DNA of 64,000 nt. It comes from Rhynchopus sp. YZ270_cl-10. Taxonomy: Eukaryota. Positions within the stretch are counted from its first letter, which is position 1. The number at the start of each line of letters is the position of its first letter. Of this stretch, positions 1-64,000 are shown piece by piece. The notes beneath the pieces are model-generated. The model worked only from the letters and a program-made list of their open reading frames with translations. It made no database searches and had not been told where the DNA came from. The stretch lies in contig OZ037843.1 in the NCBI GenBank assembly GCA_964035575.1, positions 62,001 through 126,000 on the forward strand, written 5' to 3'. Made by a program: the position numbers and the translations under genes.

Positions 1-661
1 TGCACTCCCCTTGGCTGAGTGGGGTGAATGCAGCCTGGAGCCAGGTCTGCGCCATCCACACATCGAAGTCCAGCAACAACCTGTCGCTCAGACATTCCCC
101 CAGCAACCGTGGCAAGATGCCACAAGATATCAGAACCCAAGGCCACGACGGCTGAGATGCTGCCGAAAAATCAGACTTGCAAACCTGGGGCACCGTTGTC
201 GTCTCCGTTGCCGCCATCTTCCCTGCACACTCGATAAACTGCGGTGAGGCCTTGATGCCTTTCCACTCTTTCCTTAGCTGAGCGAGGGCAGCCTCAAACC
301 TCTCGTCAAACTTTTGCATCTCAGCCTCGGCCACATCCCCGATCGCCACTGTTTGACACCCACACCAGTCACTGCCGTGCTCCAGACGACCTACACTAAC
401 TACCTCCAGAGAGCAGACATCATCCACATCACTCCTACTGCACAACAGCACACACCCATGCTGGTCGTATTGTTGTTTGATGTTGATCGTCACCCCGTCT
501 TCGCGCACATGGTTCTCCCCTACAAGCGTAGCCACAGCGCCTTTTGCACGATCGGAGTCCTCTCCTAGCGTTGCACACTGCGACACAAAACCCTTCAATA
601 GACATGTCAACGAAGAGAACGACTCTTCCTTGTACACACGGCGTGTTGCGTTTGGATGCAT
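1..661 (-). CDS. 5' part of a third copy of the giant DUF3638/DUF3645 protein gene (continues off the left edge)
   Basis: Matches 10034-10694 at an offset of 10,033 bp; same ATG (MHPNATRR...). Confidence 0.85.
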   Translation of the reverse strand, partial: MHPNATRRVYKEESFSSLTCLLKGFVSQCATLGEDSDRAKGAVATLVGENHVREDGVTINIKQQYDQHGCVLLCSRSDVDDVCSLEVVSVGRLEHGSDWCGCQTVAIGDVAEAEMQKFDERFEAALAQLRKEWKGIKASPQFIECAGKMAATETTTVPQVCKSDFSAASQPSWPWVLISCGILPRLLGECLSDRLLLDFDVWMAQTWLQAAFTPLSQGEC

Positions 662-944
662 CTGGTAAGGTGGTGCGTATTTACGCCCTCAGGGGTGTGC
701 TGATGAGAGGGTTTAAGTTTAAATTGTTTGTTTTCTTTTTTGTGATGTTCGCTGTGTGGTGGAAACTTTTTATTTTTTGTGTGGGGTGGGGTGGGAGGAT
801 TGTACGGTCGAAGAGTTACGGAACTTCAGAACTTCGGGTGATTTAAAAGGAGGAGGCTTTTTTTGGGAATTACTGGTAGAGTGGCAGTATCTCGCTTTTT
901 CACACGCTATGACTGCACCAAGTGTGGGTCACCTAACAAGTTAA

Positions 945-1439
945 AGGGGGGGTGGGATAATTGTAGTGGGGGATAACTGTAGAATGGCGGATAAAAATTG
1001 AAACCGCACCCTACTTTTCCTTTTTATGTTTTTCCCCTACCCCCGAAAACAATAAAGCAATAAAAACAATAAAGACAAAAGGGAGAGGTTGGTGAAACGC
1101 ACACACCTCGACCTGTCGGTGAAATGTGGCTCTACTCCAACCCGCCCCGGATTAGAAAAATGGAAAAAAGGATGGGAGTAGGGTACGATATTCAATTTCC
1201 TTTTAGCATTGCATGTAATCATAAAAAATATCGCCAGTTCTTCTCAAACAATGGGGGATAGTTGTAGTGGGGGATAAAAAAAAAAATATCTCTCTTTTTT
1301 CCCACCTGAATATCCCCATCCCCAAGGAAAATCCACACCAAAAACGCGGTGTGGGAAATGGGGGATAACTGTAGTGCCATTGTAGTGGGGGAAAAAATAA
1401 AATAAAACGGGGGGATAATTGTTTTATCCCCCCCCCCCT
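945..1439. mobile_element. Non-autonomous DNA transposon with TTAA target duplication (Kolobok-like ends)
   Basis: TTAA|AGGGGGGGTGGGATAA ... TTATCCCCCCCCCCCT|TTAA; internal repeats of TGTAGTGGGGGATAA. Confidence 0.6.
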
Positions 1440-1879
1440 TTAATGCAAGGCACAAAAAAAAAAGGGAGTAAAACGAGTGAACAAGTCTGTGGTGGGTGTG
1501 GTACGGTGACAGATTTGGAGTGGGTCACGCCTGAACTGTGTGGATGCCTTGTGAGGGTAATTCTGTGCACCCTTTCGGTGCGGTATGCCACTTTATTCTC
1601 ACAATAGGCTCTATGCGCCTTTCCTTCCTACGCGGAACCCCCTACCCCCTACCTGTTGTGTTACATGGCGAGGTTCCACATGGCGGGACAGTCCCTTCCT
1701 TCCTCTTGCGGTACAGCCCTCACAGTCTGAAAAGAACCCAAGAAAGATCATGATGATGACGACAGCACAACGAGAAAAATAAAATCGATACCGCACTCCT
1801 ACTTCTCCCGCAAACAATAAAACATACATTCATATACATACTATTTATAACACAAACAGTAAGCACTAAAGGGAATAAA

Positions 1880-2390
1880 ACAAATAAAAACGATAAAGAC
1901 AAAAGGGAGAGGTTGTGGTGCAACACACACACTGATGATGATGATAGCACAACGAGAAAAAAACGCTTCGTTTGTACTGAGAATACCGAATAAAAGAAAC
2001 GGCGTTTTTAAAAACCAAAAAGCGAATAGGCGGGTTGAACGTTATTGACACTGTGTGCCCACAACGCCTTCCTTGTTGCTGCCTCGTACTGCGGTTACTT
2101 GTTGGTCTACGCAACGGGGTTACACATGGGGACAGCAGCCCTGAATCTTTGACACAAGAGGATTACACAGACAGCACATACCTCCCCTCACGACACTGGC
2201 AGGCGTGCCCTTGATAAAAAAGGGGGCACTCCTATAGTATAGTATACTATTCCTGTCTTTCCGGCAAACAATAAAACAATAAAGACAAAAGGGAGAGGTT
2301 GTGGTGCAACACACACACTGATGATGATGATAGCACAACGAGAAAAAACGCTTCGTTTGTACTGAGAATACCGAATAAAAGAAACGGTGG
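1880..2390 (+). repeat. ~120-bp direct repeat in the intergenic region
   Basis: ATAAAGACAAAAGGGAGAGGTTGTGGTGCAACACACACACTGATGATGATGATAGCACAACGAG...AAGAAACGG at ~1893 and ~2279; shorter variants at ~1070 and ~33387. Confidence 0.8.
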
Positions 2391-2675
2391 TTTTTTTGTT
2401 TTCTTCGTTTTTGTTTTTTTGAAAAGTTGAAAAGATAGTTCAAGAAAAAGAGCTGAAAAGTTGTATACAAAGCATACAAAAGGCTTGAGTGAAGAGTACG
2501 ACTGAAAGATCGAAAATGAAAAAAGCAGTAGAGCGAGTTGCTTATACGCCCTTGCCTGGAAGATATATGCTCACACGATTTTTGCATATGTACACGAAAA
2601 TTTGACACAAAACAAGAGCGACACATTGTTTGTCTCGTTTTTTTTTTACAAAACATATTTCTTTTACCTGGAAGG

Positions 2676-5600
2676 TCATGCCACCCGTTCCGCTGTCTTC
2701 TGCAGTTGCGAGTAGTGGTAGTGAGACGACGTCCCCTTGCCTGCTACCAGCCGCAGGACAAAAGTGTTGTTCGGCGTCACGATACTGTCGAGCGCTTCAA
2801 GCTCAGGGCCGCTGCTGTAGCCGTTGCAGATGCCGTTCAGAAGCTTCAGCGCGGTTGTTTCTAAGTTCGTTTCTCGTGTCTCGACCCCCAGCGTGTCGTC
2901 CACACCGCAATTCTCCAGCTTGCCCTCCTCACCTGCTGCACCCCCGTGGCGTCGTTCTTCCTCGAGCATCGCTGCCAACACACCGTCCGCCTCTCTGTCA
3001 CTCAGGAGCAGCATGTGGCCTGTCGGAAACGTCAGCACTGCGTCAACCAACCGAAGCGTGCGCAACGCTGTCTCTTCGTTGTTCGCGCACACTGTGTTCT
3101 TCCAGTTCGACGTGGCACACAGCTTTGCTGACCCCCAGCGAAGGGTTGCTCCCGGAAATGCTGAGTCCCATATATCCTGAAGGGTGGACACAGTAACAAC
3201 GTTCCACGGCAGCGTGGCGCAAAACGCCTGCCAGGAGGACGCTGTGGCAGCCAGGCGGTAGTCCCACACCTTCTCTGCTAGGGGCTTCATGCTCTCGCGC
3301 TCGACCTCCTGTTCGTTCTCCTGCTCCTGCTGTGCCTCCTTCTCCTTCTCGCATTCGCGGTCAGACACAGTTGACTTCACCTTCAGGCCTGACCCCAAGT
3401 CTTTGCAGCACCGCAGGATCACCTCACACTCCTTCCCGTATTCACCCACTTTGGTGTTCCGCAGCTGCTCCTGCACGAGTGGCTCCAAATCCGTCTCAAC
3501 CAGAGGGTGGGTGTACTTGCTGAGGGGTTGCTGGTCGTCAGCCTGGATGGCACGAGGGTTGTTCTTACATTCGTAGTGGAACACGCCGTTGTCGGCCCAC
3601 TGCGACAGGCCACGTTCCCTCTCCGCTCCTGTGTTCTCGATGACCCAGCCCAGCACCTCTTCGATCGACGGTGTGCTCTGAGATATCTGTCCCCTGACGT
3701 CCTCAGGACACAGCAACATGAGGCCCTGTTGCTGAGGTCCAAGCTGTCTCATGCGGCCTGCACCCTGCATCAGCATGTCCTTGCGGAGGTTGCGCCCAAG
3801 AGTGACAGCACCCACACAGTCTTGTGCAAGCTTCAGGTCGGATCCCCTGCAACGTGCGTTGTCGAAGATGGCGAAGAAAACGTCGTCGGTCAGTGCGCAT
3901 TCGTGTCGGATGCTGACGAGGTTTGTGTCTGTGTACATCACCTTCCAGCCTTCCTCGCTGGCTTCGGTTTCGAAGTACATAACACCTCGTTTCCCTAGGA
4001 GTTTGAAGGACGCTTGCCGCAGCACAAAGGCAGCAGCTTCCTTCGGCGGCATTCCTGCCAACAGACTGCCTGTGTCAATCAGCGCTCCTGCCTTGCCCGT
4101 CACTGCAGCCAACAGAGCTGCTTCCCCTGTGCTCCTGCCCGCCACGTGCCCTATCATGTGCACGGTGCTGCGCATCAGGTGGCTCAGCATCAGTCCGTTG
4201 GTCGCCTTCAGCTCCTCCACATCGGGTTCCCGCTGTGTCACGTAGCTAGGTAGCAGTTGGTGGTTGTCGTTCGTGCCGGAGAAGCCGACGGAACGGCGGT
4301 CAGGAAGGTCCCAGGCAGACATGGACAGCTTCTCGGGATAGGCCACAACCTCTGACGGGAGCACGATCTGTGTCATCCAGAAGTTGATGACAGGCATGCT
4401 GTACTGGTATGTACTGTGCAGAAGAGCGTGCTGCTCGCGGTTGGTGGGGTCGAGCTTGCGCACGCAGTCGATGCTGGAGAAGTCAGACGGCTGCGACGCC
4501 ACAGACGCAAACCAGCTTTTGTAGTAATAATTCTGCGCACCGTCGCTCAGTTCGAGCAGCTTGCCCACCGCCTCACCCACCTGCGTGGTGTTCAGCCCAT
4601 CGTAGTAGTGCGCCAGCATCGTGTGCAGCACCATCACGTCAGGGTGACTGAACTCAGAACGTTCTGTCGGCACGTCTGCCGCCTTGAACGGCACAGCAAG
4701 GTTGATCTTCCTCTTCTCATACGCGACACCGTACTCCACTCTGTGCCGCTTTGTCAGACAATGCGCCAGCAACTCGTGCGCAAACAACCCACGGAGACAC
4801 ATCAGCTGCAGCCGTTGGTGCTCCAGCAGGGCGAAACGCATGTCAGCCCCCTTCGACCCATTCAGCACGCTGTCCTTAACCATCGCAAGCGCCTCTGCAC
4901 TGTAGTCCTTTAACCAACGAAGGCACCACGGTGCACCGTGTTGCTTGATCTCCTCGCAGAGGAGGTCAAGCACCACACGGTTCAGCTGTGCTACGTTCGC
5001 ATCGTGCGTGGACCGCCCATCCACCAGTCTGAAGCCTTGGAACCGGTCGATGCCTTCTCTCACCTCGATGACTGCTGCGATGTTGTCGAGCGTCTTCCCC
5101 CGCCTGTTCAGTGCTGTCAGCACGGCAGCTGCCACTTCGTACCGTATGGCGCCGTCCACCAAGCTGTCGCCCTTGCCCACTGCGTACACAAGCTGGTATC
5201 TGTGATGGAGCAGCTCGTCGCTCTCGTCCAGGATCAGTGTTCCTGTCTTGTCCATTGTCTGCAGATGTCTCAGAAGCTTCGCTTCTGCGGGTTTGTCGTG
5301 CATGGCCAGCTCGTGTCGTTTCAGACAGAGGCTGAGCTTGTACTCTGGCACTGAAAGCACCACACCCCCCGCACGTTGCGCTTCCCTCCACTCACCTTCA
5401 AGAGCTGGCACATCAAGTTCGATGTTTCGGTGGAACGGCAGCATGTACACCCGCAGGTTCCGTGTGCTTGCCGTCAGGGTGTTAGACAGGAACCCCTGTC
5501 CTTCCTTCAGCAGCGAACGTAGGAACACAATCTGCGGCAGGATCTTCTCAGCTTTTTTTGCATCCAGGCGGGTCAGCTCCAGCAGCAGCATCGGGAGGAT

Positions 5601-8600
5601 GACTCGTGTCTTCCCCAGCCCCATGTTGAGCTGTGAGATCGAACCAGGGTGGTGCAGAAGGTGCTTAGCGAGGTCATATTGGTGTGGGCGGATCTGCAGC
5701 GAGCCTTCTGCCTCGAACACCAGCCAGTGCGGGTGCTCGTCTCCGTCCCAATCTCTCACGCACCGAAGCTCCTGCACTATCTTGGCGCGGGTGTTGTCGC
5801 CTTGCACCAGCCGCAGGATCCTTTCGAGTTTGTCCTCCAGCACGCACAACTCCAGCAGACGGCGTGCATCGTTTTGCAAGATGACACGCTGCTGGTATGT
5901 CAAAAACGGATTCAATTCGTGCGAAGGCGAGAATTCCACAGTGCCCGCCAACAGAGCCATATCCCTGAAGGTGACGGTGGGCACTCCATTCACGCAGTGC
6001 AGCAACTCGAACGACGCTGAGTGCCTCTTCGCCTGCTCGGTGGTACAGTCCGTGATGCGCTCCTGCAGGCCTGCACGCTTGGCTGACACCTCCTCCTTCA
6101 GGGAGGTCACGTACCCACTCAGAAACTCCGGTGAGGGCACATCATAGCTTGCAGTGCGGTGGTGGCGCTCCCAACTGTCCTTCAGCTCAGCACACAATCC
6201 GGGGTAGTTTGGACACGTGAACGGAAAGGAGGGTGGGACGAAGCCGGGCTCCTGTTCCGTTGCCTTCAAAATCCTGCGCAGGCCCAACTCCACCTTCTTC
6301 ACGTGCTCTTTGATGTCTCCCGGGTACTCTTCCAGTGTGCACTCGTGGTCGTTCCGGATTTTCAGGTCAACCGCTTTGCGGTCCATTGGGGATGAGTGCA
6401 GCTCCCACGTGGAGAGTGCATGCCGCCAGTTCCTCCCAGGTGCTCTGCCGTATTCAGTTCGTGCCTCCTGCAGTCGTGTCGTCGAGACACTACTCTCTGG
6501 CCTGTCCTTCTCCCACAGCTTGCACTGCCGGAATGACGAGCGTAACAGGTCGTGGCAAATCAGAGTCAGCACCGGCACCTCTTCGCCAAAGTCCGCCACA
6601 TTGTCCAGCAGCTGCATGTCCCCAGCACTCAAAGGCTCGTTCGACCAGCACTCCCGACACAGTTGCACTGCAAACTCCACCGCAGTCATCCCCATCCACT
6701 GCTCCACCACCAACGTCCCTGACGCCGCAAACACAGCAGCAAGGTAGAGACGCATCGTTGTTGTTGCCGCCTTCAGTTGCCTGAACCGCACACACAAGTC
6801 GTACGCAAAGCATTTGAACGTGCTCGTGCTCGCCCCATCCATGGCAACCCATGCACCTTCTTCATCCTGCACAATCGTCCCGCACGGAATCAACACCCTA
6901 GTGCTGCCTGCCGTCCCCTCTAACACGAGGTAGTTTTGGAAAAAGAGGGGAACACACCCGTGCTGCTGCTCGCTGCTCAGTCGCATGTTGGGGTGCTGTT
7001 CGGAGCGCACGGTGTCTCCCTCCACCCACCACGACAGCCGGAGGCGAGGAAGCCGCACCCACAGCACCTCATTCTTGTCCACAACTGCATGCATGTGAAC
7101 GTGCTCCTCGACCCTCTCGAAGAGCGGGACCAAGGAGAGCGGCGCTGCCACGAATCTGCTGAGGTGGCCCTCAGAGAGCAGAGAGAGGATGTGCTTGTAC
7201 GGCTGGTCCATCTCTGCAGCTGGCACCTCGTGGACGACAGCGTGCTCCGGTGCTCCTGTCGCAGAGAGCGTGTACGTCATCAAGTACTGCACCCTCTTGT
7301 TGAGGTACGACTCCTCCCTGAACCACAGCGTCTGTCGTGTTGCGTCGTGCCAGTGGGTGTGCAGGTCGACGAGCATCTTCGGCAGGTTCGCCACACTCCA
7401 CTCCGCCTCCTGCAAGTTCACAAGCTCTGATTTGCTGTCCTCTCCATCTTCCTCCCGAATCTCGAAGATCCGCACCCTGCCGGTGCGGCTGCAAATGCAG
7501 AAGTCGTAGTGGCAGTTTGTTTCGTCCCGCTTCAGTGTATTAAACGTGGCACCGGACGCGCTCTTGCTCACTTCGAAGTTCCGCGTCTCGCCAAAGCTCC
7601 TTTTGTACAAGGCACACTGCGTCACCTCGTCAGGCAGGCCGCAAGGAGGGTATCCGTTCAGCAGCACAGCCCCCTTTAGCAGGTTCACAGAGTAGTGGTT
7701 GTCCTCTGCTACGGCTTCAAAGCAGCACGTCGCCGTTCCTGTCGACGCGTCAAACAGGTTTTTCCAGCCGGCAACATGTTCCGGCATCCTGCCGAAGATC
7801 TTCCGCAGCCCTGGAGTGATCACTGTGTCAGGGTCCGCCTGTGCGTGAATCATCACATCGCTCAGCCTATGTGCTGCAACCCGTCGCACAGTCGCCAATG
7901 ACTCCGGATGCTCCTCGTCCGACCTGGCGAGGCACTGACGGAACCTGAAGAGCTCCTCCACAAGCAGAGCCGCGTCTGCAGCAGTCAGCTTCGGGACAAG
8001 AAAGCAGCGTATGGCGTACGCAGTCATCACAGCCTCCTTGTCCTTGTCGCCCACCTCCTGCACATCCTCAAACCCGCAAACCTCTCTCCACCTGGCTGCC
8101 ACCCCCCTCCACAGAAACGGAAGCCTCTGACCGCGCGGATCCGAGGAGAACTGGCTGATGAAGCAAGACAGGTCTGCCAGCACTGGGAACCCCTTGTGAT
8201 CCCGAGGGCACTCACGCACCTCCTCCGCGAGCTGTGCAAAGGCAGCGACAAGCTTTTCGACGAGAGGATCAGAAGTGCGGAACAGGTCTTCAGCTGCTTT
8301 GAAGGGATCACCGTCTTCCTTCCTCGCAAACCCCTCTGTGAAGGCACCGAGCTGGTGCGCAGAGTGGCGCAGCAGCTCAGCCACACTCGCCTCTGCAAAC
8401 GGGAGGGAGCGCTCCGTCACAATCCTGAGGATCTTCCTCCACACCGAGGACGAGAAGGACCTCACACCTGCGAAGGCAAGGTACCCCTTCACTGTGAAGG
8501 CATGTGGCTTCAGGTGCATGGTGGCGTACCCTCTGTTCCCTGCAGTGTGCTCCTGCTCCGACGATGAGTCTTCAGGTGGGAGGAAAAAAGTCGCGAACTC

Positions 8601-10694
8601 CGGACGCAAACCCTTGACCTTGGCCTTGCTGTAGTACTCTACGGTGCTGCTCTGTAACACAGCGAAAGGGGTGTCCTGTGCCCACAGTGTCGACCCGACG
8701 TCTGGGTACCACGTTACCTGAGTAGCCGACCAGATGTCCTCAATGTCAGAAGGGCCGTAAAAGGAAAAAGGCGCGTGAATTTCCGAGGTGGGGGTAAAAT
8801 GGACATCTCTCTCGGCAGGCGATTTGAATGTTGAGCGCTTGTCGTAGTGGGTGGCCCAACTTCCGCGTGAATGCAATTGTCCCGTCGTTCCTGGGCTTCC
8901 CCTCGAAAGCATCCGCTGCGAGTTGAAGGAAAGGCACATCAGCACGTCAAGATCTTGGTCCATCAGGATGTAGAAGAGAACGGGATATGCGTGGCGTTCC
9001 CGTTCCGGCAGCGGGCACGCAATGTACTTCGGGGGCACCTTGGTGCTCTGTATAGTTTGCTCCAAATTCTGGATTCGTTTCTTTTGTGCTTTTCTTTGGG
9101 AGGAGGTGCTAGATTCAGTTGCCCTTTCGTCGTCCAGTTCTTGCCTCCAGTACACAAGCTGTTGCTTCTTCTCCTCCAGAGCCTTCATGTACTGTGCTTG
9201 CTTGGCAGCCACCTCGGCGCGCTCCGCCTTCCATCTCTGCTGGATCTCTGCAGACCCTTTTGCATACTCCCACGCAAAATCCATCGTACCTTCAGCACTC
9301 GAGCCTTGCAGCGAGAAGACACGCCGTCCGGCCTCCGACGAGAATCGTTGCAAGTACTTCGCGAGTTGCTTCACCTGGGTGCGGGTTTCCTTCTTGTCCG
9401 TCGACACGTGGCTCAGTGAGGTGTATTCCATTGCAACTCCGTAACGCGCCAGTATGGGCCACCTCTGGACACACATGTGGTGCACGACTACGTACGCCGA
9501 CACAACCACAACCATCTCGTGGCTGCGGGAAATCAGCGACGCACCCTTGACAAGCGCCTGGTATCTTTTAACAATCTCTTTGATGCTGTTTGTATCGCAC
9601 TGGAAAACCAACGCCCCACCGGCTGAGACTGTGGAGACGAGGCGTGCAAAGTACTTCTCCACACTGGCCACCGCCAGTTCAGGGAACGCCGCAGAGTTGT
9701 TATACATCCACCAGTTCAAATGTACCGCACTACAGTCGTTCACAAGCGGCATCTGTCCTATCGCTTTCGCAGCTCTGGCTGCTACATCCTCATTCGCGAC
9801 TGAATCGCTTGGCGGTGGGATGAGGGCAAGGCCAACATCAAGCACAGTGTGTGCCCCGATCTCCCCGAGTCTGCACTCTTCTGCACCCTCGTCCGCCTGT
9901 CGTTGCAGAAGAGCATCGAGGTCCCGTTTGCATGCAGACAGAGGCTCCACGACATCGGCGTCAATGTCCTTGCGGTCCTCGGTGTACAGCAGTGCACGGC
10001 TCACTGCGCTCTCCATGATCCCGACGACTTCGTTGCACTCCCCTTGGCTGAGTGGGGTGAATGCAGCCTGGAGCCAGGTCTGCGCCATCCACACATCGAA
10101 GTCCAGCAACAACCTGTCGCTCAGACATTCCCCCAGCAACCGTGGCAAGATGCCACAAGATATCAGAACCCAAGGCCACGACGGCTGAGATGCTGCCGAA
10201 AAATCAGACTTGCAAACCTGGGGCACCGTTGTCGTCTCCGTTGCCGCCATCTTCCCTGCACACTCGATAAACTGCGGTGAGGCCTTGATGCCTTTCCACT
10301 CTTTCCTTAGCTGAGCGAGGGCAGCCTCAAACCTCTCGTCAAACTTTTGCATCTCAGCCTCGGCCACATCCCCGATCGCCACTGTTTGACACCCACACCA
10401 GTCACTGCCGTGCTCCAGACGACCTACACTAACTACCTCCAGAGAGCAGACATCATCCACATCACTCCTACTGCACAACAGCACACACCCATGCTGGTCG
10501 TATTGTTGTTTGATGTTGATCGTCACCCCGTCTTCGCGCACATGGTTCTCCCCTACAAGCGTAGCCACAGCGCCTTTTGCACGATCGGAGTCCTCTCCTA
10601 GCGTTGCACACTGCGACACAAAACCCTTCAATAGACATGTCAACGAAGAGAACGACTCTTCCTTGTACACACGGCGTGTTGCGTTTGGATGCAT
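2676..10694 (-). CDS. Giant 2672-aa DUF3638/DUF3645 P-loop (SF2 helicase-like) protein, copy 1
   Basis: Long open frame. DUF3638-type motifs (HWLVFEAEGSLQIRPHQ; Walker A QLNMGLGKT; Walker B LILDESDE), DUF3645 signature LAVPFKAADVPTERSEFSHPDV, GFSGT, RGSDLKL and QGAGRMRQL. Confidence 0.92.
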   Translation of the reverse strand: MHPNATRRVYKEESFSSLTCLLKGFVSQCATLGEDSDRAKGAVATLVGENHVREDGVTINIKQQYDQHGCVLLCSRSDVDDVCSLEVVSVGRLEHGSDWCGCQTVAIGDVAEAEMQKFDERFEAALAQLRKEWKGIKASPQFIECAGKMAATETTTVPQVCKSDFSAASQPSWPWVLISCGILPRLLGECLSDRLLLDFDVWMAQTWLQAAFTPLSQGECNEVVGIMESAVSRALLYTEDRKDIDADVVEPLSACKRDLDALLQRQADEGAEECRLGEIGAHTVLDVGLALIPPPSDSVANEDVAARAAKAIGQMPLVNDCSAVHLNWWMYNNSAAFPELAVASVEKYFARLVSTVSAGGALVFQCDTNSIKEIVKRYQALVKGASLISRSHEMVVVVSAYVVVHHMCVQRWPILARYGVAMEYTSLSHVSTDKKETRTQVKQLAKYLQRFSSEAGRRVFSLQGSSAEGTMDFAWEYAKGSAEIQQRWKAERAEVAAKQAQYMKALEEKKQQLVYWRQELDDERATESSTSSQRKAQKKRIQNLEQTIQSTKVPPKYIACPLPERERHAYPVLFYILMDQDLDVLMCLSFNSQRMLSRGSPGTTGQLHSRGSWATHYDKRSTFKSPAERDVHFTPTSEIHAPFSFYGPSDIEDIWSATQVTWYPDVGSTLWAQDTPFAVLQSSTVEYYSKAKVKGLRPEFATFFLPPEDSSSEQEHTAGNRGYATMHLKPHAFTVKGYLAFAGVRSFSSSVWRKILRIVTERSLPFAEASVAELLRHSAHQLGAFTEGFARKEDGDPFKAAEDLFRTSDPLVEKLVAAFAQLAEEVRECPRDHKGFPVLADLSCFISQFSSDPRGQRLPFLWRGVAARWREVCGFEDVQEVGDKDKEAVMTAYAIRCFLVPKLTAADAALLVEELFRFRQCLARSDEEHPESLATVRRVAAHRLSDVMIHAQADPDTVITPGLRKIFGRMPEHVAGWKNLFDASTGTATCCFEAVAEDNHYSVNLLKGAVLLNGYPPCGLPDEVTQCALYKRSFGETRNFEVSKSASGATFNTLKRDETNCHYDFCICSRTGRVRIFEIREEDGEDSKSELVNLQEAEWSVANLPKMLVDLHTHWHDATRQTLWFREESYLNKRVQYLMTYTLSATGAPEHAVVHEVPAAEMDQPYKHILSLLSEGHLSRFVAAPLSLVPLFERVEEHVHMHAVVDKNEVLWVRLPRLRLSWWVEGDTVRSEQHPNMRLSSEQQHGCVPLFFQNYLVLEGTAGSTRVLIPCGTIVQDEEGAWVAMDGASTSTFKCFAYDLCVRFRQLKAATTTMRLYLAAVFAASGTLVVEQWMGMTAVEFAVQLCRECWSNEPLSAGDMQLLDNVADFGEEVPVLTLICHDLLRSSFRQCKLWEKDRPESSVSTTRLQEARTEYGRAPGRNWRHALSTWELHSSPMDRKAVDLKIRNDHECTLEEYPGDIKEHVKKVELGLRRILKATEQEPGFVPPSFPFTCPNYPGLCAELKDSWERHHRTASYDVPSPEFLSGYVTSLKEEVSAKRAGLQERITDCTTEQAKRHSASFELLHCVNGVPTVTFRDMALLAGTVEFSPSHELNPFLTYQQRVILQNDARRLLELCVLEDKLERILRLVQGDNTRAKIVQELRCVRDWDGDEHPHWLVFEAEGSLQIRPHQYDLAKHLLHHPGSISQLNMGLGKTRVILPMLLLELTRLDAKKAEKILPQIVFLRSLLKEGQGFLSNTLTASTRNLRVYMLPFHRNIELDVPALEGEWREAQRAGGVVLSVPEYKLSLCLKRHELAMHDKPAEAKLLRHLQTMDKTGTLILDESDELLHHRYQLVYAVGKGDSLVDGAIRYEVAAAVLTALNRRGKTLDNIAAVIEVREGIDRFQGFRLVDGRSTHDANVAQLNRVVLDLLCEEIKQHGAPWCLRWLKDYSAEALAMVKDSVLNGSKGADMRFALLEHQRLQLMCLRGLFAHELLAHCLTKRHRVEYGVAYEKRKINLAVPFKAADVPTERSEFSHPDVMVLHTMLAHYYDGLNTTQVGEAVGKLLELSDGAQNYYYKSWFASVASQPSDFSSIDCVRKLDPTNREQHALLHSTYQYSMPVINFWMTQIVLPSEVVAYPEKLSMSAWDLPDRRSVGFSGTNDNHQLLPSYVTQREPDVEELKATNGLMLSHLMRSTVHMIGHVAGRSTGEAALLAAVTGKAGALIDTGSLLAGMPPKEAAAFVLRQASFKLLGKRGVMYFETEASEEGWKVMYTDTNLVSIRHECALTDDVFFAIFDNARCRGSDLKLAQDCVGAVTLGRNLRKDMLMQGAGRMRQLGPQQQGLMLLCPEDVRGQISQSTPSIEEVLGWVIENTGAERERGLSQWADNGVFHYECKNNPRAIQADDQQPLSKYTHPLVETDLEPLVQEQLRNTKVGEYGKECEVILRCCKDLGSGLKVKSTVSDRECEKEKEAQQEQENEQEVERESMKPLAEKVWDYRLAATASSWQAFCATLPWNVVTVSTLQDIWDSAFPGATLRWGSAKLCATSNWKNTVCANNEETALRTLRLVDAVLTFPTGHMLLLSDREADGVLAAMLEEERRHGGAAGEEGKLENCGVDDTLGVETRETNLETTALKLLNGICNGYSSGPELEALDSIVTPNNTFVLRLVAGKGTSSHYHYSQLQKTAERVA

Positions 10695-10977
10695 CTGGTA
10701 AGGTGGTGCGTATTTACGCCCTCAGGGGTGTGCTGATGAGAGGGTTTAAGTTTAAATTGTTTGTTTTCTTTTTTGTGATGTTCGCTGTGTGGTGGAAACT
10801 TTTTATTTTTTGTGTGGGGTGGGGTGGGAGGATTGTACGGTCGAAGAGTTACGGAACTTCAGAACTTCGGGTGATTTAAAAGGAGGAGGCTTTTTTTGGG
10901 AATTACTGGTAGAGTGGCAGTATCTCGCTTTTTCACACGCTATGACTGCACCAAGTGTGGGTCACCTAACAAGTTAA

Positions 10978-11472
10978 AGGGGGGGTGGGATAATTGTAGT
11001 GGGGGATAACTGTAGAATGGCGGATAAAAATTGAAACCGCACCCTACTTTTCCTTTTTATGTTTTTCCCCTACCCCCGAAAACAATAAAGCAATAAAAAC
11101 AATAAAGACAAAAGGGAGAGGTTGGTGAAACGCACACACCTCGACCTGTCGGTGAAATGTGGCTCTACTCCAACCCGCCCCGGATTAGAAAAATGGAAAA
11201 AAGGATGGGAGTAGGGTACGATATTCAATTTCCTTTTAGCATTGCATGTAATCATAAAAAATATCGCCAGTTCTTCTCAAACAATGGGGGATAGTTGTAG
11301 TGGGGGATAAAAAAAAAAATATCTCTCTTTTTTCCCACCTGAATATCCCCATCCCCAAGGAAAATCCACACCAAAAACGCGGTGTGGGAAATGGGGGATA
11401 ACTGTAGTGCCATTGTAGTGGGGGAAAAAATAAAATAAAACGGGGGGATAATTGTTTTATCCCCCCCCCCCT
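10978..11472. mobile_element. Second copy of the TTAA-flanked element
   Basis: Same as 945-1439 at +10,033. Confidence 0.6.
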
Positions 11473-12708
11473 TTAATGCAAGGCACAAAAAAAAAAGGGA
11501 GTAAAACGAGTGAACAAGTCTGTGGTGGGTGTGGTACGGTGACAGATTTGGAGTGGGTCACGCCTGAACTGTGTGGATGCCTTGTGAGGGTAATTCTGTG
11601 CACCCTTTCGGTGCGGTATGCCACTTTATTCTCACAATAGGCTCTATGCGCCTTTCCTTCCTACGCGGAACCCCCTACCCCCTACCTGTTGTGTTACATG
11701 GCGAGGTTCCACATGGCGGGACAGTCCCTTCCTTCCTCTTGCGGTACAGCCCTCACAGTCTGAAAAGAACCCAAGAAAGATCATGATGATGACGACAGCA
11801 CAACGAGAAAAATAAAATCGATACCGCACTCCTACTTCTCCCGCAAACAATAAAACATACATTCATATACATACTATTTATAACACAAACAGTAAGCACT
11901 AAAGGGAATAAAACAAATAAAAACGATAAAGACAAAAGGGAGAGGTTGTGGTGCAACACACACACTGATGATGATGATAGCACAACGAGAAAAAAACGCT
12001 TCGTTTGTACTGAGAATACCGAATAAAAGAAACGGCGTTTTTAAAAACCAAAAAGCGAATAGGCGGGTTGAACGTTATTGACACTGTGTGCCCACAACGC
12101 CTTCCTTGTTGCTGCCTCGTACTGCGGTTACTTGTTGGTCTACGCAACGGGGTTACACATGGGGACAGCAGCCCTGAATCTTTGACACAAGAGGATTACA
12201 CAGACAGCACATACCTCCCCTCACGACACTGGCAGGCGTGCCCTTGATAAAAAAGGGGGCACTCCTATAGTATAGTATACTATTCCTGTCTTTCCGGCAA
12301 ACAATAAAACAATAAAGACAAAAGGGAGAGGTTGTGGTGCAACACACACACTGATGATGATGATAGCACAACGAGAAAAAACGCTTCGTTTGTACTGAGA
12401 ATACCGAATAAAAGAAACGGTGGTTTTTTTGTTTTCTTCGTTTTTGTTTTTTTGAAAAGTTGAAAAGATAGTTCAAGAAAAAGAGCTGAAAAGTTGTATA
12501 CAAAGCATACAAAAGGCTTGAGTGAAGAGTACGACTGAAAGATCGAAAATGAAAAAAGCAGTAGAGCGAGTTGCTTATACGCCCTTGCCTGGAAGATATA
12601 TGCTCACACGATTTTTGCATATGTACACGAAAATTTGACACAAAACAAGAGCGACACATTGTTTGTCTCGTTTTTTTTTTACAAAACATATTTCTTTTAC
12701 CTGGAAGG

Positions 12709-15700
12709 TCATGCCACCCGTTCCGCTGTCTTCTGCAGTTGCGAGTAGTGGTAGTGAGACGACGTCCCCTTGCCTGCTACCAGCCGCAGGACAAAAGTGT
12801 TGTTCGGCGTCACGATACTGTCGAGCGCTTCAAGCTCAGGGCCGCTGCTGTAGCCGTTGCAGATGCCGTTCAGAAGCTTCAGCGCGGTTGTTTCTAAGTT
12901 CGTTTCTCGTGTCTCGACCCCCAGCGTGTCGTCCACACCGCAATTCTCCAGCTTGCCCTCCTCACCTGCTGCACCCCCGTGGCGTCGTTCTTCCTCGAGC
13001 ATCGCTGCCAACACACCGTCCGCCTCTCTGTCACTCAGGAGCAGCATGTGGCCTGTCGGAAACGTCAGCACTGCGTCAACCAACCGAAGCGTGCGCAACG
13101 CTGTCTCTTCGTTGTTCGCGCACACTGTGTTCTTCCAGTTCGACGTGGCACACAGCTTTGCTGACCCCCAGCGAAGGGTTGCTCCCGGAAATGCTGAGTC
13201 CCATATATCCTGAAGGGTGGACACAGTAACAACGTTCCACGGCAGCGTGGCGCAAAACGCCTGCCAGGAGGACGCTGTGGCAGCCAGGCGGTAGTCCCAC
13301 ACCTTCTCTGCTAGGGGCTTCATGCTCTCGCGCTCGACCTCCTGTTCGTTCTCCTGCTCCTGCTGTGCCTCCTTCTCCTTCTCGCATTCGCGGTCAGACA
13401 CAGTTGACTTCACCTTCAGGCCTGACCCCAAGTCTTTGCAGCACCGCAGGATCACCTCACACTCCTTCCCGTATTCACCCACTTTGGTGTTCCGCAGCTG
13501 CTCCTGCACGAGTGGCTCCAAATCCGTCTCAACCAGAGGGTGGGTGTACTTGCTGAGGGGTTGCTGGTCGTCAGCCTGGATGGCACGAGGGTTGTTCTTA
13601 CATTCGTAGTGGAACACGCCGTTGTCGGCCCACTGCGACAGGCCACGTTCCCTCTCCGCTCCTGTGTTCTCGATGACCCAGCCCAGCACCTCTTCGATCG
13701 ACGGTGTGCTCTGAGATATCTGTCCCCTGACGTCCTCAGGACACAGCAACATGAGGCCCTGTTGCTGAGGTCCAAGCTGTCTCATGCGGCCTGCACCCTG
13801 CATCAGCATGTCCTTGCGGAGGTTGCGCCCAAGAGTGACAGCACCCACACAGTCTTGTGCAAGCTTCAGGTCGGATCCCCTGCAACGTGCGTTGTCGAAG
13901 ATGGCGAAGAAAACGTCGTCGGTCAGTGCGCATTCGTGTCGGATGCTGACGAGGTTTGTGTCTGTGTACATCACCTTCCAGCCTTCCTCGCTGGCTTCGG
14001 TTTCGAAGTACATAACACCTCGTTTCCCTAGGAGTTTGAAGGACGCTTGCCGCAGCACAAAGGCAGCAGCTTCCTTCGGCGGCATTCCTGCCAACAGACT
14101 GCCTGTGTCAATCAGCGCTCCTGCCTTGCCCGTCACTGCAGCCAACAGAGCTGCTTCCCCTGTGCTCCTGCCCGCCACGTGCCCTATCATGTGCACGGTG
14201 CTGCGCATCAGGTGGCTCAGCATCAGTCCGTTGGTCGCCTTCAGCTCCTCCACATCGGGTTCCCGCTGTGTCACGTAGCTAGGTAGCAGTTGGTGGTTGT
14301 CGTTCGTGCCGGAGAAGCCGACGGAACGGCGGTCAGGAAGGTCCCAGGCAGACATGGACAGCTTCTCGGGATAGGCCACAACCTCTGACGGGAGCACGAT
14401 CTGTGTCATCCAGAAGTTGATGACAGGCATGCTGTACTGGTATGTACTGTGCAGAAGAGCGTGCTGCTCGCGGTTGGTGGGGTCGAGCTTGCGCACGCAG
14501 TCGATGCTGGAGAAGTCAGACGGCTGCGACGCCACAGACGCAAACCAGCTTTTGTAGTAATAATTCTGCGCACCGTCGCTCAGTTCGAGCAGCTTGCCCA
14601 CCGCCTCACCCACCTGCGTGGTGTTCAGCCCATCGTAGTAGTGCGCCAGCATCGTGTGCAGCACCATCACGTCAGGGTGACTGAACTCAGAACGTTCTGT
14701 CGGCACGTCTGCCGCCTTGAACGGCACAGCAAGGTTGATCTTCCTCTTCTCATACGCGACACCGTACTCCACTCTGTGCCGCTTTGTCAGACAATGCGCC
14801 AGCAACTCGTGCGCAAACAACCCACGGAGACACATCAGCTGCAGCCGTTGGTGCTCCAGCAGGGCGAAACGCATGTCAGCCCCCTTCGACCCATTCAGCA
14901 CGCTGTCCTTAACCATCGCAAGCGCCTCTGCACTGTAGTCCTTTAACCAACGAAGGCACCACGGTGCACCGTGTTGCTTGATCTCCTCGCAGAGGAGGTC
15001 AAGCACCACACGGTTCAGCTGTGCTACGTTCGCATCGTGCGTGGACCGCCCATCCACCAGTCTGAAGCCTTGGAACCGGTCGATGCCTTCTCTCACCTCG
15101 ATGACTGCTGCGATGTTGTCGAGCGTCTTCCCCCGCCTGTTCAGTGCTGTCAGCACGGCAGCTGCCACTTCGTACCGTATGGCGCCGTCCACCAAGCTGT
15201 CGCCCTTGCCCACTGCGTACACAAGCTGGTATCTGTGATGGAGCAGCTCGTCGCTCTCGTCCAGGATCAGTGTTCCTGTCTTGTCCATTGTCTGCAGATG
15301 TCTCAGAAGCTTCGCTTCTGCGGGTTTGTCGTGCATGGCCAGCTCGTGTCGTTTCAGACAGAGGCTGAGCTTGTACTCTGGCACTGAAAGCACCACACCC
15401 CCCGCACGTTGCGCTTCCCTCCACTCACCTTCAAGAGCTGGCACATCAAGTTCGATGTTTCGGTGGAACGGCAGCATGTACACCCGCAGGTTCCGTGTGC
15501 TTGCCGTCAGGGTGTTAGACAGGAACCCCTGTCCTTCCTTCAGCAGCGAACGTAGGAACACAATCTGCGGCAGGATCTTCTCAGCTTTTTTTGCATCCAG
15601 GCGGGTCAGCTCCAGCAGCAGCATCGGGAGGATGACTCGTGTCTTCCCCAGCCCCATGTTGAGCTGTGAGATCGAACCAGGGTGGTGCAGAAGGTGCTTA

Positions 15701-18700
15701 GCGAGGTCATATTGGTGTGGGCGGATCTGCAGCGAGCCTTCTGCCTCGAACACCAGCCAGTGCGGGTGCTCGTCTCCGTCCCAATCTCTCACGCACCGAA
15801 GCTCCTGCACTATCTTGGCGCGGGTGTTGTCGCCTTGCACCAGCCGCAGGATCCTTTCGAGTTTGTCCTCCAGCACGCACAACTCCAGCAGACGGCGTGC
15901 ATCGTTTTGCAAGATGACACGCTGCTGGTATGTCAAAAACGGATTCAATTCGTGCGAAGGCGAGAATTCCACAGTGCCCGCCAACAGAGCCATATCCCTG
16001 AAGGTGACGGTGGGCACTCCATTCACGCAGTGCAGCAACTCGAACGACGCTGAGTGCCTCTTCGCCTGCTCGGTGGTACAGTCCGTGATGCGCTCCTGCA
16101 GGCCTGCACGCTTGGCTGACACCTCCTCCTTCAGGGAGGTCACGTACCCACTCAGAAACTCCGGTGAGGGCACATCATAGCTTGCAGTGCGGTGGTGGCG
16201 CTCCCAACTGTCCTTCAGCTCAGCACACAATCCGGGGTAGTTTGGACACGTGAACGGAAAGGAGGGTGGGACGAAGCCGGGCTCCTGTTCCGTTGCCTTC
16301 AAGATCCTCTTCTTCAGGCCCAACTCCTCCTTCTTCACGTACTCTTTGATGTCTCCCGGGTACTCTTCCAGTGTGCACTCGTGGTCGTTCCGGCTTTTTA
16401 GGTTAACCGCTTTGCGGTCCATTGGGGATGAGTGCAGCTCCCACGTGGAGAGTGCATGCCGCCAGTTCCTCCCAGGTGCTCTGCCGTATTCAGTTCGTGC
16501 CTCCTGCAGTCGTGTCATCTCCAACGCACCTCTCTCTGGCCTGTCCTTCTCCCACAGCTTGCACTGACGGAATGACGAGCGTAACAGGTCGTGGCAAATC
16601 AGAGTCAGCACCGGCACATCTTCGCCAAAGGCCGCCACATTGTCCAGCAGCTGCATGTCCCCAGCACTCAAAGGCTCGTTCGACCAGCACTCCCGACACA
16701 GTTGCACTGCAAACTCCACCGCAGTCATCCCCATCCACTGCTCCACCACCAACGTCCCTGACGCCGCAAACACAGCAGCAAGGTAGAGACGCATCGTTGT
16801 TGTTGCCGCCTTCAGTTGCCTGAACCGCACACACAAGTCGTACGCAAAGCATTTGAACGTGCTCGTGCTCGCCCCATCCATGGCAACCCGTGCACCTTCT
16901 TCATCCTGCACAATCGTCCCGCACGGAATCAACACCCTAGTGCTGCCTGCCGTCCCCTCTAACACGAGGTAGTTTTGGAAAAAGAGGGGAACACACCCGT
17001 GCTGCTGCTCGCTGCTCAGTCGCATGTTGGGGTGCTGTTCGGAGCGCACGGTGTCTCCCTCCACCCACCACGACAGCCGGAGGCGAGGAAGCCGCACCCA
17101 CAGCACCTCATTCTTGTCCACAACTGCATGCATGTGAACGTGCTCCTCGACCCTCTCGAAGAGCGGGACCAAGGAGAGCGGCGCTGCCACGAATCTGCTG
17201 AGGTGGCCCTCAGAGAGCAGAGAGAGGATGTGCTTGTACGGCTGGTCCATCTCTGCAGCTGGCACCTCGTGGACGACAGCGTGCTCGGGTGCTCCTGTCG
17301 CAGAGAGCGTATACGTCATCAAGTACTGCACCCTCTTGTTGAGGTACGACTCCTCCCTGAACCACAGCGTCTGTTGTGATACGTCGTGCCAGTGGGTGTG
17401 CAGGTCGACTAGCATCTTCGGCAGGTTCGCCACACTCCACTCCGCCTCCTGTAGACTCACAAGCTCTGATTTGTTGTCCTCTCCATCTTCCTCCCGAATC
17501 TCGAAGATCCGCACCCTGCCTGTGCCGCTGCAAATGCAGAAGTCGTAGTGGCAGTTTGTTTCGTCCCGCTTCAGTGTATTAAACGTGGCACCGGACGGGC
17601 TCTTGCTGACTTCGAAGTTTCGCGTCTCGCCGAAGCTCCGTTTGTACAACGCGCACTGCGTCACCTCGTCAGGCAGGCCGCAAGGAGGGTACCCGTTCAG
17701 CAGCACAGCCCCCGTGAGCAGGTTCACAGAGTAGTGGTCGCCCTCTGCTACGGCAGCGAAGCAGCACGTCGCCGTTCCTGTCAACGGGTCAGAGAGGTTT
17801 TCCCAGAGGGCAATATATTCCGGCATCCTGCCGAAGATCTTCCGCAGCCCTGGAGTGATCACTGTGTCAGGGTCCGCCTGTGCGTGAATCATCACATCGC
17901 TCAGCCTATGTGCTGCAACGCGTCGCACAGTCGCCAATGACTCCGGATGCTCCTCGTCCGACCTGGCGAGGCACTGACGGAACCTGAAGAGCTCCTCCAC
18001 AAGCAGAGCCGCGTCTGCAGCAGTCAGCTTCGGGACAAGAAAGCAGCGTATGGCGTACGCAGTCATCACAGCCTCCTTGTCCTTGTCGCCCACCTCCTGC
18101 ACATCCTCAAACCCGCAAACCTCCCTCCACCTGGCTGCCACCCCCCTCCACAGAAACGGAAGCCTCTGACCGCGCGGATCCGAGGAGAACTGGCTGATGA
18201 AGCAAGACAGGTCTGCCAGCACTGGGAACCCCTTGTGATCCCGAGGGCACTCACGCACCTCCTCCGCGAGCTGTGCAAAAGCAGCGACAAGCTTTGCGAC
18301 GAGAGGATCAGAAGGGCGGAACAGGTCTTCTGCTGCTTTGAAGGGATCACCGTCTTCCTTCCTCGCAAACCTCTCTGTGAAGGCACCGAGCTGGTGCGCA
18401 GAGTGGCGCAGCAGCTCAGCCACACTCGCCTCTGCAAACGGGAGGGAGCGTTCCGTCACAATCCGGAGGATCTTCCTCCACACCGAGGACGAGAAGGACC
18501 TCACACCTGCGAAGGCAAGGTGCCCCTTCACTGTGAAGGCATGTGGCTTCAGGTGCATGGTGGCGTACCCTCTGTTCCCTGCAGTGTGCTCCTGCCCCGA
18601 CGACGAGTCTTCAGGTGGGAGGAGAAAAGCCGCGAACTCCGGACGCAAACCTTCGAACACCGCCTTGCTGTAGTACTCTGTGGTGCTGTTCTGTAATACA

Positions 18701-20814
18701 GCGAAGGGGGTGTCCTGTGCCCACAGTGTCGACCCGACGTCTGGGTACCACGTTGCTTGAGTAGCGGACCAGATCTCCTCAATGTCAGAAGGGCCGTATG
18801 ACTTGGGCACGCGAATGTCCGAGGTGGGCATAAAATCGACATCTCTCTCGGCGGACGATGTAAACTTTCCTGAGCGACGGTTGTTGTAGTGGGTTGCCCA
18901 ACTTCCGCACGTATGCAATGGTTCTGTCGTTCCTGGTCTTCCCCTCGAAAGCATCCGCTGCGAGTTGAAGGAAAGGCACATCAGCACGTCAAGATCTTGG
19001 TCCATCAGGATGTAGAAGAGAACGGGATATGCGTAGTGTATGTGTTCCGGCAGCGGGCACGCAACGTACTTCGGAGGTACCTTGGTGTCCCGTATACGGT
19101 CCTCCAAATCCTGGATTCTGCTGTCTTGGTCTCTTCTGCCCCAGTAGGTGAAAACTTCAGTTGCCCGCTCGTTGTCCAGTTCTTTCCTCAAGCGCTCAAG
19201 CTGTTGCTTCTTCTCCTCCAGAGCCTTCATGAACTCTTCTTGCTTGGCAGCCACCTCGGCACGCTCCGCCTTCCATCTCTGCTGGATCTCTGCAGACCCC
19301 CTTGTAAAATCCATCGTACCTTCAGCACTCGAGCCTTGCAGCGAGAAGACACGCCGTCCGGCCTCCGACGAGAATCGTTGCAAGTACTTCGCGAGTTGCT
19401 TCACCTGGGTGCGGGTTTCCTTCTTGTCCGTCGACACGTGGCTCAGTGAGGTGTATTCCATTGCAACTCCGTAACGCGCCAGTATGGGCCACCTCTGGAC
19501 ACACATGTGGTGCACGACTACGTACGCCGACACAACCACAACCATCTCGTGGCTGCGGGAAATCAGCGACGCACCCTTGACAAGCGCCTGGTATCTTTTA
19601 ACAATCTCTTTGATGCTGTTTGTATCGCACTGGAAAACCAACGCCCCACCGGCTGAGACTGTGGAGACGAGGCGTGCAAAGTACTTCTCCACACTGGCCA
19701 CCGCCAGTTCAGGGAACGCAGCGGAGTTCTGTTGCATCCACAAATGGAAACGTGCCGCACTACAGTCGTTCACAAGCGGCATCTGTCCTATCGCTTTCGC
19801 AGCTCTGGCTGCTACATCCTCATTCGCGACTGAATCGCTTGGCGGTGGGATGAGGGCAAGGCCAACATCCAGCACAGTGTGGGCCCCGATCTCCCCGAGT
19901 CTGCGCTGTTGTGCACCCTCGTCCGCCTGTTGTTTCAGAAGAGCATCGAGGTCCCGTTTGCATGCAGACAGCGGCTCCACGACATCGGCGTCAATGTCCT
20001 TGCGGTCCTCGGTGTACAGCAGTGCACGGCTCACTGCGCTCTCCATGATCCCGACGACTTCGTTGCACTCCCCTTGGCTGAGTGGGGTGACTGCATCCTC
20101 GAGCCACGTCTGCGCCATCCACACATCGAAGTCCAGCAGCAACCTATCGCTCAGACATTCCCCCAGCAACCGTGGCAAGATGCCACAAGATATCAGAATC
20201 CAAGGCCACGACGGCTGAGCTGCTGCCGAAAAATCAGACTTGCAAACCTGGGGCACCGTTGACGTCTCCGTTGCCGCCATCTTCGCTGCACACTCGATAA
20301 ACTGCGGTGAGGGCTTGCTGCTTTTCCACTCTTTCCTTAGCTGCGTGAGGGCAGCCTCAAACCTCTCATCAAACTTTTGCATCTCAGCCTCGGCCACATC
20401 CCCGATCGCCACTGTTTGACACCCACACCAGTCACTGCCGTGCTCCAGACGACCTACACTAACTACCTCCAGAGAGCAGACATCATCCACATCACTCCTA
20501 CTGCACAACAGCACACACCCATGCTGGTCGTATTGTTGTTTGATGTTGATCGCGACCCCGTCTTCGCGCACATGGTTCTCCCCTAAAAGAGTAGCCACAG
20601 CGCCTTTTGCACGATCGGAGTCCTCTCCTAGCGTTGCACACTGCGACACAAAACCCTTCAATAGACATGTCAACGAAGAGAACGACTCTTCCTTGTACAC
20701 ACGGCGTGTTGCGTTTGGATGCATCTGGGGTTGAGAAGAGGGCGGAGGTACGTAGCGTGTGGCTGGGCTGTGCACGAAGTATGCGATCTGAATTGTTAAA
20801 GAGGTGCGGAACAC
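12709..20814 (-). CDS. Giant DUF3638/DUF3645 P-loop protein, copy 2 (likely ATG at MHPNAT, ~20724)
   Basis: Same motifs as copy 1; C-terminal part identical, N-terminal half mosaic-divergent. Confidence 0.92.
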   Translation of the reverse strand: MFRTSLTIQIAYFVHSPATRYVPPPSSQPQMHPNATRRVYKEESFSSLTCLLKGFVSQCATLGEDSDRAKGAVATLLGENHVREDGVAINIKQQYDQHGCVLLCSRSDVDDVCSLEVVSVGRLEHGSDWCGCQTVAIGDVAEAEMQKFDERFEAALTQLRKEWKSSKPSPQFIECAAKMAATETSTVPQVCKSDFSAAAQPSWPWILISCGILPRLLGECLSDRLLLDFDVWMAQTWLEDAVTPLSQGECNEVVGIMESAVSRALLYTEDRKDIDADVVEPLSACKRDLDALLKQQADEGAQQRRLGEIGAHTVLDVGLALIPPPSDSVANEDVAARAAKAIGQMPLVNDCSAARFHLWMQQNSAAFPELAVASVEKYFARLVSTVSAGGALVFQCDTNSIKEIVKRYQALVKGASLISRSHEMVVVVSAYVVVHHMCVQRWPILARYGVAMEYTSLSHVSTDKKETRTQVKQLAKYLQRFSSEAGRRVFSLQGSSAEGTMDFTRGSAEIQQRWKAERAEVAAKQEEFMKALEEKKQQLERLRKELDNERATEVFTYWGRRDQDSRIQDLEDRIRDTKVPPKYVACPLPEHIHYAYPVLFYILMDQDLDVLMCLSFNSQRMLSRGRPGTTEPLHTCGSWATHYNNRRSGKFTSSAERDVDFMPTSDIRVPKSYGPSDIEEIWSATQATWYPDVGSTLWAQDTPFAVLQNSTTEYYSKAVFEGLRPEFAAFLLPPEDSSSGQEHTAGNRGYATMHLKPHAFTVKGHLAFAGVRSFSSSVWRKILRIVTERSLPFAEASVAELLRHSAHQLGAFTERFARKEDGDPFKAAEDLFRPSDPLVAKLVAAFAQLAEEVRECPRDHKGFPVLADLSCFISQFSSDPRGQRLPFLWRGVAARWREVCGFEDVQEVGDKDKEAVMTAYAIRCFLVPKLTAADAALLVEELFRFRQCLARSDEEHPESLATVRRVAAHRLSDVMIHAQADPDTVITPGLRKIFGRMPEYIALWENLSDPLTGTATCCFAAVAEGDHYSVNLLTGAVLLNGYPPCGLPDEVTQCALYKRSFGETRNFEVSKSPSGATFNTLKRDETNCHYDFCICSGTGRVRIFEIREEDGEDNKSELVSLQEAEWSVANLPKMLVDLHTHWHDVSQQTLWFREESYLNKRVQYLMTYTLSATGAPEHAVVHEVPAAEMDQPYKHILSLLSEGHLSRFVAAPLSLVPLFERVEEHVHMHAVVDKNEVLWVRLPRLRLSWWVEGDTVRSEQHPNMRLSSEQQHGCVPLFFQNYLVLEGTAGSTRVLIPCGTIVQDEEGARVAMDGASTSTFKCFAYDLCVRFRQLKAATTTMRLYLAAVFAASGTLVVEQWMGMTAVEFAVQLCRECWSNEPLSAGDMQLLDNVAAFGEDVPVLTLICHDLLRSSFRQCKLWEKDRPERGALEMTRLQEARTEYGRAPGRNWRHALSTWELHSSPMDRKAVNLKSRNDHECTLEEYPGDIKEYVKKEELGLKKRILKATEQEPGFVPPSFPFTCPNYPGLCAELKDSWERHHRTASYDVPSPEFLSGYVTSLKEEVSAKRAGLQERITDCTTEQAKRHSASFELLHCVNGVPTVTFRDMALLAGTVEFSPSHELNPFLTYQQRVILQNDARRLLELCVLEDKLERILRLVQGDNTRAKIVQELRCVRDWDGDEHPHWLVFEAEGSLQIRPHQYDLAKHLLHHPGSISQLNMGLGKTRVILPMLLLELTRLDAKKAEKILPQIVFLRSLLKEGQGFLSNTLTASTRNLRVYMLPFHRNIELDVPALEGEWREAQRAGGVVLSVPEYKLSLCLKRHELAMHDKPAEAKLLRHLQTMDKTGTLILDESDELLHHRYQLVYAVGKGDSLVDGAIRYEVAAAVLTALNRRGKTLDNIAAVIEVREGIDRFQGFRLVDGRSTHDANVAQLNRVVLDLLCEEIKQHGAPWCLRWLKDYSAEALAMVKDSVLNGSKGADMRFALLEHQRLQLMCLRGLFAHELLAHCLTKRHRVEYGVAYEKRKINLAVPFKAADVPTERSEFSHPDVMVLHTMLAHYYDGLNTTQVGEAVGKLLELSDGAQNYYYKSWFASVASQPSDFSSIDCVRKLDPTNREQHALLHSTYQYSMPVINFWMTQIVLPSEVVAYPEKLSMSAWDLPDRRSVGFSGTNDNHQLLPSYVTQREPDVEELKATNGLMLSHLMRSTVHMIGHVAGRSTGEAALLAAVTGKAGALIDTGSLLAGMPPKEAAAFVLRQASFKLLGKRGVMYFETEASEEGWKVMYTDTNLVSIRHECALTDDVFFAIFDNARCRGSDLKLAQDCVGAVTLGRNLRKDMLMQGAGRMRQLGPQQQGLMLLCPEDVRGQISQSTPSIEEVLGWVIENTGAERERGLSQWADNGVFHYECKNNPRAIQADDQQPLSKYTHPLVETDLEPLVQEQLRNTKVGEYGKECEVILRCCKDLGSGLKVKSTVSDRECEKEKEAQQEQENEQEVERESMKPLAEKVWDYRLAATASSWQAFCATLPWNVVTVSTLQDIWDSAFPGATLRWGSAKLCATSNWKNTVCANNEETALRTLRLVDAVLTFPTGHMLLLSDREADGVLAAMLEEERRHGGAAGEEGKLENCGVDDTLGVETRETNLETTALKLLNGICNGYSSGPELEALDSIVTPNNTFVLRLVAGKGTSSHYHYSQLQKTAERVA

Positions 20815-21371
20815 AGCAGGGGAGGAGTGAGGTGGTGCGTATGTACGCCCTCAGAGGGGGGTGTGCTGATGAGAGGGGTTTTTGGTTGAAAATTGTTTGT
20901 TTGTTTGTTTTATTTTTTGTGATGTTCGCTGTGTGGTGGAAGCTTTTTAATTTTTGTGGGGTGGGGTGGGAGGATTGTACAGTCGAAGAGTTACGGCATC
21001 AGAACTTCAGGTGAGGCACGGCTCCTAGCAGCGGGCTCGGGGGGTGATCGCGTATGTGTCAGTGTGAGTGCGAGCATGAAAAAACAAAGAAAACATGAAC
21101 CGAGACAAATCGCGATTACAAGCTGCTAATGAAGTCCACTGCCGGGTCAAACAGGCGGAAACATGAGGGAAATATTGCTTACTCAGATGATTTAAAATGT
21201 GGGCTTTTTTTTTTTTTTTTTTTTGGGAATTACTGGCAGTACACCCCCCCGCAAACGATAAAACAATAAAAACAAAGACAAAACGTTTATGAGCTGACCC
21301 TAAGTCATGAATGTCCAAAGTACTTGAAGTATATCAAGTACTTGATCCCCCAAAAAACCCAATACTTGATA

Positions 21372-21878
21372 CTGTAAAATCGTTTAATTTGTCACACCCT
21401 AATTAACCGAGTTGAAATATCAGCCATAAATAAACTTTGTCACTCCCTAAGAATATGTGTCACATTAAACGATGATTTAATTTATGTTTATGGTTATTTT
21501 TGTGTCTACTTTTTAAAGTACAGCCTTGAGTGATACTTTCTGTACTAGCACTGCAACCGATCCTCAGTCGACAGCAGATCCCCGTGGGACGGAAGCTGCC
21601 GAGGCCTCTCACACACGAAGCCTTCCCGATATCAGCCAGTGCCATGGAGAAAGCGTTGCCTCTTGTGCTCCGCAGAACCCCCTTGGTCTGCAGCGTCTTC
21701 TCAAAACTAACAACCTGGGCACCCTTCCACTGCAGTATCAGAACCAGCTCCCCCGTCTGTGGTCCCAAAACATAATTAAATCATCATAATAATGTGTCAC
21801 TTATATAATTTGTCATTTTGTCACCATTTTTGCCATTCTGTCACATTATTGTAGGTGACAAATTAAACGATTTTACAG
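21372..21878. mobile_element. Tc1/mariner/pogo-type MITE
   Basis: Perfect 24-bp TIR CTGTAAAATCGTTTAATTTGTCAC flanked by TA on both sides. Confidence 0.85.
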
Positions 21879-21880
21879 TA

Positions 21881-22596
21881 CCTACCCTCCCCCGTGCATA
21901 AGTCTGCGTATAAGTCCGATTTTTAGGGGGGCTGAGGGCCTCCGGACTTATACACGGGGTTTCGGACTTATACACCGTTCGGTTTTGTGCACCCAGGTAC
22001 CCAGACCCATGCAGTGTCACATGACCTCAGTGTGAGTGACCCACACATGAGGGAATGTGACACCGCAAAATTTACCCTGTCTTCGTGCAACTTCGGTACA
22101 ACGCCGCAGACAGGCCAACCAGCGTTGGACTCAGAGGAATGCCTGCTGGGAAGGTATCAAACATGAGAACCAACTCCCAGCAACAAGGGGCACCTTTTTT
22201 GGCTGCTGAGACTGTTTGGGGCGCAAAGTTTTCCACAATTTTGCAGTAACAGGTGCACATCTTTGAGAATTGTGAGGATGATGTTTTGACATGAGAAGCG
22301 CGAAGATGATCCCTGGTGAATACACCGCCAATAAAACAAATTGCGCTCGCTTCGCTCGCGGAAAAACACCCAATATTTCCCCCCCGCTCGCTTCGCGAGC
22401 GGGAAAACGCGCCAAAAAAAATTCTCCCCACCACCAGTACACAAAACCGGTGTATAAGTCGGCCTGTGCATAAGTCCGATCCTGAGCCCAAATCTGCCCG
22501 AACTTATACACGGATCATCGGACTTATGCACGGGTCATGGGGGTCGGACTTATGCACGGGTCATGGGGGTCGGACTTATGCACGGGGGGGAGTAGG
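21881..22596. mobile_element. TA-flanked MITE abutting the previous one
   Basis: TIR CCTAC(C/T)C(T/C)CCCCCGTGCATAAGTC; internal repeats GGACTTAT(A/G)CACGG; TA on both sides. Confidence 0.8.
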
Positions 22597-22666
22597 TACT
22601 TGATCAATCTTCAAGTACTTGACTGTCATTTTGAGAGGGAAAAAAAGGGGGATCAATTACTTCAAC

Positions 22667-22996
22667 TGAGGTGATCCAGTCTCACGCTTTTTCACACATT
22701 TTTACTTGGTTTCACACATTTTCACACATTTTCACATGATTTCACGGTGTGAAAAAGTGTGTACGAAAGTGAAAAAAAAACTGCTTCACGCACTCTGAGT
22801 GGATTCCTCCAGAAAAAAAACTTGGTGTTTTCACATGGTTTCACACATTTTCACTTGGTTTCACATATTTTCACTTGGTTTCACACATTTTCACTTGGTT
22901 TCACACATTTTCACTTGATTTCACACATTTTCACCTTGGTTTCACACGTTTTCACGATGTGAAAAAGTGTGGAAAAGTGTGCGCTGGATCACCTCA
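22667..22996. mobile_element. MITE with 5-bp TSD and internal ~20-bp minisatellite
   Basis: TIR TGAGGTGATCCAG / CTGGATCACCTCA; TSD TCAAC (22662-66, 22997-23001); repeats of TTTCACACATTTTCACTTGG. Confidence 0.8.
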
Positions 22997-23922
22997 TCAA
23001 CTGCCATAAAAAATCCAAAAAAAGTACTTCAAGTACTTTGGACATCCATGACTGCCGTCGTTGCCGTGAAAAAAACAATAATAACGGACGTGAAAAAAAA
23101 AAAAACGCCCTTCTTCTTCTGAAGCATGCACACCATGAAATAAACAAGAATAAAAATCAAGAGCCACAAAGGCTTAGAAACCCTCTACTCCGACATCATA
23201 GGGACCCCAAGGGAAAAATGCGAAGGGTTTTCCCGTTGGCCTATACCAACCGAGAAAAACATAACAAGAACCCATGTTTGTGCGCACCACCGTTGCAGCT
23301 TGGGGACTCCGCAACAAGTTTTGCGATAAGAAATTCTTGCTTTTAAAATGAGGCAAAAAACAACAAAACGTTCCTGACCAGTTCGATTTATATTTTTCCT
23401 TCCTTCAAAACTTCACACACAACGTTTTTGGTTTTGGGAGACACACAAGGTGTCAAGTTATATATGCACGGAACCACCCTGCACCTGTCTGTCATGTTGT
23501 TTCCCGTGCAATACATTTCGCGTCTTGTTCATGGGGCCTCGACACATGTACTGTGCCTGACTTCAGCATTCCCAGCACCTTTCACCCCTTCAGGAGGAGT
23601 GACACAAAGGGCACAAGGGTTGAAGGAAGGTGTGTGGAAAAAACAACAACAAAACAACGAATTGCTAAGAAAAAAAACGAGGTGTGTTGTGGGAAACTGC
23701 GACATTCAGGGCGATTGTGGGCTGGTCGCGGGACACTTCATAATTACTTGTTTTTTTTTTGAAAACCAGTTTTTGTTTTGAAAAACCGGTTTTCAAAACC
23801 AGTTTTTTAACCCACCCTAATACCCTGCTAGGCTATAGTAACTTGCATCTACCTTTTTTTTCCGAAGAATCTTTCTTTTTCTGTATTACAAAGCTACACT
23901 TTGAAGTGTCGTCTTATTCGCA

Positions 23923-25029
23923 TCAACCTTCGAACCATGAGCTCAAGCCCATCATGCCTCCGTATTTTTCATAAAGATAGTCATTGAGACCGTATTGTTC
24001 GCAGTTGTCGATGTTGACAAGGTGTTCGTTACCCTCCCAAGTCTGCTTCGGCAAGTCGCTGTCGCTCCACGGGAATTCGATCGTGACCGACAAGAAGTCA
24101 TCAATGAGGCGCTTGAAGCTTCGAAGGCGATGCAGATCACGCAGCGTGACACTATGGATGTGTTCGGTACCTGGCTGGGTCTCAATGGGTGTGTTCCGAC
24201 GCAAGTAATCGACAAGCTCCTCTCTTGCCCTTGAGATGACGGACGCATCTCCGCTGCCGTTCTCCTTTTTATCTACCACTTTGAAGATGGTGACCCACAT
24301 CCACGTTTTCCCAGGTGACTGATAGAGGATCGTCTCCTGCTGGTCAGCAGTCCACAGGGCCCCCACCTCAAAGGGGACTTTGAACAGTCCGGAAAGAGGG
24401 AGGTCAAAGTTGACGTCAAAGCCACCGATCCGCACGAGATTCAGCTTTTCTCCTTCCAGGTGTCTGTCAGGGTTCTGCGTTGTGATTTTTGAGCTATCAC
24501 ACTGCGCTGGGCACGTAATCGCGATCACTCCTTTCTCCATGTAGCCACTTGACAGCAGTCGCAAATCCGCTTGCCTGTCCACCACCCTCATGTAGTCCAA
24601 GTACACAAGCGACAAGCGATGGCCCACCACGTCTTTGAACTGCGGGTTCTTCAGGGTGTCGGTTACCGTGCTGTGATACACATGCAACCCCTCGACCTTC
24701 TGACCCTTTATCTTGTCGAAGTCGTGCCTGCTTGCGTTTGGCAGATGCACCTGCGATGGGTCCCACTCTGACTCAAACAGAACACGGCATGTGTTCAAAC
24801 GAGGGCCGTCCAGGACAAGCGCTGTCGATGCTGGGGACGGGACACCGTGGTGGCGTGCCAACAAGGTGTTGACACGGGACTTCGCCTCGTGAGGGTTTGC
24901 GTCGTCGAAGGCAGAAGACTGGGAAGCTCTGCTGCTTGGGGTGTAGCGGCTGACTGGTCCCCCATTCCCTTCGCGCCCTTCCTTGCCATCAGCCAGCTTC
25001 ACCTTTTTCCCCCTACCACGCCCTGACAT
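23923..25029 (-). CDS. 368-aa protein; putative SAM-dependent methyltransferase-like fold with chromo-like C-terminus
   Basis: GC-rich open frame with ATG and basic N-terminus (GRGRGKK). Motifs ALVLDGP, VHLPN, LVYLDYM, VIAIT; C-terminal W...TWEGNEHL. Domain calls by eye only. Confidence 0.7.
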   Translation of the reverse strand: MSGRGRGKKVKLADGKEGREGNGGPVSRYTPSSRASQSSAFDDANPHEAKSRVNTLLARHHGVPSPASTALVLDGPRLNTCRVLFESEWDPSQVHLPNASRHDFDKIKGQKVEGLHVYHSTVTDTLKNPQFKDVVGHRLSLVYLDYMRVVDRQADLRLLSSGYMEKGVIAITCPAQCDSSKITTQNPDRHLEGEKLNLVRIGGFDVNFDLPLSGLFKVPFEVGALWTADQQETILYQSPGKTWMWVTIFKVVDKKENGSGDASVISRAREELVDYLRRNTPIETQPGTEHIHSVTLRDLHRLRSFKRLIDDFLSVTIEFPWSDSDLPKQTWEGNEHLVNIDNCEQYGLNDYLYEKYGGMMGLSSWFEG

Positions 25030-26139
25030 ATTGTGAGGAGGGCAAACGATGTTAACCTGCGTGTCGTGAAGTGATACAGTTTGACAGTGGGAGGGGGAGG
25101 GGGAGGGGAGATTTTTTGGGTGAGTTTCCTCCGCACCTTTGGTTTGCTTCGTTTCTTCTCATGCAATCACCACTACACAATGTCTGGGGACGAAGAAGAA
25201 GCACGCAGGATGGCGTCTTTATTGTGTCAGGCACAGATGACTGAAAAAGTGTCAAAAGGGGAGGTACAGGGAGGGGGCAGGTTTTTTTGTTACTCAGCTG
25301 TTGCTGTTAACCCCTAGAAGGGGGCGGGGTAAGGCTCCCCGTCTTTTTAACATTTGAAAACTTTTGAAAGACGTTTATGCCTTGTATCGCCTATTATTTC
25401 AAAAGCTGAAAAGGGAGACCCTCAGTAGAGAAAAGTGATACCTAGGGTTGAAGGCCATCATGTTATCAGATTTTTTTGTTTTTGTTTTTGAAAATTTGGT
25501 TGTATTAGTATAGACACCAAGAGGATGAACTATACATATTATTTGTTTGCTCCGCAGCGTGACCTGAAAGTCACGCTCGGACCAGTTTTTGGGAAAAAAA
25601 TGTTTTTTCCCCCTCAGTGAACAAGGAGTGATGGCTTTTGACATGTCTTGTATTTCTTTTGTTATTTCAAAAGCTGAAAAGGGGGAACCTGAGGGTGGGG
25701 GGCTTACAGTAAGACAACAAACACCGGTGGGGTAGGAACATAGGTGGGGTAAAAACTAAGGTGGATTTTGGAATTTCAAAATTCTAAGGAGGGTTTTTAC
25801 CCCACCGATGTTTGTTGTCTTACTGTAGTTGAAAAACAGATGAGCTGGGACTAGGTTTAACACACGCATACTGTTACTCTTCGACTGAAAAATGCACAGC
25901 CCTACTGCCGGTGCTATGCTATGTAAATGACGAAAGAAAACAGTTACTAGATACGTACCACACCTGCCACACGGTAGTACAAGCACACCCACATCGCGAA
26001 AAAAAAATAGGAAAATTGGGGTGATCAAGAAAGAAATAATTAAAGCAGGCTGGCGGAACGGAACTGAGGCGTATTGGAGTGCCCCAAATGTACCGCAAAA
26101 AAAATGCAAAAATAAAAACTGATATCTGAGTGTAAGCTA

Positions 26140-26674
26140 CTGGGGGGGGGCTAATAAAGTATACGGTGCTAATAAAGTATACGGGGGTAATAAAGTATAC
26201 GGTGCGGAAACCCATTTTGAGCGTGTAAATCTGTGAAATAAAGTATACGGTTTTTGTGTACATTTTTCTTACTAAAAAAATTTTTCAGCAAGTTTTGCAC
26301 AAAAAATCGAAAAAAAAATTTTTTGATTTCGGTGGTCCGGATTCTGTGCGTGCTGTGATGGGGTCACTTTGCGCTGAGAAACGAGTATTTTTGACCTAAA
26401 ACGCGTGTATCAGTTTTTACACGATTGGTGCTGATGGGGTTCAGATTTGTGAAAATTTAAGTCACCAAAAAATTGTTCATTTTTCCACATTGACCCCACC
26501 ACTGGCTGGGATTGGCCCAAAAATGCCAATGGTGGTGTTTTCGCGAGGTTTCGGCCACTAGAAACCCCAAAATAACAGTGATTTTTTTTTTTTTTCCCTT
26601 TTTCGTTTTTTGGCCATTTAAGCAGTAATTCCCGCCGAATAAAGTATACGTATACTTTAATAGCTCCCCCCCAG
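26140..26674. mobile_element. TA-flanked MITE
   Basis: TIR CT(G)nCTAATAAAGTATACG / CGTATACTTTAATAGCT(C)nAG; internal TAATAAAGTATACGG repeats; TA TSD. Confidence 0.8.
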
Positions 26675-28608
26675 TAGTCTGATAAACAAAGAAACGAAAT
26701 CAAACGAAACAGAATTTTTTCGTTGATTGCACCGAATTTTTGTGGAAAAACCAAGACAATTATACCCGCCAACTGATCTTGATAACTTGATAAAAGGAAA
26801 GAAGGCTTATTTTCGTTGAACGCAGCCCAAAAGGTGAAATCCTGATGTGTCGCAAAGTGAAATGATGTGAAAAAGAAATGGATAAGTCGTTAACAAGTCA
26901 AATGTTGGCTTTCTTTTTTTGTCTGGTTTCTAAACACACTTCGTGGAGGGGAAAAAAGTGAGCAGGGACAAAATCAAAAAAAATTATGTTGATAAGTTGT
27001 GTCGTGTTTACGTCGGTCTCACCCAAAAAACTCGGGAACAGCTCTCGTGCATAGTTCCTCCCCCTACGACTTTTGCAAGGCAGTTTGTCTCAAAACAAGA
27101 ATGAATGAAATGAACAAATTTGATACACTATACTTTCCAATAGACGCTAGTGGTATATTAGAAGCAGGATTGCTGAAAAAGAAAACAGACCCTGAAGGCA
27201 CGAAAAAAAAAAATGCTCCGCATACCGGACGATACATACCCCTCCATCGGTTCGAGCAGTCAACACCTTCATAGAGTTTCAGGAGGAACGGACCCCCTCG
27301 GATGCAGTTTATAGTCCAGCCCAGGACCTTAGATTAAACAATAGAGAAATACAAATAAGAAAGTAAAAGGAAGAAAAGTTTTTAAGATAGAACCTAAGCC
27401 TCTCTGTGCTTAGTCACCTTAGGTCACATTCGTTATCGCAGTAGCAACAGCTGCGCGAGAACGAAACAACAGACGTTGACAAATAAATGAAACAACAAAA
27501 TCCTACAGGACAGAAGGGAAGCACAATTTTTATTCCGTATTCCGAGTCCTGCGACCGTACAGATTTTTTGGAGGCAGAGAACCGGAACAAAGAAAAAAAA
27601 TTGCTTCCCAGGAATCCCTAAAAAATGCGAAAAAAAGGGAGGGAGAGGAGCTACCGGAAAAAATGATTTATTGTTATTTTGTAACAATAAATGGGAAAAA
27701 CGAGCCTTCCTAAAAGAAGATTGAAACAAAGTGAAGTTATTAATGCAGGCATCTCCGACTGACCCACGTACGTTGCCAGCCATCCGGATGAAAGCACAAG
27801 TACCCTGCGGCCAACAACAGAAGATGTAAAAAGGAAACCTAATGACTGGCCCGTACCGTAAGAGAACGAGGGCGGTTCACAACCGCTCGACAGCCGGCGG
27901 CCCACCTTCCGTTGAAGAGTTGTGAGCTTACAGGTACTGCAGTTCGCTGCACCCAACGCTTGGTGCACGATAGTCTACACAAGAGAGCAGAAACCCAAAA
28001 ACACAAAAAGGGGTGGGCGGGGGGGTCACAACATCTCTCTCTTGGCGCCCCATGCTGTACCGACAGTTGGGCCTCACCCTTTCTCTTAGGGATATACATG
28101 GACGTCCTTACAGGCAGCACACCGTAACCCAAAGGCGTGGCAGAGAGACTCCGCAGAGCGACTCTGGCCTGACCGCTGGCCATTTATGCTCCGGGTGCGA
28201 GCACCCATCATAGCATAGGGGGGCCAGCCTGACCCAGCATTTATATACCCTGCCAGGGTGAACTTGCATAAAAGAGGGCAGGGGCGTTTAGACCCTGAGG
28301 ACTAGGGGAAGTCCCGCATACCCCAACAGAAAGACAAAGGCTATGCACTGGTGATAAAGGAGAGGCAGGGTTGCTGAAAAACAAAAAGACCCTGAAGGCA
28401 CAAAAACGCCCCGCATACCCCTCCTCGCCTCCTGTTTTGTAATCTCTCAGGTAGGAGACATCGGTTCGAGCGGTCAACACCTTCATAGAGTTTCTGGAGG
28501 AACGGACCCCCGGATGCAATTTAAGGTCCAGCCCAGGACCTAAAAAAGGAAAAATGATGGTAAAAATATTTTAAAAACGTTGGAGTCCCTCGGGAGGTTT
28601 CTGAAACC

Positions 28609-29784
28609 TTAAAATCTATATTGGTCTTCACCCCTCTGAGTTTTCAACCTTCGGAGGCTTCTTGTAGTACTGAAATAAAACTCGAGAGAGAAGATATTCG
28701 CAAGATGCTTTGTGACCACACCCTGCCAGTAGCGAATCATTCCTTGGTCCCCACAATCCGTGGTGACGTTGTACTCAGCCTCACACAGGCACTTCCCGCC
28801 TGCATCACATTCACCATGACCGTGGCACGTCACATCGTCGGTGCAATAAACATCACAATCATGACCGTAATAATGAGGCAGGCATTTTTGACAGTTTGTG
28901 TCCTCATCGAACCCTTGGTCACAATCGCATCCAAGCTTGGCGTCATTGTATGACCCTCGCGCGTTGCACATGATGTCACTGCACGTAGTAGCAGGGTCGC
29001 AGTGAAATTCGCATGCAGGACCAACCCAGCCGTCGTTGCATTTGCATTTGGACACATCACCTTCGCATCTGCCGTTCCCGCTGCAGGTAAGCGAAGGACT
29101 GCAGGCGCAGGCTGCGCCTTTCCAATGTACCCAATCACCGTCGCAAGTGCACGCAGTCAAAGCTCCTGTCGCGTCGCATTTCCCTTGGCTGCATTGCGCA
29201 TCGTCGCAAAACACTTCACAATGCGGACCATACCAATCGTCATCACAGAGGCAGGGCAGGCCTAAGGTGTTGTGGTCGCAATACCCGTTGTTGCTGCAGA
29301 ACGTACGGCACGTCTTGTCGCAGGAGTTGCCAATCCAGCCAGGGTTGCAGACACAGCTGAACGTGTCGTCGCAATGCTGGTTCTGTCCACAGTGTTGGTC
29401 TGTGTAGCATACACCTTGTGAGGCACACGGCGTTCCAGGGGTGCATGGGATGTTGCAGTATACCCCGGTCCAACCAGTGCTGCATGCGCAGGCGGATGTG
29501 AGTGGATCGCACGTCCCGTGGCCGTGGCATGTCTCTGAAGGGCTGCAGGCGCAGCTCAGACCAACCCAACCTGGGGTACAGATGCAGTCGGAATTCTCAC
29601 ATTGTCCGTTCCCGTTGCATGTCTCTGAAGGGCTGCAGGCGCAGTCGTCTCCTGTCCAGTCGCCAGGACACCGGCAAGAGTTGTCGTAACATAAGGACTT
29701 CGCCCCTGGGCACTCAGCATCGGAAGTGCACCTCTGAGAACGAACTGCCCACAGCATCGCCAAACCCACAAAGGAGCGCAACAT
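28609..29784 (-). CDS. Secreted cysteine-rich EGF/tenascin-like repeat protein, copy 1 (391 aa from MLRSFV)
   Basis: Signal-peptide-like MLRSFVGLAMLWAVRS; repeated C..GxC...CxC..GWxGxxC units. Confidence 0.88.
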   Translation of the reverse strand: MLRSFVGLAMLWAVRSQRCTSDAECPGAKSLCYDNSCRCPGDWTGDDCACSPSETCNGNGQCENSDCICTPGWVGLSCACSPSETCHGHGTCDPLTSACACSTGWTGVYCNIPCTPGTPCASQGVCYTDQHCGQNQHCDDTFSCVCNPGWIGNSCDKTCRTFCSNNGYCDHNTLGLPCLCDDDWYGPHCEVFCDDAQCSQGKCDATGALTACTCDGDWVHWKGAACACSPSLTCSGNGRCEGDVSKCKCNDGWVGPACEFHCDPATTCSDIMCNARGSYNDAKLGCDCDQGFDEDTNCQKCLPHYYGHDCDVYCTDDVTCHGHGECDAGGKCLCEAEYNVTTDCGDQGMIRYWQGVVTKHLANIFSLEFYFSTTRSLRRLKTQRGEDQYRF

Positions 29785-31486
29785 CGTTGTGCCGCTGTCC
29801 AAATGCGAGAAAAGGTGTTGAACCTGCGATGTGAAGGTGTGTGTGTGGTAGGTACTGAGTAAAAGCTCAAACGGCCATTTTAATACGCATATTTGTTCCG
29901 CACGCATAATACTGTGAAAACCAGTTGAACAATCCCAGCATGACAGAGCAGGAGGTCATTTGACCACTTTCCTGGATGCCAGGAAAGGGGAAGATGATTT
30001 TCGCGTCGAAGGCATCCTCAAGGTGATCTCAAAAACAGTTGGGTAGGGGTGGCTTTTATTGTTTTCCATTTTAAAATGATTTTTGTAGCAAAACCAAGCC
30101 ATGCAATAGGCAGGGGAAGGGACCGAGGTCTCTTCGCGTGGGCCATTCAACAGGGGAAGTGTGGGTGGAAAAAGAGATAGGGCAAAACACCTCTGATTTG
30201 CCTGTTCCCCCCTGCCCTATGTAGCACAACAACAACAAGCAAACCCTTAAAGTGCGAGAGATGAAACACAGAAAGGGAGAAAGTGGAAACGGTATACTCT
30301 AATTACATCCGAAGAACGTGTCTTTTCATTTCCAGGCTCGTACAAAAAAGTGAAGTTGATGCTGATAACGGCGTATGACGTGGGTAGCGTACCAACTAAA
30401 CAAAAGATGAAAGGGGTTTTTATTATTTCTTGGATATAAAAGAGAAAAAAACAAGAGTGCAGTGCACGATAAGCAAGACTTGGGTGCGCCTCTCTCGACT
30501 GAAAAAGGGGTCTGCCCGTCCTACTGAAATCATGCACAAATATTCAGAATTTTTTTAAGATAATTTTTTTAAGATAATTCCCTGTGTATTTTCCTTAAGG
30601 AAAATACAGGCAAAAATCCAGGTAAAAATCACTTTGTACAGACTATGCCTGGCGGGCACAGGGTGTGTCAAAACCAAAAAAAAATTGCTCGAATGGACGT
30701 TTCTGGGTTCCGGCATCTAGAGTCAAAAAAAATCTATTTTTTTTTCGCGAAATTTTTTGACTTAACACTGGTTGTGCTTAGAAAACCCGAATTTTTTACC
30801 CTTGAAAAGTGCATTTGAGGAAGTCACAATGCGTCAAAACGAAAAGGTCGTTTTTGGCACTTTTAAAACCGGGCTCCGCTGAGTTCACCATATTTTTGCT
30901 CGATTTATTTAGTGGAGTAACTATTACTTTATCGTATGTGTGGACAAAAATTTGGGACGGAGCGTAAATGAATCACTTGATCATCGTTTTGCACATGATT
31001 TTTTGAGTCGGTTGCAGAAATCATCTCTCATGATTTCTGAATCGGTAGAGTTGGCTAGCCGAAAACAAAAGGACTGATATTTAGTTGTCAATATTCGTTC
31101 ATTTTTGATAAATTGTTGGAGTAGTGTAGTTGCCTCGGTTGTGTTGCCACAGTTGTGCAATCTCCACTGTCAATGTTTTTTTTTGTTTTGTTTTCTTCCT
31201 TTTTATGTACTAAGATGTTCTGTCTGCTCACCGAGAAAGAGTGACTTAAAGAGTCTTGGTCTTAGCTGTCTTCTATACGTAGTGTATTCCGTGCAATAAT
31301 TGCTACCAATCCAAACCAATACTAGTCACATCCTGTTTGTGTACCATCTATTAGTGTAGCCACCCTAGAGCGTGCTCCACTATATTCTGATGCCTGCGCG
31401 AACAGATGAGAAAGATTCAGTTGGGAAAAAGTAAGCTTGCATCTCTTTATTGTAACGTTGGAGTCCCTCAGGAGGTTTTTGAAACC

Positions 31487-32572
31487 TTAAAATCTATATT
31501 GGTCTTCACCCCTCTGAGTTTTCAACCTTCGGAGGCTTCTTGTAGTACTGAAATAGAACTCGAGAGAGAAGATATTCGCAAGATGCTTTGTGACCACACC
31601 CTGCCAGTAGCGAATCATTCCTTGGTCCCCACAATCCGTGGTGACGTTGTACTCAGCCTCACACAGGCACTTCCCGCCTGCATCACATTCACCATGACCG
31701 TGGCACGTCACGTCGTCGGTGCAATAAACATCACAATCATGACCGTAATAATGAGGCAGGCATTTTTGACAGTTTGTGTCCTCATCGAACCCTTGGTCAC
31801 AATCGCATCCAAGCTTGGCGTCATTGTATGACCCTCGCGCGTTGCACATGATGTCACTGCACGTAGTAGCAGGGTCGCAGTGAAATTCGCATGCAGGACC
31901 AACCCAGCCGTCGTTGCATTTGCATTTGGACACATCACCTTCGCATCTGCCGTTCCCGCTGCAGGTAAGCGAAGGACTGCAGGCGCAGGCTGCGCCTTTC
32001 CAATGTACCCAATCACCGTCGCAAGTGCACGCAGTCAAAGCTCCTGTCGCGTCGCATTTCCCTTGGCTGCATTGCGCATCGTCGCAAAACACTTCACAAT
32101 GCGGACCATACCAATCGTCATCACAGAGGCAGGGCAGGCCTAAGGTGTTGTGGTCGCAATACCCGTTGTTGCTGCAGAACGTACGGCACGTCTTGTCGCA
32201 GGAGTTGCCAATCCAGCCAGGGTTGCAGACACAGCTGAACGTGTCGTCGCAATGCTGGTTCTGTCCACAGTGTTGGTCTGTGTAGCATACACCTTGTGAG
32301 GCACACGGCGTTCCAGAGGTGCATGGGATGTTGCAGTATACCCCGGTCCAACCAGTGCTGCATGCGCAGGCGGATGTGAGTGGATCGCACGTCCCGTGGC
32401 CGTGGCATGTCTCTGAAGGGCTGCAGGCGCAGTCGTCTCCTGTCCAGTCGCCACGACACCGGCAAGAGTTGTCGTAACATAAGGACTTCGCCCCTGGGCA
32501 CTCAGCATCGGAAGTGCACCTCTGAGAACGAACTGCCCACAGCATCGCCAAACCCACAAAGGAGCGCAACAT
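31487..32572 (-). CDS. EGF-repeat protein, copy 2 (361 aa; lacks one 30-aa EGF unit)
   Basis: Near-identical to copy 1 with an in-frame 90-bp deletion. Confidence 0.88.
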   Translation of the reverse strand: MLRSFVGLAMLWAVRSQRCTSDAECPGAKSLCYDNSCRCRGDWTGDDCACSPSETCHGHGTCDPLTSACACSTGWTGVYCNIPCTSGTPCASQGVCYTDQHCGQNQHCDDTFSCVCNPGWIGNSCDKTCRTFCSNNGYCDHNTLGLPCLCDDDWYGPHCEVFCDDAQCSQGKCDATGALTACTCDGDWVHWKGAACACSPSLTCSGNGRCEGDVSKCKCNDGWVGPACEFHCDPATTCSDIMCNARGSYNDAKLGCDCDQGFDEDTNCQKCLPHYYGHDCDVYCTDDVTCHGHGECDAGGKCLCEAEYNVTTDCGDQGMIRYWQGVVTKHLANIFSLEFYFSTTRSLRRLKTQRGEDQYRF

Positions 32573-33164
32573 CGTTGTGCCGCTGTCCAAATGCGAGAAA
32601 AGGTGTTGAACCTGCGATGTGAAGGTGTGTGTGTGGTGGGTACTGAGGAAAACTCAAACGGCCATTTTAATACGCATATTTGTTCCGCACGCATAATACT
32701 GTGAAAACCAGTTGAACAATCCCAGCATGACAGAGCAGGAGGTCATTTGACCACTTTCCTGGATGCCAGGAAAGGGGAAGATGATTTTCGCGTCGAAGGC
32801 ATCCTCAAGGTGATCTCAAAAACAGTTGGGTAGGGGTGGCTTTTATTGTTTTCCATTTTAAAATGATTTTTCGTAGCAAAACCAAGCCATGCAATAGGCA
32901 GGGGAAGGGACCGAGGTCTCTTCGCGTGGGCCATTCAACAGGGGAAGTGTGGGTGGAAAAAGAGATAGGGCAAAACACCTCTGATTTGCAGCCAGTGAAG
33001 ATCCTGCTACCTAGAAAGGGGGGGGTTAGAACACCCGGGTTGTTGTTTTGCGGGGAAAACTGAACTAACATTTTGCAATAGTAGTTGGTGATAGCAGACA
33101 CCTCCGACTGACCCACGTACGATGCCAGCCATCCGGATGAACAGCATAAGAAGGAAGAACTATT

Positions 33165-33291
33165 CATAATTTTACGGTAATTATAACCCCATACTTACAC
33201 GCAGGTGGTTTATGTCACGAGCGGGTATTAACCCAAACGAGTGACATAAACCCACCTAAGTGCAATTAGGGGGGGATAATTACCAATTATG
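33165..33291 (+). other. Solo imperfect hairpin of the YR-associated hairpin family
   Basis: GGTAATTAT..CAC GC AGGTGG TTTATGTCAC GA ... GA GTGACATAAA C CCACCT AA GTG..ATAATTACC. Confidence 0.7.
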
Positions 33292-33979
33292 ACGAGTACA
33301 AAAAGTTACAGTATCTATAGAGTGGGGGTAGTAAATTGCAACCACACATCCTACTTTTCCCCACAAACAGTAAAACAATAAAAACAATAAAGACAAAAGG
33401 GAGAGGTTGTGATCCAACACCTCTACCGAAAAATTTAGGGGTTTTGGCATTTCGCCACGATTCTGGAAAAATCGATGGCGATAGCGAACGCCCTGAATGC
33501 AACATTATTTTTACTACGAGGGTAATAAAATGAAAGCAAAAAGGAAGGAATGTTTATAATGTGGCCCTAAGCCTCTCTGTGCTTAGTCTGATTAGATTAC
33601 TTTTTTCCTGTGCTTAGTCACCTTTGATCACATTCGTTATCGCAGTAGCAACAGCTGCGCGATAACGAAACAACAGACGTTGACAAATAAATGACCAACA
33701 AAATCCTACAGGACAGAAGGGAAGCACAATTTTGTTTTTGTTTTTTTTTTCATACTCCGAGTCCTTGCGCGCGGACAGATTTTTGTCAAATTTGAGAAGA
33801 TTAACTTGGGAAAAAGTATTCTTGTACTCTTTCTTGCTGATCGTTCTTTTACATTGCCTGCGTGCGTACAGATTTTTTGGAGGCTGAGAACCTGAACAAA
33901 GAAAAAGATGTTGTGCTTCCCAGGAATCCCTACACGGTGCGGTCTGTCGTGCTTGGAGTGTGTAAATAACGGACTTACC

Positions 33980-34110
33980 CCCTGAGTCCGACAGTCGGAC
34001 CCCCTGAGTCCGACAGACGGACTCAGGGGTCCGTCTGTCGGACTCTGGAGTCCGACAGACGGACTCTGGAGTCCGACTGTCGGACTCTGGGGTCCGACAG
34101 TCGGACCCAA
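33980..34110. repeat. Palindromic minisatellite GTCCGAC(A/T)G(T/A)CGGAC, left array
   Basis: Seen directly; matching array at 44897-45030. Confidence 0.9.
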
Positions 34111-34420
34111 AAAAAAAAAATTTTTTTTTTTTGGGCCGAAAAAAAAAATTTTTTTTTTCATAGTGTGAGAACGATCGTGACGGTTTTTTTCAAGATCTTG
34201 AACTTTTTTTCAAGATCTTGACATTTTTTTTTTTTATATCACATGTGAAAATGACTTTTTGCTGGGATCCTTCACAAACGGGGCGTGAAATAAAGTGAGC
34301 TTTTTTTCACGCTTGCTCTTAGTAATTTCGCTGGAGGCGTGAAAAAAAGTTTCACTGGCGTGAAAAAAAGTTTCACTGTTTTCTGTCAGTCACAAAACCA
34401 CACACTCCACCCTACAAATC

Positions 34421-35437
34421 ATGCCAAGGACCAAGAAGAAGGAGGCTATGGAGGATCTGTATGAGACCGAGCTTCTGGCAGGGTTGAAGTCAAGCACTGC
34501 ATACAAAACGGAGTGGAATAAGTTTTTACAACACAATAAAATCACGGGGCGGAAGCAGCCAAGAGAAGAACATGTGGTCTCTTACTTGACACACCTGCGC
34601 GAAGAACGCAGCTACAAAGCCAGCTCATTATGGTCGTGCTACTCTAAGCTCAACTTTATGTTCAAGACGGAGTTCGACTTTTCACTAAAGGAGTACCACC
34701 GCATCGGGCTGTTGCTGAAGACCTGGGGAAGTGACGAATCGACGAAGAAGAGCAAGACGTTTTCGAAGGGAGAAGTGGAGATGTTTCTCAAGATGAGCGA
34801 GTTGAGCGACTGCTACTGGTGTGTCCGCAAGGCTTACGTCGCGGTGTGTTTTCTGTCGGGAATGAGATGCACAGAAGCACTGATGCTTGAGATGACAAAT
34901 TATCAGGAATCACCAGTGGGATACCTCTTCACGTACCAGCACTGTGCTAAGGTGAAAAAGGCCGACATGGAGCGTGGGAGGTTTGTGGTACCAAGAGACA
35001 GCATCTACTTTTGTGTGGTGGAGGAGTACCTGAACCGGCGCTCACCAGTTTCACAGGAGGGTCGCTTCTTCATCACTGGAACTAAGACGACAGCTGACAG
35101 AACTACTACTGGGACCTTTCGTGTGCAACCTCTTGGCATCAACAAAATGTACGGCATACCTGCAGAAGTCGCGAGGGTGCTTGCGCTGGACGGTTCGTAC
35201 ACTGGGCACAGCTTCCGCAGGTCTTCTGCGACTCAAGCCGCTGAGGCAGGAGCATCTATTGTACAGATGCAACGCCACTATGGGTGGGTCAGTCAGGCAA
35301 TGCCACAAAGGTACACCGAAGTCACACAGGCCGGTCAAGTTGCGATGTCACAGCTGTTGACACAGAACAACAGTCCCCCAACTCAGACGCCACAAGAAGT
35401 CAAGATTAACATCAATGTGCAACAGAACAAACCATGA
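34421..35437 (+). CDS. Tyrosine recombinase, 338 aa, catalytic set intact
   Basis: SGMRCTE (R), AKVKK (K), GHSFRRS (HxxR), HYGW (H/W), RYTE (Y); N-terminal core-binding-like helices. Confidence 0.95.
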   Translation: MPRTKKKEAMEDLYETELLAGLKSSTAYKTEWNKFLQHNKITGRKQPREEHVVSYLTHLREERSYKASSLWSCYSKLNFMFKTEFDFSLKEYHRIGLLLKTWGSDESTKKSKTFSKGEVEMFLKMSELSDCYWCVRKAYVAVCFLSGMRCTEALMLEMTNYQESPVGYLFTYQHCAKVKKADMERGRFVVPRDSIYFCVVEEYLNRRSPVSQEGRFFITGTKTTADRTTTGTFRVQPLGINKMYGIPAEVARVLALDGSYTGHSFRRSSATQAAEAGASIVQMQRHYGWVSQAMPQRYTEVTQAGQVAMSQLLTQNNSPPTQTPQEVKININVQQNKP

Positions 35438-35730
35438 TCATGAGTGCAAAAAAAAAAAACCCCCCTTCTGTGATGCTCTATACACCTGCCCCCCCCCCTA
35501 CAGGCGAGATGAGTGGTGACATCTTGTAATTAGTACCAGTCATAGGAGGCATATATCAAAAAAAGTAACCCCTTCCCTGCTTTTGATTGATGTTCACATG
35601 TTCCCCTACTCTCATTCACACTCTCACTTACAGGTACCCACATTTTGTTCATAAAATCACTCTATTTTACGTCTCGTTTGTGAAGGATCCCAGCAAAAAT
35701 ATCATTTTCACTTGTAAAACAAAACTACGT

Positions 35731-35884
35731 ATTAGTTTGAAATAAAGTGCGTTTTTTCACTTCCACGTATTTTGTCTCACTCGTGCTCTATTATTGCCCT
35801 CGCCTGCGGCTCGGGCAATAAACTCTCACTCGTGAGCCAAAATTACGTGGGCGTGAAAAAAAGTGCACTTTATTTCACGCTAAT
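35731..35884 (-). other. ~150-nt imperfect terminal hairpin with strand-specific G.A mismatches and GCA triloop
   Basis: Minus strand reads ...TTTCAC GC CCACGTA..CTCAC GA GTG AGAGT TTATTGCCC GA GCC GCA GGC GA GGGCAATAA TAGAG CAC GA GTGAG..TACGTGG AA GTGAAA... Confidence 0.85.
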
Positions 35885-37099
35885 AATTAGTTATTTTTTC
35901 ACGATCGTTTTTTTTTTTCACGATCGTTTTTTTTTTTTCCCCTAGTAGTACAAGGGGCATGGGCGTGAAATGGGTGGCAAGGGAGAGTTTCTGGGTTCTA
36001 CTTGGACTTTTTTGACCGACTCTTTTCCTTGAAACGATTTTGTGGCGAATCTTTCAAATAAAGCAAAAATCGAGAACATTCTCACACCAGAATCCCCCCC
36101 AACGGATGTCGCCAGCGAGGCACTAAAACCAGAAAACCGTTTTTACCCATAGCAAGTGCCACTATAGTGGCGCACGAATGCCACACGTTGGTAGGGGTAA
36201 TGGGGTTCTACTCATTTTCGTAAAGACATTTTTTTTCTGTGTGACAAGAATAAGGCAAGAATCGACAACTTTCGTGAAAATGTCATATCGTTGGATGCTG
36301 GAGGGAGGTGGGTCAACCCTAGGAAAACGACTTTTTTTGGCGCTCACCCCCAAAATCACCCCCTGCCTCGTGACTTCGCCCTGCAAACAGAATTCTACTC
36401 AAAATCGTAAAATAAATTATATTTCGTAAGAATTGATGTCGATCTTTTAGATAAAGCCAAAATCGAGCAGTTTTGATGATTAGGTTAGTGCAGCCGTAAC
36501 AAGGAGAACACAGGGTAAAATCCCTTGGTTTTCCCTTGCTGTACTGTATGTGTTAAAAAGTGTGTATTGGTGTACGGGAGAGATGCGCGTTTAAAGTTGC
36601 AACATTTTTAGGCTGATTGACGTGGGCCTGGCATGCCCCATTTTTCACTTTTTACCACCGATTTAATTCGATCACCATCGAACACTGGGAAAATTTCTTG
36701 GTCAGTTTGGGGTATAACACGTGTATGACCTAATTTTAGGTGGTCAGAAGTGGAGTCTGACCCCCGTGCCCACATCATTTTTGAGCATGTTTTTTGGTTT
36801 TCCTCAGCACAACGTAGGAGAAGGCGAACTGTTTACAAGGAGGGACAGGGTCGAGCGTGAGTGGGTCACTGCAGTGGCTCACGATACACTGAACGGGTTT
36901 GCGGCTGGGAGGGAAACGTTTCCACTGTTACAGGCAAGTCACAAGGGGGTGGTGACTTGTGTGGGAGAAATGGGTACGGACAAGGCTGTATGCGTTTAGT
37001 CCCAAGAGCCTTCACTGATGTCAGAGTCGTGATGCTCAGCATCATCATCAACCTTGGGGTCCTCAGCTGTCGCGTCGCAGTCAATATAGCTCCCGCACG

Positions 37100-37340
37100 C
37101 TCCTTCTCCTCCTGCACCAGCTTCTCCTCATCCCACCAACCATTCTCTTGTGGCGGCTTGCTCTCGCGCAAACTGCGTGCTACGACCACAAGCTTGTGCA
37201 GCTTTGGTGCAACTAGCCAGTTGCGCCTCTTCTCGCTCATCCACCCATCGTACTGAAGATGCGCTCAGCATGTTGAGGCACAAATGGAACTCAGGGGAAG
37301 AGCTGTGGACAGAGAGGCCAGGGTTTGGGGTGCTGTGTGA
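37100..37340 (-). pseudogene. Frameshifted hAT transposase C-terminal dimerization-domain remnant
   Basis: Across frames: LASLSTALPLSS / AERIFSTMG / MSEKRRNWLVAPKLHKLVVVARSLR, matching the hAT ERxFS...RRNRL...L signature. Confidence 0.7.
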
Positions 37341-38746
37341 GCTACAAACGCTCCCCTTCACTCCTTAGATCAAACATTACCCGTTGTCTTGCAAGAACTT
37401 GCCCAATTCTGCAAATTGACCCCACCACTGCACGGGCGGCTTCCAAAAATGCAAATAAGGACCCTTTTCCACAACCTTCCTTCACAGAAGGGTCAATTTT
37501 ACAAACCCGGATTTTGAGGAAAATTTTAGCCGAAAATGGGCCCACGTATAAGTGACCGGGCTCATATTTCCCAAAATTTAAGTGGTCAAAAAATCCAATT
37601 TTCGAGATTGACCCCACCACTGCACGGGCGAATCCCAAATGTAAATAAAGACGTTTTTGGCCCAAAATAAATCTGCCAAAATTGTGTCCCGGATTGGATT
37701 TTGGACTCCGGACCCCATATTTAGAAATAGCCCTGTGTTCTAAACAATGAGCATCACAGCGGTTGACCCTGGTATTTTTGGTTTTTTTTGAAAATCTCAG
37801 CTCAAAAAATACCAAAAAAAAAAAAAAAAATACAGGCGTATCATCCTTGCGTGACCCCCCCAAATTCTAAAATCTGTGGACAGCGTGCTCTGACATAGGT
37901 TGTACTCATTAAAAAACCGGTAAAAATACAAGTAATGTGTGATGGTCAAAAGTGCAAAATTCCTTCGCCAATGCATTATTTGAGCATTTGTTATACCTGG
38001 AGAATATGGTCAGATCACTCTTCAGACCACCAGCCAACGAAATATACCGTAATTGTACAGAGGTTGGACAGTACAAAAGTTGGGGCTTTTGGCCAACTTG
38101 GCCTGGTGTTGAACCGCATCCCCCGCCACAATGGGCATAAATGTCCTCTTGGTCCGTAAAGGGTTAAAAAGAGTGTCTCACGATACACATACAACCACTC
38201 GCGATTGGATAGATATTATAACAAAGGGAATTCAGAACAAAACAACACCCTGCCCACACACTAAATTGCCATGCTTCAAGAGCATGCCTGCCGGGCCAAA
38301 AATTACTGTGGCAAAAAGGCAACAAGACCACCCACAAAGAGTGTGAATTGTATTGGATGGACAGGGGTTTGCACAGTGATGATGTTACTACGACTAGGTT
38401 TTTGGCGATATTACATGTGCATGTTACATGCCATGCCGTGACGTGCTGCTTCATGGTATACGCATGTCATAGAATGTCGCGATTTTTTACGATTCGTATT
38501 TCGGGTTTTGCGAATTTTGTTCCAGAAAAGTACACCCCAAAAATGGCAAAAAAGGTGACATTTTACGTCAAAACACCGCTAAAAGTTACTCTCGGCCGAT
38601 TTCAGGGGGGTTGTGGGCACCTGTGGGGGCTCCCTCCCTGGTGTGGGCCAGCGATCAACGACATAATATGGGAAAAAAAAAACGATCGTTTTTTTTTTCC
38701 TTCACGATCGTGAAGAAAAAGGTGCTTTTTTTTCACGATCGTGAAG

Positions 38747-40405
38747 AAATAACTAATTATTAGCGTGAAATAAAGTGCACTTTTTTTCACGCCCACGTAA
38801 TTTTGGCTCACGAGTGAGAGTTTATTGCCCGAGCCGCAGGCGAGGGCAATAATAGAGCACGAGTGAGACAAAATACGTGGAAGTGAAAAAACGCACTTTA
38901 TTTCAAACTAATACGTAGTTTTGTTTTACAAGTGAAAATGATATTTTTGCTGGGATCCTTCACAAACGAGACGTAAAATAGAGTGATTTTATGAACAAAA
39001 TGTGGGTACCTGTAAGTGAGAGTGTGAATGAGAGTAGGGGAACATGTGAACATCAATCAAAAGCAGGGAAGGGGTTACTTTTTTTGATATATGCCTCCTA
39101 TGACTGGTACTAATTACAAGATGTCACCACTCATCTCGCCTGTAGGGGGGGGGCAGGTGTATAGAGCATCACAGAAGGGGGGTTTTTTTTTTTGCACTCA
39201 TGATCATGGTTTGTTCTGTTGCACATTGATGTTAATCTTGACTTCTTGTGGCGTCTGAGTTGGGGGACTGTTGTTCTGTGTCAACAGCTGTGACATCGCA
39301 ACTTGACCGGCCTGTGTGACTTCGGTGTACCTTTGTGGCATTGCCTGACTGACCCACCCATAGTGGCGTTGCATCTGTACAATAGATGCTCCTGCCTCAG
39401 CGGCTTGAGTCGCAGAAGACCTGCGGAAGCTGTGCCCAGTGTACGAACCGTCCAGCGCAAGCACCCTCGCGACTTCTGCAGGTATGCCGTACATTTTGTT
39501 GATGCCAAGAGGTTGCACACGAAAGGTCCCAGTAGTAGTTCTGTCAGCTGTCGTCTTAGTTCCAGTGATGAAGAAGCGACCCTCCTGTGAAACTGGTGAG
39601 CGCCGGTTCAGGTACTCCTCCACCACACAAAAGTAGATGCTGTCTCTTGGTACCACAAACCTCCCACGCTCCATGTCGGCCTTTTTCACCTTAGCACAGT
39701 GCTGGTACGTGAAGAGGTATCCCACTGGTGATTCCTGATAATTTGTCATCTCAAGCATCAGTGCTTCTGTGCATCTCATTCCCGACAGAAAACACACCGC
39801 GACGTAAGCCTTGCGGACACACCAGTAGCAGTCGCTCAACTCGCTCATCTTGAGAAACATCTCCACTTCTCCCTTCGAAAACGTCTTGCTCTTCTTCGTC
39901 GATTCGTCACTTCCCCAGGTCTTCAGCAACAGCCCGATGCGGTGGTACTCCTTTAGTGAAAAGTCGAACTCCGTCTTGAACATAAAGTTGAGCTTAGAGT
40001 AGCACGACCATAATGAGCTGGCTTTGTAGCTGCGTTCTTCGCGCAGGTGTGTCAAGTAAGAGACCACATGTTCTTCTCTTGGCTGCTTCCGCCCCGTGAT
40101 TTTATTGTGTTGTAAAAACTTATTCCACTCCGTTTTGTATGCAGTGCTTGACTTCAACCCTGCCAGAAGCTCGGTCTCATACAGATCCTCCATAGCCTCC
40201 TTCTTCTTGGTCCTTGGCATGATTTGTAGGGTGGAGTGTGTGGTTTTGTGACTGACAGAAAACAGTGAAACTTTTTTTCACGCCAGTGAAACTTTTTTTC
40301 ACGCCTCCAGCGAAATTACTAAGAGCAAGCGTGAAAAAAAGCTCACTTTATTTCACGCCCCGTTTGTGAAGGATCCCAGCAAAAAGTCATTTTCACATGT
40401 GATAT
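38747..40405 (-). mobile_element. 1.66-kb tyrosine-recombinase element, copy R (inverted)
   Basis: Reverse complement of copy L apart from homopolymer length; hairpin at 38759-38912. Confidence 0.88.
39204..40220 (-). CDS. Tyrosine recombinase, 338 aa, identical to 34421-35437
   Basis: Identical translation in the ORF track. Confidence 0.95.
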   Translation of the reverse strand: MPRTKKKEAMEDLYETELLAGLKSSTAYKTEWNKFLQHNKITGRKQPREEHVVSYLTHLREERSYKASSLWSCYSKLNFMFKTEFDFSLKEYHRIGLLLKTWGSDESTKKSKTFSKGEVEMFLKMSELSDCYWCVRKAYVAVCFLSGMRCTEALMLEMTNYQESPVGYLFTYQHCAKVKKADMERGRFVVPRDSIYFCVVEEYLNRRSPVSQEGRFFITGTKTTADRTTTGTFRVQPLGINKMYGIPAEVARVLALDGSYTGHSFRRSSATQAAEAGASIVQMQRHYGWVSQAMPQRYTEVTQAGQVAMSQLLTQNNSPPTQTPQEVKININVQQNKP

Positions 40406-40890
40406 AAAAAAAAAAAAAAAAACGATCGTTTTTTTTTTCTTCACGATCGTGAAAAAAAAAAAAAAAAAAAAAGACCGATCACTTTTTCCCAGATTCGTAA
40501 AAAAAAAAAAAAAAAAAAAACGATCGTTTTCACCCTATGTTTTTTGGCCAAAAAAATTTTTTTGGCCGAAAATCGCCTTGTATAGCCACTACAGTACACA
40601 TGGTTTTACCAAAATAGCCGTATTTTGGCTGAAAATTTGACTTGAAAATTTTTTTCATTGTTTGGTCAATCTGAGGTTTTCTTTGAATTTTTTGGGCCAT
40701 TTTATGACCTACTACACCCAATTTTTGGGGGATTTTTTTTTTCTTGGTCAAAAAATAGCGCTTGTTGCCTACTACTGGGTATAGGCTTGTTCAGAGGTGT
40801 GTATTTGGTGTACCCAGACATGGTCAAAACACATGAATTTTGCGTTTTTTTGCATTTTTAGGTTCTCGACCAACCAGGGGGCGACCAATT

Positions 40891-41009
40891 TGGGTACTGG
40901 GTACTGGGTACTGGGTACTGGGTACTGGGTACTGGGTACTGGGTACTGGGTACTGGGTACTGGGTACTGGGTACTGGGTACTGGGTACTGGGTACTGGGT
41001 ACTGGGTAC
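40891..41009 (+). repeat. (TGGGTAC)17 heptamer microsatellite
   Basis: Seen directly. Confidence 0.97.
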
Positions 41010-41418
41010 CAAGAGAAGGCAGCTTGACAGCAGCGAAGGCGGAGGCTACGGGGAAGACAAGGTATGTAAATGTTTAACTTTCAGTTACTTGTGTAGATGC
41101 AAACAACACACCCAGTGGTTTGCAGCATTTTATTTTCTTGTGTGCTTTCTCTTCTTTGAATCGAAAGTATGTGAACCTTATTACATCATGATACAATGCA
41201 ACGAGGCCGAAACAGCCTCACTAAGGCCTCTGAAAATAAATGTTCAGACTTGGCACTTACTTATGTTTAGGTGCGCCTCAACCACACGCTTGAATATATT
41301 TAATTTGCCACACCTCAGATAGATTTTCCAGATATGCCTATGTTCAGGTGTTCCAGGCCTCGTCACAAATAGACAAAAAAACAAAAGCCAAAACAACAGA
41401 GAGAGAGCCAACAATTTT

Positions 41419-41720
41419 TTATCTCACTTGTGTAATAATGTTTAGCCGCGTTTTCGAAATTCCTTCCTGGAGATTACACAAAATACAGTAGACATTATCT
41501 CCGCACACAAAGAACAAAACAAAACCCATGCCGAGAGTAGGCGCAAAAGCAATATGGAGGAGATCTGCGCATGCAACCAAAAGGGTTGCAGTCATAGGAC
41601 TTCGAGGAACTGTTCACCATACCCAACCTTGACGCCCCGTACTAGGTGGTCATACATCATTTGTCAAATATACTGTAGGAATTTCGAAAACGCAGCACAA
41701 CATTATTGCCCGTGAGATAA
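41419..41720 (+). mobile_element. IR-bounded cassette A with a probable degenerate YR 5' fragment
   Basis: ~45-bp IR TTATCTCAC..AATAATGTT..GCGTTTTCGAAATTCCT (41419-64 / 41677-720). ATG at 41528 gives MPRVGAKA then frameshifted MEEI, weakly like YR MPRTKKKEAMEDL. Confidence 0.55.
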
Positions 41721-42535
41721 TAACTATTTATTCGAGTGAAATAAGAACTATTTTATTTCACGCGCCACTAAAAAGGTGCCCGAGTGCGTTATTTCCCGAG
41801 CGAAGCGAGGGGAATAAGAGTGAGAGTCACGAGGGTGCCTTTTTAGTGGCAAGTGCAAGAAAATGTTCTTATTTCACTCAATATGTAATTTTATTCCACA
41901 AGTGAAAAACGTATTTATAGGTGTAAACAGTGGAACGTTGAGCCCACGCTCCACCCCTCACACCACCACACTTCAAATTACAGATTATTTATTGCCTCTT
42001 ACACACATGCCTAAACCCACGCGCAAGTTTGCGGAGATGGAGGATGCATATGACAACTTGTTCGACGACATGAACAGTGGTGTGCAGTACAGGAAAACAT
42101 GGGACGATTTCCTCCGTTTCAACAGACTTTCAGGAGCGAACGAGCCCAGGGAAGAACACGTCGTGTCCTTCAGATCACTCCGTGATCTTTTATTTCACTC
42201 CCCCACCCAATCCTTCACGATTTGCGTGAAATAAAACGTGAAATAAAACGAATCTTATTTCACTCACTTTTTCACCTGTTTACGTTTTTCACGCGTGGTA
42301 TAAAATTACGTATCGAAAACTAAAGTGAACATTATTTAACTGATGGGTGATTCACAAACTGGAATACGTGATACCCACTCGCTATCGCTCGTGACATCAC
42401 TTTTATGATTACACTCACTTCACTCATGAAATCAAAATGCTGAACTCCACTCGCTTCGTGAAGTTGAGCCCCAGTTTGAGTCACCCACCACCTCGTGAAA
42501 TAATGTTCACTTTATTTCATGAGATAATAATTATC
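41719..42535 (+). mobile_element. Internally deleted YR-element relative: hairpin A - IR - YR fragment - IR - hairpin B
   Basis: Hairpin 41734-41879; 33-bp IR 41881-41913 / 42281-42313; branched hairpin ~42311-42525; end ATAACTATTTATT resembles ATAACTAATTATT of the full element. Confidence 0.8.
42007..42171 (+). pseudogene. Truncated YR N-terminus (diverged paralog)
   Basis: MPKPTRKFAEMEDAYDNLFDDMNSGVQYRKTWDDFLRFNRLSGANEPREEHVVSF aligns with YR MPRTKKKEAMEDLYE...AYKTEWNKFLQHNKITGRKQPREEHVVSY. Confidence 0.85.
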
Positions 42536-42547
42536 TAACTCAGTGAA

Positions 42548-43404
42548 ATAAAACTCGTGTAATTTTGCAGATTATATGCCCTTTGTGTCACTCAATTGTA
42601 ACCGAGAATGTAAGGCAGTGAGTATTTGATCTGCCCTTTATGTCGCGAAATACTATGTTTGGTGTTTTGACGTCTTCCAAGCAGATGGATATTCCCTCAC
42701 TTGCACGCAATCTACCGAGGAACCGACTGCCTTTCTCAAAAGCCAGTACATGTCGGGGTGTCGAGGTCCGTGTCAATACAAAGCGGACCAAGTCGCTCGA
42801 GGTTTGAAAACCGCAAGAACTCGTCCCATTTCTTCTTGTACACCTCCTTGCTTCTCATACCCGCTGAGACTTGGTATCCGTAAGTGTCATACATCCTGTC
42901 CTTCTTCGTTTTGGCAGTGTTTGAGGGGAGTGATGAAAAAGTTCTTTTTTTTACTGAGTGATTTTTTTAACCAAAAGAAAACCGACGCAGGAGCTTTTCT
43001 GGAACTGTTTTATTCTCCCCACCCCAACAACATCACATTTCAGAAAAACATTGTTTTTTCGTTTTTGTTCACTTTCTTTTCTTCTCCCTCACACCTGTTT
43101 GCTGTGAATTAAATTTTTTCGTTTCGGCCTGGTCGCAAACGCGAGTTTTCCTGGAAGCGCAGGAAAAATGACTGGGGAGTGTTGGTGGCTCCGTGACGCC
43201 ACAGAGCCGGCACACTCGTTGAGTGCCTCACAAAACCTCAAATTTATTCCGCTTTGATTTCATTTATTGTCTTCACGCTTTATCGTTGTTGTTGGGTTGG
43301 GAAATAATATTTCATTCTCCCATACATTCTCGGTTACAATTGAGTGACAAAGGGCACATTATCACCCACCTTTGTGGGAATTCACAAAATTACACGAGTT
43401 TTAT
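42548..43404 (-). mobile_element. IR-bounded cassette C containing a YR 5' fragment on the minus strand
   Basis: Perfect 20-bp IR ATAAAACTCGTGTAATTTTG (42548-67) / CAAAATTACACGAGTTTTAT (43385-404). Confidence 0.65.
42800..42917 (-). pseudogene. Another truncated YR N-terminus (not in the ORF track)
   Basis: Minus strand translates AKTKKDRMYDTYGYQVSAGMRSKEVYKKKWDEFLRF, aligning with RTKKKEAMEDLYETELLAGLKSSTAYKTEWNKFLQH. Confidence 0.75.
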
Positions 43405-44896
43405 CCCCTTTTTTTACCACATTAACCTCACCTTTCCCGATAACTGCGTTTCTACACCATACATTTCATTCATTAATCACACTCCACATTTACACTCATC
43501 ACAGGATCGTGAAATCTGAACTGCATCTGCGATTGTGATGAGAAGCCTCGCCGCGTCTCCGACATTCAGCAACTCAAAATCCAAAGAGTATCACCCGCAT
43601 CAATCCATTCTGAGTTTGCGGACTAAGATCTGGGGTGGAAGGGGGATGGGTACACTTTGTCAGTCACTGCTATTGCCATTTAACCCAGGGAGCATAGCTA
43701 GTGCAAGAAATTCGACTTTGGAAACCTTCCGGAAAGTCTGTCCTCTGCTTGCGGAGGACGAGGCACAAGAAAATATTGCGTTCCCCCAGAAAACCAGTGC
43801 ACATTTCACACTCCTTGTGGGTGGTCTTGTTGCCTTTTTGTCACAGTAATTTTGGCCCAGGCATGCTCTTGAAGCATGACAATTTAGTGTGTATGGGGCA
43901 GGGTGTTGTTTTGTTCTGAATTCTCTTTGTTATAACATCTGGTTTGTGTAGCGTGAGGCACTCTTTTTAACAAACTTCCTGCGGCTGCTAAAGCGTTATT
44001 TCTTCGGATTTAACAACGTACAGCGTAACATAGTGGATTCGCCTGGTCGACACAACCTTTGATAGATATGGGATAACCAACCCCCTTCGACCCCTCGTGG
44101 GTTCACTAAACAAGCCCTCGTGGTAGTTAAACGCGATTGACATTTACATTCCTAGAGATGAAAGAACAAGACAACACTTCTGTACCCGCGCATCAAAATT
44201 GTGGAAAACTTTGCACCCCAAACACCCTCAACAACGCCCGCCAAAAGGCGCCCCTTGTTGCTGGGAGTTGGTTCTCATGTTTGATACCTGCACAGCGGGC
44301 ATTCCTCTGAGTCCAACGCATGTTTGGCCTGTCTGCGGCGTTGTACTTCAGGTGCACGAAGACAGGGTCTGGTGGTAAATTTTGCGTAGTGTCGCATTCC
44401 CTCATGTGTGGGTCACTCACACTTGGCGGTCATGTGCCACTGCGTGGGTCTGGGAATTTGGGTACCTGGGTACAGGAAATTTGTTGTGGAAGACATCAAC
44501 CACCATGCATTGAGGAGGGTAAGACAGTGTTCGCAGTTTCTACCTGATAGCATTACAACATTTAACTTCTCCACGGGGGTCTTGGGCCGTTCACTCGGTT
44601 CTACCTTGACTACCGGAAGATATTCTTGAGGCCTTTCTGGTCTCTAGAATATCCGGTCTTCCCGAACGGAGGCACACTTTGTGTGTTACTACGACCTGGC
44701 AATTTCCAGCAGTAGGTTAAGTAATCTTTCTTGTAAATTGTTGGATCATTATCTCCTCAGTGCATGAATGCCCCACGTGACTGGACACTTTTGTGTTTGT
44801 CATGTGGAGCTGTGGTTGCTCTTTCACGACTTTTTTCCTGTTCCTGGGTACCTGTTCCTGGACCTGGACCTGGGTACCTGGGCACCTGGGTGTGCC

Positions 44897-45030
44897 TGTC
44901 GGACCCCAGGGTCCGGCAGTCGGACTCAGGGGTCCGACTGTGAGTCCGACAGTCGGACCCCTGAGTCCGACTGTCGGACTCAGGGGGTCCGACTGTCGGA
45001 CCCCCTCGGACTCCGACAAAAGGGTCCGAC
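44897..45030. repeat. Palindromic minisatellite GTCCGAC(A/T)GTCGGAC, right array
   Basis: Seen directly. Confidence 0.9.
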
Positions 45031-45687
45031 ATTTCCAGGACAGACTGCACCGTGTAGGCGAGAAAAAAAAAAATTTGTATAGTGGAGCACACTCTAGGGT
45101 GGCTACACTAATACAACCAAGTTTTCAAAAAAAGAGAAAAAAATAAAGCACAAAAGAAACAAAATGATTAAGATATTATTTTCAATCGAAAGATGGAGTT
45201 TTCCACCAGAGTCGTCTCCTCTTTTTTTATCTTATTTTTTGTTTATTTTTTGCAACTGAACAAACAGGGTACAGCCAGTACACCTTTCCCTAATTGTGTA
45301 GCACGGGTCCTCTTAGCAGGCCGTGGGCTGACAACAAAACTTTTGTGGTTTCGAGCTGCCTGCTCCTCTCCCACGTTCTCTGAACCCCCGGCAGCATCTC
45401 ATCAGTAGGAGCAAGGGTTCCTCTCCAGAAAAATAAAATAAAAGCAAATGAAAATGAAAATGAAAAGTGCTAAAAACGCGGCCTAGTCGAGCACATGCAC
45501 AGGGCGGGAGTTCGAAGTGTTCCGCATAACAAACGGATCAAACTAGAACCTATTTATACCCCAGCCATAAATGGCCACTATTATTTCGTAGCAGGGTCCC
45601 TGTAAATCATTGCTCAGATCAAACAAAAGAAAAATGATGGCGAAGATGTTTAAAAACGTTGGAGTCCCTCGAGAGGTTTCTGTAACC

Positions 45688-46863
45688 TTAAAATCTATCT
45701 TGGTCTTCACCCCTCTGAGTTTTCAACCTTCGGAGGCTTCTTGTAGTACTGAAATAGAACTCGAGAGAGAAGATATTCGCAAGATGCTTTGTGACCACAC
45801 CCTGCCAGTAGCGAATCATTCCTTGGTCCCCACAATCCGTGGTGACGTTGTACTCAGCCTCACACAGGCACTTCCCGCCTGCATCACATTCACCATGACC
45901 GTGGCACGTCACGTCGTCGGTGCAATAAACATCACAATCATGACCGTAATAATGAGGCAGGCATTTTTGACAGTTTGTGTCCTCATCGAACCCTTGGTCA
46001 CAATCGCATCCAAGCTTGGCGTCATTGTATGACCCTCGCGCGTTGCACATGATGTCACTGCACGTAGTAGCAGGGTCGCAGTGAAATTCGCATGCAGGAC
46101 CAACCCAGCCGTCGTTGCATTTGCATTTGGACACATCACCTTCGCATCTGCCGTTCCCGCTGCAGGTAAGCGAAGGACTGCAGGCGCAGGCTGCGCCTTT
46201 CCAATGTACCCAATCACCGTCGCAAGTGCACGCAGTCAAAGCTCCTGTCGCGTCGCATTTCCCTTGGCTGCATTGCGCATCGTCGCAAAACACTTCACAA
46301 TGCGGACCATACCAATCGTCATCACAGAGGCAGGGCAGGCCTAAGGTGTTGTGGTCGCAATACCCGTTGTTGCTGCAGAACGTACGGCACGTCTTGTCGC
46401 AGGAGTTGCCAATCCAGCCAGGGTTGCAGACACAGCTGAACGTGTCGTCGCAATGCTGGTTCTGTCCACAGTGTTGGTCTGTGTAGCATACACCTTGTGA
46501 GGCACACGGCGTTCCAGGGGTGCATGGGATGTTGCAGTATACCCCGGTCCAACCAGTGCTGCATGCGCAGGCGGATGTGAGTGGATCGCACGTCCCGTGG
46601 CCGTGGCATGTCTCTGAAGGGCTGCAGGCGCAGCTCAGACCAACCCAACCTGGGGTACAGATGCAGTCGGAATTCTCACATTGTCCGTTCCCGTTGCATG
46701 TCTCTGAAGGGCTGCAGGCGCAGTCGTCTCCTGTCCAGTCGCCACGACACCGGCAAGAGTTGTCGTAACATAAGGACTTCGCCCCTGGGCACTCAGCATC
46801 GGAAGTGCACCTCTGAGAACGAACTGCCCACAGCATCGCCAAACCCACAAAGGAGCGCAACAT
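45688..46863 (-). CDS. EGF-repeat protein, copy 3 (391 aa)
   Basis: Near-identical to copy 1. Confidence 0.88.
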   Translation of the reverse strand: MLRSFVGLAMLWAVRSQRCTSDAECPGAKSLCYDNSCRCRGDWTGDDCACSPSETCNGNGQCENSDCICTPGWVGLSCACSPSETCHGHGTCDPLTSACACSTGWTGVYCNIPCTPGTPCASQGVCYTDQHCGQNQHCDDTFSCVCNPGWIGNSCDKTCRTFCSNNGYCDHNTLGLPCLCDDDWYGPHCEVFCDDAQCSQGKCDATGALTACTCDGDWVHWKGAACACSPSLTCSGNGRCEGDVSKCKCNDGWVGPACEFHCDPATTCSDIMCNARGSYNDAKLGCDCDQGFDEDTNCQKCLPHYYGHDCDVYCTDDVTCHGHGECDAGGKCLCEAEYNVTTDCGDQGMIRYWQGVVTKHLANIFSLEFYFSTTRSLRRLKTQRGEDQDRF

Positions 46864-47818
46864 CGTTGTGCCGCTGTCCAAATGCGAGAAAAGGTGTTGA
46901 ACCTGCGATGTGAAGGTGTGTGTGTGGTGGGTACTGAGCAAAAACTCAAACGGCTATTTTAATACGCATATTTGTTCCGCACGCATAATACTGTGAAAAC
47001 CAGTTGAACAATCCCAGCATGACAGAGCAGGAGGTCATCATTTGACCACTTTCCTGGATGCCACCAACGTGAACCACAGCACCAGGTGCGCGTCTATCCT
47101 TACCCAGTCGCAGAGGCAGTTCGTGAAACCCCAAATCCCGGCGGAAACCAGACGATCCACGGAGACTGCAAGGTATGGCGATGTGTGAATTGTGGAAATG
47201 GGGAGGGGGAGGACAGATTCTTATTGTCCCTCAAAATCTCTTTGTTGTCTCTTTAGTCTATTTTTCTTGCATTTCTTTTCTTCTTGTGCTTTCTTCGTTT
47301 TGGTTGTCAAGAAACGCTCAATCGCCTATCGAGTTCTGTGAATAGCACGGAACTGCGTTTCCTGTGTATCCGTGGAAAGACAGTATCATATGTGATACCG
47401 GAATATTTTTTTTTGAAAAAAGGGGTCGAGAAAAACAAACAACGAACGCGCTGTGTGGAAAAAAAAACGAGTGTTTCTCTGAGCGTGATATTTTGTGGGT
47501 GGAAGATAAAACACTATTAGATTCATATACTTTCAGTTCACAGAATTGAAAACATTTTGAGAGGGTCAACACATATCAAAAACACTATGAAAAAAGAAAA
47601 GCACGTTGTACTACCATTCCCCTCACATACGTTCCTCCACTCCATTTAGTTTTCTCTCTCACTTTAAAAAAGTTTTTAACTGTTTACCGCTTTTGTTTTC
47701 ACCCCCGCCCAGTAGCACTGGTTTCGTTGGGCACTTAGCACAAAGCCTGCTAATCACGACACTGTCCAACTAAAGAAATTGCCACCTTATTCGACAAACC
47801 CGCAAAACCTGAGGCTGG

Positions 47819-49378
47819 TCAAGTACCTTGAAACTGGTGGCGGGCTAGCATATCAGCCGTTAGCCGGGCGTTCTCCATGTACGTTCTGTCACCTCCCTCT
47901 TGGGGGAAGTCATGTCTCCCCTGCTTCTGGGCTGAAGAGGTTGCAGGCCGTCCACCTCGCTTCCGCGGCCTCTTGCTGTGTGGGTACACGAGGTATGTGG
48001 CCTCGTGTTCTGACTTTTTGTGCTCCATCATCAGGTGCGTCACGACTTTGCCTTTCGTTTTGATGTTCAACGAGCACACCGGGCACGTCGGGTACTTCTT
48101 ATTATCGGCCTGCCCGCATTGCCCTGGCATCTCTACTAAGGTCTGGTTCACTGTCTTTTTTAAGTCTTGGCAGCCATCGAGTAAGTGTGGCCCGATTTTT
48201 CTGACACTCCGCAGCACTGAGACGTCTAACGCCCTCAAGGAAATGCAGTGAGCGAGGAAGTGTGTGCCTATGCGCACAACACTGCTGAGGCCGGAGAGGT
48301 CGAGAGTGGTCAGCTTGGAGCACCCCGAGAGGAAGCCGTCGCCAATAGCAGTGACATTGCTGAACACAGACAGGTCGAGTGTGGTCAACCTCTTGCATTT
48401 GAAGGCAAAGTTGTGGGCAATCCTCGTGATGCTGCCCAGCCCTGAGAGATCGAGTTGCTCGAGTCTCGTGCAGTTCGATAGAAAGTCGTTGGCTGTCACG
48501 ACACTATCATCGAATCCTGCAAGCCTTAGTGACGTCAGGTTGGTACGTTTGCGAAGAAAGCACTTCCCAAAGTCACTCACGAGAGACATATCACTGAGAT
48601 CCAGACGGGTTAATGGTTCGAGCGCTTTGAACTCTTTTGGTATCGCATTGGACGCCACCTCCTTCATGCGGAGCACGCGCTGCAAGCGTTCTCCTGTCAG
48701 CGTCGCCCCCAAGGAGCGCAGCGCGTCTGCGGCAACAACCTTCTGCTGCAGCCCCGCACTGCTCTTATTCAGTATCTCCTTGAACGCAACCCTGTCACTC
48801 CAATGCGGGAACCCTTTGCGATACGCTAGCCCCCTCTGGCCAATGGCCGCACCCCCTCCGAACACCATACAACAGCCTTTGTCAGGCGCCGACGCGAGCT
48901 TCTGATGTAAGTACATAAAGTTCCCTTCCACCCACGCGTCCACAACGTACTCCCTTTCGGCTGGCATGTGTACCTCTGAAGCGCATACAGGCACTTCTTG
49001 CGGCTCAGCTAGGTCCCTCGCATCAACTTCAGATGCCTCTGTGGCAGTCGCATCACCCACATCAGCCACGTCAGAGAGCTCTGCGTCTGTCCCGTCCGCC
49101 ACGTCGCAGTTCGTGTCACCGCCTTTGCCCGGCGGGAGATAGATGATCATTTCACTCTCCTCCGACCCTTCGTCCGAAGAGACCTGGGGCGACCCGGGGG
49201 GGCTGCAAGGCATGTTGCGCCTTCGAGACAGTAGTGCAGTACCCGAACCTGTGTTGTGTGGATAGGGCTGGGGAAATGGGGTGTTGGGTGTCAAAGAGAA
49301 GGACCCTTTATGTTGCTGTTGACGTTCGGCGTATCTGAGGGACTCCTTCCCCACATCAGTGCTGCAGGTGAGGACCAT
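47819..49378 (-). CDS. Leucine-rich-repeat protein with C-terminal C2H2-like zinc finger (likely start 49213)
   Basis: ~24-aa LRRs LDLSGLSSVVRIGTHFLAHCISL; CPVC...HLMMEH; basic KRPRKR; acidic N-terminus. Confidence 0.85.
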   Translation of the reverse strand: MVLTCSTDVGKESLRYAERQQQHKGSFSLTPNTPFPQPYPHNTGSGTALLSRRRNMPCSPPGSPQVSSDEGSEESEMIIYLPPGKGGDTNCDVADGTDAELSDVADVGDATATEASEVDARDLAEPQEVPVCASEVHMPAEREYVVDAWVEGNFMYLHQKLASAPDKGCCMVFGGGAAIGQRGLAYRKGFPHWSDRVAFKEILNKSSAGLQQKVVAADALRSLGATLTGERLQRVLRMKEVASNAIPKEFKALEPLTRLDLSDMSLVSDFGKCFLRKRTNLTSLRLAGFDDSVVTANDFLSNCTRLEQLDLSGLGSITRIAHNFAFKCKRLTTLDLSVFSNVTAIGDGFLSGCSKLTTLDLSGLSSVVRIGTHFLAHCISLRALDVSVLRSVRKIGPHLLDGCQDLKKTVNQTLVEMPGQCGQADNKKYPTCPVCSLNIKTKGKVVTHLMMEHKKSEHEATYLVYPHSKRPRKRGGRPATSSAQKQGRHDFPQEGGDRTYMENARLTADMLARHQFQGT

Positions 49379-49985
49379 TGGTCTCGGAGGGTTTGGGGTT
49401 TCTTCCCTTAGTTCAATCTTGGGCGATCTTGAGAACGAGAGAAGGGTAAAAAGAAGTTATCGTCTGTCGCATTCATTCACGTGAGGTAACACTTGAGGTA
49501 TGTGCACCTGGGTACCTGGGCCCAGACTTTTGATTCTCGTTGATGCCCAGTTTTGAAAAATGTGGTATTAACGAGAATGGGTATTGGTTTTGGGGAGTTG
49601 TTAGAGAAGTTAACCCAAAAAATGAAAGATGAGTGTCTTGTAAAAGACAGTCCTGATGTTCACCACATGAACATGAGTGTGGTGTATAACCACACCACAG
49701 ATAACATGTCTGTGTACGTCGTGTAATGCAATAGAGAAGTCTGCAAGACATACATGGGGCCTTCTTTCAAATGATGTAACGTGAATGAAACGTTACAGGA
49801 TTATGACATTGCTTGGCATTTGGTTGTGGCCTTTGTAATGGGGGTATTGGCCTCACACTAAGTTTTTGAACCCCCCTGAAAATCATTGATATGGGTCAGG
49901 TTTTCGACTAAAAAGGTGTTCTCGTCCTGTGGACGTAATTGCATCCGGTCGTGGCCATCTGGAACTCCATGCAGGGCAATAAGCA

Positions 49986-52601
49986 TCAGTGCATTACCAC
50001 AACGAACGGTGCATAAGCCTTCTGCCGCACATAGCTAGTAAGCTCTTCGTAAGGTGTGCGTTGGTCCTGAGCGACGCTGTCCAGCAGAGAAGACGCCTTC
50101 TCAAAGTCCTGTTTGATGATGTGCTCGAAGACCTCGTTCCACAGTGCGTGCGGGTTGTTTGAGGCAGACTCCAGCTGGTACATCCACTCCTCGTTTTCGC
50201 TGCTGCACAGACCCTTCACAGCAAACACAGTCTGCACCTTGTCACTCAACTTCTCGTACAGCACAGCACCTACACACTGGAGCACTACCTGTCCCTCAGC
50301 CTCACGTGATACGGTACGGTCAATGACACCAGGAAAGTTGCACTTCTTGTTCCAACGCTCAAGCACAACCACCCACGACATGGACCGCGAAAGAATCGAC
50401 ACCTTCTTCATCCCGTTGCAACCCATGTTCCCGACACGTGCCTCGCCTGTCGTGCACCCATACGAGATCTTGTGCACATCACCAAGTGCTGTTGCAACTT
50501 CGTGTGCAGCATGCACACAGGCAACCCCGTGCGACGGCTTCGGAACAAAGGCGTTGAAGGTGGCAAGCATCTTGTCGCCAGCAAACGTGTCGCACACCCC
50601 CTTGTTGCGCTGCACTGCTGTCAGGATCGTCTCAATCACACCTGCGTGTGCGGAGAGCACCTCTGCGTCCTTGTGATTCTTGCAGAAGGCGTGCCACAAC
50701 ACGACGTTCATGTGTGCCAGCGACACCTTCTTCTTCTTCATCCCTTCCACACGCAGCAGTGCCTTCTGGTGCTGTATCTCAACAACTGAACTCTGTGTCG
50801 TAGGTGAATGACCGGACATGCCTGACTGCGACCTCGTCTCCCGTGAGGACTTCGTTACGGACACTTCCTCATTCTCGGTGTCGTTGACAAGCACACTCTG
50901 TGGCATGTAGTTCCGGTACTCCACCAGGTTCCCCACCATGGTAACAAAGCTGCGCTGCATCATCCCCACTTCACTCAGCTGCGACACTGCACGGCCCGTG
51001 TCCACAGCCTCCAGGTCCATCACAGCCACACTTGCCATCTCACTCCCAAGCTTCAGCAGAGGTGACGTGATGTAACGTGTGAACACAACAGCAATGGCAA
51101 GAAGTCCGATCACCGCAACAGCCGTCACAATCACCATCACAGTCACCGCATCCTCCTTCTGTGCGTCTGCAGAGGACAGATCTGATGCCACCTTCGCACG
51201 GATTGCACTCGTCGACGCATCAATCGTATCCATCACAGACGCCCGAGGCACAAGAAGGGTTGAATACCAGAAGATAGTGCTGTGTTCAATTTTCGACGCG
51301 ATTGTCCAGAACTCCGTGCCGTTCGAGTCAGACCACTTCAGGAAGGAGTCCTCTGTCATCTCCACAAAGTCTTCGTAGTTCTGCGGGTGTGTGAACACAA
51401 ACCGCCCGTGCTCTGCAATCACTGAGGGGATGTGCGACGTCGCGTCTTCCATCGAGTGGTTCGTGATGTTCATGCTCGACACAACGGATATAATCTTGCC
51501 CCGCCAGTTAGTTATATTATACATCACCACCTGCCGTCCGCTGTTGTACGCGACAAGTGTCCCCACTGCACCAGACGCACGGTCGTCCTCCACCAGGTAC
51601 AGCGACGTGCCGGTCGGGAGCAGCTGTGCACGCAGCACGTCGGTTACTCCGTCTGCAGTCAAGGTTGCACTGACGGAACCCACACGCTTGCCCTGCTTGG
51701 GGAACATCGTGTACATATCTGGGTGGGTGTAGGTGTAGCTGAGACCCCAGTACACGGTGTCCCAGGCGACCTGCATGCGTGTGTAGACAAGCGTCTTTGC
51801 AGGGTTCAGGGGTGGCTCGTCGGCACTCACGTAGTGCATCTGTTTCCCACGCTGGTCGTGAACCGGGCTGTCAGGGGGTTCGGCGCCAGAGACGGGAAAT
51901 ATGCACAATCCACGCAGCAAATCTTTGTTGTAGTCAGGATCGTAGTTGCACGGCAGTGCGGGGTCTCTGATGTCACCCAGTTCGTTGATTTCTGTGTAGA
52001 TAGCATAGTCGGAAAGTCCCTCTGCCAGCGTCAGGTGGTCACGTGACTCATACAGCATAAGAATCTTCGTGCCGTTCGTAGGTAGCACACCACTCGCAGC
52101 AGTCGCTACCCTGTGTTGGAACCGCGAGCCCCACCCTGCAAACCCGTCACCCCTCTTCCACGGAACAGGATGTGCCGCACACCACGCGTAAGTTTCGTGA
52201 TGGAGCTCGGTTACCCCAGCCGTCATCCCAGCCTTAAAAGCAGACAAGACTGCAGGACGCATTATTGTGCGAGAAAAGGCGGGGTTCGTGGTGACGTTTG
52301 GGTGGTGCACTTGTGCCAGGTTGGCGAGCGAGATCACCAACTGCTCAGGCACCTTCAGGTACTCCTTCACTGCCGTGTCCACGTTGCCAAGAACAGAGCG
52401 CAGGTAGCGTGCCGAGACCGTTTCGATGTCCGCCGTACCACTGTCGAGACACATCCCGAAGCCCTCGTCACCTGTGTCACGTGCCTTCTCCAGAAGGTCG
52501 TCCCATGTTGACAGAGTGAAGCCACCGATGATCGCACCTGTCGACAGAATCAGCACCACACACAGCAGTATTGTCAGCGACTGGATCCCGCATGACACCA
52601 T
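49986..52601 (-). CDS. Receptor-type class III cyclase-like protein (TM-sensor-TM-HAMP-cyclase homology), copy 1
   Basis: Two hydrophobic segments; HAMP-like ITSPLLKL...MDLE...SEV; cyclase-like GVCDTFAGDKMLATFN and GEARVGNMG. Confidence 0.88.
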   Translation of the reverse strand: MVSCGIQSLTILLCVVLILSTGAIIGGFTLSTWDDLLEKARDTGDEGFGMCLDSGTADIETVSARYLRSVLGNVDTAVKEYLKVPEQLVISLANLAQVHHPNVTTNPAFSRTIMRPAVLSAFKAGMTAGVTELHHETYAWCAAHPVPWKRGDGFAGWGSRFQHRVATAASGVLPTNGTKILMLYESRDHLTLAEGLSDYAIYTEINELGDIRDPALPCNYDPDYNKDLLRGLCIFPVSGAEPPDSPVHDQRGKQMHYVSADEPPLNPAKTLVYTRMQVAWDTVYWGLSYTYTHPDMYTMFPKQGKRVGSVSATLTADGVTDVLRAQLLPTGTSLYLVEDDRASGAVGTLVAYNSGRQVVMYNITNWRGKIISVVSSMNITNHSMEDATSHIPSVIAEHGRFVFTHPQNYEDFVEMTEDSFLKWSDSNGTEFWTIASKIEHSTIFWYSTLLVPRASVMDTIDASTSAIRAKVASDLSSADAQKEDAVTVMVIVTAVAVIGLLAIAVVFTRYITSPLLKLGSEMASVAVMDLEAVDTGRAVSQLSEVGMMQRSFVTMVGNLVEYRNYMPQSVLVNDTENEEVSVTKSSRETRSQSGMSGHSPTTQSSVVEIQHQKALLRVEGMKKKKVSLAHMNVVLWHAFCKNHKDAEVLSAHAGVIETILTAVQRNKGVCDTFAGDKMLATFNAFVPKPSHGVACVHAAHEVATALGDVHKISYGCTTGEARVGNMGCNGMKKVSILSRSMSWVVVLERWNKKCNFPGVIDRTVSREAEGQVVLQCVGAVLYEKLSDKVQTVFAVKGLCSSENEEWMYQLESASNNPHALWNEVFEHIIKQDFEKASSLLDSVAQDQRTPYEELTSYVRQKAYAPFVVVMH

Positions 52602-53046
52602 TGTTCTGAGGTGTACAGAAAGGGAAGAAAGTGCATGGAATGTCTGGGGCTGTGTGGTGGTGTGTGGATGCCTTGTGAGGGTAACTCTTGCGAAGTCTCG
52701 TCGAAGCTATTTCCCTGTTGATAACGGTAAATATGCGGATTTCCGGTATGAATGTGTTCGCCTGAAGTGCAGAAAGGCTGTCATGGAACACAGGGGAGAT
52801 AAGAGAGGGGAAACAAGCGGGGAGTTTGAATGGGGTTTTATTGAAGTTTTTTATATGTTTGCTTTGTGTTATTGTTTTGTTTTGCTTTTTGAAAACTTGG
52901 TTGTATTAGCCACCCTAGAGTGTGCTCCACTATTAGTTTTTTTTTTTTTGTTTTGTTTTGTTTTGTAGTATGGGTGTTCTGGGAACGAGGTAATTCATGT
53001 GTAATGGGGCGGGATGGGGTGGAACGGGGGGAATTTAAAGTTTTTT

Positions 53047-54966
53047 GGGAGATAGTCAGACTTACCCTACCCTATTTTGAAAAAGTTCAGACTTGCCCTA
53101 TGAAAAAGTTCAGACTTGCCCGAAAATAAGTTCAGACTTGCCCTAAAAGTGTTTTTAGGGCAAGTCTGAACTTATTTTTAGGGCAAACACTTTTTTTAGG
53201 GCAAGTCTGAACTTTTTTAGGGCAAGTCTGAACTTTTTTAGGGCAAGTCTGAACTTATTTTTAGGGTAAGTCTGAACTTATTTTAGGGCAACAAGTCAGG
53301 CCACTTTGGCTGGGGCACTCTTGGGGCCCCATGTGGTATGACTTGTTTTATTGCCCTAAAATGCCTAACCGAGCCGGAGCCCAAAAATTGATGCCAGAAA
53401 CCACCAGCCACCCGGAAAGGGTGAACAGGCAGTCCACGTTGGGCCAGAACCGGTTACAAAGGAAGCCGTGTTCTGGGGCAACGTGGGGCGCAAAGTTTTA
53501 CAATTTTCATGCACGGGTGCTCCACAAATTACCAAGTATTCCTTCTTTGTTGAATTGAGAGAGAGTCAGTGTTTAGCTACCACGCGGGTTTGCTTAGAAT
53601 CCTTCGAGGCCGGCACAATTTTATTTATGTGGTCGGTTAAGACATGCCTATTGAAGAACAACGAGATCATCGTTGAAAGGAGCGAACTCCCCTTCCCACA
53701 ACATCTCTCACATTTCAACTCAGAATTCATACTTGGTTGTTTGCTTTGTCCATACGCAATCAAATTGTCATGCTTTCAAGAGCATGCCTGGCCAAAATGC
53801 AACAACGTGGAAAAATTGTTGTTGTTCCAAAAGGCAACAAGACCACCCACAAGGGGTTGAATTGTGCACTGTCCGGGGGAGCGCAAAGTTTTTTCCCTGT
53901 ACACAGTGGACACATCTTTATCACTTTGTTCCCACGGGGACACATTTGGATACTGCACGCATGCAGAAGTGCCAAACATGTCCGCACGTGGAGTGGAGTG
54001 TCCATCATGTTTTCCTGGTTTCCAAAAAGCAGTTTTCTTGCACTTACTATTTGCCCCGGTGTCTGGCAATAGAAGTGGCTAACATTGTAATGAGTAGCAT
54101 ATACATACCGTTGATCCAAATGAGTAAGGCGACCAACAAGTCCTCTGGACTTTTTTGTTGTGACGACAATCGCGGAGTAATCCCGGAGAATTACATCCTC
54201 GTATAAAAAGTTAAAGGTAGAGGTGGGGAAACTGTAGCTATAGAAATAGTTGTTGCAGTAGTGCAGACACCCGAGGGTGCACCACTATGCTTTTCTTTGG
54301 TTGTATCGACAATTTTACGTACATGATGTAGGACCTGTACAATGTCGCCCAAAGGCTTTGTACTTACTGCAGTAATCGGTATTTTTTTTTTGTTACTACT
54401 ACGTCGTGTTCTATGAGGAGTCGCGTTTGGGTGCGGAAGTCTTTTTTCTGGTCTCTGTTCTGTACGGGTCTCGGATCGTGGTGCGGTACTGCGGTGCGGT
54501 ACCTGAGAGTTTTTTAGAGTGATGATAAAGGTCAGAGGGTTTTCCCCTCCCATTTGTGTCATTATTTAATTTTGCTCGGAAAGTGGGGTGTCCTGGACAC
54601 GAGGAAATTCAGTTGCATGGAAAAAAAGCTCCATACCATAGGTTGCTCATTTCACTACCAGGACTCGTCGCGAATAGCCCATACGTGCCCTAAACAGAAA
54701 CGCAAAAACGACGACCGCCGGGCTCTGTAACCCAAGAGCCCCCAGCTTGCCCAATAAATAAGTGCAGGGTTGCCCTAAAAAAGTTCAGACTTGCCCTAAA
54801 AAAGTTCAGACTTGCCTTAAAAAAAGTGTTTGCCCTAAAAATAAGTTCAGACTTGCCCGAAATAAGTTCAGACTTGCCCTAAAAACACTTTTAGGGCAAG
54901 TCTGAACTTATTTCGGGCAAGTCTGAACTTTTTCAAAATAGGGTAGGGTAAATCTGACTATTTCCC
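53047..54966. mobile_element. Non-autonomous Mutator/MULE-like element
   Basis: Long TIR GGGA(G/A)ATAGTCAGA(C/T)TTACCCTACCCTATTTTGAAAAAGTTCAGACTTGCCC; 9-bp TSD AAGTTTTTT; subterminal AAGTTCAGACTTGCCCTAAAA arrays. Confidence 0.88.
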
Positions 54967-56117
54967 AAGTTTTTTGCTTTTTTTGTTTCCTCCCGTTTTT
55001 TGAACACGAAAAGTCCAAAAAAAAAAAAACTGGAATTCGTCGAGAACAACAGTTGCATCAGCAACATTGAGCTGGGCATTAGCTTTGAGGTCTACTCAGG
55101 CATCTTGCTGCGAAAGTGCAAACAGGTCGCCCATGCCCTGTCTGTGCGTGAGCGAGGGAAGGTGATGTCCTCTGGCTTCGATGGTTCCGGAAGCACTGCG
55201 CCGATAGCAAGCTGGGCTGCCCTTCCCAGAGAGAAAGTGACAACGGTGCACTGCCTACGGCCTGATTAAGCTACGGTCAAAATGAGTGTAAGGTAAAGAG
55301 GGCAAGGTAAACCCCACAACCCAGATTTTCTCTCCTGATCCTGACGTCTGAAAACATGAAAATGCCCGAAAACACCGGCATTCGCATTTCTGGAATCCGT
55401 CCGTTTGTGTGGTGGGTCAATTTTCCGAAATGGACAAGTTCTTGGTTTTGGTCAAAACTCGTCAGTGTAAGGTAAGGAGCCAAGTGTTTGCCTGTAGAAA
55501 CACGGTAGCAGAGGGGCGAGATTTTAGAGGCCCCACCCATGCGTGTATATTTGGCAAAAAACACAGACATTCTATTTTATTTTGCCGAAATCATACGCCC
55601 AAGATTGAACTAAGGGAAGACACCCCAAGCCCTCACCAATAGGCCTAAACCTGCAGTACTGATGTGGGAAGGAGTCCCTCAGCTGTGCCTAATGCCATGC
55701 CACAGAAACATAAAGGGTCCTTCTCGATACCCAACACCCCATAATACCCATTCTCGTTGATACCCATTTTCAAACGTGGGTAATAAGGAGTTATCGTCTG
55801 TCACATTCCTCCATGTATGCGTCACACTTGAGGTATGTGCACCTGGGTACCTGGGCCCAGAATTATTTTGCTAATACCCACTTTTTGAAAAATGGGTATC
55901 AAGAATGGGTATTGGTTTTTGGGGAGTTGTTAGAGAAGTTAACCCAAAAAATGAAAGATGAGTGTCTTGTAAAAGACAGTCCTGATGTTCACCACATGAG
56001 TGTGGTGTATGTGTGCGAGAGATGGGGAGCACGGGAGGGAACAAACGACTCGTGGATACTGAAACATCACCTGAAATTGAAGTCACCAAAAATGCACACA
56101 CAAGGATAGACAACCTA

Positions 56118-56448
56118 CCGTAAAAATATTTATTCTGGGCTGTAACTATTCTGAGACAGAAGTATACTGGACCGGAACAAAACTGGAACACTTGGGGTTT
56201 TTGGGGGTGTCCCAGTTTTGTTCCGGCCCAGAACAGTTCTGTTGGGGTAGAATTTTTATCCCCATTCCCACCCCACCCAGGTGCATAGTGCATCTTTGGG
56301 CAAAAAAAATTCGTCGCACTCCTCGTTTTTTTTTGACAAGGCACGGATACCCCCCCAAAACAATGCTGGTACGGAACAAAACTGGAACAATCGACGATTT
56401 TTTGGGGTGTTCCAGTTTTGTTCCAACCCAGAATAAATATTTTTACGG
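56118..56448. mobile_element. pogo/Tc1-type MITE
   Basis: Perfect 22-bp TIR CCGTAAAAATATTTATTCTGGG with TA on both sides. Confidence 0.85.
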
Positions 56449-58407
56449 TATGCGGAACTCAGCTGCATCCACTCGACGTTTTGGATAAAGAAAACCAGAG
56501 GCGAAAGGGGGGTTTCGGGGGAAAAGTTTAATTCTTGAACGCATCCCCACACTCAGTATTTTTTTGTGGTTTCGACAATCACCTGTCCGAGGACGGGTTC
56601 TGTACACAAAGTCGCCCGAAGGCTAATTATGAACGTAAAAAAAATGGCAAATTTCCTGATGTGTGGCGCACAGCTCTGTTCCTTGTTTATGTTTCCCCCC
56701 ACCCCCCTACTTTCTTTGTGGTTGTTGTCAGATACGCTCAATCGCCTATCGAGTTTTGTTTGAATAGCACGGAACTCCTTGTGGATCCATGGAACGACAG
56801 TATCATATGTGATACGAGGGAAACATTTTGAGGGGGGAAAAAAGGGGTGTCGTTGAGAAAAACAAACAACGGACGCGATGTGTGAAAAATTCTCGAGAGA
56901 CTCGTTACTCTTTGCTTGTTTGCTCAAAAGGCTGAAAAACGGGAAGAGGAAAAATACTGGAAAAATACATGACACTTGTGACTAATATGTCACAAGGGTC
57001 ATGTCACCGAAAAAATTATTAAGGTTGTTTGCTGTTCGCTTCCACTCACTTCCAAATTTTTTTCTCGACTTGATAACGGTAAATACGCAGATTTACGGTT
57101 TGAAGGTGTTTGCCTAAAGTACAGAAAATTGTTATGGAGCACAAAGGGGAAAAGAGAGGGGGAAAACAAGCGGGGGAGGTGGATACGAGAACGCGCGACT
57201 TTTCACGAGGGTCTCGAGCATGGTCTCACATACTACGTGTTTACTAAAAACAAAACGATTGTTTCTCTGCGCGTGACATATTGTGAGGGATAAAACATTA
57301 ATGAAAATGTCCTCACCCTCGTCACCAGGTCGTGGGCTGGACCTAAAACTGCATCCGGGGGTCCTTTCGTGGCACTTCCTCCAGAAACCCTGTGAAGGTC
57401 TTGGCCTGAGGGTACAAAGTGCTGGGATGGCTAACCCTGGGAAATGAAGGTGGTCACACACTGTGGAGGTACACACCCGATCCCTAATGAGTCAACACTA
57501 CACCTAGGTGCCGGCCTATTACTCGTCTAGTAGGCAAGGGGGAAGTACAGACACCACCGCAGCCAGGACACCTCCCTGAGGCTCTTTACAATGATGAGAA
57601 TATTAACCAAAACCCCACACCAAGTGTGACTCTCACTCACACCGCTGGCGGGCACACTTCGGCACGTGCCTGTGAGGGCTGCCCTGATTGATCTTCCCAG
57701 TAACTAGCGAATGCTGCCTGAGTATAAAAAAAAATGTATTATCACTACTTCCCACTCGATGAGACGGTGCTTCCGAAACCACTGTGCCATCGAAAGTGGT
57801 GTTCATGTTTGAGATGCAGGGGTGGAGAATAAAATCTGTTACATCAAAGAAACGCGTGCTTATTGTTTAATCTTGTTCCCCCCCCCAAAAGTCCCGAAAA
57901 CCCCCGAAAAGCCGCGTCCTGAAGTAAGGGGGAGAGGTGGAGCACAAAAGGGGGGAAGGGGAAGACGGTAAGACTCATGGCGACCGACGAGCGCGTCCTT
58001 CAGTTCCAGATGCATTGCATACTCGTACAAAATTACCCAGTTAACGAAAACATCGAGGGTCTTGGAAAAGACGCTCCTGATGGTCACACAGATGAACTCA
58101 AAACAGTGTAGTGTAGAAAACAATGGAGAAGTCAGCAAGACATACATGGGGCCTTCTTTCAAATGATATAACGTGAATGAAATGTTACAGGATTGTGACA
58201 TTGCTTGTCATTTGGTTGTGGCCTTTCTAATGGGGGTATTGGCCTCACACTAAGTTTTGACCGCCCCTTGAAAAATCATTTGTGGGCCAGATTTTCAAAA
58301 AATAAAATAGTTGACCAAAAATGTGTTCTCGTCCTGTGCTGGACGTAATTGCATCCGGGGGCCCTTTTGTGGCACTCCACCTGAAACTCTATGAAGGACA
58401 ATAAGCA

Positions 58408-61026
58408 TCAGTGCAGATCCACAACGAACGGTGCATAAGCCTTCGCCGTCACATAGCCGGTAAGCTCTTCGTAAGGTGTGCGTTGGTCCTGAGCGACGCT
58501 GTCCAGCAGAGAAGACGCCTTCTCAAAGTCCTGTTTGATGATGTGCTCGAAGACCTCGTTCCACAGTGCGTGCGGGTTGTTTGAGGCAGACTCCAGCTGG
58601 TACATCCACTCCTCGTTTTCGCTGCTGCACAGACCCTTCACAGCAAACACAGTCTGCACCTTGTCACTCAACTTCTGGTACAGCACAGCACCTACACACT
58701 GGAGCACTACCTGTCCCTCAGCCTCACGTGATACGTTACGGTCAACGACACCAGGAAAGTTGTACTGCTTCTTGTTCCAACGCTCAAGCACAACCACCCA
58801 CGACATGGACTGCGAGAGAATCGACACCTTCTTCATCCCCTTGCAGCCCATGTTCCCGACACGTGCCTCGCCTGTCGTGCACCCATACGAGATCTTGTGC
58901 ACATCGCCAAGTGCTGTTGCAACTTCGTGAGCAGCATGCACACAGGCAACACTGTGCGACGGCTTCGGAACAAAGGCGTTGAAGGTGGCAAGCATCTTGT
59001 CGCCAGCAAACGTGTCGCACACACCCTTGTTGTGTAGCACTGCTGTCAGCATCCTCTCAATCACACCTGCGTGTGCGGAGAGCACCTCTGCGTCCTTGTG
59101 CTTCTTGCAGAAGGCGTGCCACGACACGACGTTCATGTGTGCCAGCGACACCTTCTTCTTCTTCATCCCTTCCACACGCAGCAGTGCCTTCTGGTGCTGT
59201 ATCTCAACAACTGAACTCTGTGTCGTAGGTGAATGACCGGACATGCCTGACTGCGACCTCGTCTCCCGTGAGGACTTCGTTACGGACACTTCCTCATTCT
59301 CGGTGTCGTTGACAAGCACACTCTGTGGCATGTAGTTCCGGTACTCCACCAGGTTCCCCACCATGGTAACAAAGCTGCGCTGCATCATCCCCACTTCACT
59401 CAGCTGCGACACTGCACGGCCCGTGTCCACAGCCTCCAGGTCCATCACAGCCACACTTGCCATCTCACTCCCAAGCTTCAGCAGAGGTGACGTGATGTAA
59501 CGTGTGAACACAACAGCAATGGCAAGAAGTCCTATCACCGCAACAGCCGTCACAATCACCATCACAATCACCGCATCCTCCTTCTGTGCGTCTGCAGAGG
59601 ACAGATCTGATGCCACCTTCGCACGGATTGCATTCGTCGACGCATCGATCGTATCCATCACAGACGCCCGAGGCACAAGAAGGGTTGAATACCAGAAGAT
59701 CGTGCTGTGTTCAATTTTCGACGTAATTGTCCAGAAGTCCGTACCGTTCGAGTCAGACCACTTCAGGAAGGAGTCCTCTGACATCTCCACAAAGTCTTCG
59801 TAGTTCCGCGGGTGTGTGAACACAAACCGCCCGTGCTCTGCAATCACTGAGGGGATGTGCGACGTCGCGTCTTCCATCGAGTGGTTCGTGATGTTGATGC
59901 TGATAACAATGGGTAGAACCGCACCCCGCCAGTTAGTCATTGTCGACGTCACCACCTGCCGTCCTCTGTTGTACGCGACAAGTGTCCCCACTGCACCAGA
60001 CACACGGTCGTCCTCCACCAGGTACAGCGACGTGCCGGTCGGGAGCAGCTGTGCACGCACCACGTCGGCCACCCCGTCTGCAGTCAAGGTTGCACTGACG
60101 GAACCCACACGCTTGCCCTGCTTGGGGAACATCGTGTACATATCTGGGTGGGTGTAGGTGTAGGTGAGCACCCAGGCCACGTAGTCAAACTGTACATGCA
60201 TGGGTGTGTACATAAGGGTGTCTGCAGGGTCCAGAGGTGGCTCATCGGCACTCAGGTAGTGCAGCTGTCTCCCACGCTGGGCAACGACCGGGTTGTCAAG
60301 GGGTTCGACGCCAGCGATGGGGAAGATGCACAATCCACGCAGCAAATCTTTGTTGTAGTCAGGGTTGTAGTTGCACGGCAGTGAGGGGTCTCTGATGTCG
60401 CCCAGTTCGTTGATTTCTGTGTATATTGAGTAGTCGGAAAGTCCCTCTGCCAGCGTCAGGTGGTCACGTGACTCATACAGCATAAGAATCTTCGTGCCGT
60501 TCGTAGGTAGCACACCACTCGCAGGATTCGCAATCCTGTGTGTGAACCGCGAGCCCCACCCTGCAAACCCGTCACCCCTCTTCCACGGAACAGGATGTGC
60601 CGCACTCCACGCGTAAGCTTCGTGATTGATCTCGGTCACCCCAGCCGTCATCCCAGCCTTAAAAGCAGACAAGGCCGCAGGACGCATTATTTTGCGAGAA
60701 AAGGCGGGGTTCGTGGTGACGTTTGGGTGGTGTGCCCTCGCCAGGTTGGCAAGCGCGATAATGAGCTGCTCAGGAACCTTCAGGTACTCCTTCACAGCGG
60801 TTTCCACGTTGCCAAGCACAGAGCGCAGGTAGCGTGACGAGACCGTTTCGATGTCCGCCGTACCACTGTCGAGACACATCCCGAAGCCCTCGTCACCTGT
60901 GTCACGTGCCTTCTCCAGAAGGTCGTCCCATGTTGACAGAGTGAAGCCACCGATGATCGCACCTGTCGACAGAATCAGCACCACACACAGCAGTATTGTC
61001 AGCGACTGGATCCCGCATGACACCAT
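58408..61026 (-). CDS. Receptor-type cyclase-like protein, copy 2 (872 aa from MVSCG)
   Basis: Paralog of 49986-52601. The longer ORF to 61311 is probably non-coding leader because the equivalent region is not in frame in copy 1. Confidence 0.88.
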   Translation of the reverse strand: MVSCGIQSLTILLCVVLILSTGAIIGGFTLSTWDDLLEKARDTGDEGFGMCLDSGTADIETVSSRYLRSVLGNVETAVKEYLKVPEQLIIALANLARAHHPNVTTNPAFSRKIMRPAALSAFKAGMTAGVTEINHEAYAWSAAHPVPWKRGDGFAGWGSRFTHRIANPASGVLPTNGTKILMLYESRDHLTLAEGLSDYSIYTEINELGDIRDPSLPCNYNPDYNKDLLRGLCIFPIAGVEPLDNPVVAQRGRQLHYLSADEPPLDPADTLMYTPMHVQFDYVAWVLTYTYTHPDMYTMFPKQGKRVGSVSATLTADGVADVVRAQLLPTGTSLYLVEDDRVSGAVGTLVAYNRGRQVVTSTMTNWRGAVLPIVISINITNHSMEDATSHIPSVIAEHGRFVFTHPRNYEDFVEMSEDSFLKWSDSNGTDFWTITSKIEHSTIFWYSTLLVPRASVMDTIDASTNAIRAKVASDLSSADAQKEDAVIVMVIVTAVAVIGLLAIAVVFTRYITSPLLKLGSEMASVAVMDLEAVDTGRAVSQLSEVGMMQRSFVTMVGNLVEYRNYMPQSVLVNDTENEEVSVTKSSRETRSQSGMSGHSPTTQSSVVEIQHQKALLRVEGMKKKKVSLAHMNVVSWHAFCKKHKDAEVLSAHAGVIERMLTAVLHNKGVCDTFAGDKMLATFNAFVPKPSHSVACVHAAHEVATALGDVHKISYGCTTGEARVGNMGCKGMKKVSILSQSMSWVVVLERWNKKQYNFPGVVDRNVSREAEGQVVLQCVGAVLYQKLSDKVQTVFAVKGLCSSENEEWMYQLESASNNPHALWNEVFEHIIKQDFEKASSLLDSVAQDQRTPYEELTGYVTAKAYAPFVVDLH

Positions 61027-61917
61027 TGTTCTGAGGTGTACAGAAAGGGAAGAAAGTGTCTGCGGATGTGTGGTGGTGTGTGGATGCCTTGTGAGGGTAA
61101 CTCTTGCGAAGTCGCGTTGTAGCGATTTCACTGTTGATAACGGTAAATAGCAGATTTCCGGTATGAATGTGTTCGCCTGAAGTGCAGAAAGGCTGTCATG
61201 GAGCACAGGGGAGATAAGAGAGGGGAAACAAGCGGGGAGTTTGAATGGGGTTTTATTGAAGTTTTTTATATGTTTGCTTTGTGCTCTTGTTTTTTTTTTG
61301 TTTTGTAGCATGGGTGTCTGGGGGGGGAAAAAAGTTTTTTGGGGAAATAGCTATTATTTGGGGGTAAACTTATTCGGGGGCCCCCTTTACTTTGAGGGTG
61401 ATACCTAAAATAAAAAATGGGTATCAAGAATAGGTATTGGGGAGTTGTTAGAGAAGTTAAACCAAAAAATGAAAGATGAGTGCCTTGTAAAAGACACTCC
61501 TGATGTTCACCCACATGAACATGATGCAGTGCGGTGTGTCACACCGGAGATAACATGTCTGTGTACTTAAACTCAGACTCGTGCTTTTTTTCACACCTTT
61601 ATGGTTCATCGAATCTCTTGATAACACTCAAAAGCGCTGCCAGAGTGTCACAGCCATGCGGAAAGCTCAGCTACTCAAGAAATCTTAATGTACACACTTT
61701 GTTGATTCTAAAAACGGGGTGGGGAAAAAATCGCGAATAGAAAAAATGGGTGAGATATTGAAAAGTTGGAACGCTTCCTCACCCAGATCACACATATGTC
61801 ACTTTCACAAGTGTCATGTCCCCGAAAAAAATAAATACATTACAACTCCCTATAAGGACCCCAAAAATGCAAATACGGAACCCTTTTAGCTTGTTCCCTT
61901 GAACCATACATGTTGGT

Positions 61918-62110
61918 ACGTACGTAAAACGTGCAAAAAACGCGCAAAAAACGTACAAAAAACACAAAAACGTACTACGTTTTTCAAAAATAATCAAAAT
62001 AATCACTTTTTATTACAACATCACAGCAAAAATAATATTTTTGCTCTGTGTTTTTGGTACGTTTTAGTACGTTTTTTTGCGCGTTTTTGTTACGTTTTTA
62101 TGACGTTTTT
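61918..62110. repeat. Low-complexity foldback of AAAACGTAC/GTACGTTTT units
   Basis: AAAAAACGCGCAAAAAACGTAC mirrored by GTACGTTTTTTTGCGCGTTTTT. Confidence 0.6.
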
Positions 62111-63127
62111 TATGGGGTGTCCCCAACCCCGGTGAAATCCGGGCGAAATCGGGTGAAATCGGGCGAAATCGGGCAGAAACAGGGTTTTTTGGCTTCTGTG
62201 AGGGTTTGGCCCAGTAAAACACCCAGAAACCGCGCTTTTCGAGATTTCCGGGCTGGGTCTGGGTGAAATAAAAACAAGTAATTGCTATCGGAAAAAAAAC
62301 GGGGTGTGATGTGGAACTCCATCCTGTAGAAATAATCTACAACACGCCCAGCATTCTGCTCTTCTGCAGGTATTCTAACGCTCTTCGTACGCTGCCAGAC
62401 CCACTGGGACGCCAGCATCTGAAACGTTCAAGAAGGGGGGCTGTCCTCTTCTTCCAGCACCATCTGCTCGATAGCGTTGTTGGACGCCCGCTCGGCAGGC
62501 TCGGCGTGTTCCAGCTCGTTTTTGTCCACAGGCTCCCCACATTGTCGTCGTCGTTGGAGCAGTGCGGAAGGAACACAGAATGCACAGACTACAACACATC
62601 GATCACACCAGGCGCATCAGCACCTCCAGCAAATCGCCAGGATGCTACGGTGGTTTTGAAAATCGCGCGGAGTTTTCCACAGCACACCCCGCTTTTTTCT
62701 TAGCAATTACTTGTCCTTGTTGTTATTGTTGTTTTCAACCACCTTCCTTCAACCCTTGTAGGATCAGTTGTTATATTTTTCGCGAAAACATGAAATTACA
62801 CATTTCAAGAGAACAAATTAAAAAGGGTCCTTATTTGCATTTTTGGGCTCCGCCCGTGCAGTGGTGGGGTCAATCTCGAAAATTGGACAATTTTTTGACC
62901 ACTTAAATTTTGAGAAATATGAGCCCGGTTGCTTATACGTGGGGCCCATTTTCGGCTAAAATTTTCCTCAAAATCTGGTTTTGTAAAATTGACCCTTTAC
63001 TCCCCCCCCACATCGATTTCAATACTATACCTTACTTCACCTACGGTTGCCCTTACAGGGGGGTGAAGGAAGGTAAGTTGAAAAATCGGCCACTTTCGTT
63101 GAGCAGAACCCCTTTAGGTGACTCACT

Positions 63128-63577
63128 GTACACAGTACACAGTACACAGTACACAGTACACAGTACACAGTACACAGTACACAGTACACAGTACACAGTA
63201 CACAGTACACAGTACACAGTACACAGTACACAGTACACAGTACACAGTACACAGTACACAGTACACAGTACACAGTACACAGTACACAGTACACAGTACA
63301 CAGTACACAGTACACAGTACACAGTACACAGTACACAGTACACAGTACACAGTACACAGTACACAGTACACAGTACACAGTACACAGTACACAGTACACA
63401 GTACACAGTACACAGTACACAGTACACAGTACACAGTACACAGTACACAGTACACAGTACACAGTACACAGTACACAGTACACAGTACACAGTACACAGT
63501 ACACAGTACACAGTACACAGTACACAGTACACAGTACACAGTACACAGTACACAGTACACAGTACACAGTACACAGT
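63128..63577 (+). repeat. (GTACACA)~64 heptamer microsatellite
   Basis: Seen directly; the ORFs through it are repeat artefacts. Confidence 0.98.
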
Positions 63578-64000
63578 TTGGGTGGGTATTGGCACAAACC
63601 ATTGTAGGTACACGCGCCAATAACGTTCAACCCGCTCCTCCAGGCTGTTTCCTAATTCTGGAAATTTTCCGGAAAATTCCGACATCTGGAAGCAAATATT
63701 TTCCCTGAAAAAAAGTGGGCTCCAAAACATGCCGCGATTGGCGTTTCCGGAATCCGTCCGCGCTGTGGTGGGGCCACTTTGCCGAAATGGCCAAGTTCTT
63801 GGTTTTGGTCAAACCCCGCCCAAGCTCCCCACCGCCAACCCAAAAAAAGGAATTTTTGAAATCCGGGCGAAATCGGGCGAAATCGGGTGAAATTGGGTTC
63901 AGGTGGGCACAGGTGGGCCCAGGTGGGCTCTAGGGGGGCGATTGTGGGCTGGTCTCGGGACACCACAATTTTATTAAAAACATTTTTTGATTATTTTGCG

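What the first reader, a model, noticed from the sequence alone, without database searches (positions are those of the whole stretch)
33165..33291. Solo hairpin shows structure conserved while sequence diverges
Seen: three hairpins with different stems share the same unpaired features: a 5'-CAC GC / AA GTG-3' internal loop followed inward by a tandem GA/GA pair. Full element: CAC GC CCACG..CGTGG AA GTG. Hairpin A (41734-41879): CAC GC GCCAC..GTGGC AA GTG, with CCC-GA-GTG/CAC-GA-GGG replacing CAC-GA-GTG/CAC-GA-GTG and a GA-GCGAAGC-GA cap. This solo copy: CAC GC AGGTGG..CCACCT AA GTG. Inference: compensatory changes indicate selection on fold, and this copy is a minimal non-autonomous site or an excision scar.
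Basis: partly seen in the sequence, partly recalled or inferred. Interest (0 to 1): 0.8.

Follow-up and report, generated by a model that had tools for sequence, protein, structure and literature searches.

The report
Orphan hairpin end of recombinase transposon
The lone hairpin is real and has the same fold, loop letters and spacing as the hairpins at one end of nearby recombinase-encoding jumping genes and of their distant relatives, so it is likely a leftover end of such an element, and the shared design suggests these transposons move as folded single-stranded DNA.

Summary
Observation confirmed. The CAC-GC/AA-GTG loop plus tandem GA/GA occurs four times in the window (solo, hairpin A, two copies of a 1.7-kb tyrosine-recombinase (YR) element) and in 0 of 300 shuffles. 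The fold is family-wide: long GA/GA hairpins flank related YR genes in 20 of 60 metagenome locus clusters (0-1 in shuffles). They keep one polarity, covarying stems, DNA-type caps and a fixed spacing from a terminal motif: 42-46 nt to GC/AA and 62-67 nt to GA/GA (solo 45 and 63). Full elements add an asymmetric inverted repeat whose far arm abuts the hairpin base, so a single-stranded circle would fold into one rod across its junction, like CTXphi attP or integron attC (inferred). The solo copy lacks that repeat and any YR remnant. It is single-copy, shows no empty site in four runs, and has two diverged sisters, one still capped. It is best read as the orphaned end of a third low-copy family, not an excision scar or a working mini-element. 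The YRs look CryptonI-like; I found no such hairpin described for Cryptons in print, though earlier AI notes in this scan saw similar ends.

The parts
33154..33298 (+). Solo hairpin (the finding): orphan terminal hairpin of a third, low-copy family
33156..33165 (+). Degenerate terminal motif at the hairpin base, followed by an AT/CG bubble like that of E1; 63 nt from the tandem GA
   Evidence: PWM built from metagenome loci only: -0.9 bits, top 0.7% of window 10-mers, not significant alone; spacing; bubble
33198..33262 (+). CAC-GC / AA-GTG 2x2 loop (33201-02, 33258-59) enclosing tandem GA/GA (33219-20, 33239-40) and a short uncapped apex
34224..35908 (+). E1a: full YR element, 99.8% identical to E1b; the last ~14 nt are probably target rather than element
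34421..35437 (+). Intact 338-aa tyrosine recombinase ORF (R149, K177, H263, R266, W289, Y298)
   Evidence: Pfam PF00589; conserved residues in alignment A1
34232..34298 (.). E1a far-end inverted repeat; its partner 35657-35724 abuts the hairpin base
34283..34312 (.). 30-bp quasi-palindromic box, repeated in the hairpin's outer arm at 35851-35880; candidate YR-binding site (inferred)
   Evidence: sequence
35725..35894 (-). E1a terminal hairpin (GC/AA, two GA/GA, GCA triloop cap)
38735..40417 (-). E1b: second copy, inverted; YR 39204-40220 (-); hairpin 38749-38918 on the + strand
41720..42316 (+). E2: internally deleted element of a second family: hairpin A (41720-41890), inverted repeats 41878-41932 / 42265-42316, YR 5' fragment 42007-42171 (93% to P0004)
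42318..42534 (-). Hairpin B: branched, diverged GA hairpin abutting E2's far inverted repeat
42548..43404 (-). E4: inverted-repeat-bounded remnant (42548-42618 / 43317-43404) with a YR 5' fragment at 42912-42781

Best explanation
The solo hairpin is likely the orphaned terminal hairpin of a decayed, low-copy family of CryptonI-like tyrosine-recombinase DNA transposons. Shown: in full elements one strand reads terminal motif, hairpin (GC/AA loop at 42-46 nt, tandem GA/GA at 62-67 nt), inner inverted repeat, YR gene in either orientation, far inverted repeat, A-rich end. The far repeat and the hairpin's 5' arm pair with adjacent stretches of the same partner strand. Inferred mechanism: when that strand is single, it folds so that its two ends meet in the middle of one long duplex. 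The YR would exchange one strand pair there, releasing a single-stranded circle and later inserting it at A/T-rich targets, with replication resolving the junction as for CTXphi attP and integron attC. This would give copy gain without target duplication. The non-canonical loops would mark the reactive strand and nucleate folding. The solo copy keeps the hairpin module but has lost the inverted repeats and the gene, so it is predicted to be immobile.
For: Geometry: the solo has terminal motif to GC/AA = 45 nt and to GA/GA = 63 nt, with 16/17-nt arms between the loops, identical to L035; six other hairpins span 42-46 and 62-67. Family link: GA/GA rods in 20 of 60 clusters of YR loci (19 of 60 representatives vs 0-1 in 20 shuffles, AG/AG control 1). 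Polarity: 15 upstream/sense, 5 downstream/antisense, 0 otherwise. Terminal motif learned from 19 metagenome hairpins (199 vs 141-147 bits in 5 shuffles) also finds the bases of E1, A and B (7.4, 8.0, 5.3 bits). The far inverted repeat beats the shuffle maximum for E1, E2 and 11 of 21 metagenome hairpins. It starts within 1-7 nt of the terminal motif's partner in 9 of 13 chosen cases. DNA rather than RNA: GNA triloop caps; DNA mini-hairpins are far more stable than RNA ones (PMC13037366 passages); only 12 isolated G-T among 1420 WC pairs; the hairpin is antisense to the YR in downstream cases; no Rfam hit. Relic status: single contig at single-copy depth with no joint in 4 of 4 runs, and two diverged sisters, one with the same short apex (4 of 4 runs) and one with a GC-GCA-GC-capped apex (3 of 4 runs). 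No YR remnant lies between the solo and E1a.
Against: No strand exchange, circle or single-stranded form was observed; the mechanism is analogy. 40 of 60 clusters lack the GA/GA rod at my threshold; many are short contigs, but L051 and L062 have 3 kb on both sides. One of the 20 hits (L013) looks like an AT-rich tandem repeat. Loci are related by descent, so the 20:0 polarity is not 20 independent trials. L018 (GA/AA, borderline) and a second hairpin in L032 lie downstream on the sense strand; the latter has its own inverted-repeat pair. The solo's terminal motif is not significant alone. Its inner stems are nearly perfect (12 and 6 pairs), more than an old relic might keep. The sisters are known only from 30-nt loose ends and 34-42 aligned nt. 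No YR could be tied to the solo's family. The GA-GC-GAA-GC-GA cap also occurs in 122 viral loci without this YR, so the cap alone is generic.
Confidence: 0.6

Rival explanations
1. The hairpin is mainly a complementary-strand origin or protected priming/promoter signal for an excised single-stranded circle. The YR acts on ordinary duplex sites formed by the inverted repeats. The solo would still be an orphan end.
For: The same GA-GC-GAA-GC-GA cap occurs in 122 viral loci. GCGAAGC mini-hairpins are reported at phage replication and transcription origins (PMC13037366 passages). E1 has 30-bp palindromic boxes of loxP-like size.
Against: In viral loci only 2 matches extend into a long rod and none has a YR of this family. 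The apex is the most variable part (absent in solo, L022, L027), while base motif and spacing are fixed. The far repeat ends at the hairpin base.
Confidence: 0.15
2. The solo is a working minimal non-autonomous element (hairpin only) kept by selection on its fold.
For: It runs from the terminal motif to the base bubble, starts in an A-rich tract (family loose ends), keeps near-perfect inner stems, and shares a short apex with a sister at another locus.
Against: Single copy, and the sisters differ at 5 of 42 and 3 of 34 nt. No inverted-repeat pair, whereas the small gene-less units seen (E2; the ~460-nt unit in L032) keep theirs. Terminal motif and cap are degenerate.
Confidence: 0.1
3. These are Helitron2/Helentron-type ends moved in trans by a RepHel protein, with the YR as passenger or resolvase.
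For: Asymmetric terminal inverted repeats plus a subterminal hairpin, T-rich ends and a gene in either orientation are Helitron2 features (PMC3627910 passages).
Against: Helitron2 repeats are 8-15 bp with the inner one 20-30 bp from the end. Here they are 15-70 bp with a 100-200-nt rod outside. The layout tracks one YR family across both main branches of the tree and the catalytic residues are conserved. RepHel genes were not searched for.
Confidence: 0.08
4. The solo is an excision scar left by a YR element.
For: It sits within 10 kb of four YR elements or remnants.
Against: The hairpin lies inside the terminal motif and travels with all E1 copies (contig 35518-35897 at the same depth as the YR). 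Clean Crypton excisions left only the short target in Chlamydomonas (bioRxiv 2022.05.23.493040 passages). No filled or empty allele was seen.
Confidence: 0.04
5. The fold acts as RNA, or the solo is a chance palindrome that happens to resemble the others.
For: Tandem GA pairs are also RNA motifs (recalled). The window is rich in palindromes. The solo does not align to E1 or A.
Against: GNA triloops, scarce G-T pairs and antisense placement. Three landmarks at the family spacing and a GNA-capped sister argue against chance. No RNA run was available.
Confidence: 0.03

Closest known systems
CryptonI DNA transposons (Kojima & Jurka 2011, PMC3212892; parts 1-2 of 7 read plus term search)
   Same: Single YR-only ORF with no C-terminal domain, no target-site duplication seen, non-autonomous derivatives; named homologs are insect YR proteins and the top Atlas cluster is mostly arthropod
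   Different: The paper reports no terminal repeats for animal Cryptons and has 0 occurrences of hairpin, palindrom, stem or single-strand. Here there are asymmetric inverted repeats and a strand-specific hairpin, in a host that looks like a protist (inferred from genes). No direct comparison with Repbase CryptonI sequences was possible.
CTXphi attP and integron attC (PMC4792948 passages)
   Same: YR acting on a folded single strand, strand choice set by unpaired bases, replicative resolution (predicted here)
   Different: Eukaryotic, self-encoded Cre-like YR (best PDB sequence hits Cre; IntI4 only E 7e-4). The markers are sheared-type GA/GA and GC/AA loops rather than single extrahelical bases. 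The site would form only on circularisation. Untested.
Helitron2/Helentron termini (PMC3627910 passages)
   Same: Asymmetric terminal inverted repeats with a hairpin outside the inner repeat; gene in either orientation; compensatory changes
   Different: YR instead of RepHel; longer repeats; 100-200-nt rod with fixed non-canonical loops
GCGNAGC / GCGNNAGC DNA mini-hairpins (PMC13037366 passages)
   Same: Apical caps of E1, A and most relatives
   Different: Only the apex; absent from the solo copy

Membership tests
Crypton (CryptonI) | Single ORF encoding a YR with intact catalytic residues, no RT or DDE | tested here: met
   E1 ORF 338 aa, PF00589; R149, K177, H263, R266, Y298 conserved. Applies to E1; the solo has no ORF.
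Crypton (CryptonI) | YR groups with insect CryptonI sequences | tested here: inconclusive
   Homologs include named insect YR proteins, but window YRs fall in a different branch from them in a quick tree; no Repbase CryptonI sequence was available
Crypton (CryptonI) | No terminal inverted repeats | tested here: not met
   68-bp asymmetric inverted repeat in E1 and in 11 of 21 related hairpin loci above shuffle maximum
Crypton | Short 4-6-bp terminal direct repeats, no target-site duplication | tested here: inconclusive
   A-rich 1-7-nt overlap between the two ends in 9 of 13 cases; no empty site available; E1 flanks are poly-T/A
Helitron2/Helentron | Asymmetric terminal inverted repeats with hairpin beyond the inner repeat | tested here: met
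   Layout met, sizes differ
Helitron2/Helentron | RepHel (HUH + helicase) transposase | tested here: not met
   The only long ORF in E1 is the YR; mobilisation in trans not tested
attC / CTXphi attP-type folded site | One strand folds with conserved unpaired features and variable stem sequence | tested here: met
attC / CTXphi attP-type folded site | YR recombines the folded single strand; replicative resolution | not testable with these tools
   needs biochemistry
Non-autonomous derivative (solo copy) | Both element ends present and multiple near-identical copies | tested here: not met
   no far inverted repeat; single-copy, sisters diverged
Known structured RNA | Rfam match | tested here: not met
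   0 matches at gathering threshold in the window

The most novel reading that the evidence does not exclude
CryptonI-like elements across protists and animals are a eukaryotic class of single-strand 'peel-and-paste' transposons. Their tyrosine recombinase reads a structure code (terminal motif, GC/AA loop at ~45 nt, sheared GA/GA at ~63 nt) on one folded strand, and hairpin-only modules like this solo copy can be moved or targeted as attC-like cassettes.
Probability: 0.3. Interest if true: 0.85.

Novelty: new variant of a known kind. Interest (0 to 1): 0.6.

Why it matters
How YR-only Cryptons transpose is unresolved. [quoted passage not shown] A conserved, strand-specific folded end whose geometry predicts the circle junction makes that directly testable with a 338-aa enzyme and ~200-nt oligonucleotides, and would be a eukaryotic parallel to integron and CTXphi recombination. 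The descriptor also gives a way to find ends of elements described as having none. The solo copy itself is probably a dead fragment; its value is as a natural covariation control.

Tried and rejected
No whole genome was held, so genome-wide copy counts and empty-site searches were impossible; run contigs were used instead. No RNA holder was listed, so expression is untested. The word-indexed protein search found only the query. Viral contigs held no YR relatives, and plasmids gave 3 weak partial hits. The broad alignment A1 was too diverged for locus search. My first combined descriptor missed the solo because it demanded 3 inner pairs at GA/GA. A degenerate cap pattern found 0 of 71 loci (too rigid), and a 19-nt cap found 0 viral matches. 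MAFFT misregistered one- and two-tier hairpins, so no covariance model was built and landmark-anchored counts were used. The EGF-gene paralog downstream of 30201 is not an empty site: homology stops about 160 nt before the solo. Ongoing inversion of the E1 body was considered; an unbranched 380-nt contig across the inner repeat and hairpin in one run gives no sign of it. The tree is the quick version only (careful search unfinished; 8 short loci left out). Contig depth is only a rough guide to copy number.

Full report
Observation. The descriptor hits the solo (33198-33262), hairpin A (41759-41855) and both copies of the full element (38788-38885 +, 35855-35758 -), and 0 of 300 shuffled windows. 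The solo folds with z -8.4, equally on both strands by ViennaRNA. Its tandem GA has 12 outer pairs but only one inner pair, and there is no GNA cap.

Context. The window is a repeat-rich eukaryotic sequence; the Atlas places one host gene nearest a cluster that is mostly heterolobosean, so I infer a protist. No genome is held. Two 99.8% identical, inverted 1.7-kb elements (E1a 34224-35908, E1b) encode an intact 338-aa YR. Contig depth over E1 is roughly 15-60 times that of single-copy neighbours in four runs (a rough guide only). Hairpin A begins a deleted element of a second family, with a YR fragment 93% identical to P0004. A branched hairpin B and a further YR remnant follow. E1 and A hairpins are homologs with compensatory stems, and the YR points in opposite directions relative to them.

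Relatives. The YR has 393 relatives at E<1e-10 among cluster representatives. Named ones are insect YR proteins, and the top Atlas cluster is mostly arthropod. An alignment of 12 relatives retrieved 71 metagenome loci, which form 60 clusters. Long hairpins with a GA/GA loop occur in 20 of 60 clusters, the next non-mirror types in 6. On cluster representatives the count is 19 of 60, against 0-1 in 20 shuffles and 1 for AG/AG; GC/AA is 6, against 0-2 in shuffles. One hit (L013) looks spurious. All 20 loci put the GA strand sense-upstream (15) or antisense-downstream (5). Exceptions outside that count are a borderline GA/AA in L018 and a second hairpin in L032 that has its own inverted-repeat pair. 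Hairpins occur in both main branches of a quick tree (83 rows, 8 short loci left out), including the branch with the insect proteins; a 9-row clade has none. L032, L035 and L023 carry the xAC-GC/AA-GTx loop exactly.

Anatomy. A terminal motif learned from 19 metagenome hairpins scores 199 bits against 141-147 in 5 shuffles, and finds the bases of E1, A and B. The solo's match is degenerate (-0.9 bits, top 0.7%, 13 positions tried). Across 7 hairpins chosen for having both loops, the motif lies 42-46 nt from the GC/AA (GA/AA in L050) loop and 62-67 nt from the first GA/GA. The solo has 45 and 63, with 16/17-nt arms as in L035. 104 of 112 cells pair, and 13 of 16 columns use more than one pair type. 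Caps are mostly GNA triloops, with some GNNA and C-TT-G loops; that the latter two are stable DNA loops is recalled. Isolated G-T pairs are 12 among 1420 WC pairs. The GA strand folds lower in 13 of 13 cases. An inverted repeat starts at the hairpin's 3' base, with its partner at the far end of the element. It beats shuffles in E1, E2 and 11 of 21 metagenome hairpins (one of these not at the base), and lies at the base but below the shuffle maximum in three more. In 9 of 13 chosen cases the far arm and the terminal motif pair with adjacent, 1-7-nt overlapping positions of one partner strand. A circle made from that strand would therefore fold into a continuous rod across its junction (inference).

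The solo copy. It lies on one 286-287-nt contig with no other letters, at single-copy depth, with no joint, in 4 of 4 runs. These runs may include the window's source. Two diverged sisters appear: one shares the short apex (4 of 4 runs), the other keeps a long apex with a GC-GCA-GC cap (3 of 4 runs). The solo has no far inverted repeat (23 vs shuffle maximum 25) and no YR remnant nearby. It is flanked by unrelated high-copy repeats. I read it as the orphaned end of a third family. A working hairpin-only element is not excluded; an excision scar is unlikely.

Mechanism. Shown: architecture, polarity, covariation, spacing. Inferred: single-strand folding in vivo, one-strand exchange by the YR, replicative resolution, as described for attC and CTXphi (PMC4792948 passages). 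Against over-reading the cap: it occurs in 122 viral loci, almost never in a long rod (2 matches) and never with this YR, and mini-hairpins mark replication origins (PMC13037366 passages).

Literature. Searches found no paper describing hairpin ends in Cryptons. Kojima and Jurka 2011 (parts 1-2 of 7 read, term search) report no terminal repeats in animal Cryptons. Term searches of PMC5753468 and the 2026 Glomhopper paper gave 0 for hairpin and palindrome. Helitron2 has a similar layout with smaller parts (PMC3627910 passages). Supplements and Repbase entries were not seen and could list such termini. Earlier AI notes in this scan describe hairpin-ended YR elements in other genomes; I reached the model before that call, and they are not independent evidence.

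Verdict. Real, and part of a conserved, apparently unpublished end structure of Crypton-like elements; the solo copy is most likely a dead end-fragment. New variant of a known kind; interest 0.6.

Noticed in passing
window 33154-43404: The solo hairpin, two E1 copies, E2 and E4 cluster in about 10 kb and none occur in the other 54 kb; L032 likewise has a gene-less hairpin unit beside a YR element. Possible local or end-directed targeting.
   Followed up: partly
window 41720-42534: E2 has GA hairpins at both ends (A on +, branched B on -), each in register with an arm of the same inverted repeat.
   Followed up: partly
window 34170-34225, 35895-35940, 38680-38745, 40420-40460: E1 flanks are poly-T/A tracts with repeated short palindromes (ACGATCGT-type) resembling the element's own boxes; possible preferred target.
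   Followed up: no
window 34337-34375: Two further copies of the GCGTGAAA box just upstream of the YR start; candidate autoregulatory operators.
   Followed up: no
window 53045-54968: Inverted-repeat-bounded ~1.9-kb unit with arrays of a 21-nt palindromic repeat at both ends; probably another DNA transposon derivative.
   Followed up: no
window 33977-34110 and 44880-45001: Arrays of a GTCCGAC/GTCGGAC palindromic repeat, forming the strongest local folds in the window.
   Followed up: no
window 1-20800: Tandem 10-kb duplication of a ~2700-aa DUF3638/DUF3645 gene.
   Followed up: no
L072-L193 (viral contigs): The GA-flanked GCGAAGC cap recurs in 122 viral loci, mostly intergenic and outside long rods; looks like a generic ssDNA signal.
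   Followed up: partly
window 33094-33150: A ~50-nt repeat next to the solo has extremely high contig depth in all four runs and a second copy at 27745-27800; SINE-like, unidentified.
   Followed up: no

Follow-up and report, generated by a model that had tools for sequence, protein, structure and literature searches.

The window analysed here, a 64,000-nt stretch of contig OZ037843.1 from Rhynchopus sp. YZ270_cl-10, contains two copies of a CryptonI-like element in inverted orientation (Table 1). Apart from the element, the neighbouring genes are eukaryotic in type (EGF, LRR, DUF3638). The only long open reading frame in the 1,660 nt of copy 1 encodes a tyrosine recombinase (YR), and reverse transcriptase is absent. 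The gene is intact, as the first-pass annotation of this DNA had proposed: the product shows a Phage_integrase domain (Pfam, E 3e-9) plus a weak SAM-like N-terminal match, these being its only Pfam domains with no extra C-terminal one, and all the catalytic residues (R149, K177, H263, R266, W289 and Y298), which are invariant or nearly so in an alignment of 40 homologous sequences. The predicted structure has a pLDDT of 90, with no structure after residue 314, and is best matched by Cre at a TM of about 0.70, the value for IntI4 (2a3v) being 0.54. Against the IntI family profile TIGR02249 the protein reaches 32.6 bits for a cut-off of 265, hence it is not an IntI, and it scores far under the XerC and XerD cut-offs.

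Table 1. Features of the CryptonI-like element and its surroundings, in window positions
Feature	Positions	Strand	Details or basis
Left part of target: T-run arrays, short palindromic unit	34162..34233	.	sequence
Complete autonomous CryptonI-like element, copy 1	34234..35893	+	1,660 nt; ends placed by register
Far end (no hairpin), imperfect inverted copy of 35657-35722	34234..34298	+	72-nt alignment, z 27
Short repeated motifs	34283..34371	.	palindrome 34283-34312; 21-nt-spaced repeats from 34338
Intronless tyrosine recombinase, 338 aa	34421..35437	+	ORF list, Pfam, alignment, predicted structure
Internal complementary region, distal part; pairs with far end on minus strand	35657..35722	-
Terminal hairpin; minus strand is the purine-mismatch (GA) face	35723..35893	-	folding, alignment
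6-nt internal spacer opposite the 7-nt end spacer	35723..35728	-
Apex: two C-GA/GA-G tandems, AGAG/AGAG run, C-GCA-G triloop	35781..35831	-
Fixed 7-nt spacer, hairpin terminus	35887..35893	-	register, homolog insertions
Right part of target array	35894..35946	.	sequence
Copy 2	38750..40407	-	1,658 nt; ORF 40220-39204; protein identical to copy 1

Relatives of the YR form 393 clusters at E values up to 1e-10 and are present in many kinds of metagenome, those with a species name being two beetle proteins at 25-28% identity. No relative was found among viral contigs, and phage records contain none of note (two weak matches, 22.6% identity, E 9e-3). Among prokaryote genomes, three MAG contigs carry YR homologs; judging from their place atop metagenome loci in a quick tree, which includes the two beetle proteins and neither another Crypton class nor outside references, they are likely to be eukaryotic carry-over.

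The element had been annotated at 34236..35896; its ends move here to 34234 and 35893, and a second copy is added. These ends are the best placement by register with a homologous multi-copy family and carry an uncertainty of a base or two, within T-runs. Self-BLAST of the window delimits a repeat unit at 34224-35908 with 99.8% identity, the two copies differing internally by two homopolymer bases only, and the element appears as one unitig of 1,675-1,677 nt in two sequencing runs (X1 and X2). Given the fact that identity ends at the element boundaries and that a single unitig is found in both runs, the element was recently copied as one unit; a segmental inverted duplication as source of the two copies was rejected on the same observation, since identity stops at the element ends. 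Both copies lie within T-runs, and the flanking arrays of a short palindromic unit are related yet diverged. The first 10 nt of the right array match the far-end arm of the element at 7 of 10 positions, in register. The short repeated motifs inside the element resemble those of the hairpin and of the flanking arrays and are likely accessory YR sites. Neither a target-site duplication nor a terminal direct repeat is seen, although the T-runs at the ends could hide a short repeat in the window. Among the assembled contigs of the sequencing runs, the only data type used, no end-to-end joint was present; short exact pieces with unrelated loose ends in small-share runs, several of them at GATC, were taken as chimeric library products and set aside.

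Downstream of the gene, the imperfect inverted repeat is real, although it extends over about 180 nt (35716-35899) and not the ~150 nt first reported. With DNA parameters, each strand folds into a strong hairpin, with -49.7 kcal/mol for the plus strand, -51.3 kcal/mol for the minus strand and a z of about -10 for both; none of 200 shuffles on either strand folded as well. The mismatches are distributed as had been described. On the minus strand GA stands opposite GA twice (35800-01/35811-12 and 35781-82/35830-31), AGAG faces AGAG (35786-89/35823-26) and a C-GCA-G triloop closes the apex (loop at 35805-35807), while the plus strand displays pyrimidine mismatches in the same places, TC/TC and CTCT/CTCT, with a TGC loop; in the strand-symmetric alignment, plus-strand mismatches amount to 13 C.T versus 1 A.G. 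By nearest-neighbour energies the GA face is favoured in 18 of 19 hairpins, by -3.3 kcal/mol on average and by -1.6 kcal/mol here, so the computed strand preference is small; nearest-neighbour parameters are not known to reward GNA loops or sheared pairs in full. Rfam gave no match. We also discarded, by reasoning, a site of the protelomerase type, because the apex is an imperfect palindrome and the conserved crossover lies at the base.

The base of the hairpin, not its GA-rich apex, is likely the recombination point. From the sequence register, the crossover is predicted between 35894 and 35893, as AA|T on the minus strand, and the mismatch of 35729 with 35886, which follows the 6-nt internal spacer, occupies the position symmetric to it. 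Since the GA and GNA features lie ~80 nt from this crossover, they more likely nucleate and select the fold than form the cleaved site.

Homologs were surveyed in 83 loci chosen by the YR protein alone, namely the best 80 of 111 confirmed metagenome matches and the 3 MAG contigs, and a strand-symmetric hairpin search was run on 153 flanks, the window's included. The filter was passed by 26 hairpins, the window's and 25 others in 24 loci; a long flank hairpin is therefore present in 24 of the 83 loci. Five of these hairpins (L020, L027, L029, L033 and the L044 downstream palindrome) pass the filter without showing the design; they are included in the polarity counts and left out of the far-end, apex and spacer analyses. 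L037, whose base is cut by a contig end, was left out of the far-end and spacer analyses, and L025, of unclear register, out of the spacer analysis. On the coding strand, hairpins upstream of the gene contain 22 tandem GA/GA and no TC/TC, those downstream 9 TC/TC (3 from the window) and no GA/GA. Hence the GA strand has its 5' end at the hairpin terminus in every homolog hairpin that contains a tandem, 15 in total (11 upstream, 4 downstream). The AG/AG order occurs only in the AGAG run of the window. The downstream layout is found in four separate places of the quick tree, which indicates that the polarity rule tracks the element end and not transcription. None of the controls (74 window tiles with 3 hairpins, 54 distal tiles and 160 shuffled flanks) yielded a hairpin with a tandem.

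The same strand relation bears on the idea that the structure works as RNA, either as a transcript element or as a DIRS-like template. Tandem G.A pairs and CUUG-type loops are stable in RNA too, and a CTTG loop is found in 3 of 17 apices, although loops are mostly GNA. In 11 families it is the sense strand that shows the GA face, in 4 others and in the window the antisense strand; this does not fit a role of the transcript, nor do the single ORF with no reverse transcriptase and the missing Rfam match. DIRS-1 does possess an internal complementary region (PMC5633606); on the other side, a mini-hairpin with a GAAA loop is reported to be far less stable as RNA than as DNA (PMC13037366), and we hold a function as RNA to be highly improbable.

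The hairpins, of 110-250 nt, are almost unalignable in their middle, only 3 of 171 pairs having a local similarity over threshold, and anchored column counts were therefore used instead of a covariance model. An apex could be identified in 17 of 19 hairpins. All 17 have C-G as their outer closing pair and a purine-pyrimidine inner pair (G-C in 15, A-T in 2), while the neighbouring pairs vary on both sides, as in column -2 with C-G in 8, A-T in 8 and T-A in 1. The apices thus show the Y-GA-R context, the best one for sheared pairs in DNA. Outer cells are paired in 54 of 68 cases compared to 26.5 in shuffles, a figure that is partly circular because the hairpins were selected as hairpins. A neutral fold-back end, generated by template switching and with mismatches due to chance or hitch-hiking, could draw on the other palindromic repeats of the window and on the fact that repair can maintain pairing without selection. 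Nevertheless, repair would remove mismatches, and C-GA/GA-G persists in 17 of 17 apices of these diverged families; moreover, the other palindromes of the window are devoid of tandem GA/GA, so that such an origin is largely excluded.

The design is not universal. Tandem GA is absent from 10 of the 25 passing homolog hairpins, 5 of which belong to one family with a GCA loop and G.T pairs. Furthermore, 28 loci that form a tight YR clade and keep the H-R-W-Y motif intact are devoid of such a hairpin, including the 11 whose flanks measure at least 600 nt on both sides, while outside this clade a hairpin is found in 8 of 11 long-flank loci, 6 with GA tandems and 2 of the GCA/G.T family.

At the other end, the element starts with an imperfect inverted copy of the stretch that adjoins the hairpin base. 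This far-end complementarity had escaped the first-pass annotation, as had the one-sided 7-nt spacer with its target-base match. Among homologs, 9 of the 15 families have a far end that matches the hairpin-base 18-mer (p<=0.01 with 100 shuffles); the match is absent in the remaining 6, of which 4 have just 222-380 nt of far flank and two, L045 and L068, more than 1,000 nt. The complementarity begins exactly at the conserved T-run, and a 15/18 match is reached by 8 of 16 at offset 0, compared to 0-2 of 16 at nine other offsets. Given that the far end complements the stretch by the hairpin base, the joined ends would fold into one YR site, of which the far end is predicted to be the first binding arm. 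A homolog family with six copies has exact ends, and its flanks are variable and unrelated, without any duplication; it includes one precise head-to-tail joint, at L049, which may represent a tandem insertion. The joint reads as an arm ending in AA, a 7-nt spacer with an initial T and a T-initial arm, an arm-spacer-arm layout like that of dif or loxP.

Sixteen hairpins were anchored at their base by eye, with two rows misregistered. In 14 of 16 the flank ends in AA, in 14 of 16 the internal copy has a 6-nt spacer with an initial AA, and in 13 of 16 the base symmetric to the crossover is mismatched. The 7-nt spacer is fixed at the hairpin end and is found at the far end in none of 16 insertions (best case 5 of 7 identical); the seven bases past the far end vary, sharing 0-5 of 7 positions with the spacer across the 14 homolog insertions. 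For the eight single-copy families, the register was set from the pairing of the arms instead of from multiple copies. Of the 16 insertions, 15 have A as the first target base past the far end (p about 1e-5 for an assumed value of 0.4). Since pairing with the internal strand predicts A and a duplex circle predicts T, this favours pairing with the internal strand.

These spacer data are also relevant to a second reading, in which the hairpin serves as an ssi-like priming or protection signal of a single-stranded circle that is then made double-stranded and integrates normally as a duplex. GNA-type mini-hairpins have a very high stability in DNA and are found at single-strand origins, and one is reported as a poor SSB binder (PMC13037366). 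The distance of the GA features from the crossover would also suit such a signal. Priming, however, needs neither the far-end complement nor the conserved 7/6-nt spacer geometry, and a two-strand exchange between non-matching spacers would leave the spacer at either end, which the 0 of 16 far-end count contradicts; we judge this reading to be quite improbable.

A third reading is a strand-biased copy-out on duplex DNA, in the manner of the strand-biased circularizing elements of bacteria (SEs, SE elements). Here the YR would act on ends and on a circle that are both duplex, while the internal inverted site and the hairpin would be accessories for synapse assembly, cruciform formation or regulation. 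The joined ends already form a symmetric duplex site of the ATAA-N7-TTAT type, the protein is Cre-like and one YR clade does without the hairpin. Moreover, SEs display YR-driven circularisation of one strand with a 6-bp spacer placed on one side (PMC9345347). They differ in being bacterial and in having four genes, including two YRs, compared to the one YR of the element, and the available text of the report mentions neither hairpin nor stem-loop (PMC9345347). Such a copy-out leaves unexplained that the far-end target base fits the internal strand and not the complement of the joint (15 of 16), that the complementarity starts exactly at the crossover and that the mismatches are strand-polarised; hence we consider it unlikely.

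In the modelled circle joint, the minus strand folds into one long stem of -96.9 kcal/mol, compared to -68.9 kcal/mol when integrated. For the opposite strand the value is lower still, -99.0 kcal/mol, so the joint displays no energetic preference for the GA face.

The suggestion that a Crypton-like YR acts on a folded single strand has thus gained comparative anatomy in its favour: a polarity without exception in 15 of 15, mismatches conserved in diverged stems, far-end complementarity and a one-sided spacer all support such a substrate, as far as sequence can tell. On these grounds the element, an autonomous CryptonI-like transposon, probably moves as a folded single-stranded circle through one YR strand exchange. 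In such a cycle, the GA strand would fold once a fork exposes it or once it is extruded, with the sheared G.A tandems and the GNA loop assisting. Cleavage at AA|N on both sides would then free this strand, which would close into a circle. The formation of this circle is the weakest step, a one-strand excision at the fork being proposed with SE elements as precedent. The joint would next pair with the internal complementary region, producing an arm, a mismatched 7/6-nt spacer and an arm, that is a dif- or loxP-like site, on which the YR would swap a single strand with a duplex target rich in A/T; a second exchange would be prevented by the mismatch at the symmetric position. Host replication would finally resolve the product, as it does for integron cassettes and for CTX phage.

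Beyond this locus, we lean slightly towards the view that the CryptonI-like clade at least is a self-encoded eukaryotic counterpart of integron cassettes and CTX phage, one folded strand being excised and inserted by a single exchange and chosen by sheared G.A tandems and GNA loops. If true, this would be the first case of single-strand, structure-read tyrosine recombination in eukaryotes, with a Cre-like enzyme and evolved independently of IntI, and folded-strand tyrosine recombination would extend from bacteria to eukaryotes. It would also give a reason why CryptonI ends looked featureless, and would offer a one-protein, single-strand integrase with a loose target that works without a double-strand break. 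The YR of this locus is small, lacks introns, is intact and was copied recently; with the strand, the cut site, the partner strand and the target rule all predicted to the base, the question of the Crypton mechanism becomes accessible to oligonucleotide assays.

The element is CryptonI-like and not an integron. Its length, single domain and absence of terminal direct repeats fit CryptonI, a placement made on these characters. CryptonI was described in 2011 by Kojima and Jurka, only from insects, and its autonomous entries measure 1,657, 1,980 and 1,528 nt (PMC3212892), compared to 1,660 nt here. Like CryptonI, the element has a single YR, no terminal direct repeat and, unlike CryptonF and CryptonS, no extra C-terminal domain; its named homologs are likewise beetle proteins. 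It differs by its terminal hairpin and split inverted repeat, the 2011 paper reporting neither direct nor inverted terminal repeats (PMC3212892). According to a September 2026 review, the mechanism of Cryptons is undemonstrated and a double-stranded circle is assumed (PMC13565253).

The first-pass annotation knew of no such description for eukaryotic YR elements, and in the literature covered no account of hairpin ends, of internal complementary regions or of recombination on a single strand was found for Cryptons; the fold-back ends may figure in Repbase entries, in Goodwin 2003 or in subscription reviews. Eulor repeats have been noted as self-complementary. The words "hairpin" and "palindrom" occur neither in the main text of the founding CryptonI paper (PMC3212892) nor in the available text of the Repbase review of human repeats, in which Eulor5/6 are linked to Cryptons (PMC5753468). 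What is added here is an intact recent YR, a spacer signature and a target-base signature. Altogether, the hairpin is a real and conserved feature of a known transposon group whose end architecture is undescribed, and it points to a folded-strand mechanism.

Among eukaryotic YR elements, DIRS-1 also has a non-coding internal stretch complementary to both ends (PMC5633606). DIRS-1 is however a retroelement that contains three ORFs and has long inverted repeats, and a role in cDNA synthesis has been proposed for its internal stretch (PMC5633606), whereas the present element has no reverse transcriptase/RNase H or gag ORFs.

The term "attC-like" used at first stands as an analogy, with the reservations that the YR is not IntI, that R boxes are absent and that the layout is closer to CTX attP(+). 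In integrons it is the bottom strand of attC that recombines, and attC shares with the element a hairpin at one end of the ORF, one strand marked by unpaired features, and a crossover near the base, in the 5' arm and after AA, the other end completing the stem (PMC2727003). The element differs in reading AA|T instead of AA|C, in the 15-70 nt that complement its other end and in encoding its own YR. While attC carries extrahelical G and T on the opposite arm, the extra base of the element is on the cleaved arm, inside the spacer. Strand choice seems to depend on the G.A tandems in the element, whereas the tip of attC plays no role (PMC2727003).

CTX phage integrates as a single strand by means of two inverted sites 90 bp apart, neither of them usable alone (PMC4246890). 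As in attP(+), the element would have two inverted YR-type sites per circle with unequal spacers, about 100-170 nt apart (PMC4246890). In both, the sites would pair within one strand into the working site, as judged here from sequence and computed folding, and after one exchange replication would finish the process. CTX relies on host XerCD and a fixed dif target, contains filamentous phage genes and obtains its single strand from rolling-circle replication (PMC4246890), while the element encodes its own YR, has a loose A/T target and lacks one of its two sites until its ends are joined.

Decayed relatives form a composite in the window, in which two hairpins, one of them branched, are oriented towards each other and accompanied by two tyrosine recombinase (YR) remnants. 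A solitary hairpin of this design, with a decayed base, was observed as well; no YR adjoins it and it is likely to be a remnant terminus.

Two other families in the window form near-perfect arrays of palindromic repeats; these arrays were used as controls, and tandem GA/GA mismatches are absent from them. Elsewhere, a pair of short GCGAAGC-type mini-hairpins is found with a spacing of 40 nt. GA/GA occurs in one of the two, the long stem is absent, and the pair possibly represents a different element.

Both copies of the CryptonI-like element lie in arrays of a T-run and a short palindrome, the edges of which are similar short inverted ends adjoining TA. No empty (uninserted) array was found within the window. 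This repeat is possibly MITE-like and may serve as a preferred target. Also present are a tandemly duplicated unit with a 2,700-aa ORF carrying DUF3638 and DUF3645, and three closely related EGF/teneurin-like repeat genes sharing stretches 97-99% identical.

Features in the window outside the two element copies
Feature	Position	Strand	Remark
Tandem duplication	1-20728		~10 kb unit, 97.9% identical
Mini-hairpins	22347-22403		
EGF/teneurin-like genes	28542-29981, 31454-32768, 45622-47063		
Solitary hairpin	33157-33299	+ (GA face)	
Palindromic control arrays	33979-34109, 44852-45043, 53056-53275, 54746-54968		
Arrays holding element copies	34162-34233, 35894-35946, 38670-38749, 40408-40535		
Composite	41711-42960		
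GA-face hairpin of composite	41711-41916	+	
YR N-terminal remnant of composite	42007-42171		43% identical, E 4e-10
Branched GA hairpin of composite	about 42290-42560	-	
Second YR remnant of composite	42966-42739		weaker
Tandem repeat	63124-63577		56-nt period, >99% identical

Among the homolog loci picked by YR protein, L021, L026, L028, L030 and 24 further loci form a tight YR-gene clade in which the catalytic motif is intact, the hairpin is absent and many genes are apparently split by introns; L081-L083 are copies filed under bacterial MAGs. The clade would represent a domesticated gene or, alternatively, larger elements whose ends differ. In the case of a six-copy family of about 1.54 kb (L049:23-229, L051, L059, L061, L062 and L069), the GCA loop and the end geometry are retained while G.T pairs replace the GA tandems, and L049 contains a precise head-to-tail joint.

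Follow-up and report, generated by a model that had tools for sequence, protein, structure and literature searches.

The locus at 41419-43404 lies within a window of 64,000 nucleotides, which is the whole stretch of DNA analyzed, and contains three units bounded by inverted repeats (A, B and C) together with two large hairpins. The inverted arms of A (41413-41464 and 41677-41728) are 52 nt long and 75% identical, and those of B (41878-41913 and 42281-42316) are 36 nt long, compared with the 33 nt reported by the first-pass annotation, and 86% identical. C has two nested pairs, an outer one of 20 nt (42548-42567 and 43385-43404, 100% identity) and an inner one of 33 nt (42586-42618 and 43317-43349, 94% identity). 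Hairpins A and B fold with z-scores of -7.0 and -5.0, respectively, and none of 200 shuffles was equally stable in either case. A 10-6-10 palindrome with two mismatches or fewer occurs seven times in the 64 kb, four times in two intact elements (E1 and E2, see below) and three times in the locus; at five mismatches there are five in the locus, against a shuffled mean of 0.025. One contig of public run X1 spans 41100-43513 and covers the whole locus, and overlapping contigs of run X2 tile it, which rules out an assembly artefact. The inverted repeats and both hairpins, already described in the first-pass annotation, are genuine and far beyond chance.

Intact elements and their recombinase

Two nearly identical elements encoding a tyrosine recombinase (YR) lie near the locus:

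34231..35893, plus strand: E1, intact autonomous-type element of 1.66 kb, encodes the YR
34232-34298, plus strand: first arm of E1
34421-35437, plus strand: YR ORF of E1
35657-35724, plus strand: second arm of E1
35716-35899, plus strand: terminal hairpin of E1
38750..40410, minus strand: E2, second copy, 99.8% identical to E1, with its YR ORF at 39204-40220

The order in E1 is arm, internal site, YR gene, inverted arm and a terminal hairpin of 185 nt (z -9.7). E1 and E2 each carry one intact YR of 338 aa as their sole ORF, and their layout defines the true unit as arm, body, inverted arm and one terminal hairpin. The protein matches the Pfam family Phage_integrase, and residues R149, H263, R266, W289 and Y298 are near-invariant among 60 aligned proteins. 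Its predicted structure (pLDDT 90.5) is Cre-like, with a TM score of about 0.7, and IntI4 ranks below Cre in the structural comparison. The exact protein of the window is present on 37 contigs of the public collection, and 1770 homologues were found at E ≤ 0.001. A word-based search with the single YR sequence returned only itself, and two scans of viral contigs gave no YR relatives.

Contigs of four public runs place the ends of E1 at 34224-34231 and 35899. In these runs the E1 family has at least six other flanks at the arm end, every one joining in a T-run, and one other flank at the hairpin end. An empty E1 site is found in runs X2 and X4, with no target duplication. E1 is thus insertion-polymorphic with clean empty sites, and these may be either ancestral or the product of excision. 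No circle joint of the E family was found in the contigs of the four runs. E1 and E2 are inverted with their hairpins face to face, 2.85 kb apart (34231-40410), which may reflect a local hop and could provide a substrate for inversion. Both are flanked by runs of short palindromes with half-site-like arms around GATC (34160-34242, 35894-35940, 38673-38749 and 40413-40490). These runs have high depth in X4, and may be either a repeat family targeted by E elements or footprints.

Probable nested organization of the locus

When the unit defined by E1 and E2 is applied to the locus and its surroundings, the features are as follows:

41415..41464, plus strand: distal arm of A, starting in a T-run with a half-site
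41677..41721, plus strand: hairpin-side arm of A; its end half-site (41712-41721) is the target used by B
41720..42303, minus strand: B, non-autonomous, inserted at the arm/hairpin junction of A
41720..41883, minus strand: hairpin A, which terminates B; its outer foot has the spacer at 41722-41727, and a 10-6-10 site lies at 41736
41878..41913, minus strand: hairpin-side arm of B
42238..42263, no strand: 10-6-10 palindromic site just inside the distal arm of B, as in E1
42281..42303, minus strand: distal arm of B
42304..42533, plus strand: hairpin B, the terminal hairpin of A displaced by B, with a 10-6-10 site at 42495 and outer foot to 42533
42534..43408, minus strand: probable extent of C, composite and hairpin-less, its left end overlapping the outer foot of A tail-to-tail
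42927..43307, minus strand: leader region of C, with many diverged copies in public runs
33164..33292, minus strand: isolated hairpin that shares its outer foot and strand bias with the hairpins of the locus

Hairpin A aligns to the E1 end on the minus strand at 70% identity, and its site matches the internal site of B at 86%, so B is a minus-strand element running from 42303 to 41720. Multi-copy pieces of hairpin A begin at 41719/41720 in runs X2, X4 and X8. A contig of X8 joins 41720 to 42319 through 16 letters near-identical to those of the window, which is an uninterrupted A-type junction, and another contig leaves the B arm at 42306 for a different flank. Excision of B in silico restores an arm/foot junction like that of E1. 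Taken together, the X8 joint, the boundary at 41719/41720 and the restored junction assign hairpin B to A and place the insertion of B at the arm half-site of A, the direct evidence for nesting being one joint in one run (X8) from a diverged relative. The arm of A shares 18 of 24 nt with the foot of hairpin B. Of 25 joints, 373 loose ends and 1634 pieces, the contig-junction evidence covers 15, 24 and 31, respectively.

The start of C coincides with the end of the outer foot of A, and the two feet overlap tail-to-tail. Neither a simple cassette nor ownership of hairpin B agrees with the polarity and junction data for C, and a candidate hairpin inside its leader was rejected (z -1.3). Among the 15 of 25 joints listed, empty sites were found for neither A nor C, and no distal arm for the hairpin at 33164-33292 was found within 32-36 kb. 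Three decayed copies of the C arm are spaced at 55-60 nt (42574-42711). C is followed by a multi-copy repeat (43409-43700); another copy in X1 and X2 is preceded by a different sequence resembling a hairpin end (loose end 43421), which suggests a recurrent target.

This organization changes the first-pass annotation in several respects. The hairpins had been regarded as spacers between cassettes, and each is instead the terminus of one element; the cassette boundaries were out of register with the unit defined by E1 and E2; and the head-to-tail array becomes a nest, with B inside A and C tail-to-tail with A. The central idea, that several subfamilies of one type of YR element accumulated at each other's end sites, is retained. 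A true integron-like cassette array, with a hairpin site for each cassette at a dedicated locus, is very improbable: the three units do adjoin at site-like junctions, and one metagenome relative (L049) may be a head-to-tail dimer, but hairpins A and B point in opposite directions, B splits A, cargo genes are absent and the kin are dispersed. The integron-like character that had been proposed thus survives in the flavor of the site and fails for the platform, since cargo, attI or promoter and a dedicated array are absent and kin also occur at unrelated sites.

YR fragments

Remnants of the YR gene within the units are:

41528..41650, plus strand: in A, a non-significant candidate for a decayed YR 5' remnant
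42007..42234, plus strand: YR 5' fragment of B, an ORF of 75 aa with homology to YR residues 1-55
42799..42906, minus strand: YR 5' fragment of C, ATG start codon lost

A profile of the YR N-terminus, built without the protein of the window, gave 28.7 bits (E 1e-7) for the fragment in B and 17.7 bits (E 3e-4) for that in C, compared with 3.9 bits for the best unrelated match. There was no match in A (-0.4 bits, against 1.7 for the best of 60 shuffles). At the DNA level the similarities B-E1, B-C and C-E1 were each reached by none of 300 shuffles, and that of A is marginal (reached by 3/300 against B, 9/300 against E1 and 71/300 against C). The remnant in A, significant neither by profile score nor by shuffles, was dropped, so that the YR N-terminus reported earlier in all three units, weakly in A, holds for B and C. 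The fragments would be the remains of internal deletions, and B may encode a 75-aa peptide. A contig of B type in X8 joins 41918 to 42237 and apparently has no YR fragment (the short side of the joint is 30 nt), which argues against the proposed requirement for the YR N-terminus in cis, as do the non-significant remnant in A and the lost ATG in C. The YR homology of B ends beside a half-site (42187-42198), which hints at a deletion made by the recombinase.

Relatives in metagenomes

A metagenome scan matched 187 stretches, of which 111 were confirmed and 80 loci (23-42% identity) kept, in 60 clusters; the clusters are kin, and cluster counts are not independent. Hairpins of 80 nt or more are found near the YR gene in 24/60 clusters (shuffles 1/160), and a hairpin whose adjacent arm is mirrored beyond the gene is present in 11/60 (shuffles 0/160). 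Of the 22 clusters that have flanks of 400 nt on either side, 13 have a hairpin, eight of them with the arm pair, and nine have none. The hairpin is upstream of the gene in 17 clusters and downstream in eight. Loci L030 and L033, the latter with its hairpin far from the gene, may be false positives and were kept in all hairpin counts except the test of the foot motif. In that test, which left out L033 and L037 and used a motif taken from the copies of the window, the motif was present at the outer foot of 10/22 hairpins and the inner foot of 2/22, compared with 10.8% of random windows. On visual inspection, most families show imperfect pairing of the two feet across the spacer. The 10-6-10 site in its exact window form had two matches in the 80 loci and was rejected as a family marker.

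Loci with a hairpin occur on both sides of a tree built by quick search only, in which the status of 10 of the 80 loci came from short pieces and one locus of less than 150 aa was dropped. One clade of 25 loci is mostly without hairpin; outside it, a hand count gave a hairpin in 12 of 15 full-flank clusters. The YR genes of this clade (L021, L025, L026, L032, L047, L053, L063, L072 and kin) are split or interrupted. At L061:3190-4590 a full YR element is without hairpin, its two arms each abutting flanking sequence; together with the hairpin-less C, it indicates that arm-only units exist.

Strand bias and junctions

When each hairpin is oriented solely by whether it lies upstream or downstream of the gene, the strand read inward from the outer end has more CGAG than CTCG in 19/24 clusters, and the reverse is never found. 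The loops of two by two nucleotides in the family hairpins are GA/GA in 32 of 53 cases. The hairpin of E1, hairpins A and B and the hairpin at 33164 share this G·A strand bias. The CGAG bias is present in 14/17 clusters with the hairpin upstream of the gene and in 5/7 with it downstream; being the same on either side, it tracks the end of the element and not the mRNA. The G·A strand is predicted to be the more stable one in 24/28 cases, some by small margins. G·A blocks also stabilize RNA, a point against a reading in terms of single-stranded DNA. In DNA hairpins, CGAG blocks form sheared G·A pairs (PMC10085684). Other palindromes or MITE-like repeats in the window (33977-34109, 44885-45018, 25737-25812 and 56156-56242) are without the CGAG strand bias and were excluded from the hairpin analysis.

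These data bear on the possibility that the hairpin works as RNA, in regulation or silencing, or that the small elements are of the Helitron2/Helentron type, moved by an HUH enzyme and carrying captured pieces of the YR. Asymmetric inverted repeats, hairpins and insertion at T fit Helitron2 (PMC8969392), but the intact copies encode a YR alone, the layout tracks the YR relatives across the tree, the strand bias is independent of gene direction, and 33000-44500 has no Rfam match. Either version is hardly credible.

The junctions point to the same strand. Insertions are found at A/T runs, often beside a half-site and without target duplication, and the target and element share just one to four A/T letters, a number that is not constant; an insertion site in X2 has no good half-site. 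Six loci (L049, L051, L059, L061, L064 and L067) form a family, named after L049, with 99% identity and differing flanks. Its distinct flanks and the empty E1 site agree with the earlier expectation of junctions without ordinary target-site duplications. In the L049 family the element's own spacer is at the hairpin end in 5/5 copies and at the arm end in 0/6; with E1, E2, the X2 site and B added, it is at the hairpin end in 9/9. L049 itself holds a joint of arm end and hairpin end that mirrors the internal arm/foot joint and may be a circle or a tandem (head-to-tail dimer). YRs cleave each strand at the 5' border of the spacer, and the position of the junction therefore names the exchanged strand. 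Junction position and strand bias are two separate signs, and they point to the G·A strand as the one exchanged.

The same nest could have been formed through excision of a double-stranded circle followed by two strand exchanges, as in a classical Crypton or a Tn916-like element with mismatched spacers, the hairpin being an accessory signal for protein binding or replication. This is the proposed model for Cryptons (PMC3212892; PMC13565253). It suits the Cre-like fold of the YR, the hairpin-less L061 and the hairpin-poor clade, and the occurrence of hairpins upstream in 17 and downstream in eight clusters suggests inversion between the arms, which would be a reaction of double strands. It is nevertheless rather unlikely: target and element spacers differ, a constant direct repeat of 4-6 bp is absent, the strand-specific G·A blocks are left unexplained, and the spacer is predicted at either end, whereas it was at the hairpin end in 9/9 (about 0.002 if random).

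Another alternative, modelled on bacterial SE elements, is a copy-out that starts from double-stranded ends and favors one strand, the hairpin serving later in second-strand priming or protection rather than as the site of recombination. It would account for the one-sided junctions and the strand bias, since SEs encode YRs, circularize one strand and have T-rich targets (PMC9345347). SEs are described there as without folded sites, and their 6 bp move to the opposite end on integration, whereas the arms and feet found here are positioned so that folding recreates a full site; such a copy-out is accordingly considered improbable.

Proposed mechanism

The locus is probably a nest of three non-autonomous Crypton-like transposons, kin of E1 and E2, that are predicted to move as a folded single strand with a preference for the ends of kin. 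At both ends of the element the YR would cleave the G·A strand at the 5' border of the spacer; joining of the cut ends would release a one-strand circle, and the other strand could retain the donor copy. Within this circle, pairing among arms and hairpin feet, two of each, would create a duplex site whose spacer is imperfect. A single strand exchange with a chromosomal half-site, followed by replication or repair, would integrate the element, in the manner of attC and CTXφ attP(+). Resident arm/foot junctions would be good half-sites, and would have received B at the junction of A and C at its outer foot, crippling A.

Nested insertions comprise B, C and perhaps L049; the hairpin at 33164, the X2 site and most copies of the L049 family are in unrelated DNA, and E1 and E2 are seated in short palindromic repeats carrying half-sites. 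The ends of kin thus appear to be favored, and not required, as targets. A one-strand mechanism would permit clean empty sites and copy gain together, as for CryptonF. Points that weigh against it are the failure to find a circle joint in the contigs of four runs, the copies and the clade without hairpins, the rarity of the exact 10-6-10 site in relatives, the X2 site without a good half-site and the kinship among the clusters counted. Whether the model can be extended to a widespread eukaryotic YR lineage, which folds one G·A-marked strand into a site and exchanges that strand alone, whose members parasitize each other's end sites, and which would explain the copy gain of Cryptons, is in our judgment evenly balanced.

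Comparison with known systems

E1-type elements resemble Cryptons in having a YR with R-H-R-Y as their sole enzyme, without a C-terminal domain, in the absence of target-site duplications and in their non-autonomous derivatives. E1 (1.66 kb) is in the size range of autonomous CryptonI (1.53-1.98 kb, PMC3212892), the named YR homologues are from beetles, and arthropods make up most of the top Atlas cluster. By these indirect signs, and as set beside its description, CryptonI is the likeliest lineage, although the host of E1 and E2 is apparently a protist. The CryptonA domain DUF3504 was found in one of 60 homologues (E 0.007) and not in the YR of the window, and the CryptonF domain GCR1_C in none of 60 proteins. 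In the relevant sections of PMC3212892, PMC8969392 and PMC13465315, Cryptons are described as without inverted repeats and with direct repeats of 4-6 bp, and the section on CryptonI and CryptonA in Kojima and Jurka (2011, PMC3212892) gives terminal repeats as not found. E1-type elements differ in having inverted arms of 36-68 nt and a terminal hairpin of 100-200 nt, and in the absence of a constant terminal direct repeat of 4-6 bp shared with the target. CryptonF-1_cRei of Chlamydomonas shows clean empty sites and copy gain, termed a complex mode of transposition (PMC9977147); unlike the elements described here, it inserts at a motif that matches its own terminus exactly, and the part of that paper devoted to it does not mention a hairpin.

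In attP(+) of CTXφ, an IMEX, one strand is folded into a target by means of two inverted sites, and a non-matching overlap blocks the second exchange (PMC3442271). A block of the second exchange by spacer mismatch is likewise probable for E1-type elements, which differ from CTXφ in using their own YR and loose targets in place of host XerCD and a fixed dif. Integron attC sites share the strand-selective imperfect hairpin (here predicted from sequence signs), replicative resolution (here presumed) and pile-up at like sites (PMC4792948), whereas attI, a promoter platform and cargo ORFs are absent here, the units nest and do not queue, and the YR of E1 and E2 is closer to Cre than to IntI. By analogy, the locus may work like an integron or CTXφ site borne by a Crypton-like element. 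Helitron2/Helentron elements also have asymmetric inverted repeats, a hairpin, insertion at T and no target-site duplication, but are described with an HUH Rep-helicase, which E1 and E2 lack, and short hairpins (PMC8969392). The SE elements of Vibrio share the YR-driven circularization of one strand and a T-rich crossover; according to the sections describing them, they are bacterial, carry four genes and have no folded site (PMC9345347).

An end structure of the E1 type was not found for Cryptons in the open-access literature text, a search separate from Repbase and Dfam entries. Long palindromes are present in Eulor5/6 and in the non-autonomous Cryptons of salmonids, and repeat libraries may therefore already contain the layout without its having been noted. 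The two groups of repeats have been linked (PMC5753468).

Significance and surroundings of the locus

Experimental demonstration of Crypton transposition is lacking (PMC13565253), and active Cryptons excise cleanly and yet gain copies, which the circle model leaves unexplained (PMC9977147). The window provides exact ends, an empty site, the strand that was probably exchanged and a compact element of 1.66 kb that moved recently, which together make Crypton transposition directly testable; to these it adds nesting at defined ends as well as the agreement of junction and strand. For annotators, the layout offers a structural signature of a group for which the ends are given as undetermined. If the one-strand model is true, single-strand YR recombination extends from bacteria to eukaryotes, and a small YR integrating without matching spacers could interest genome engineers.

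Elsewhere in the window, 1-20728 holds a 10-kb tandem duplication (97.9%) of a gene for a 2,670-aa DUF3638/DUF3645 protein, and three near-identical EGF-repeat genes lie at 28609-32590 and 45688-46941. Two genes resembling receptor-type cyclases (49986-52601 and 58408-61311) are 93% identical, and their Atlas neighbors are mostly Heterolobosea, a possible hint at the host lineage. The large tandem genes, the EGF repeats and these cyclase-like genes mark the DNA as eukaryotic and probably from a protist. Tandem arrays of 7 bp and 56 bp units are found at 40890-41010 and 63124-63577, respectively. Two palindromic arrays of short units (53045-53291 and 54746-54968) are inverted and 1.5 kb apart, resembling the ends of a foldback element.
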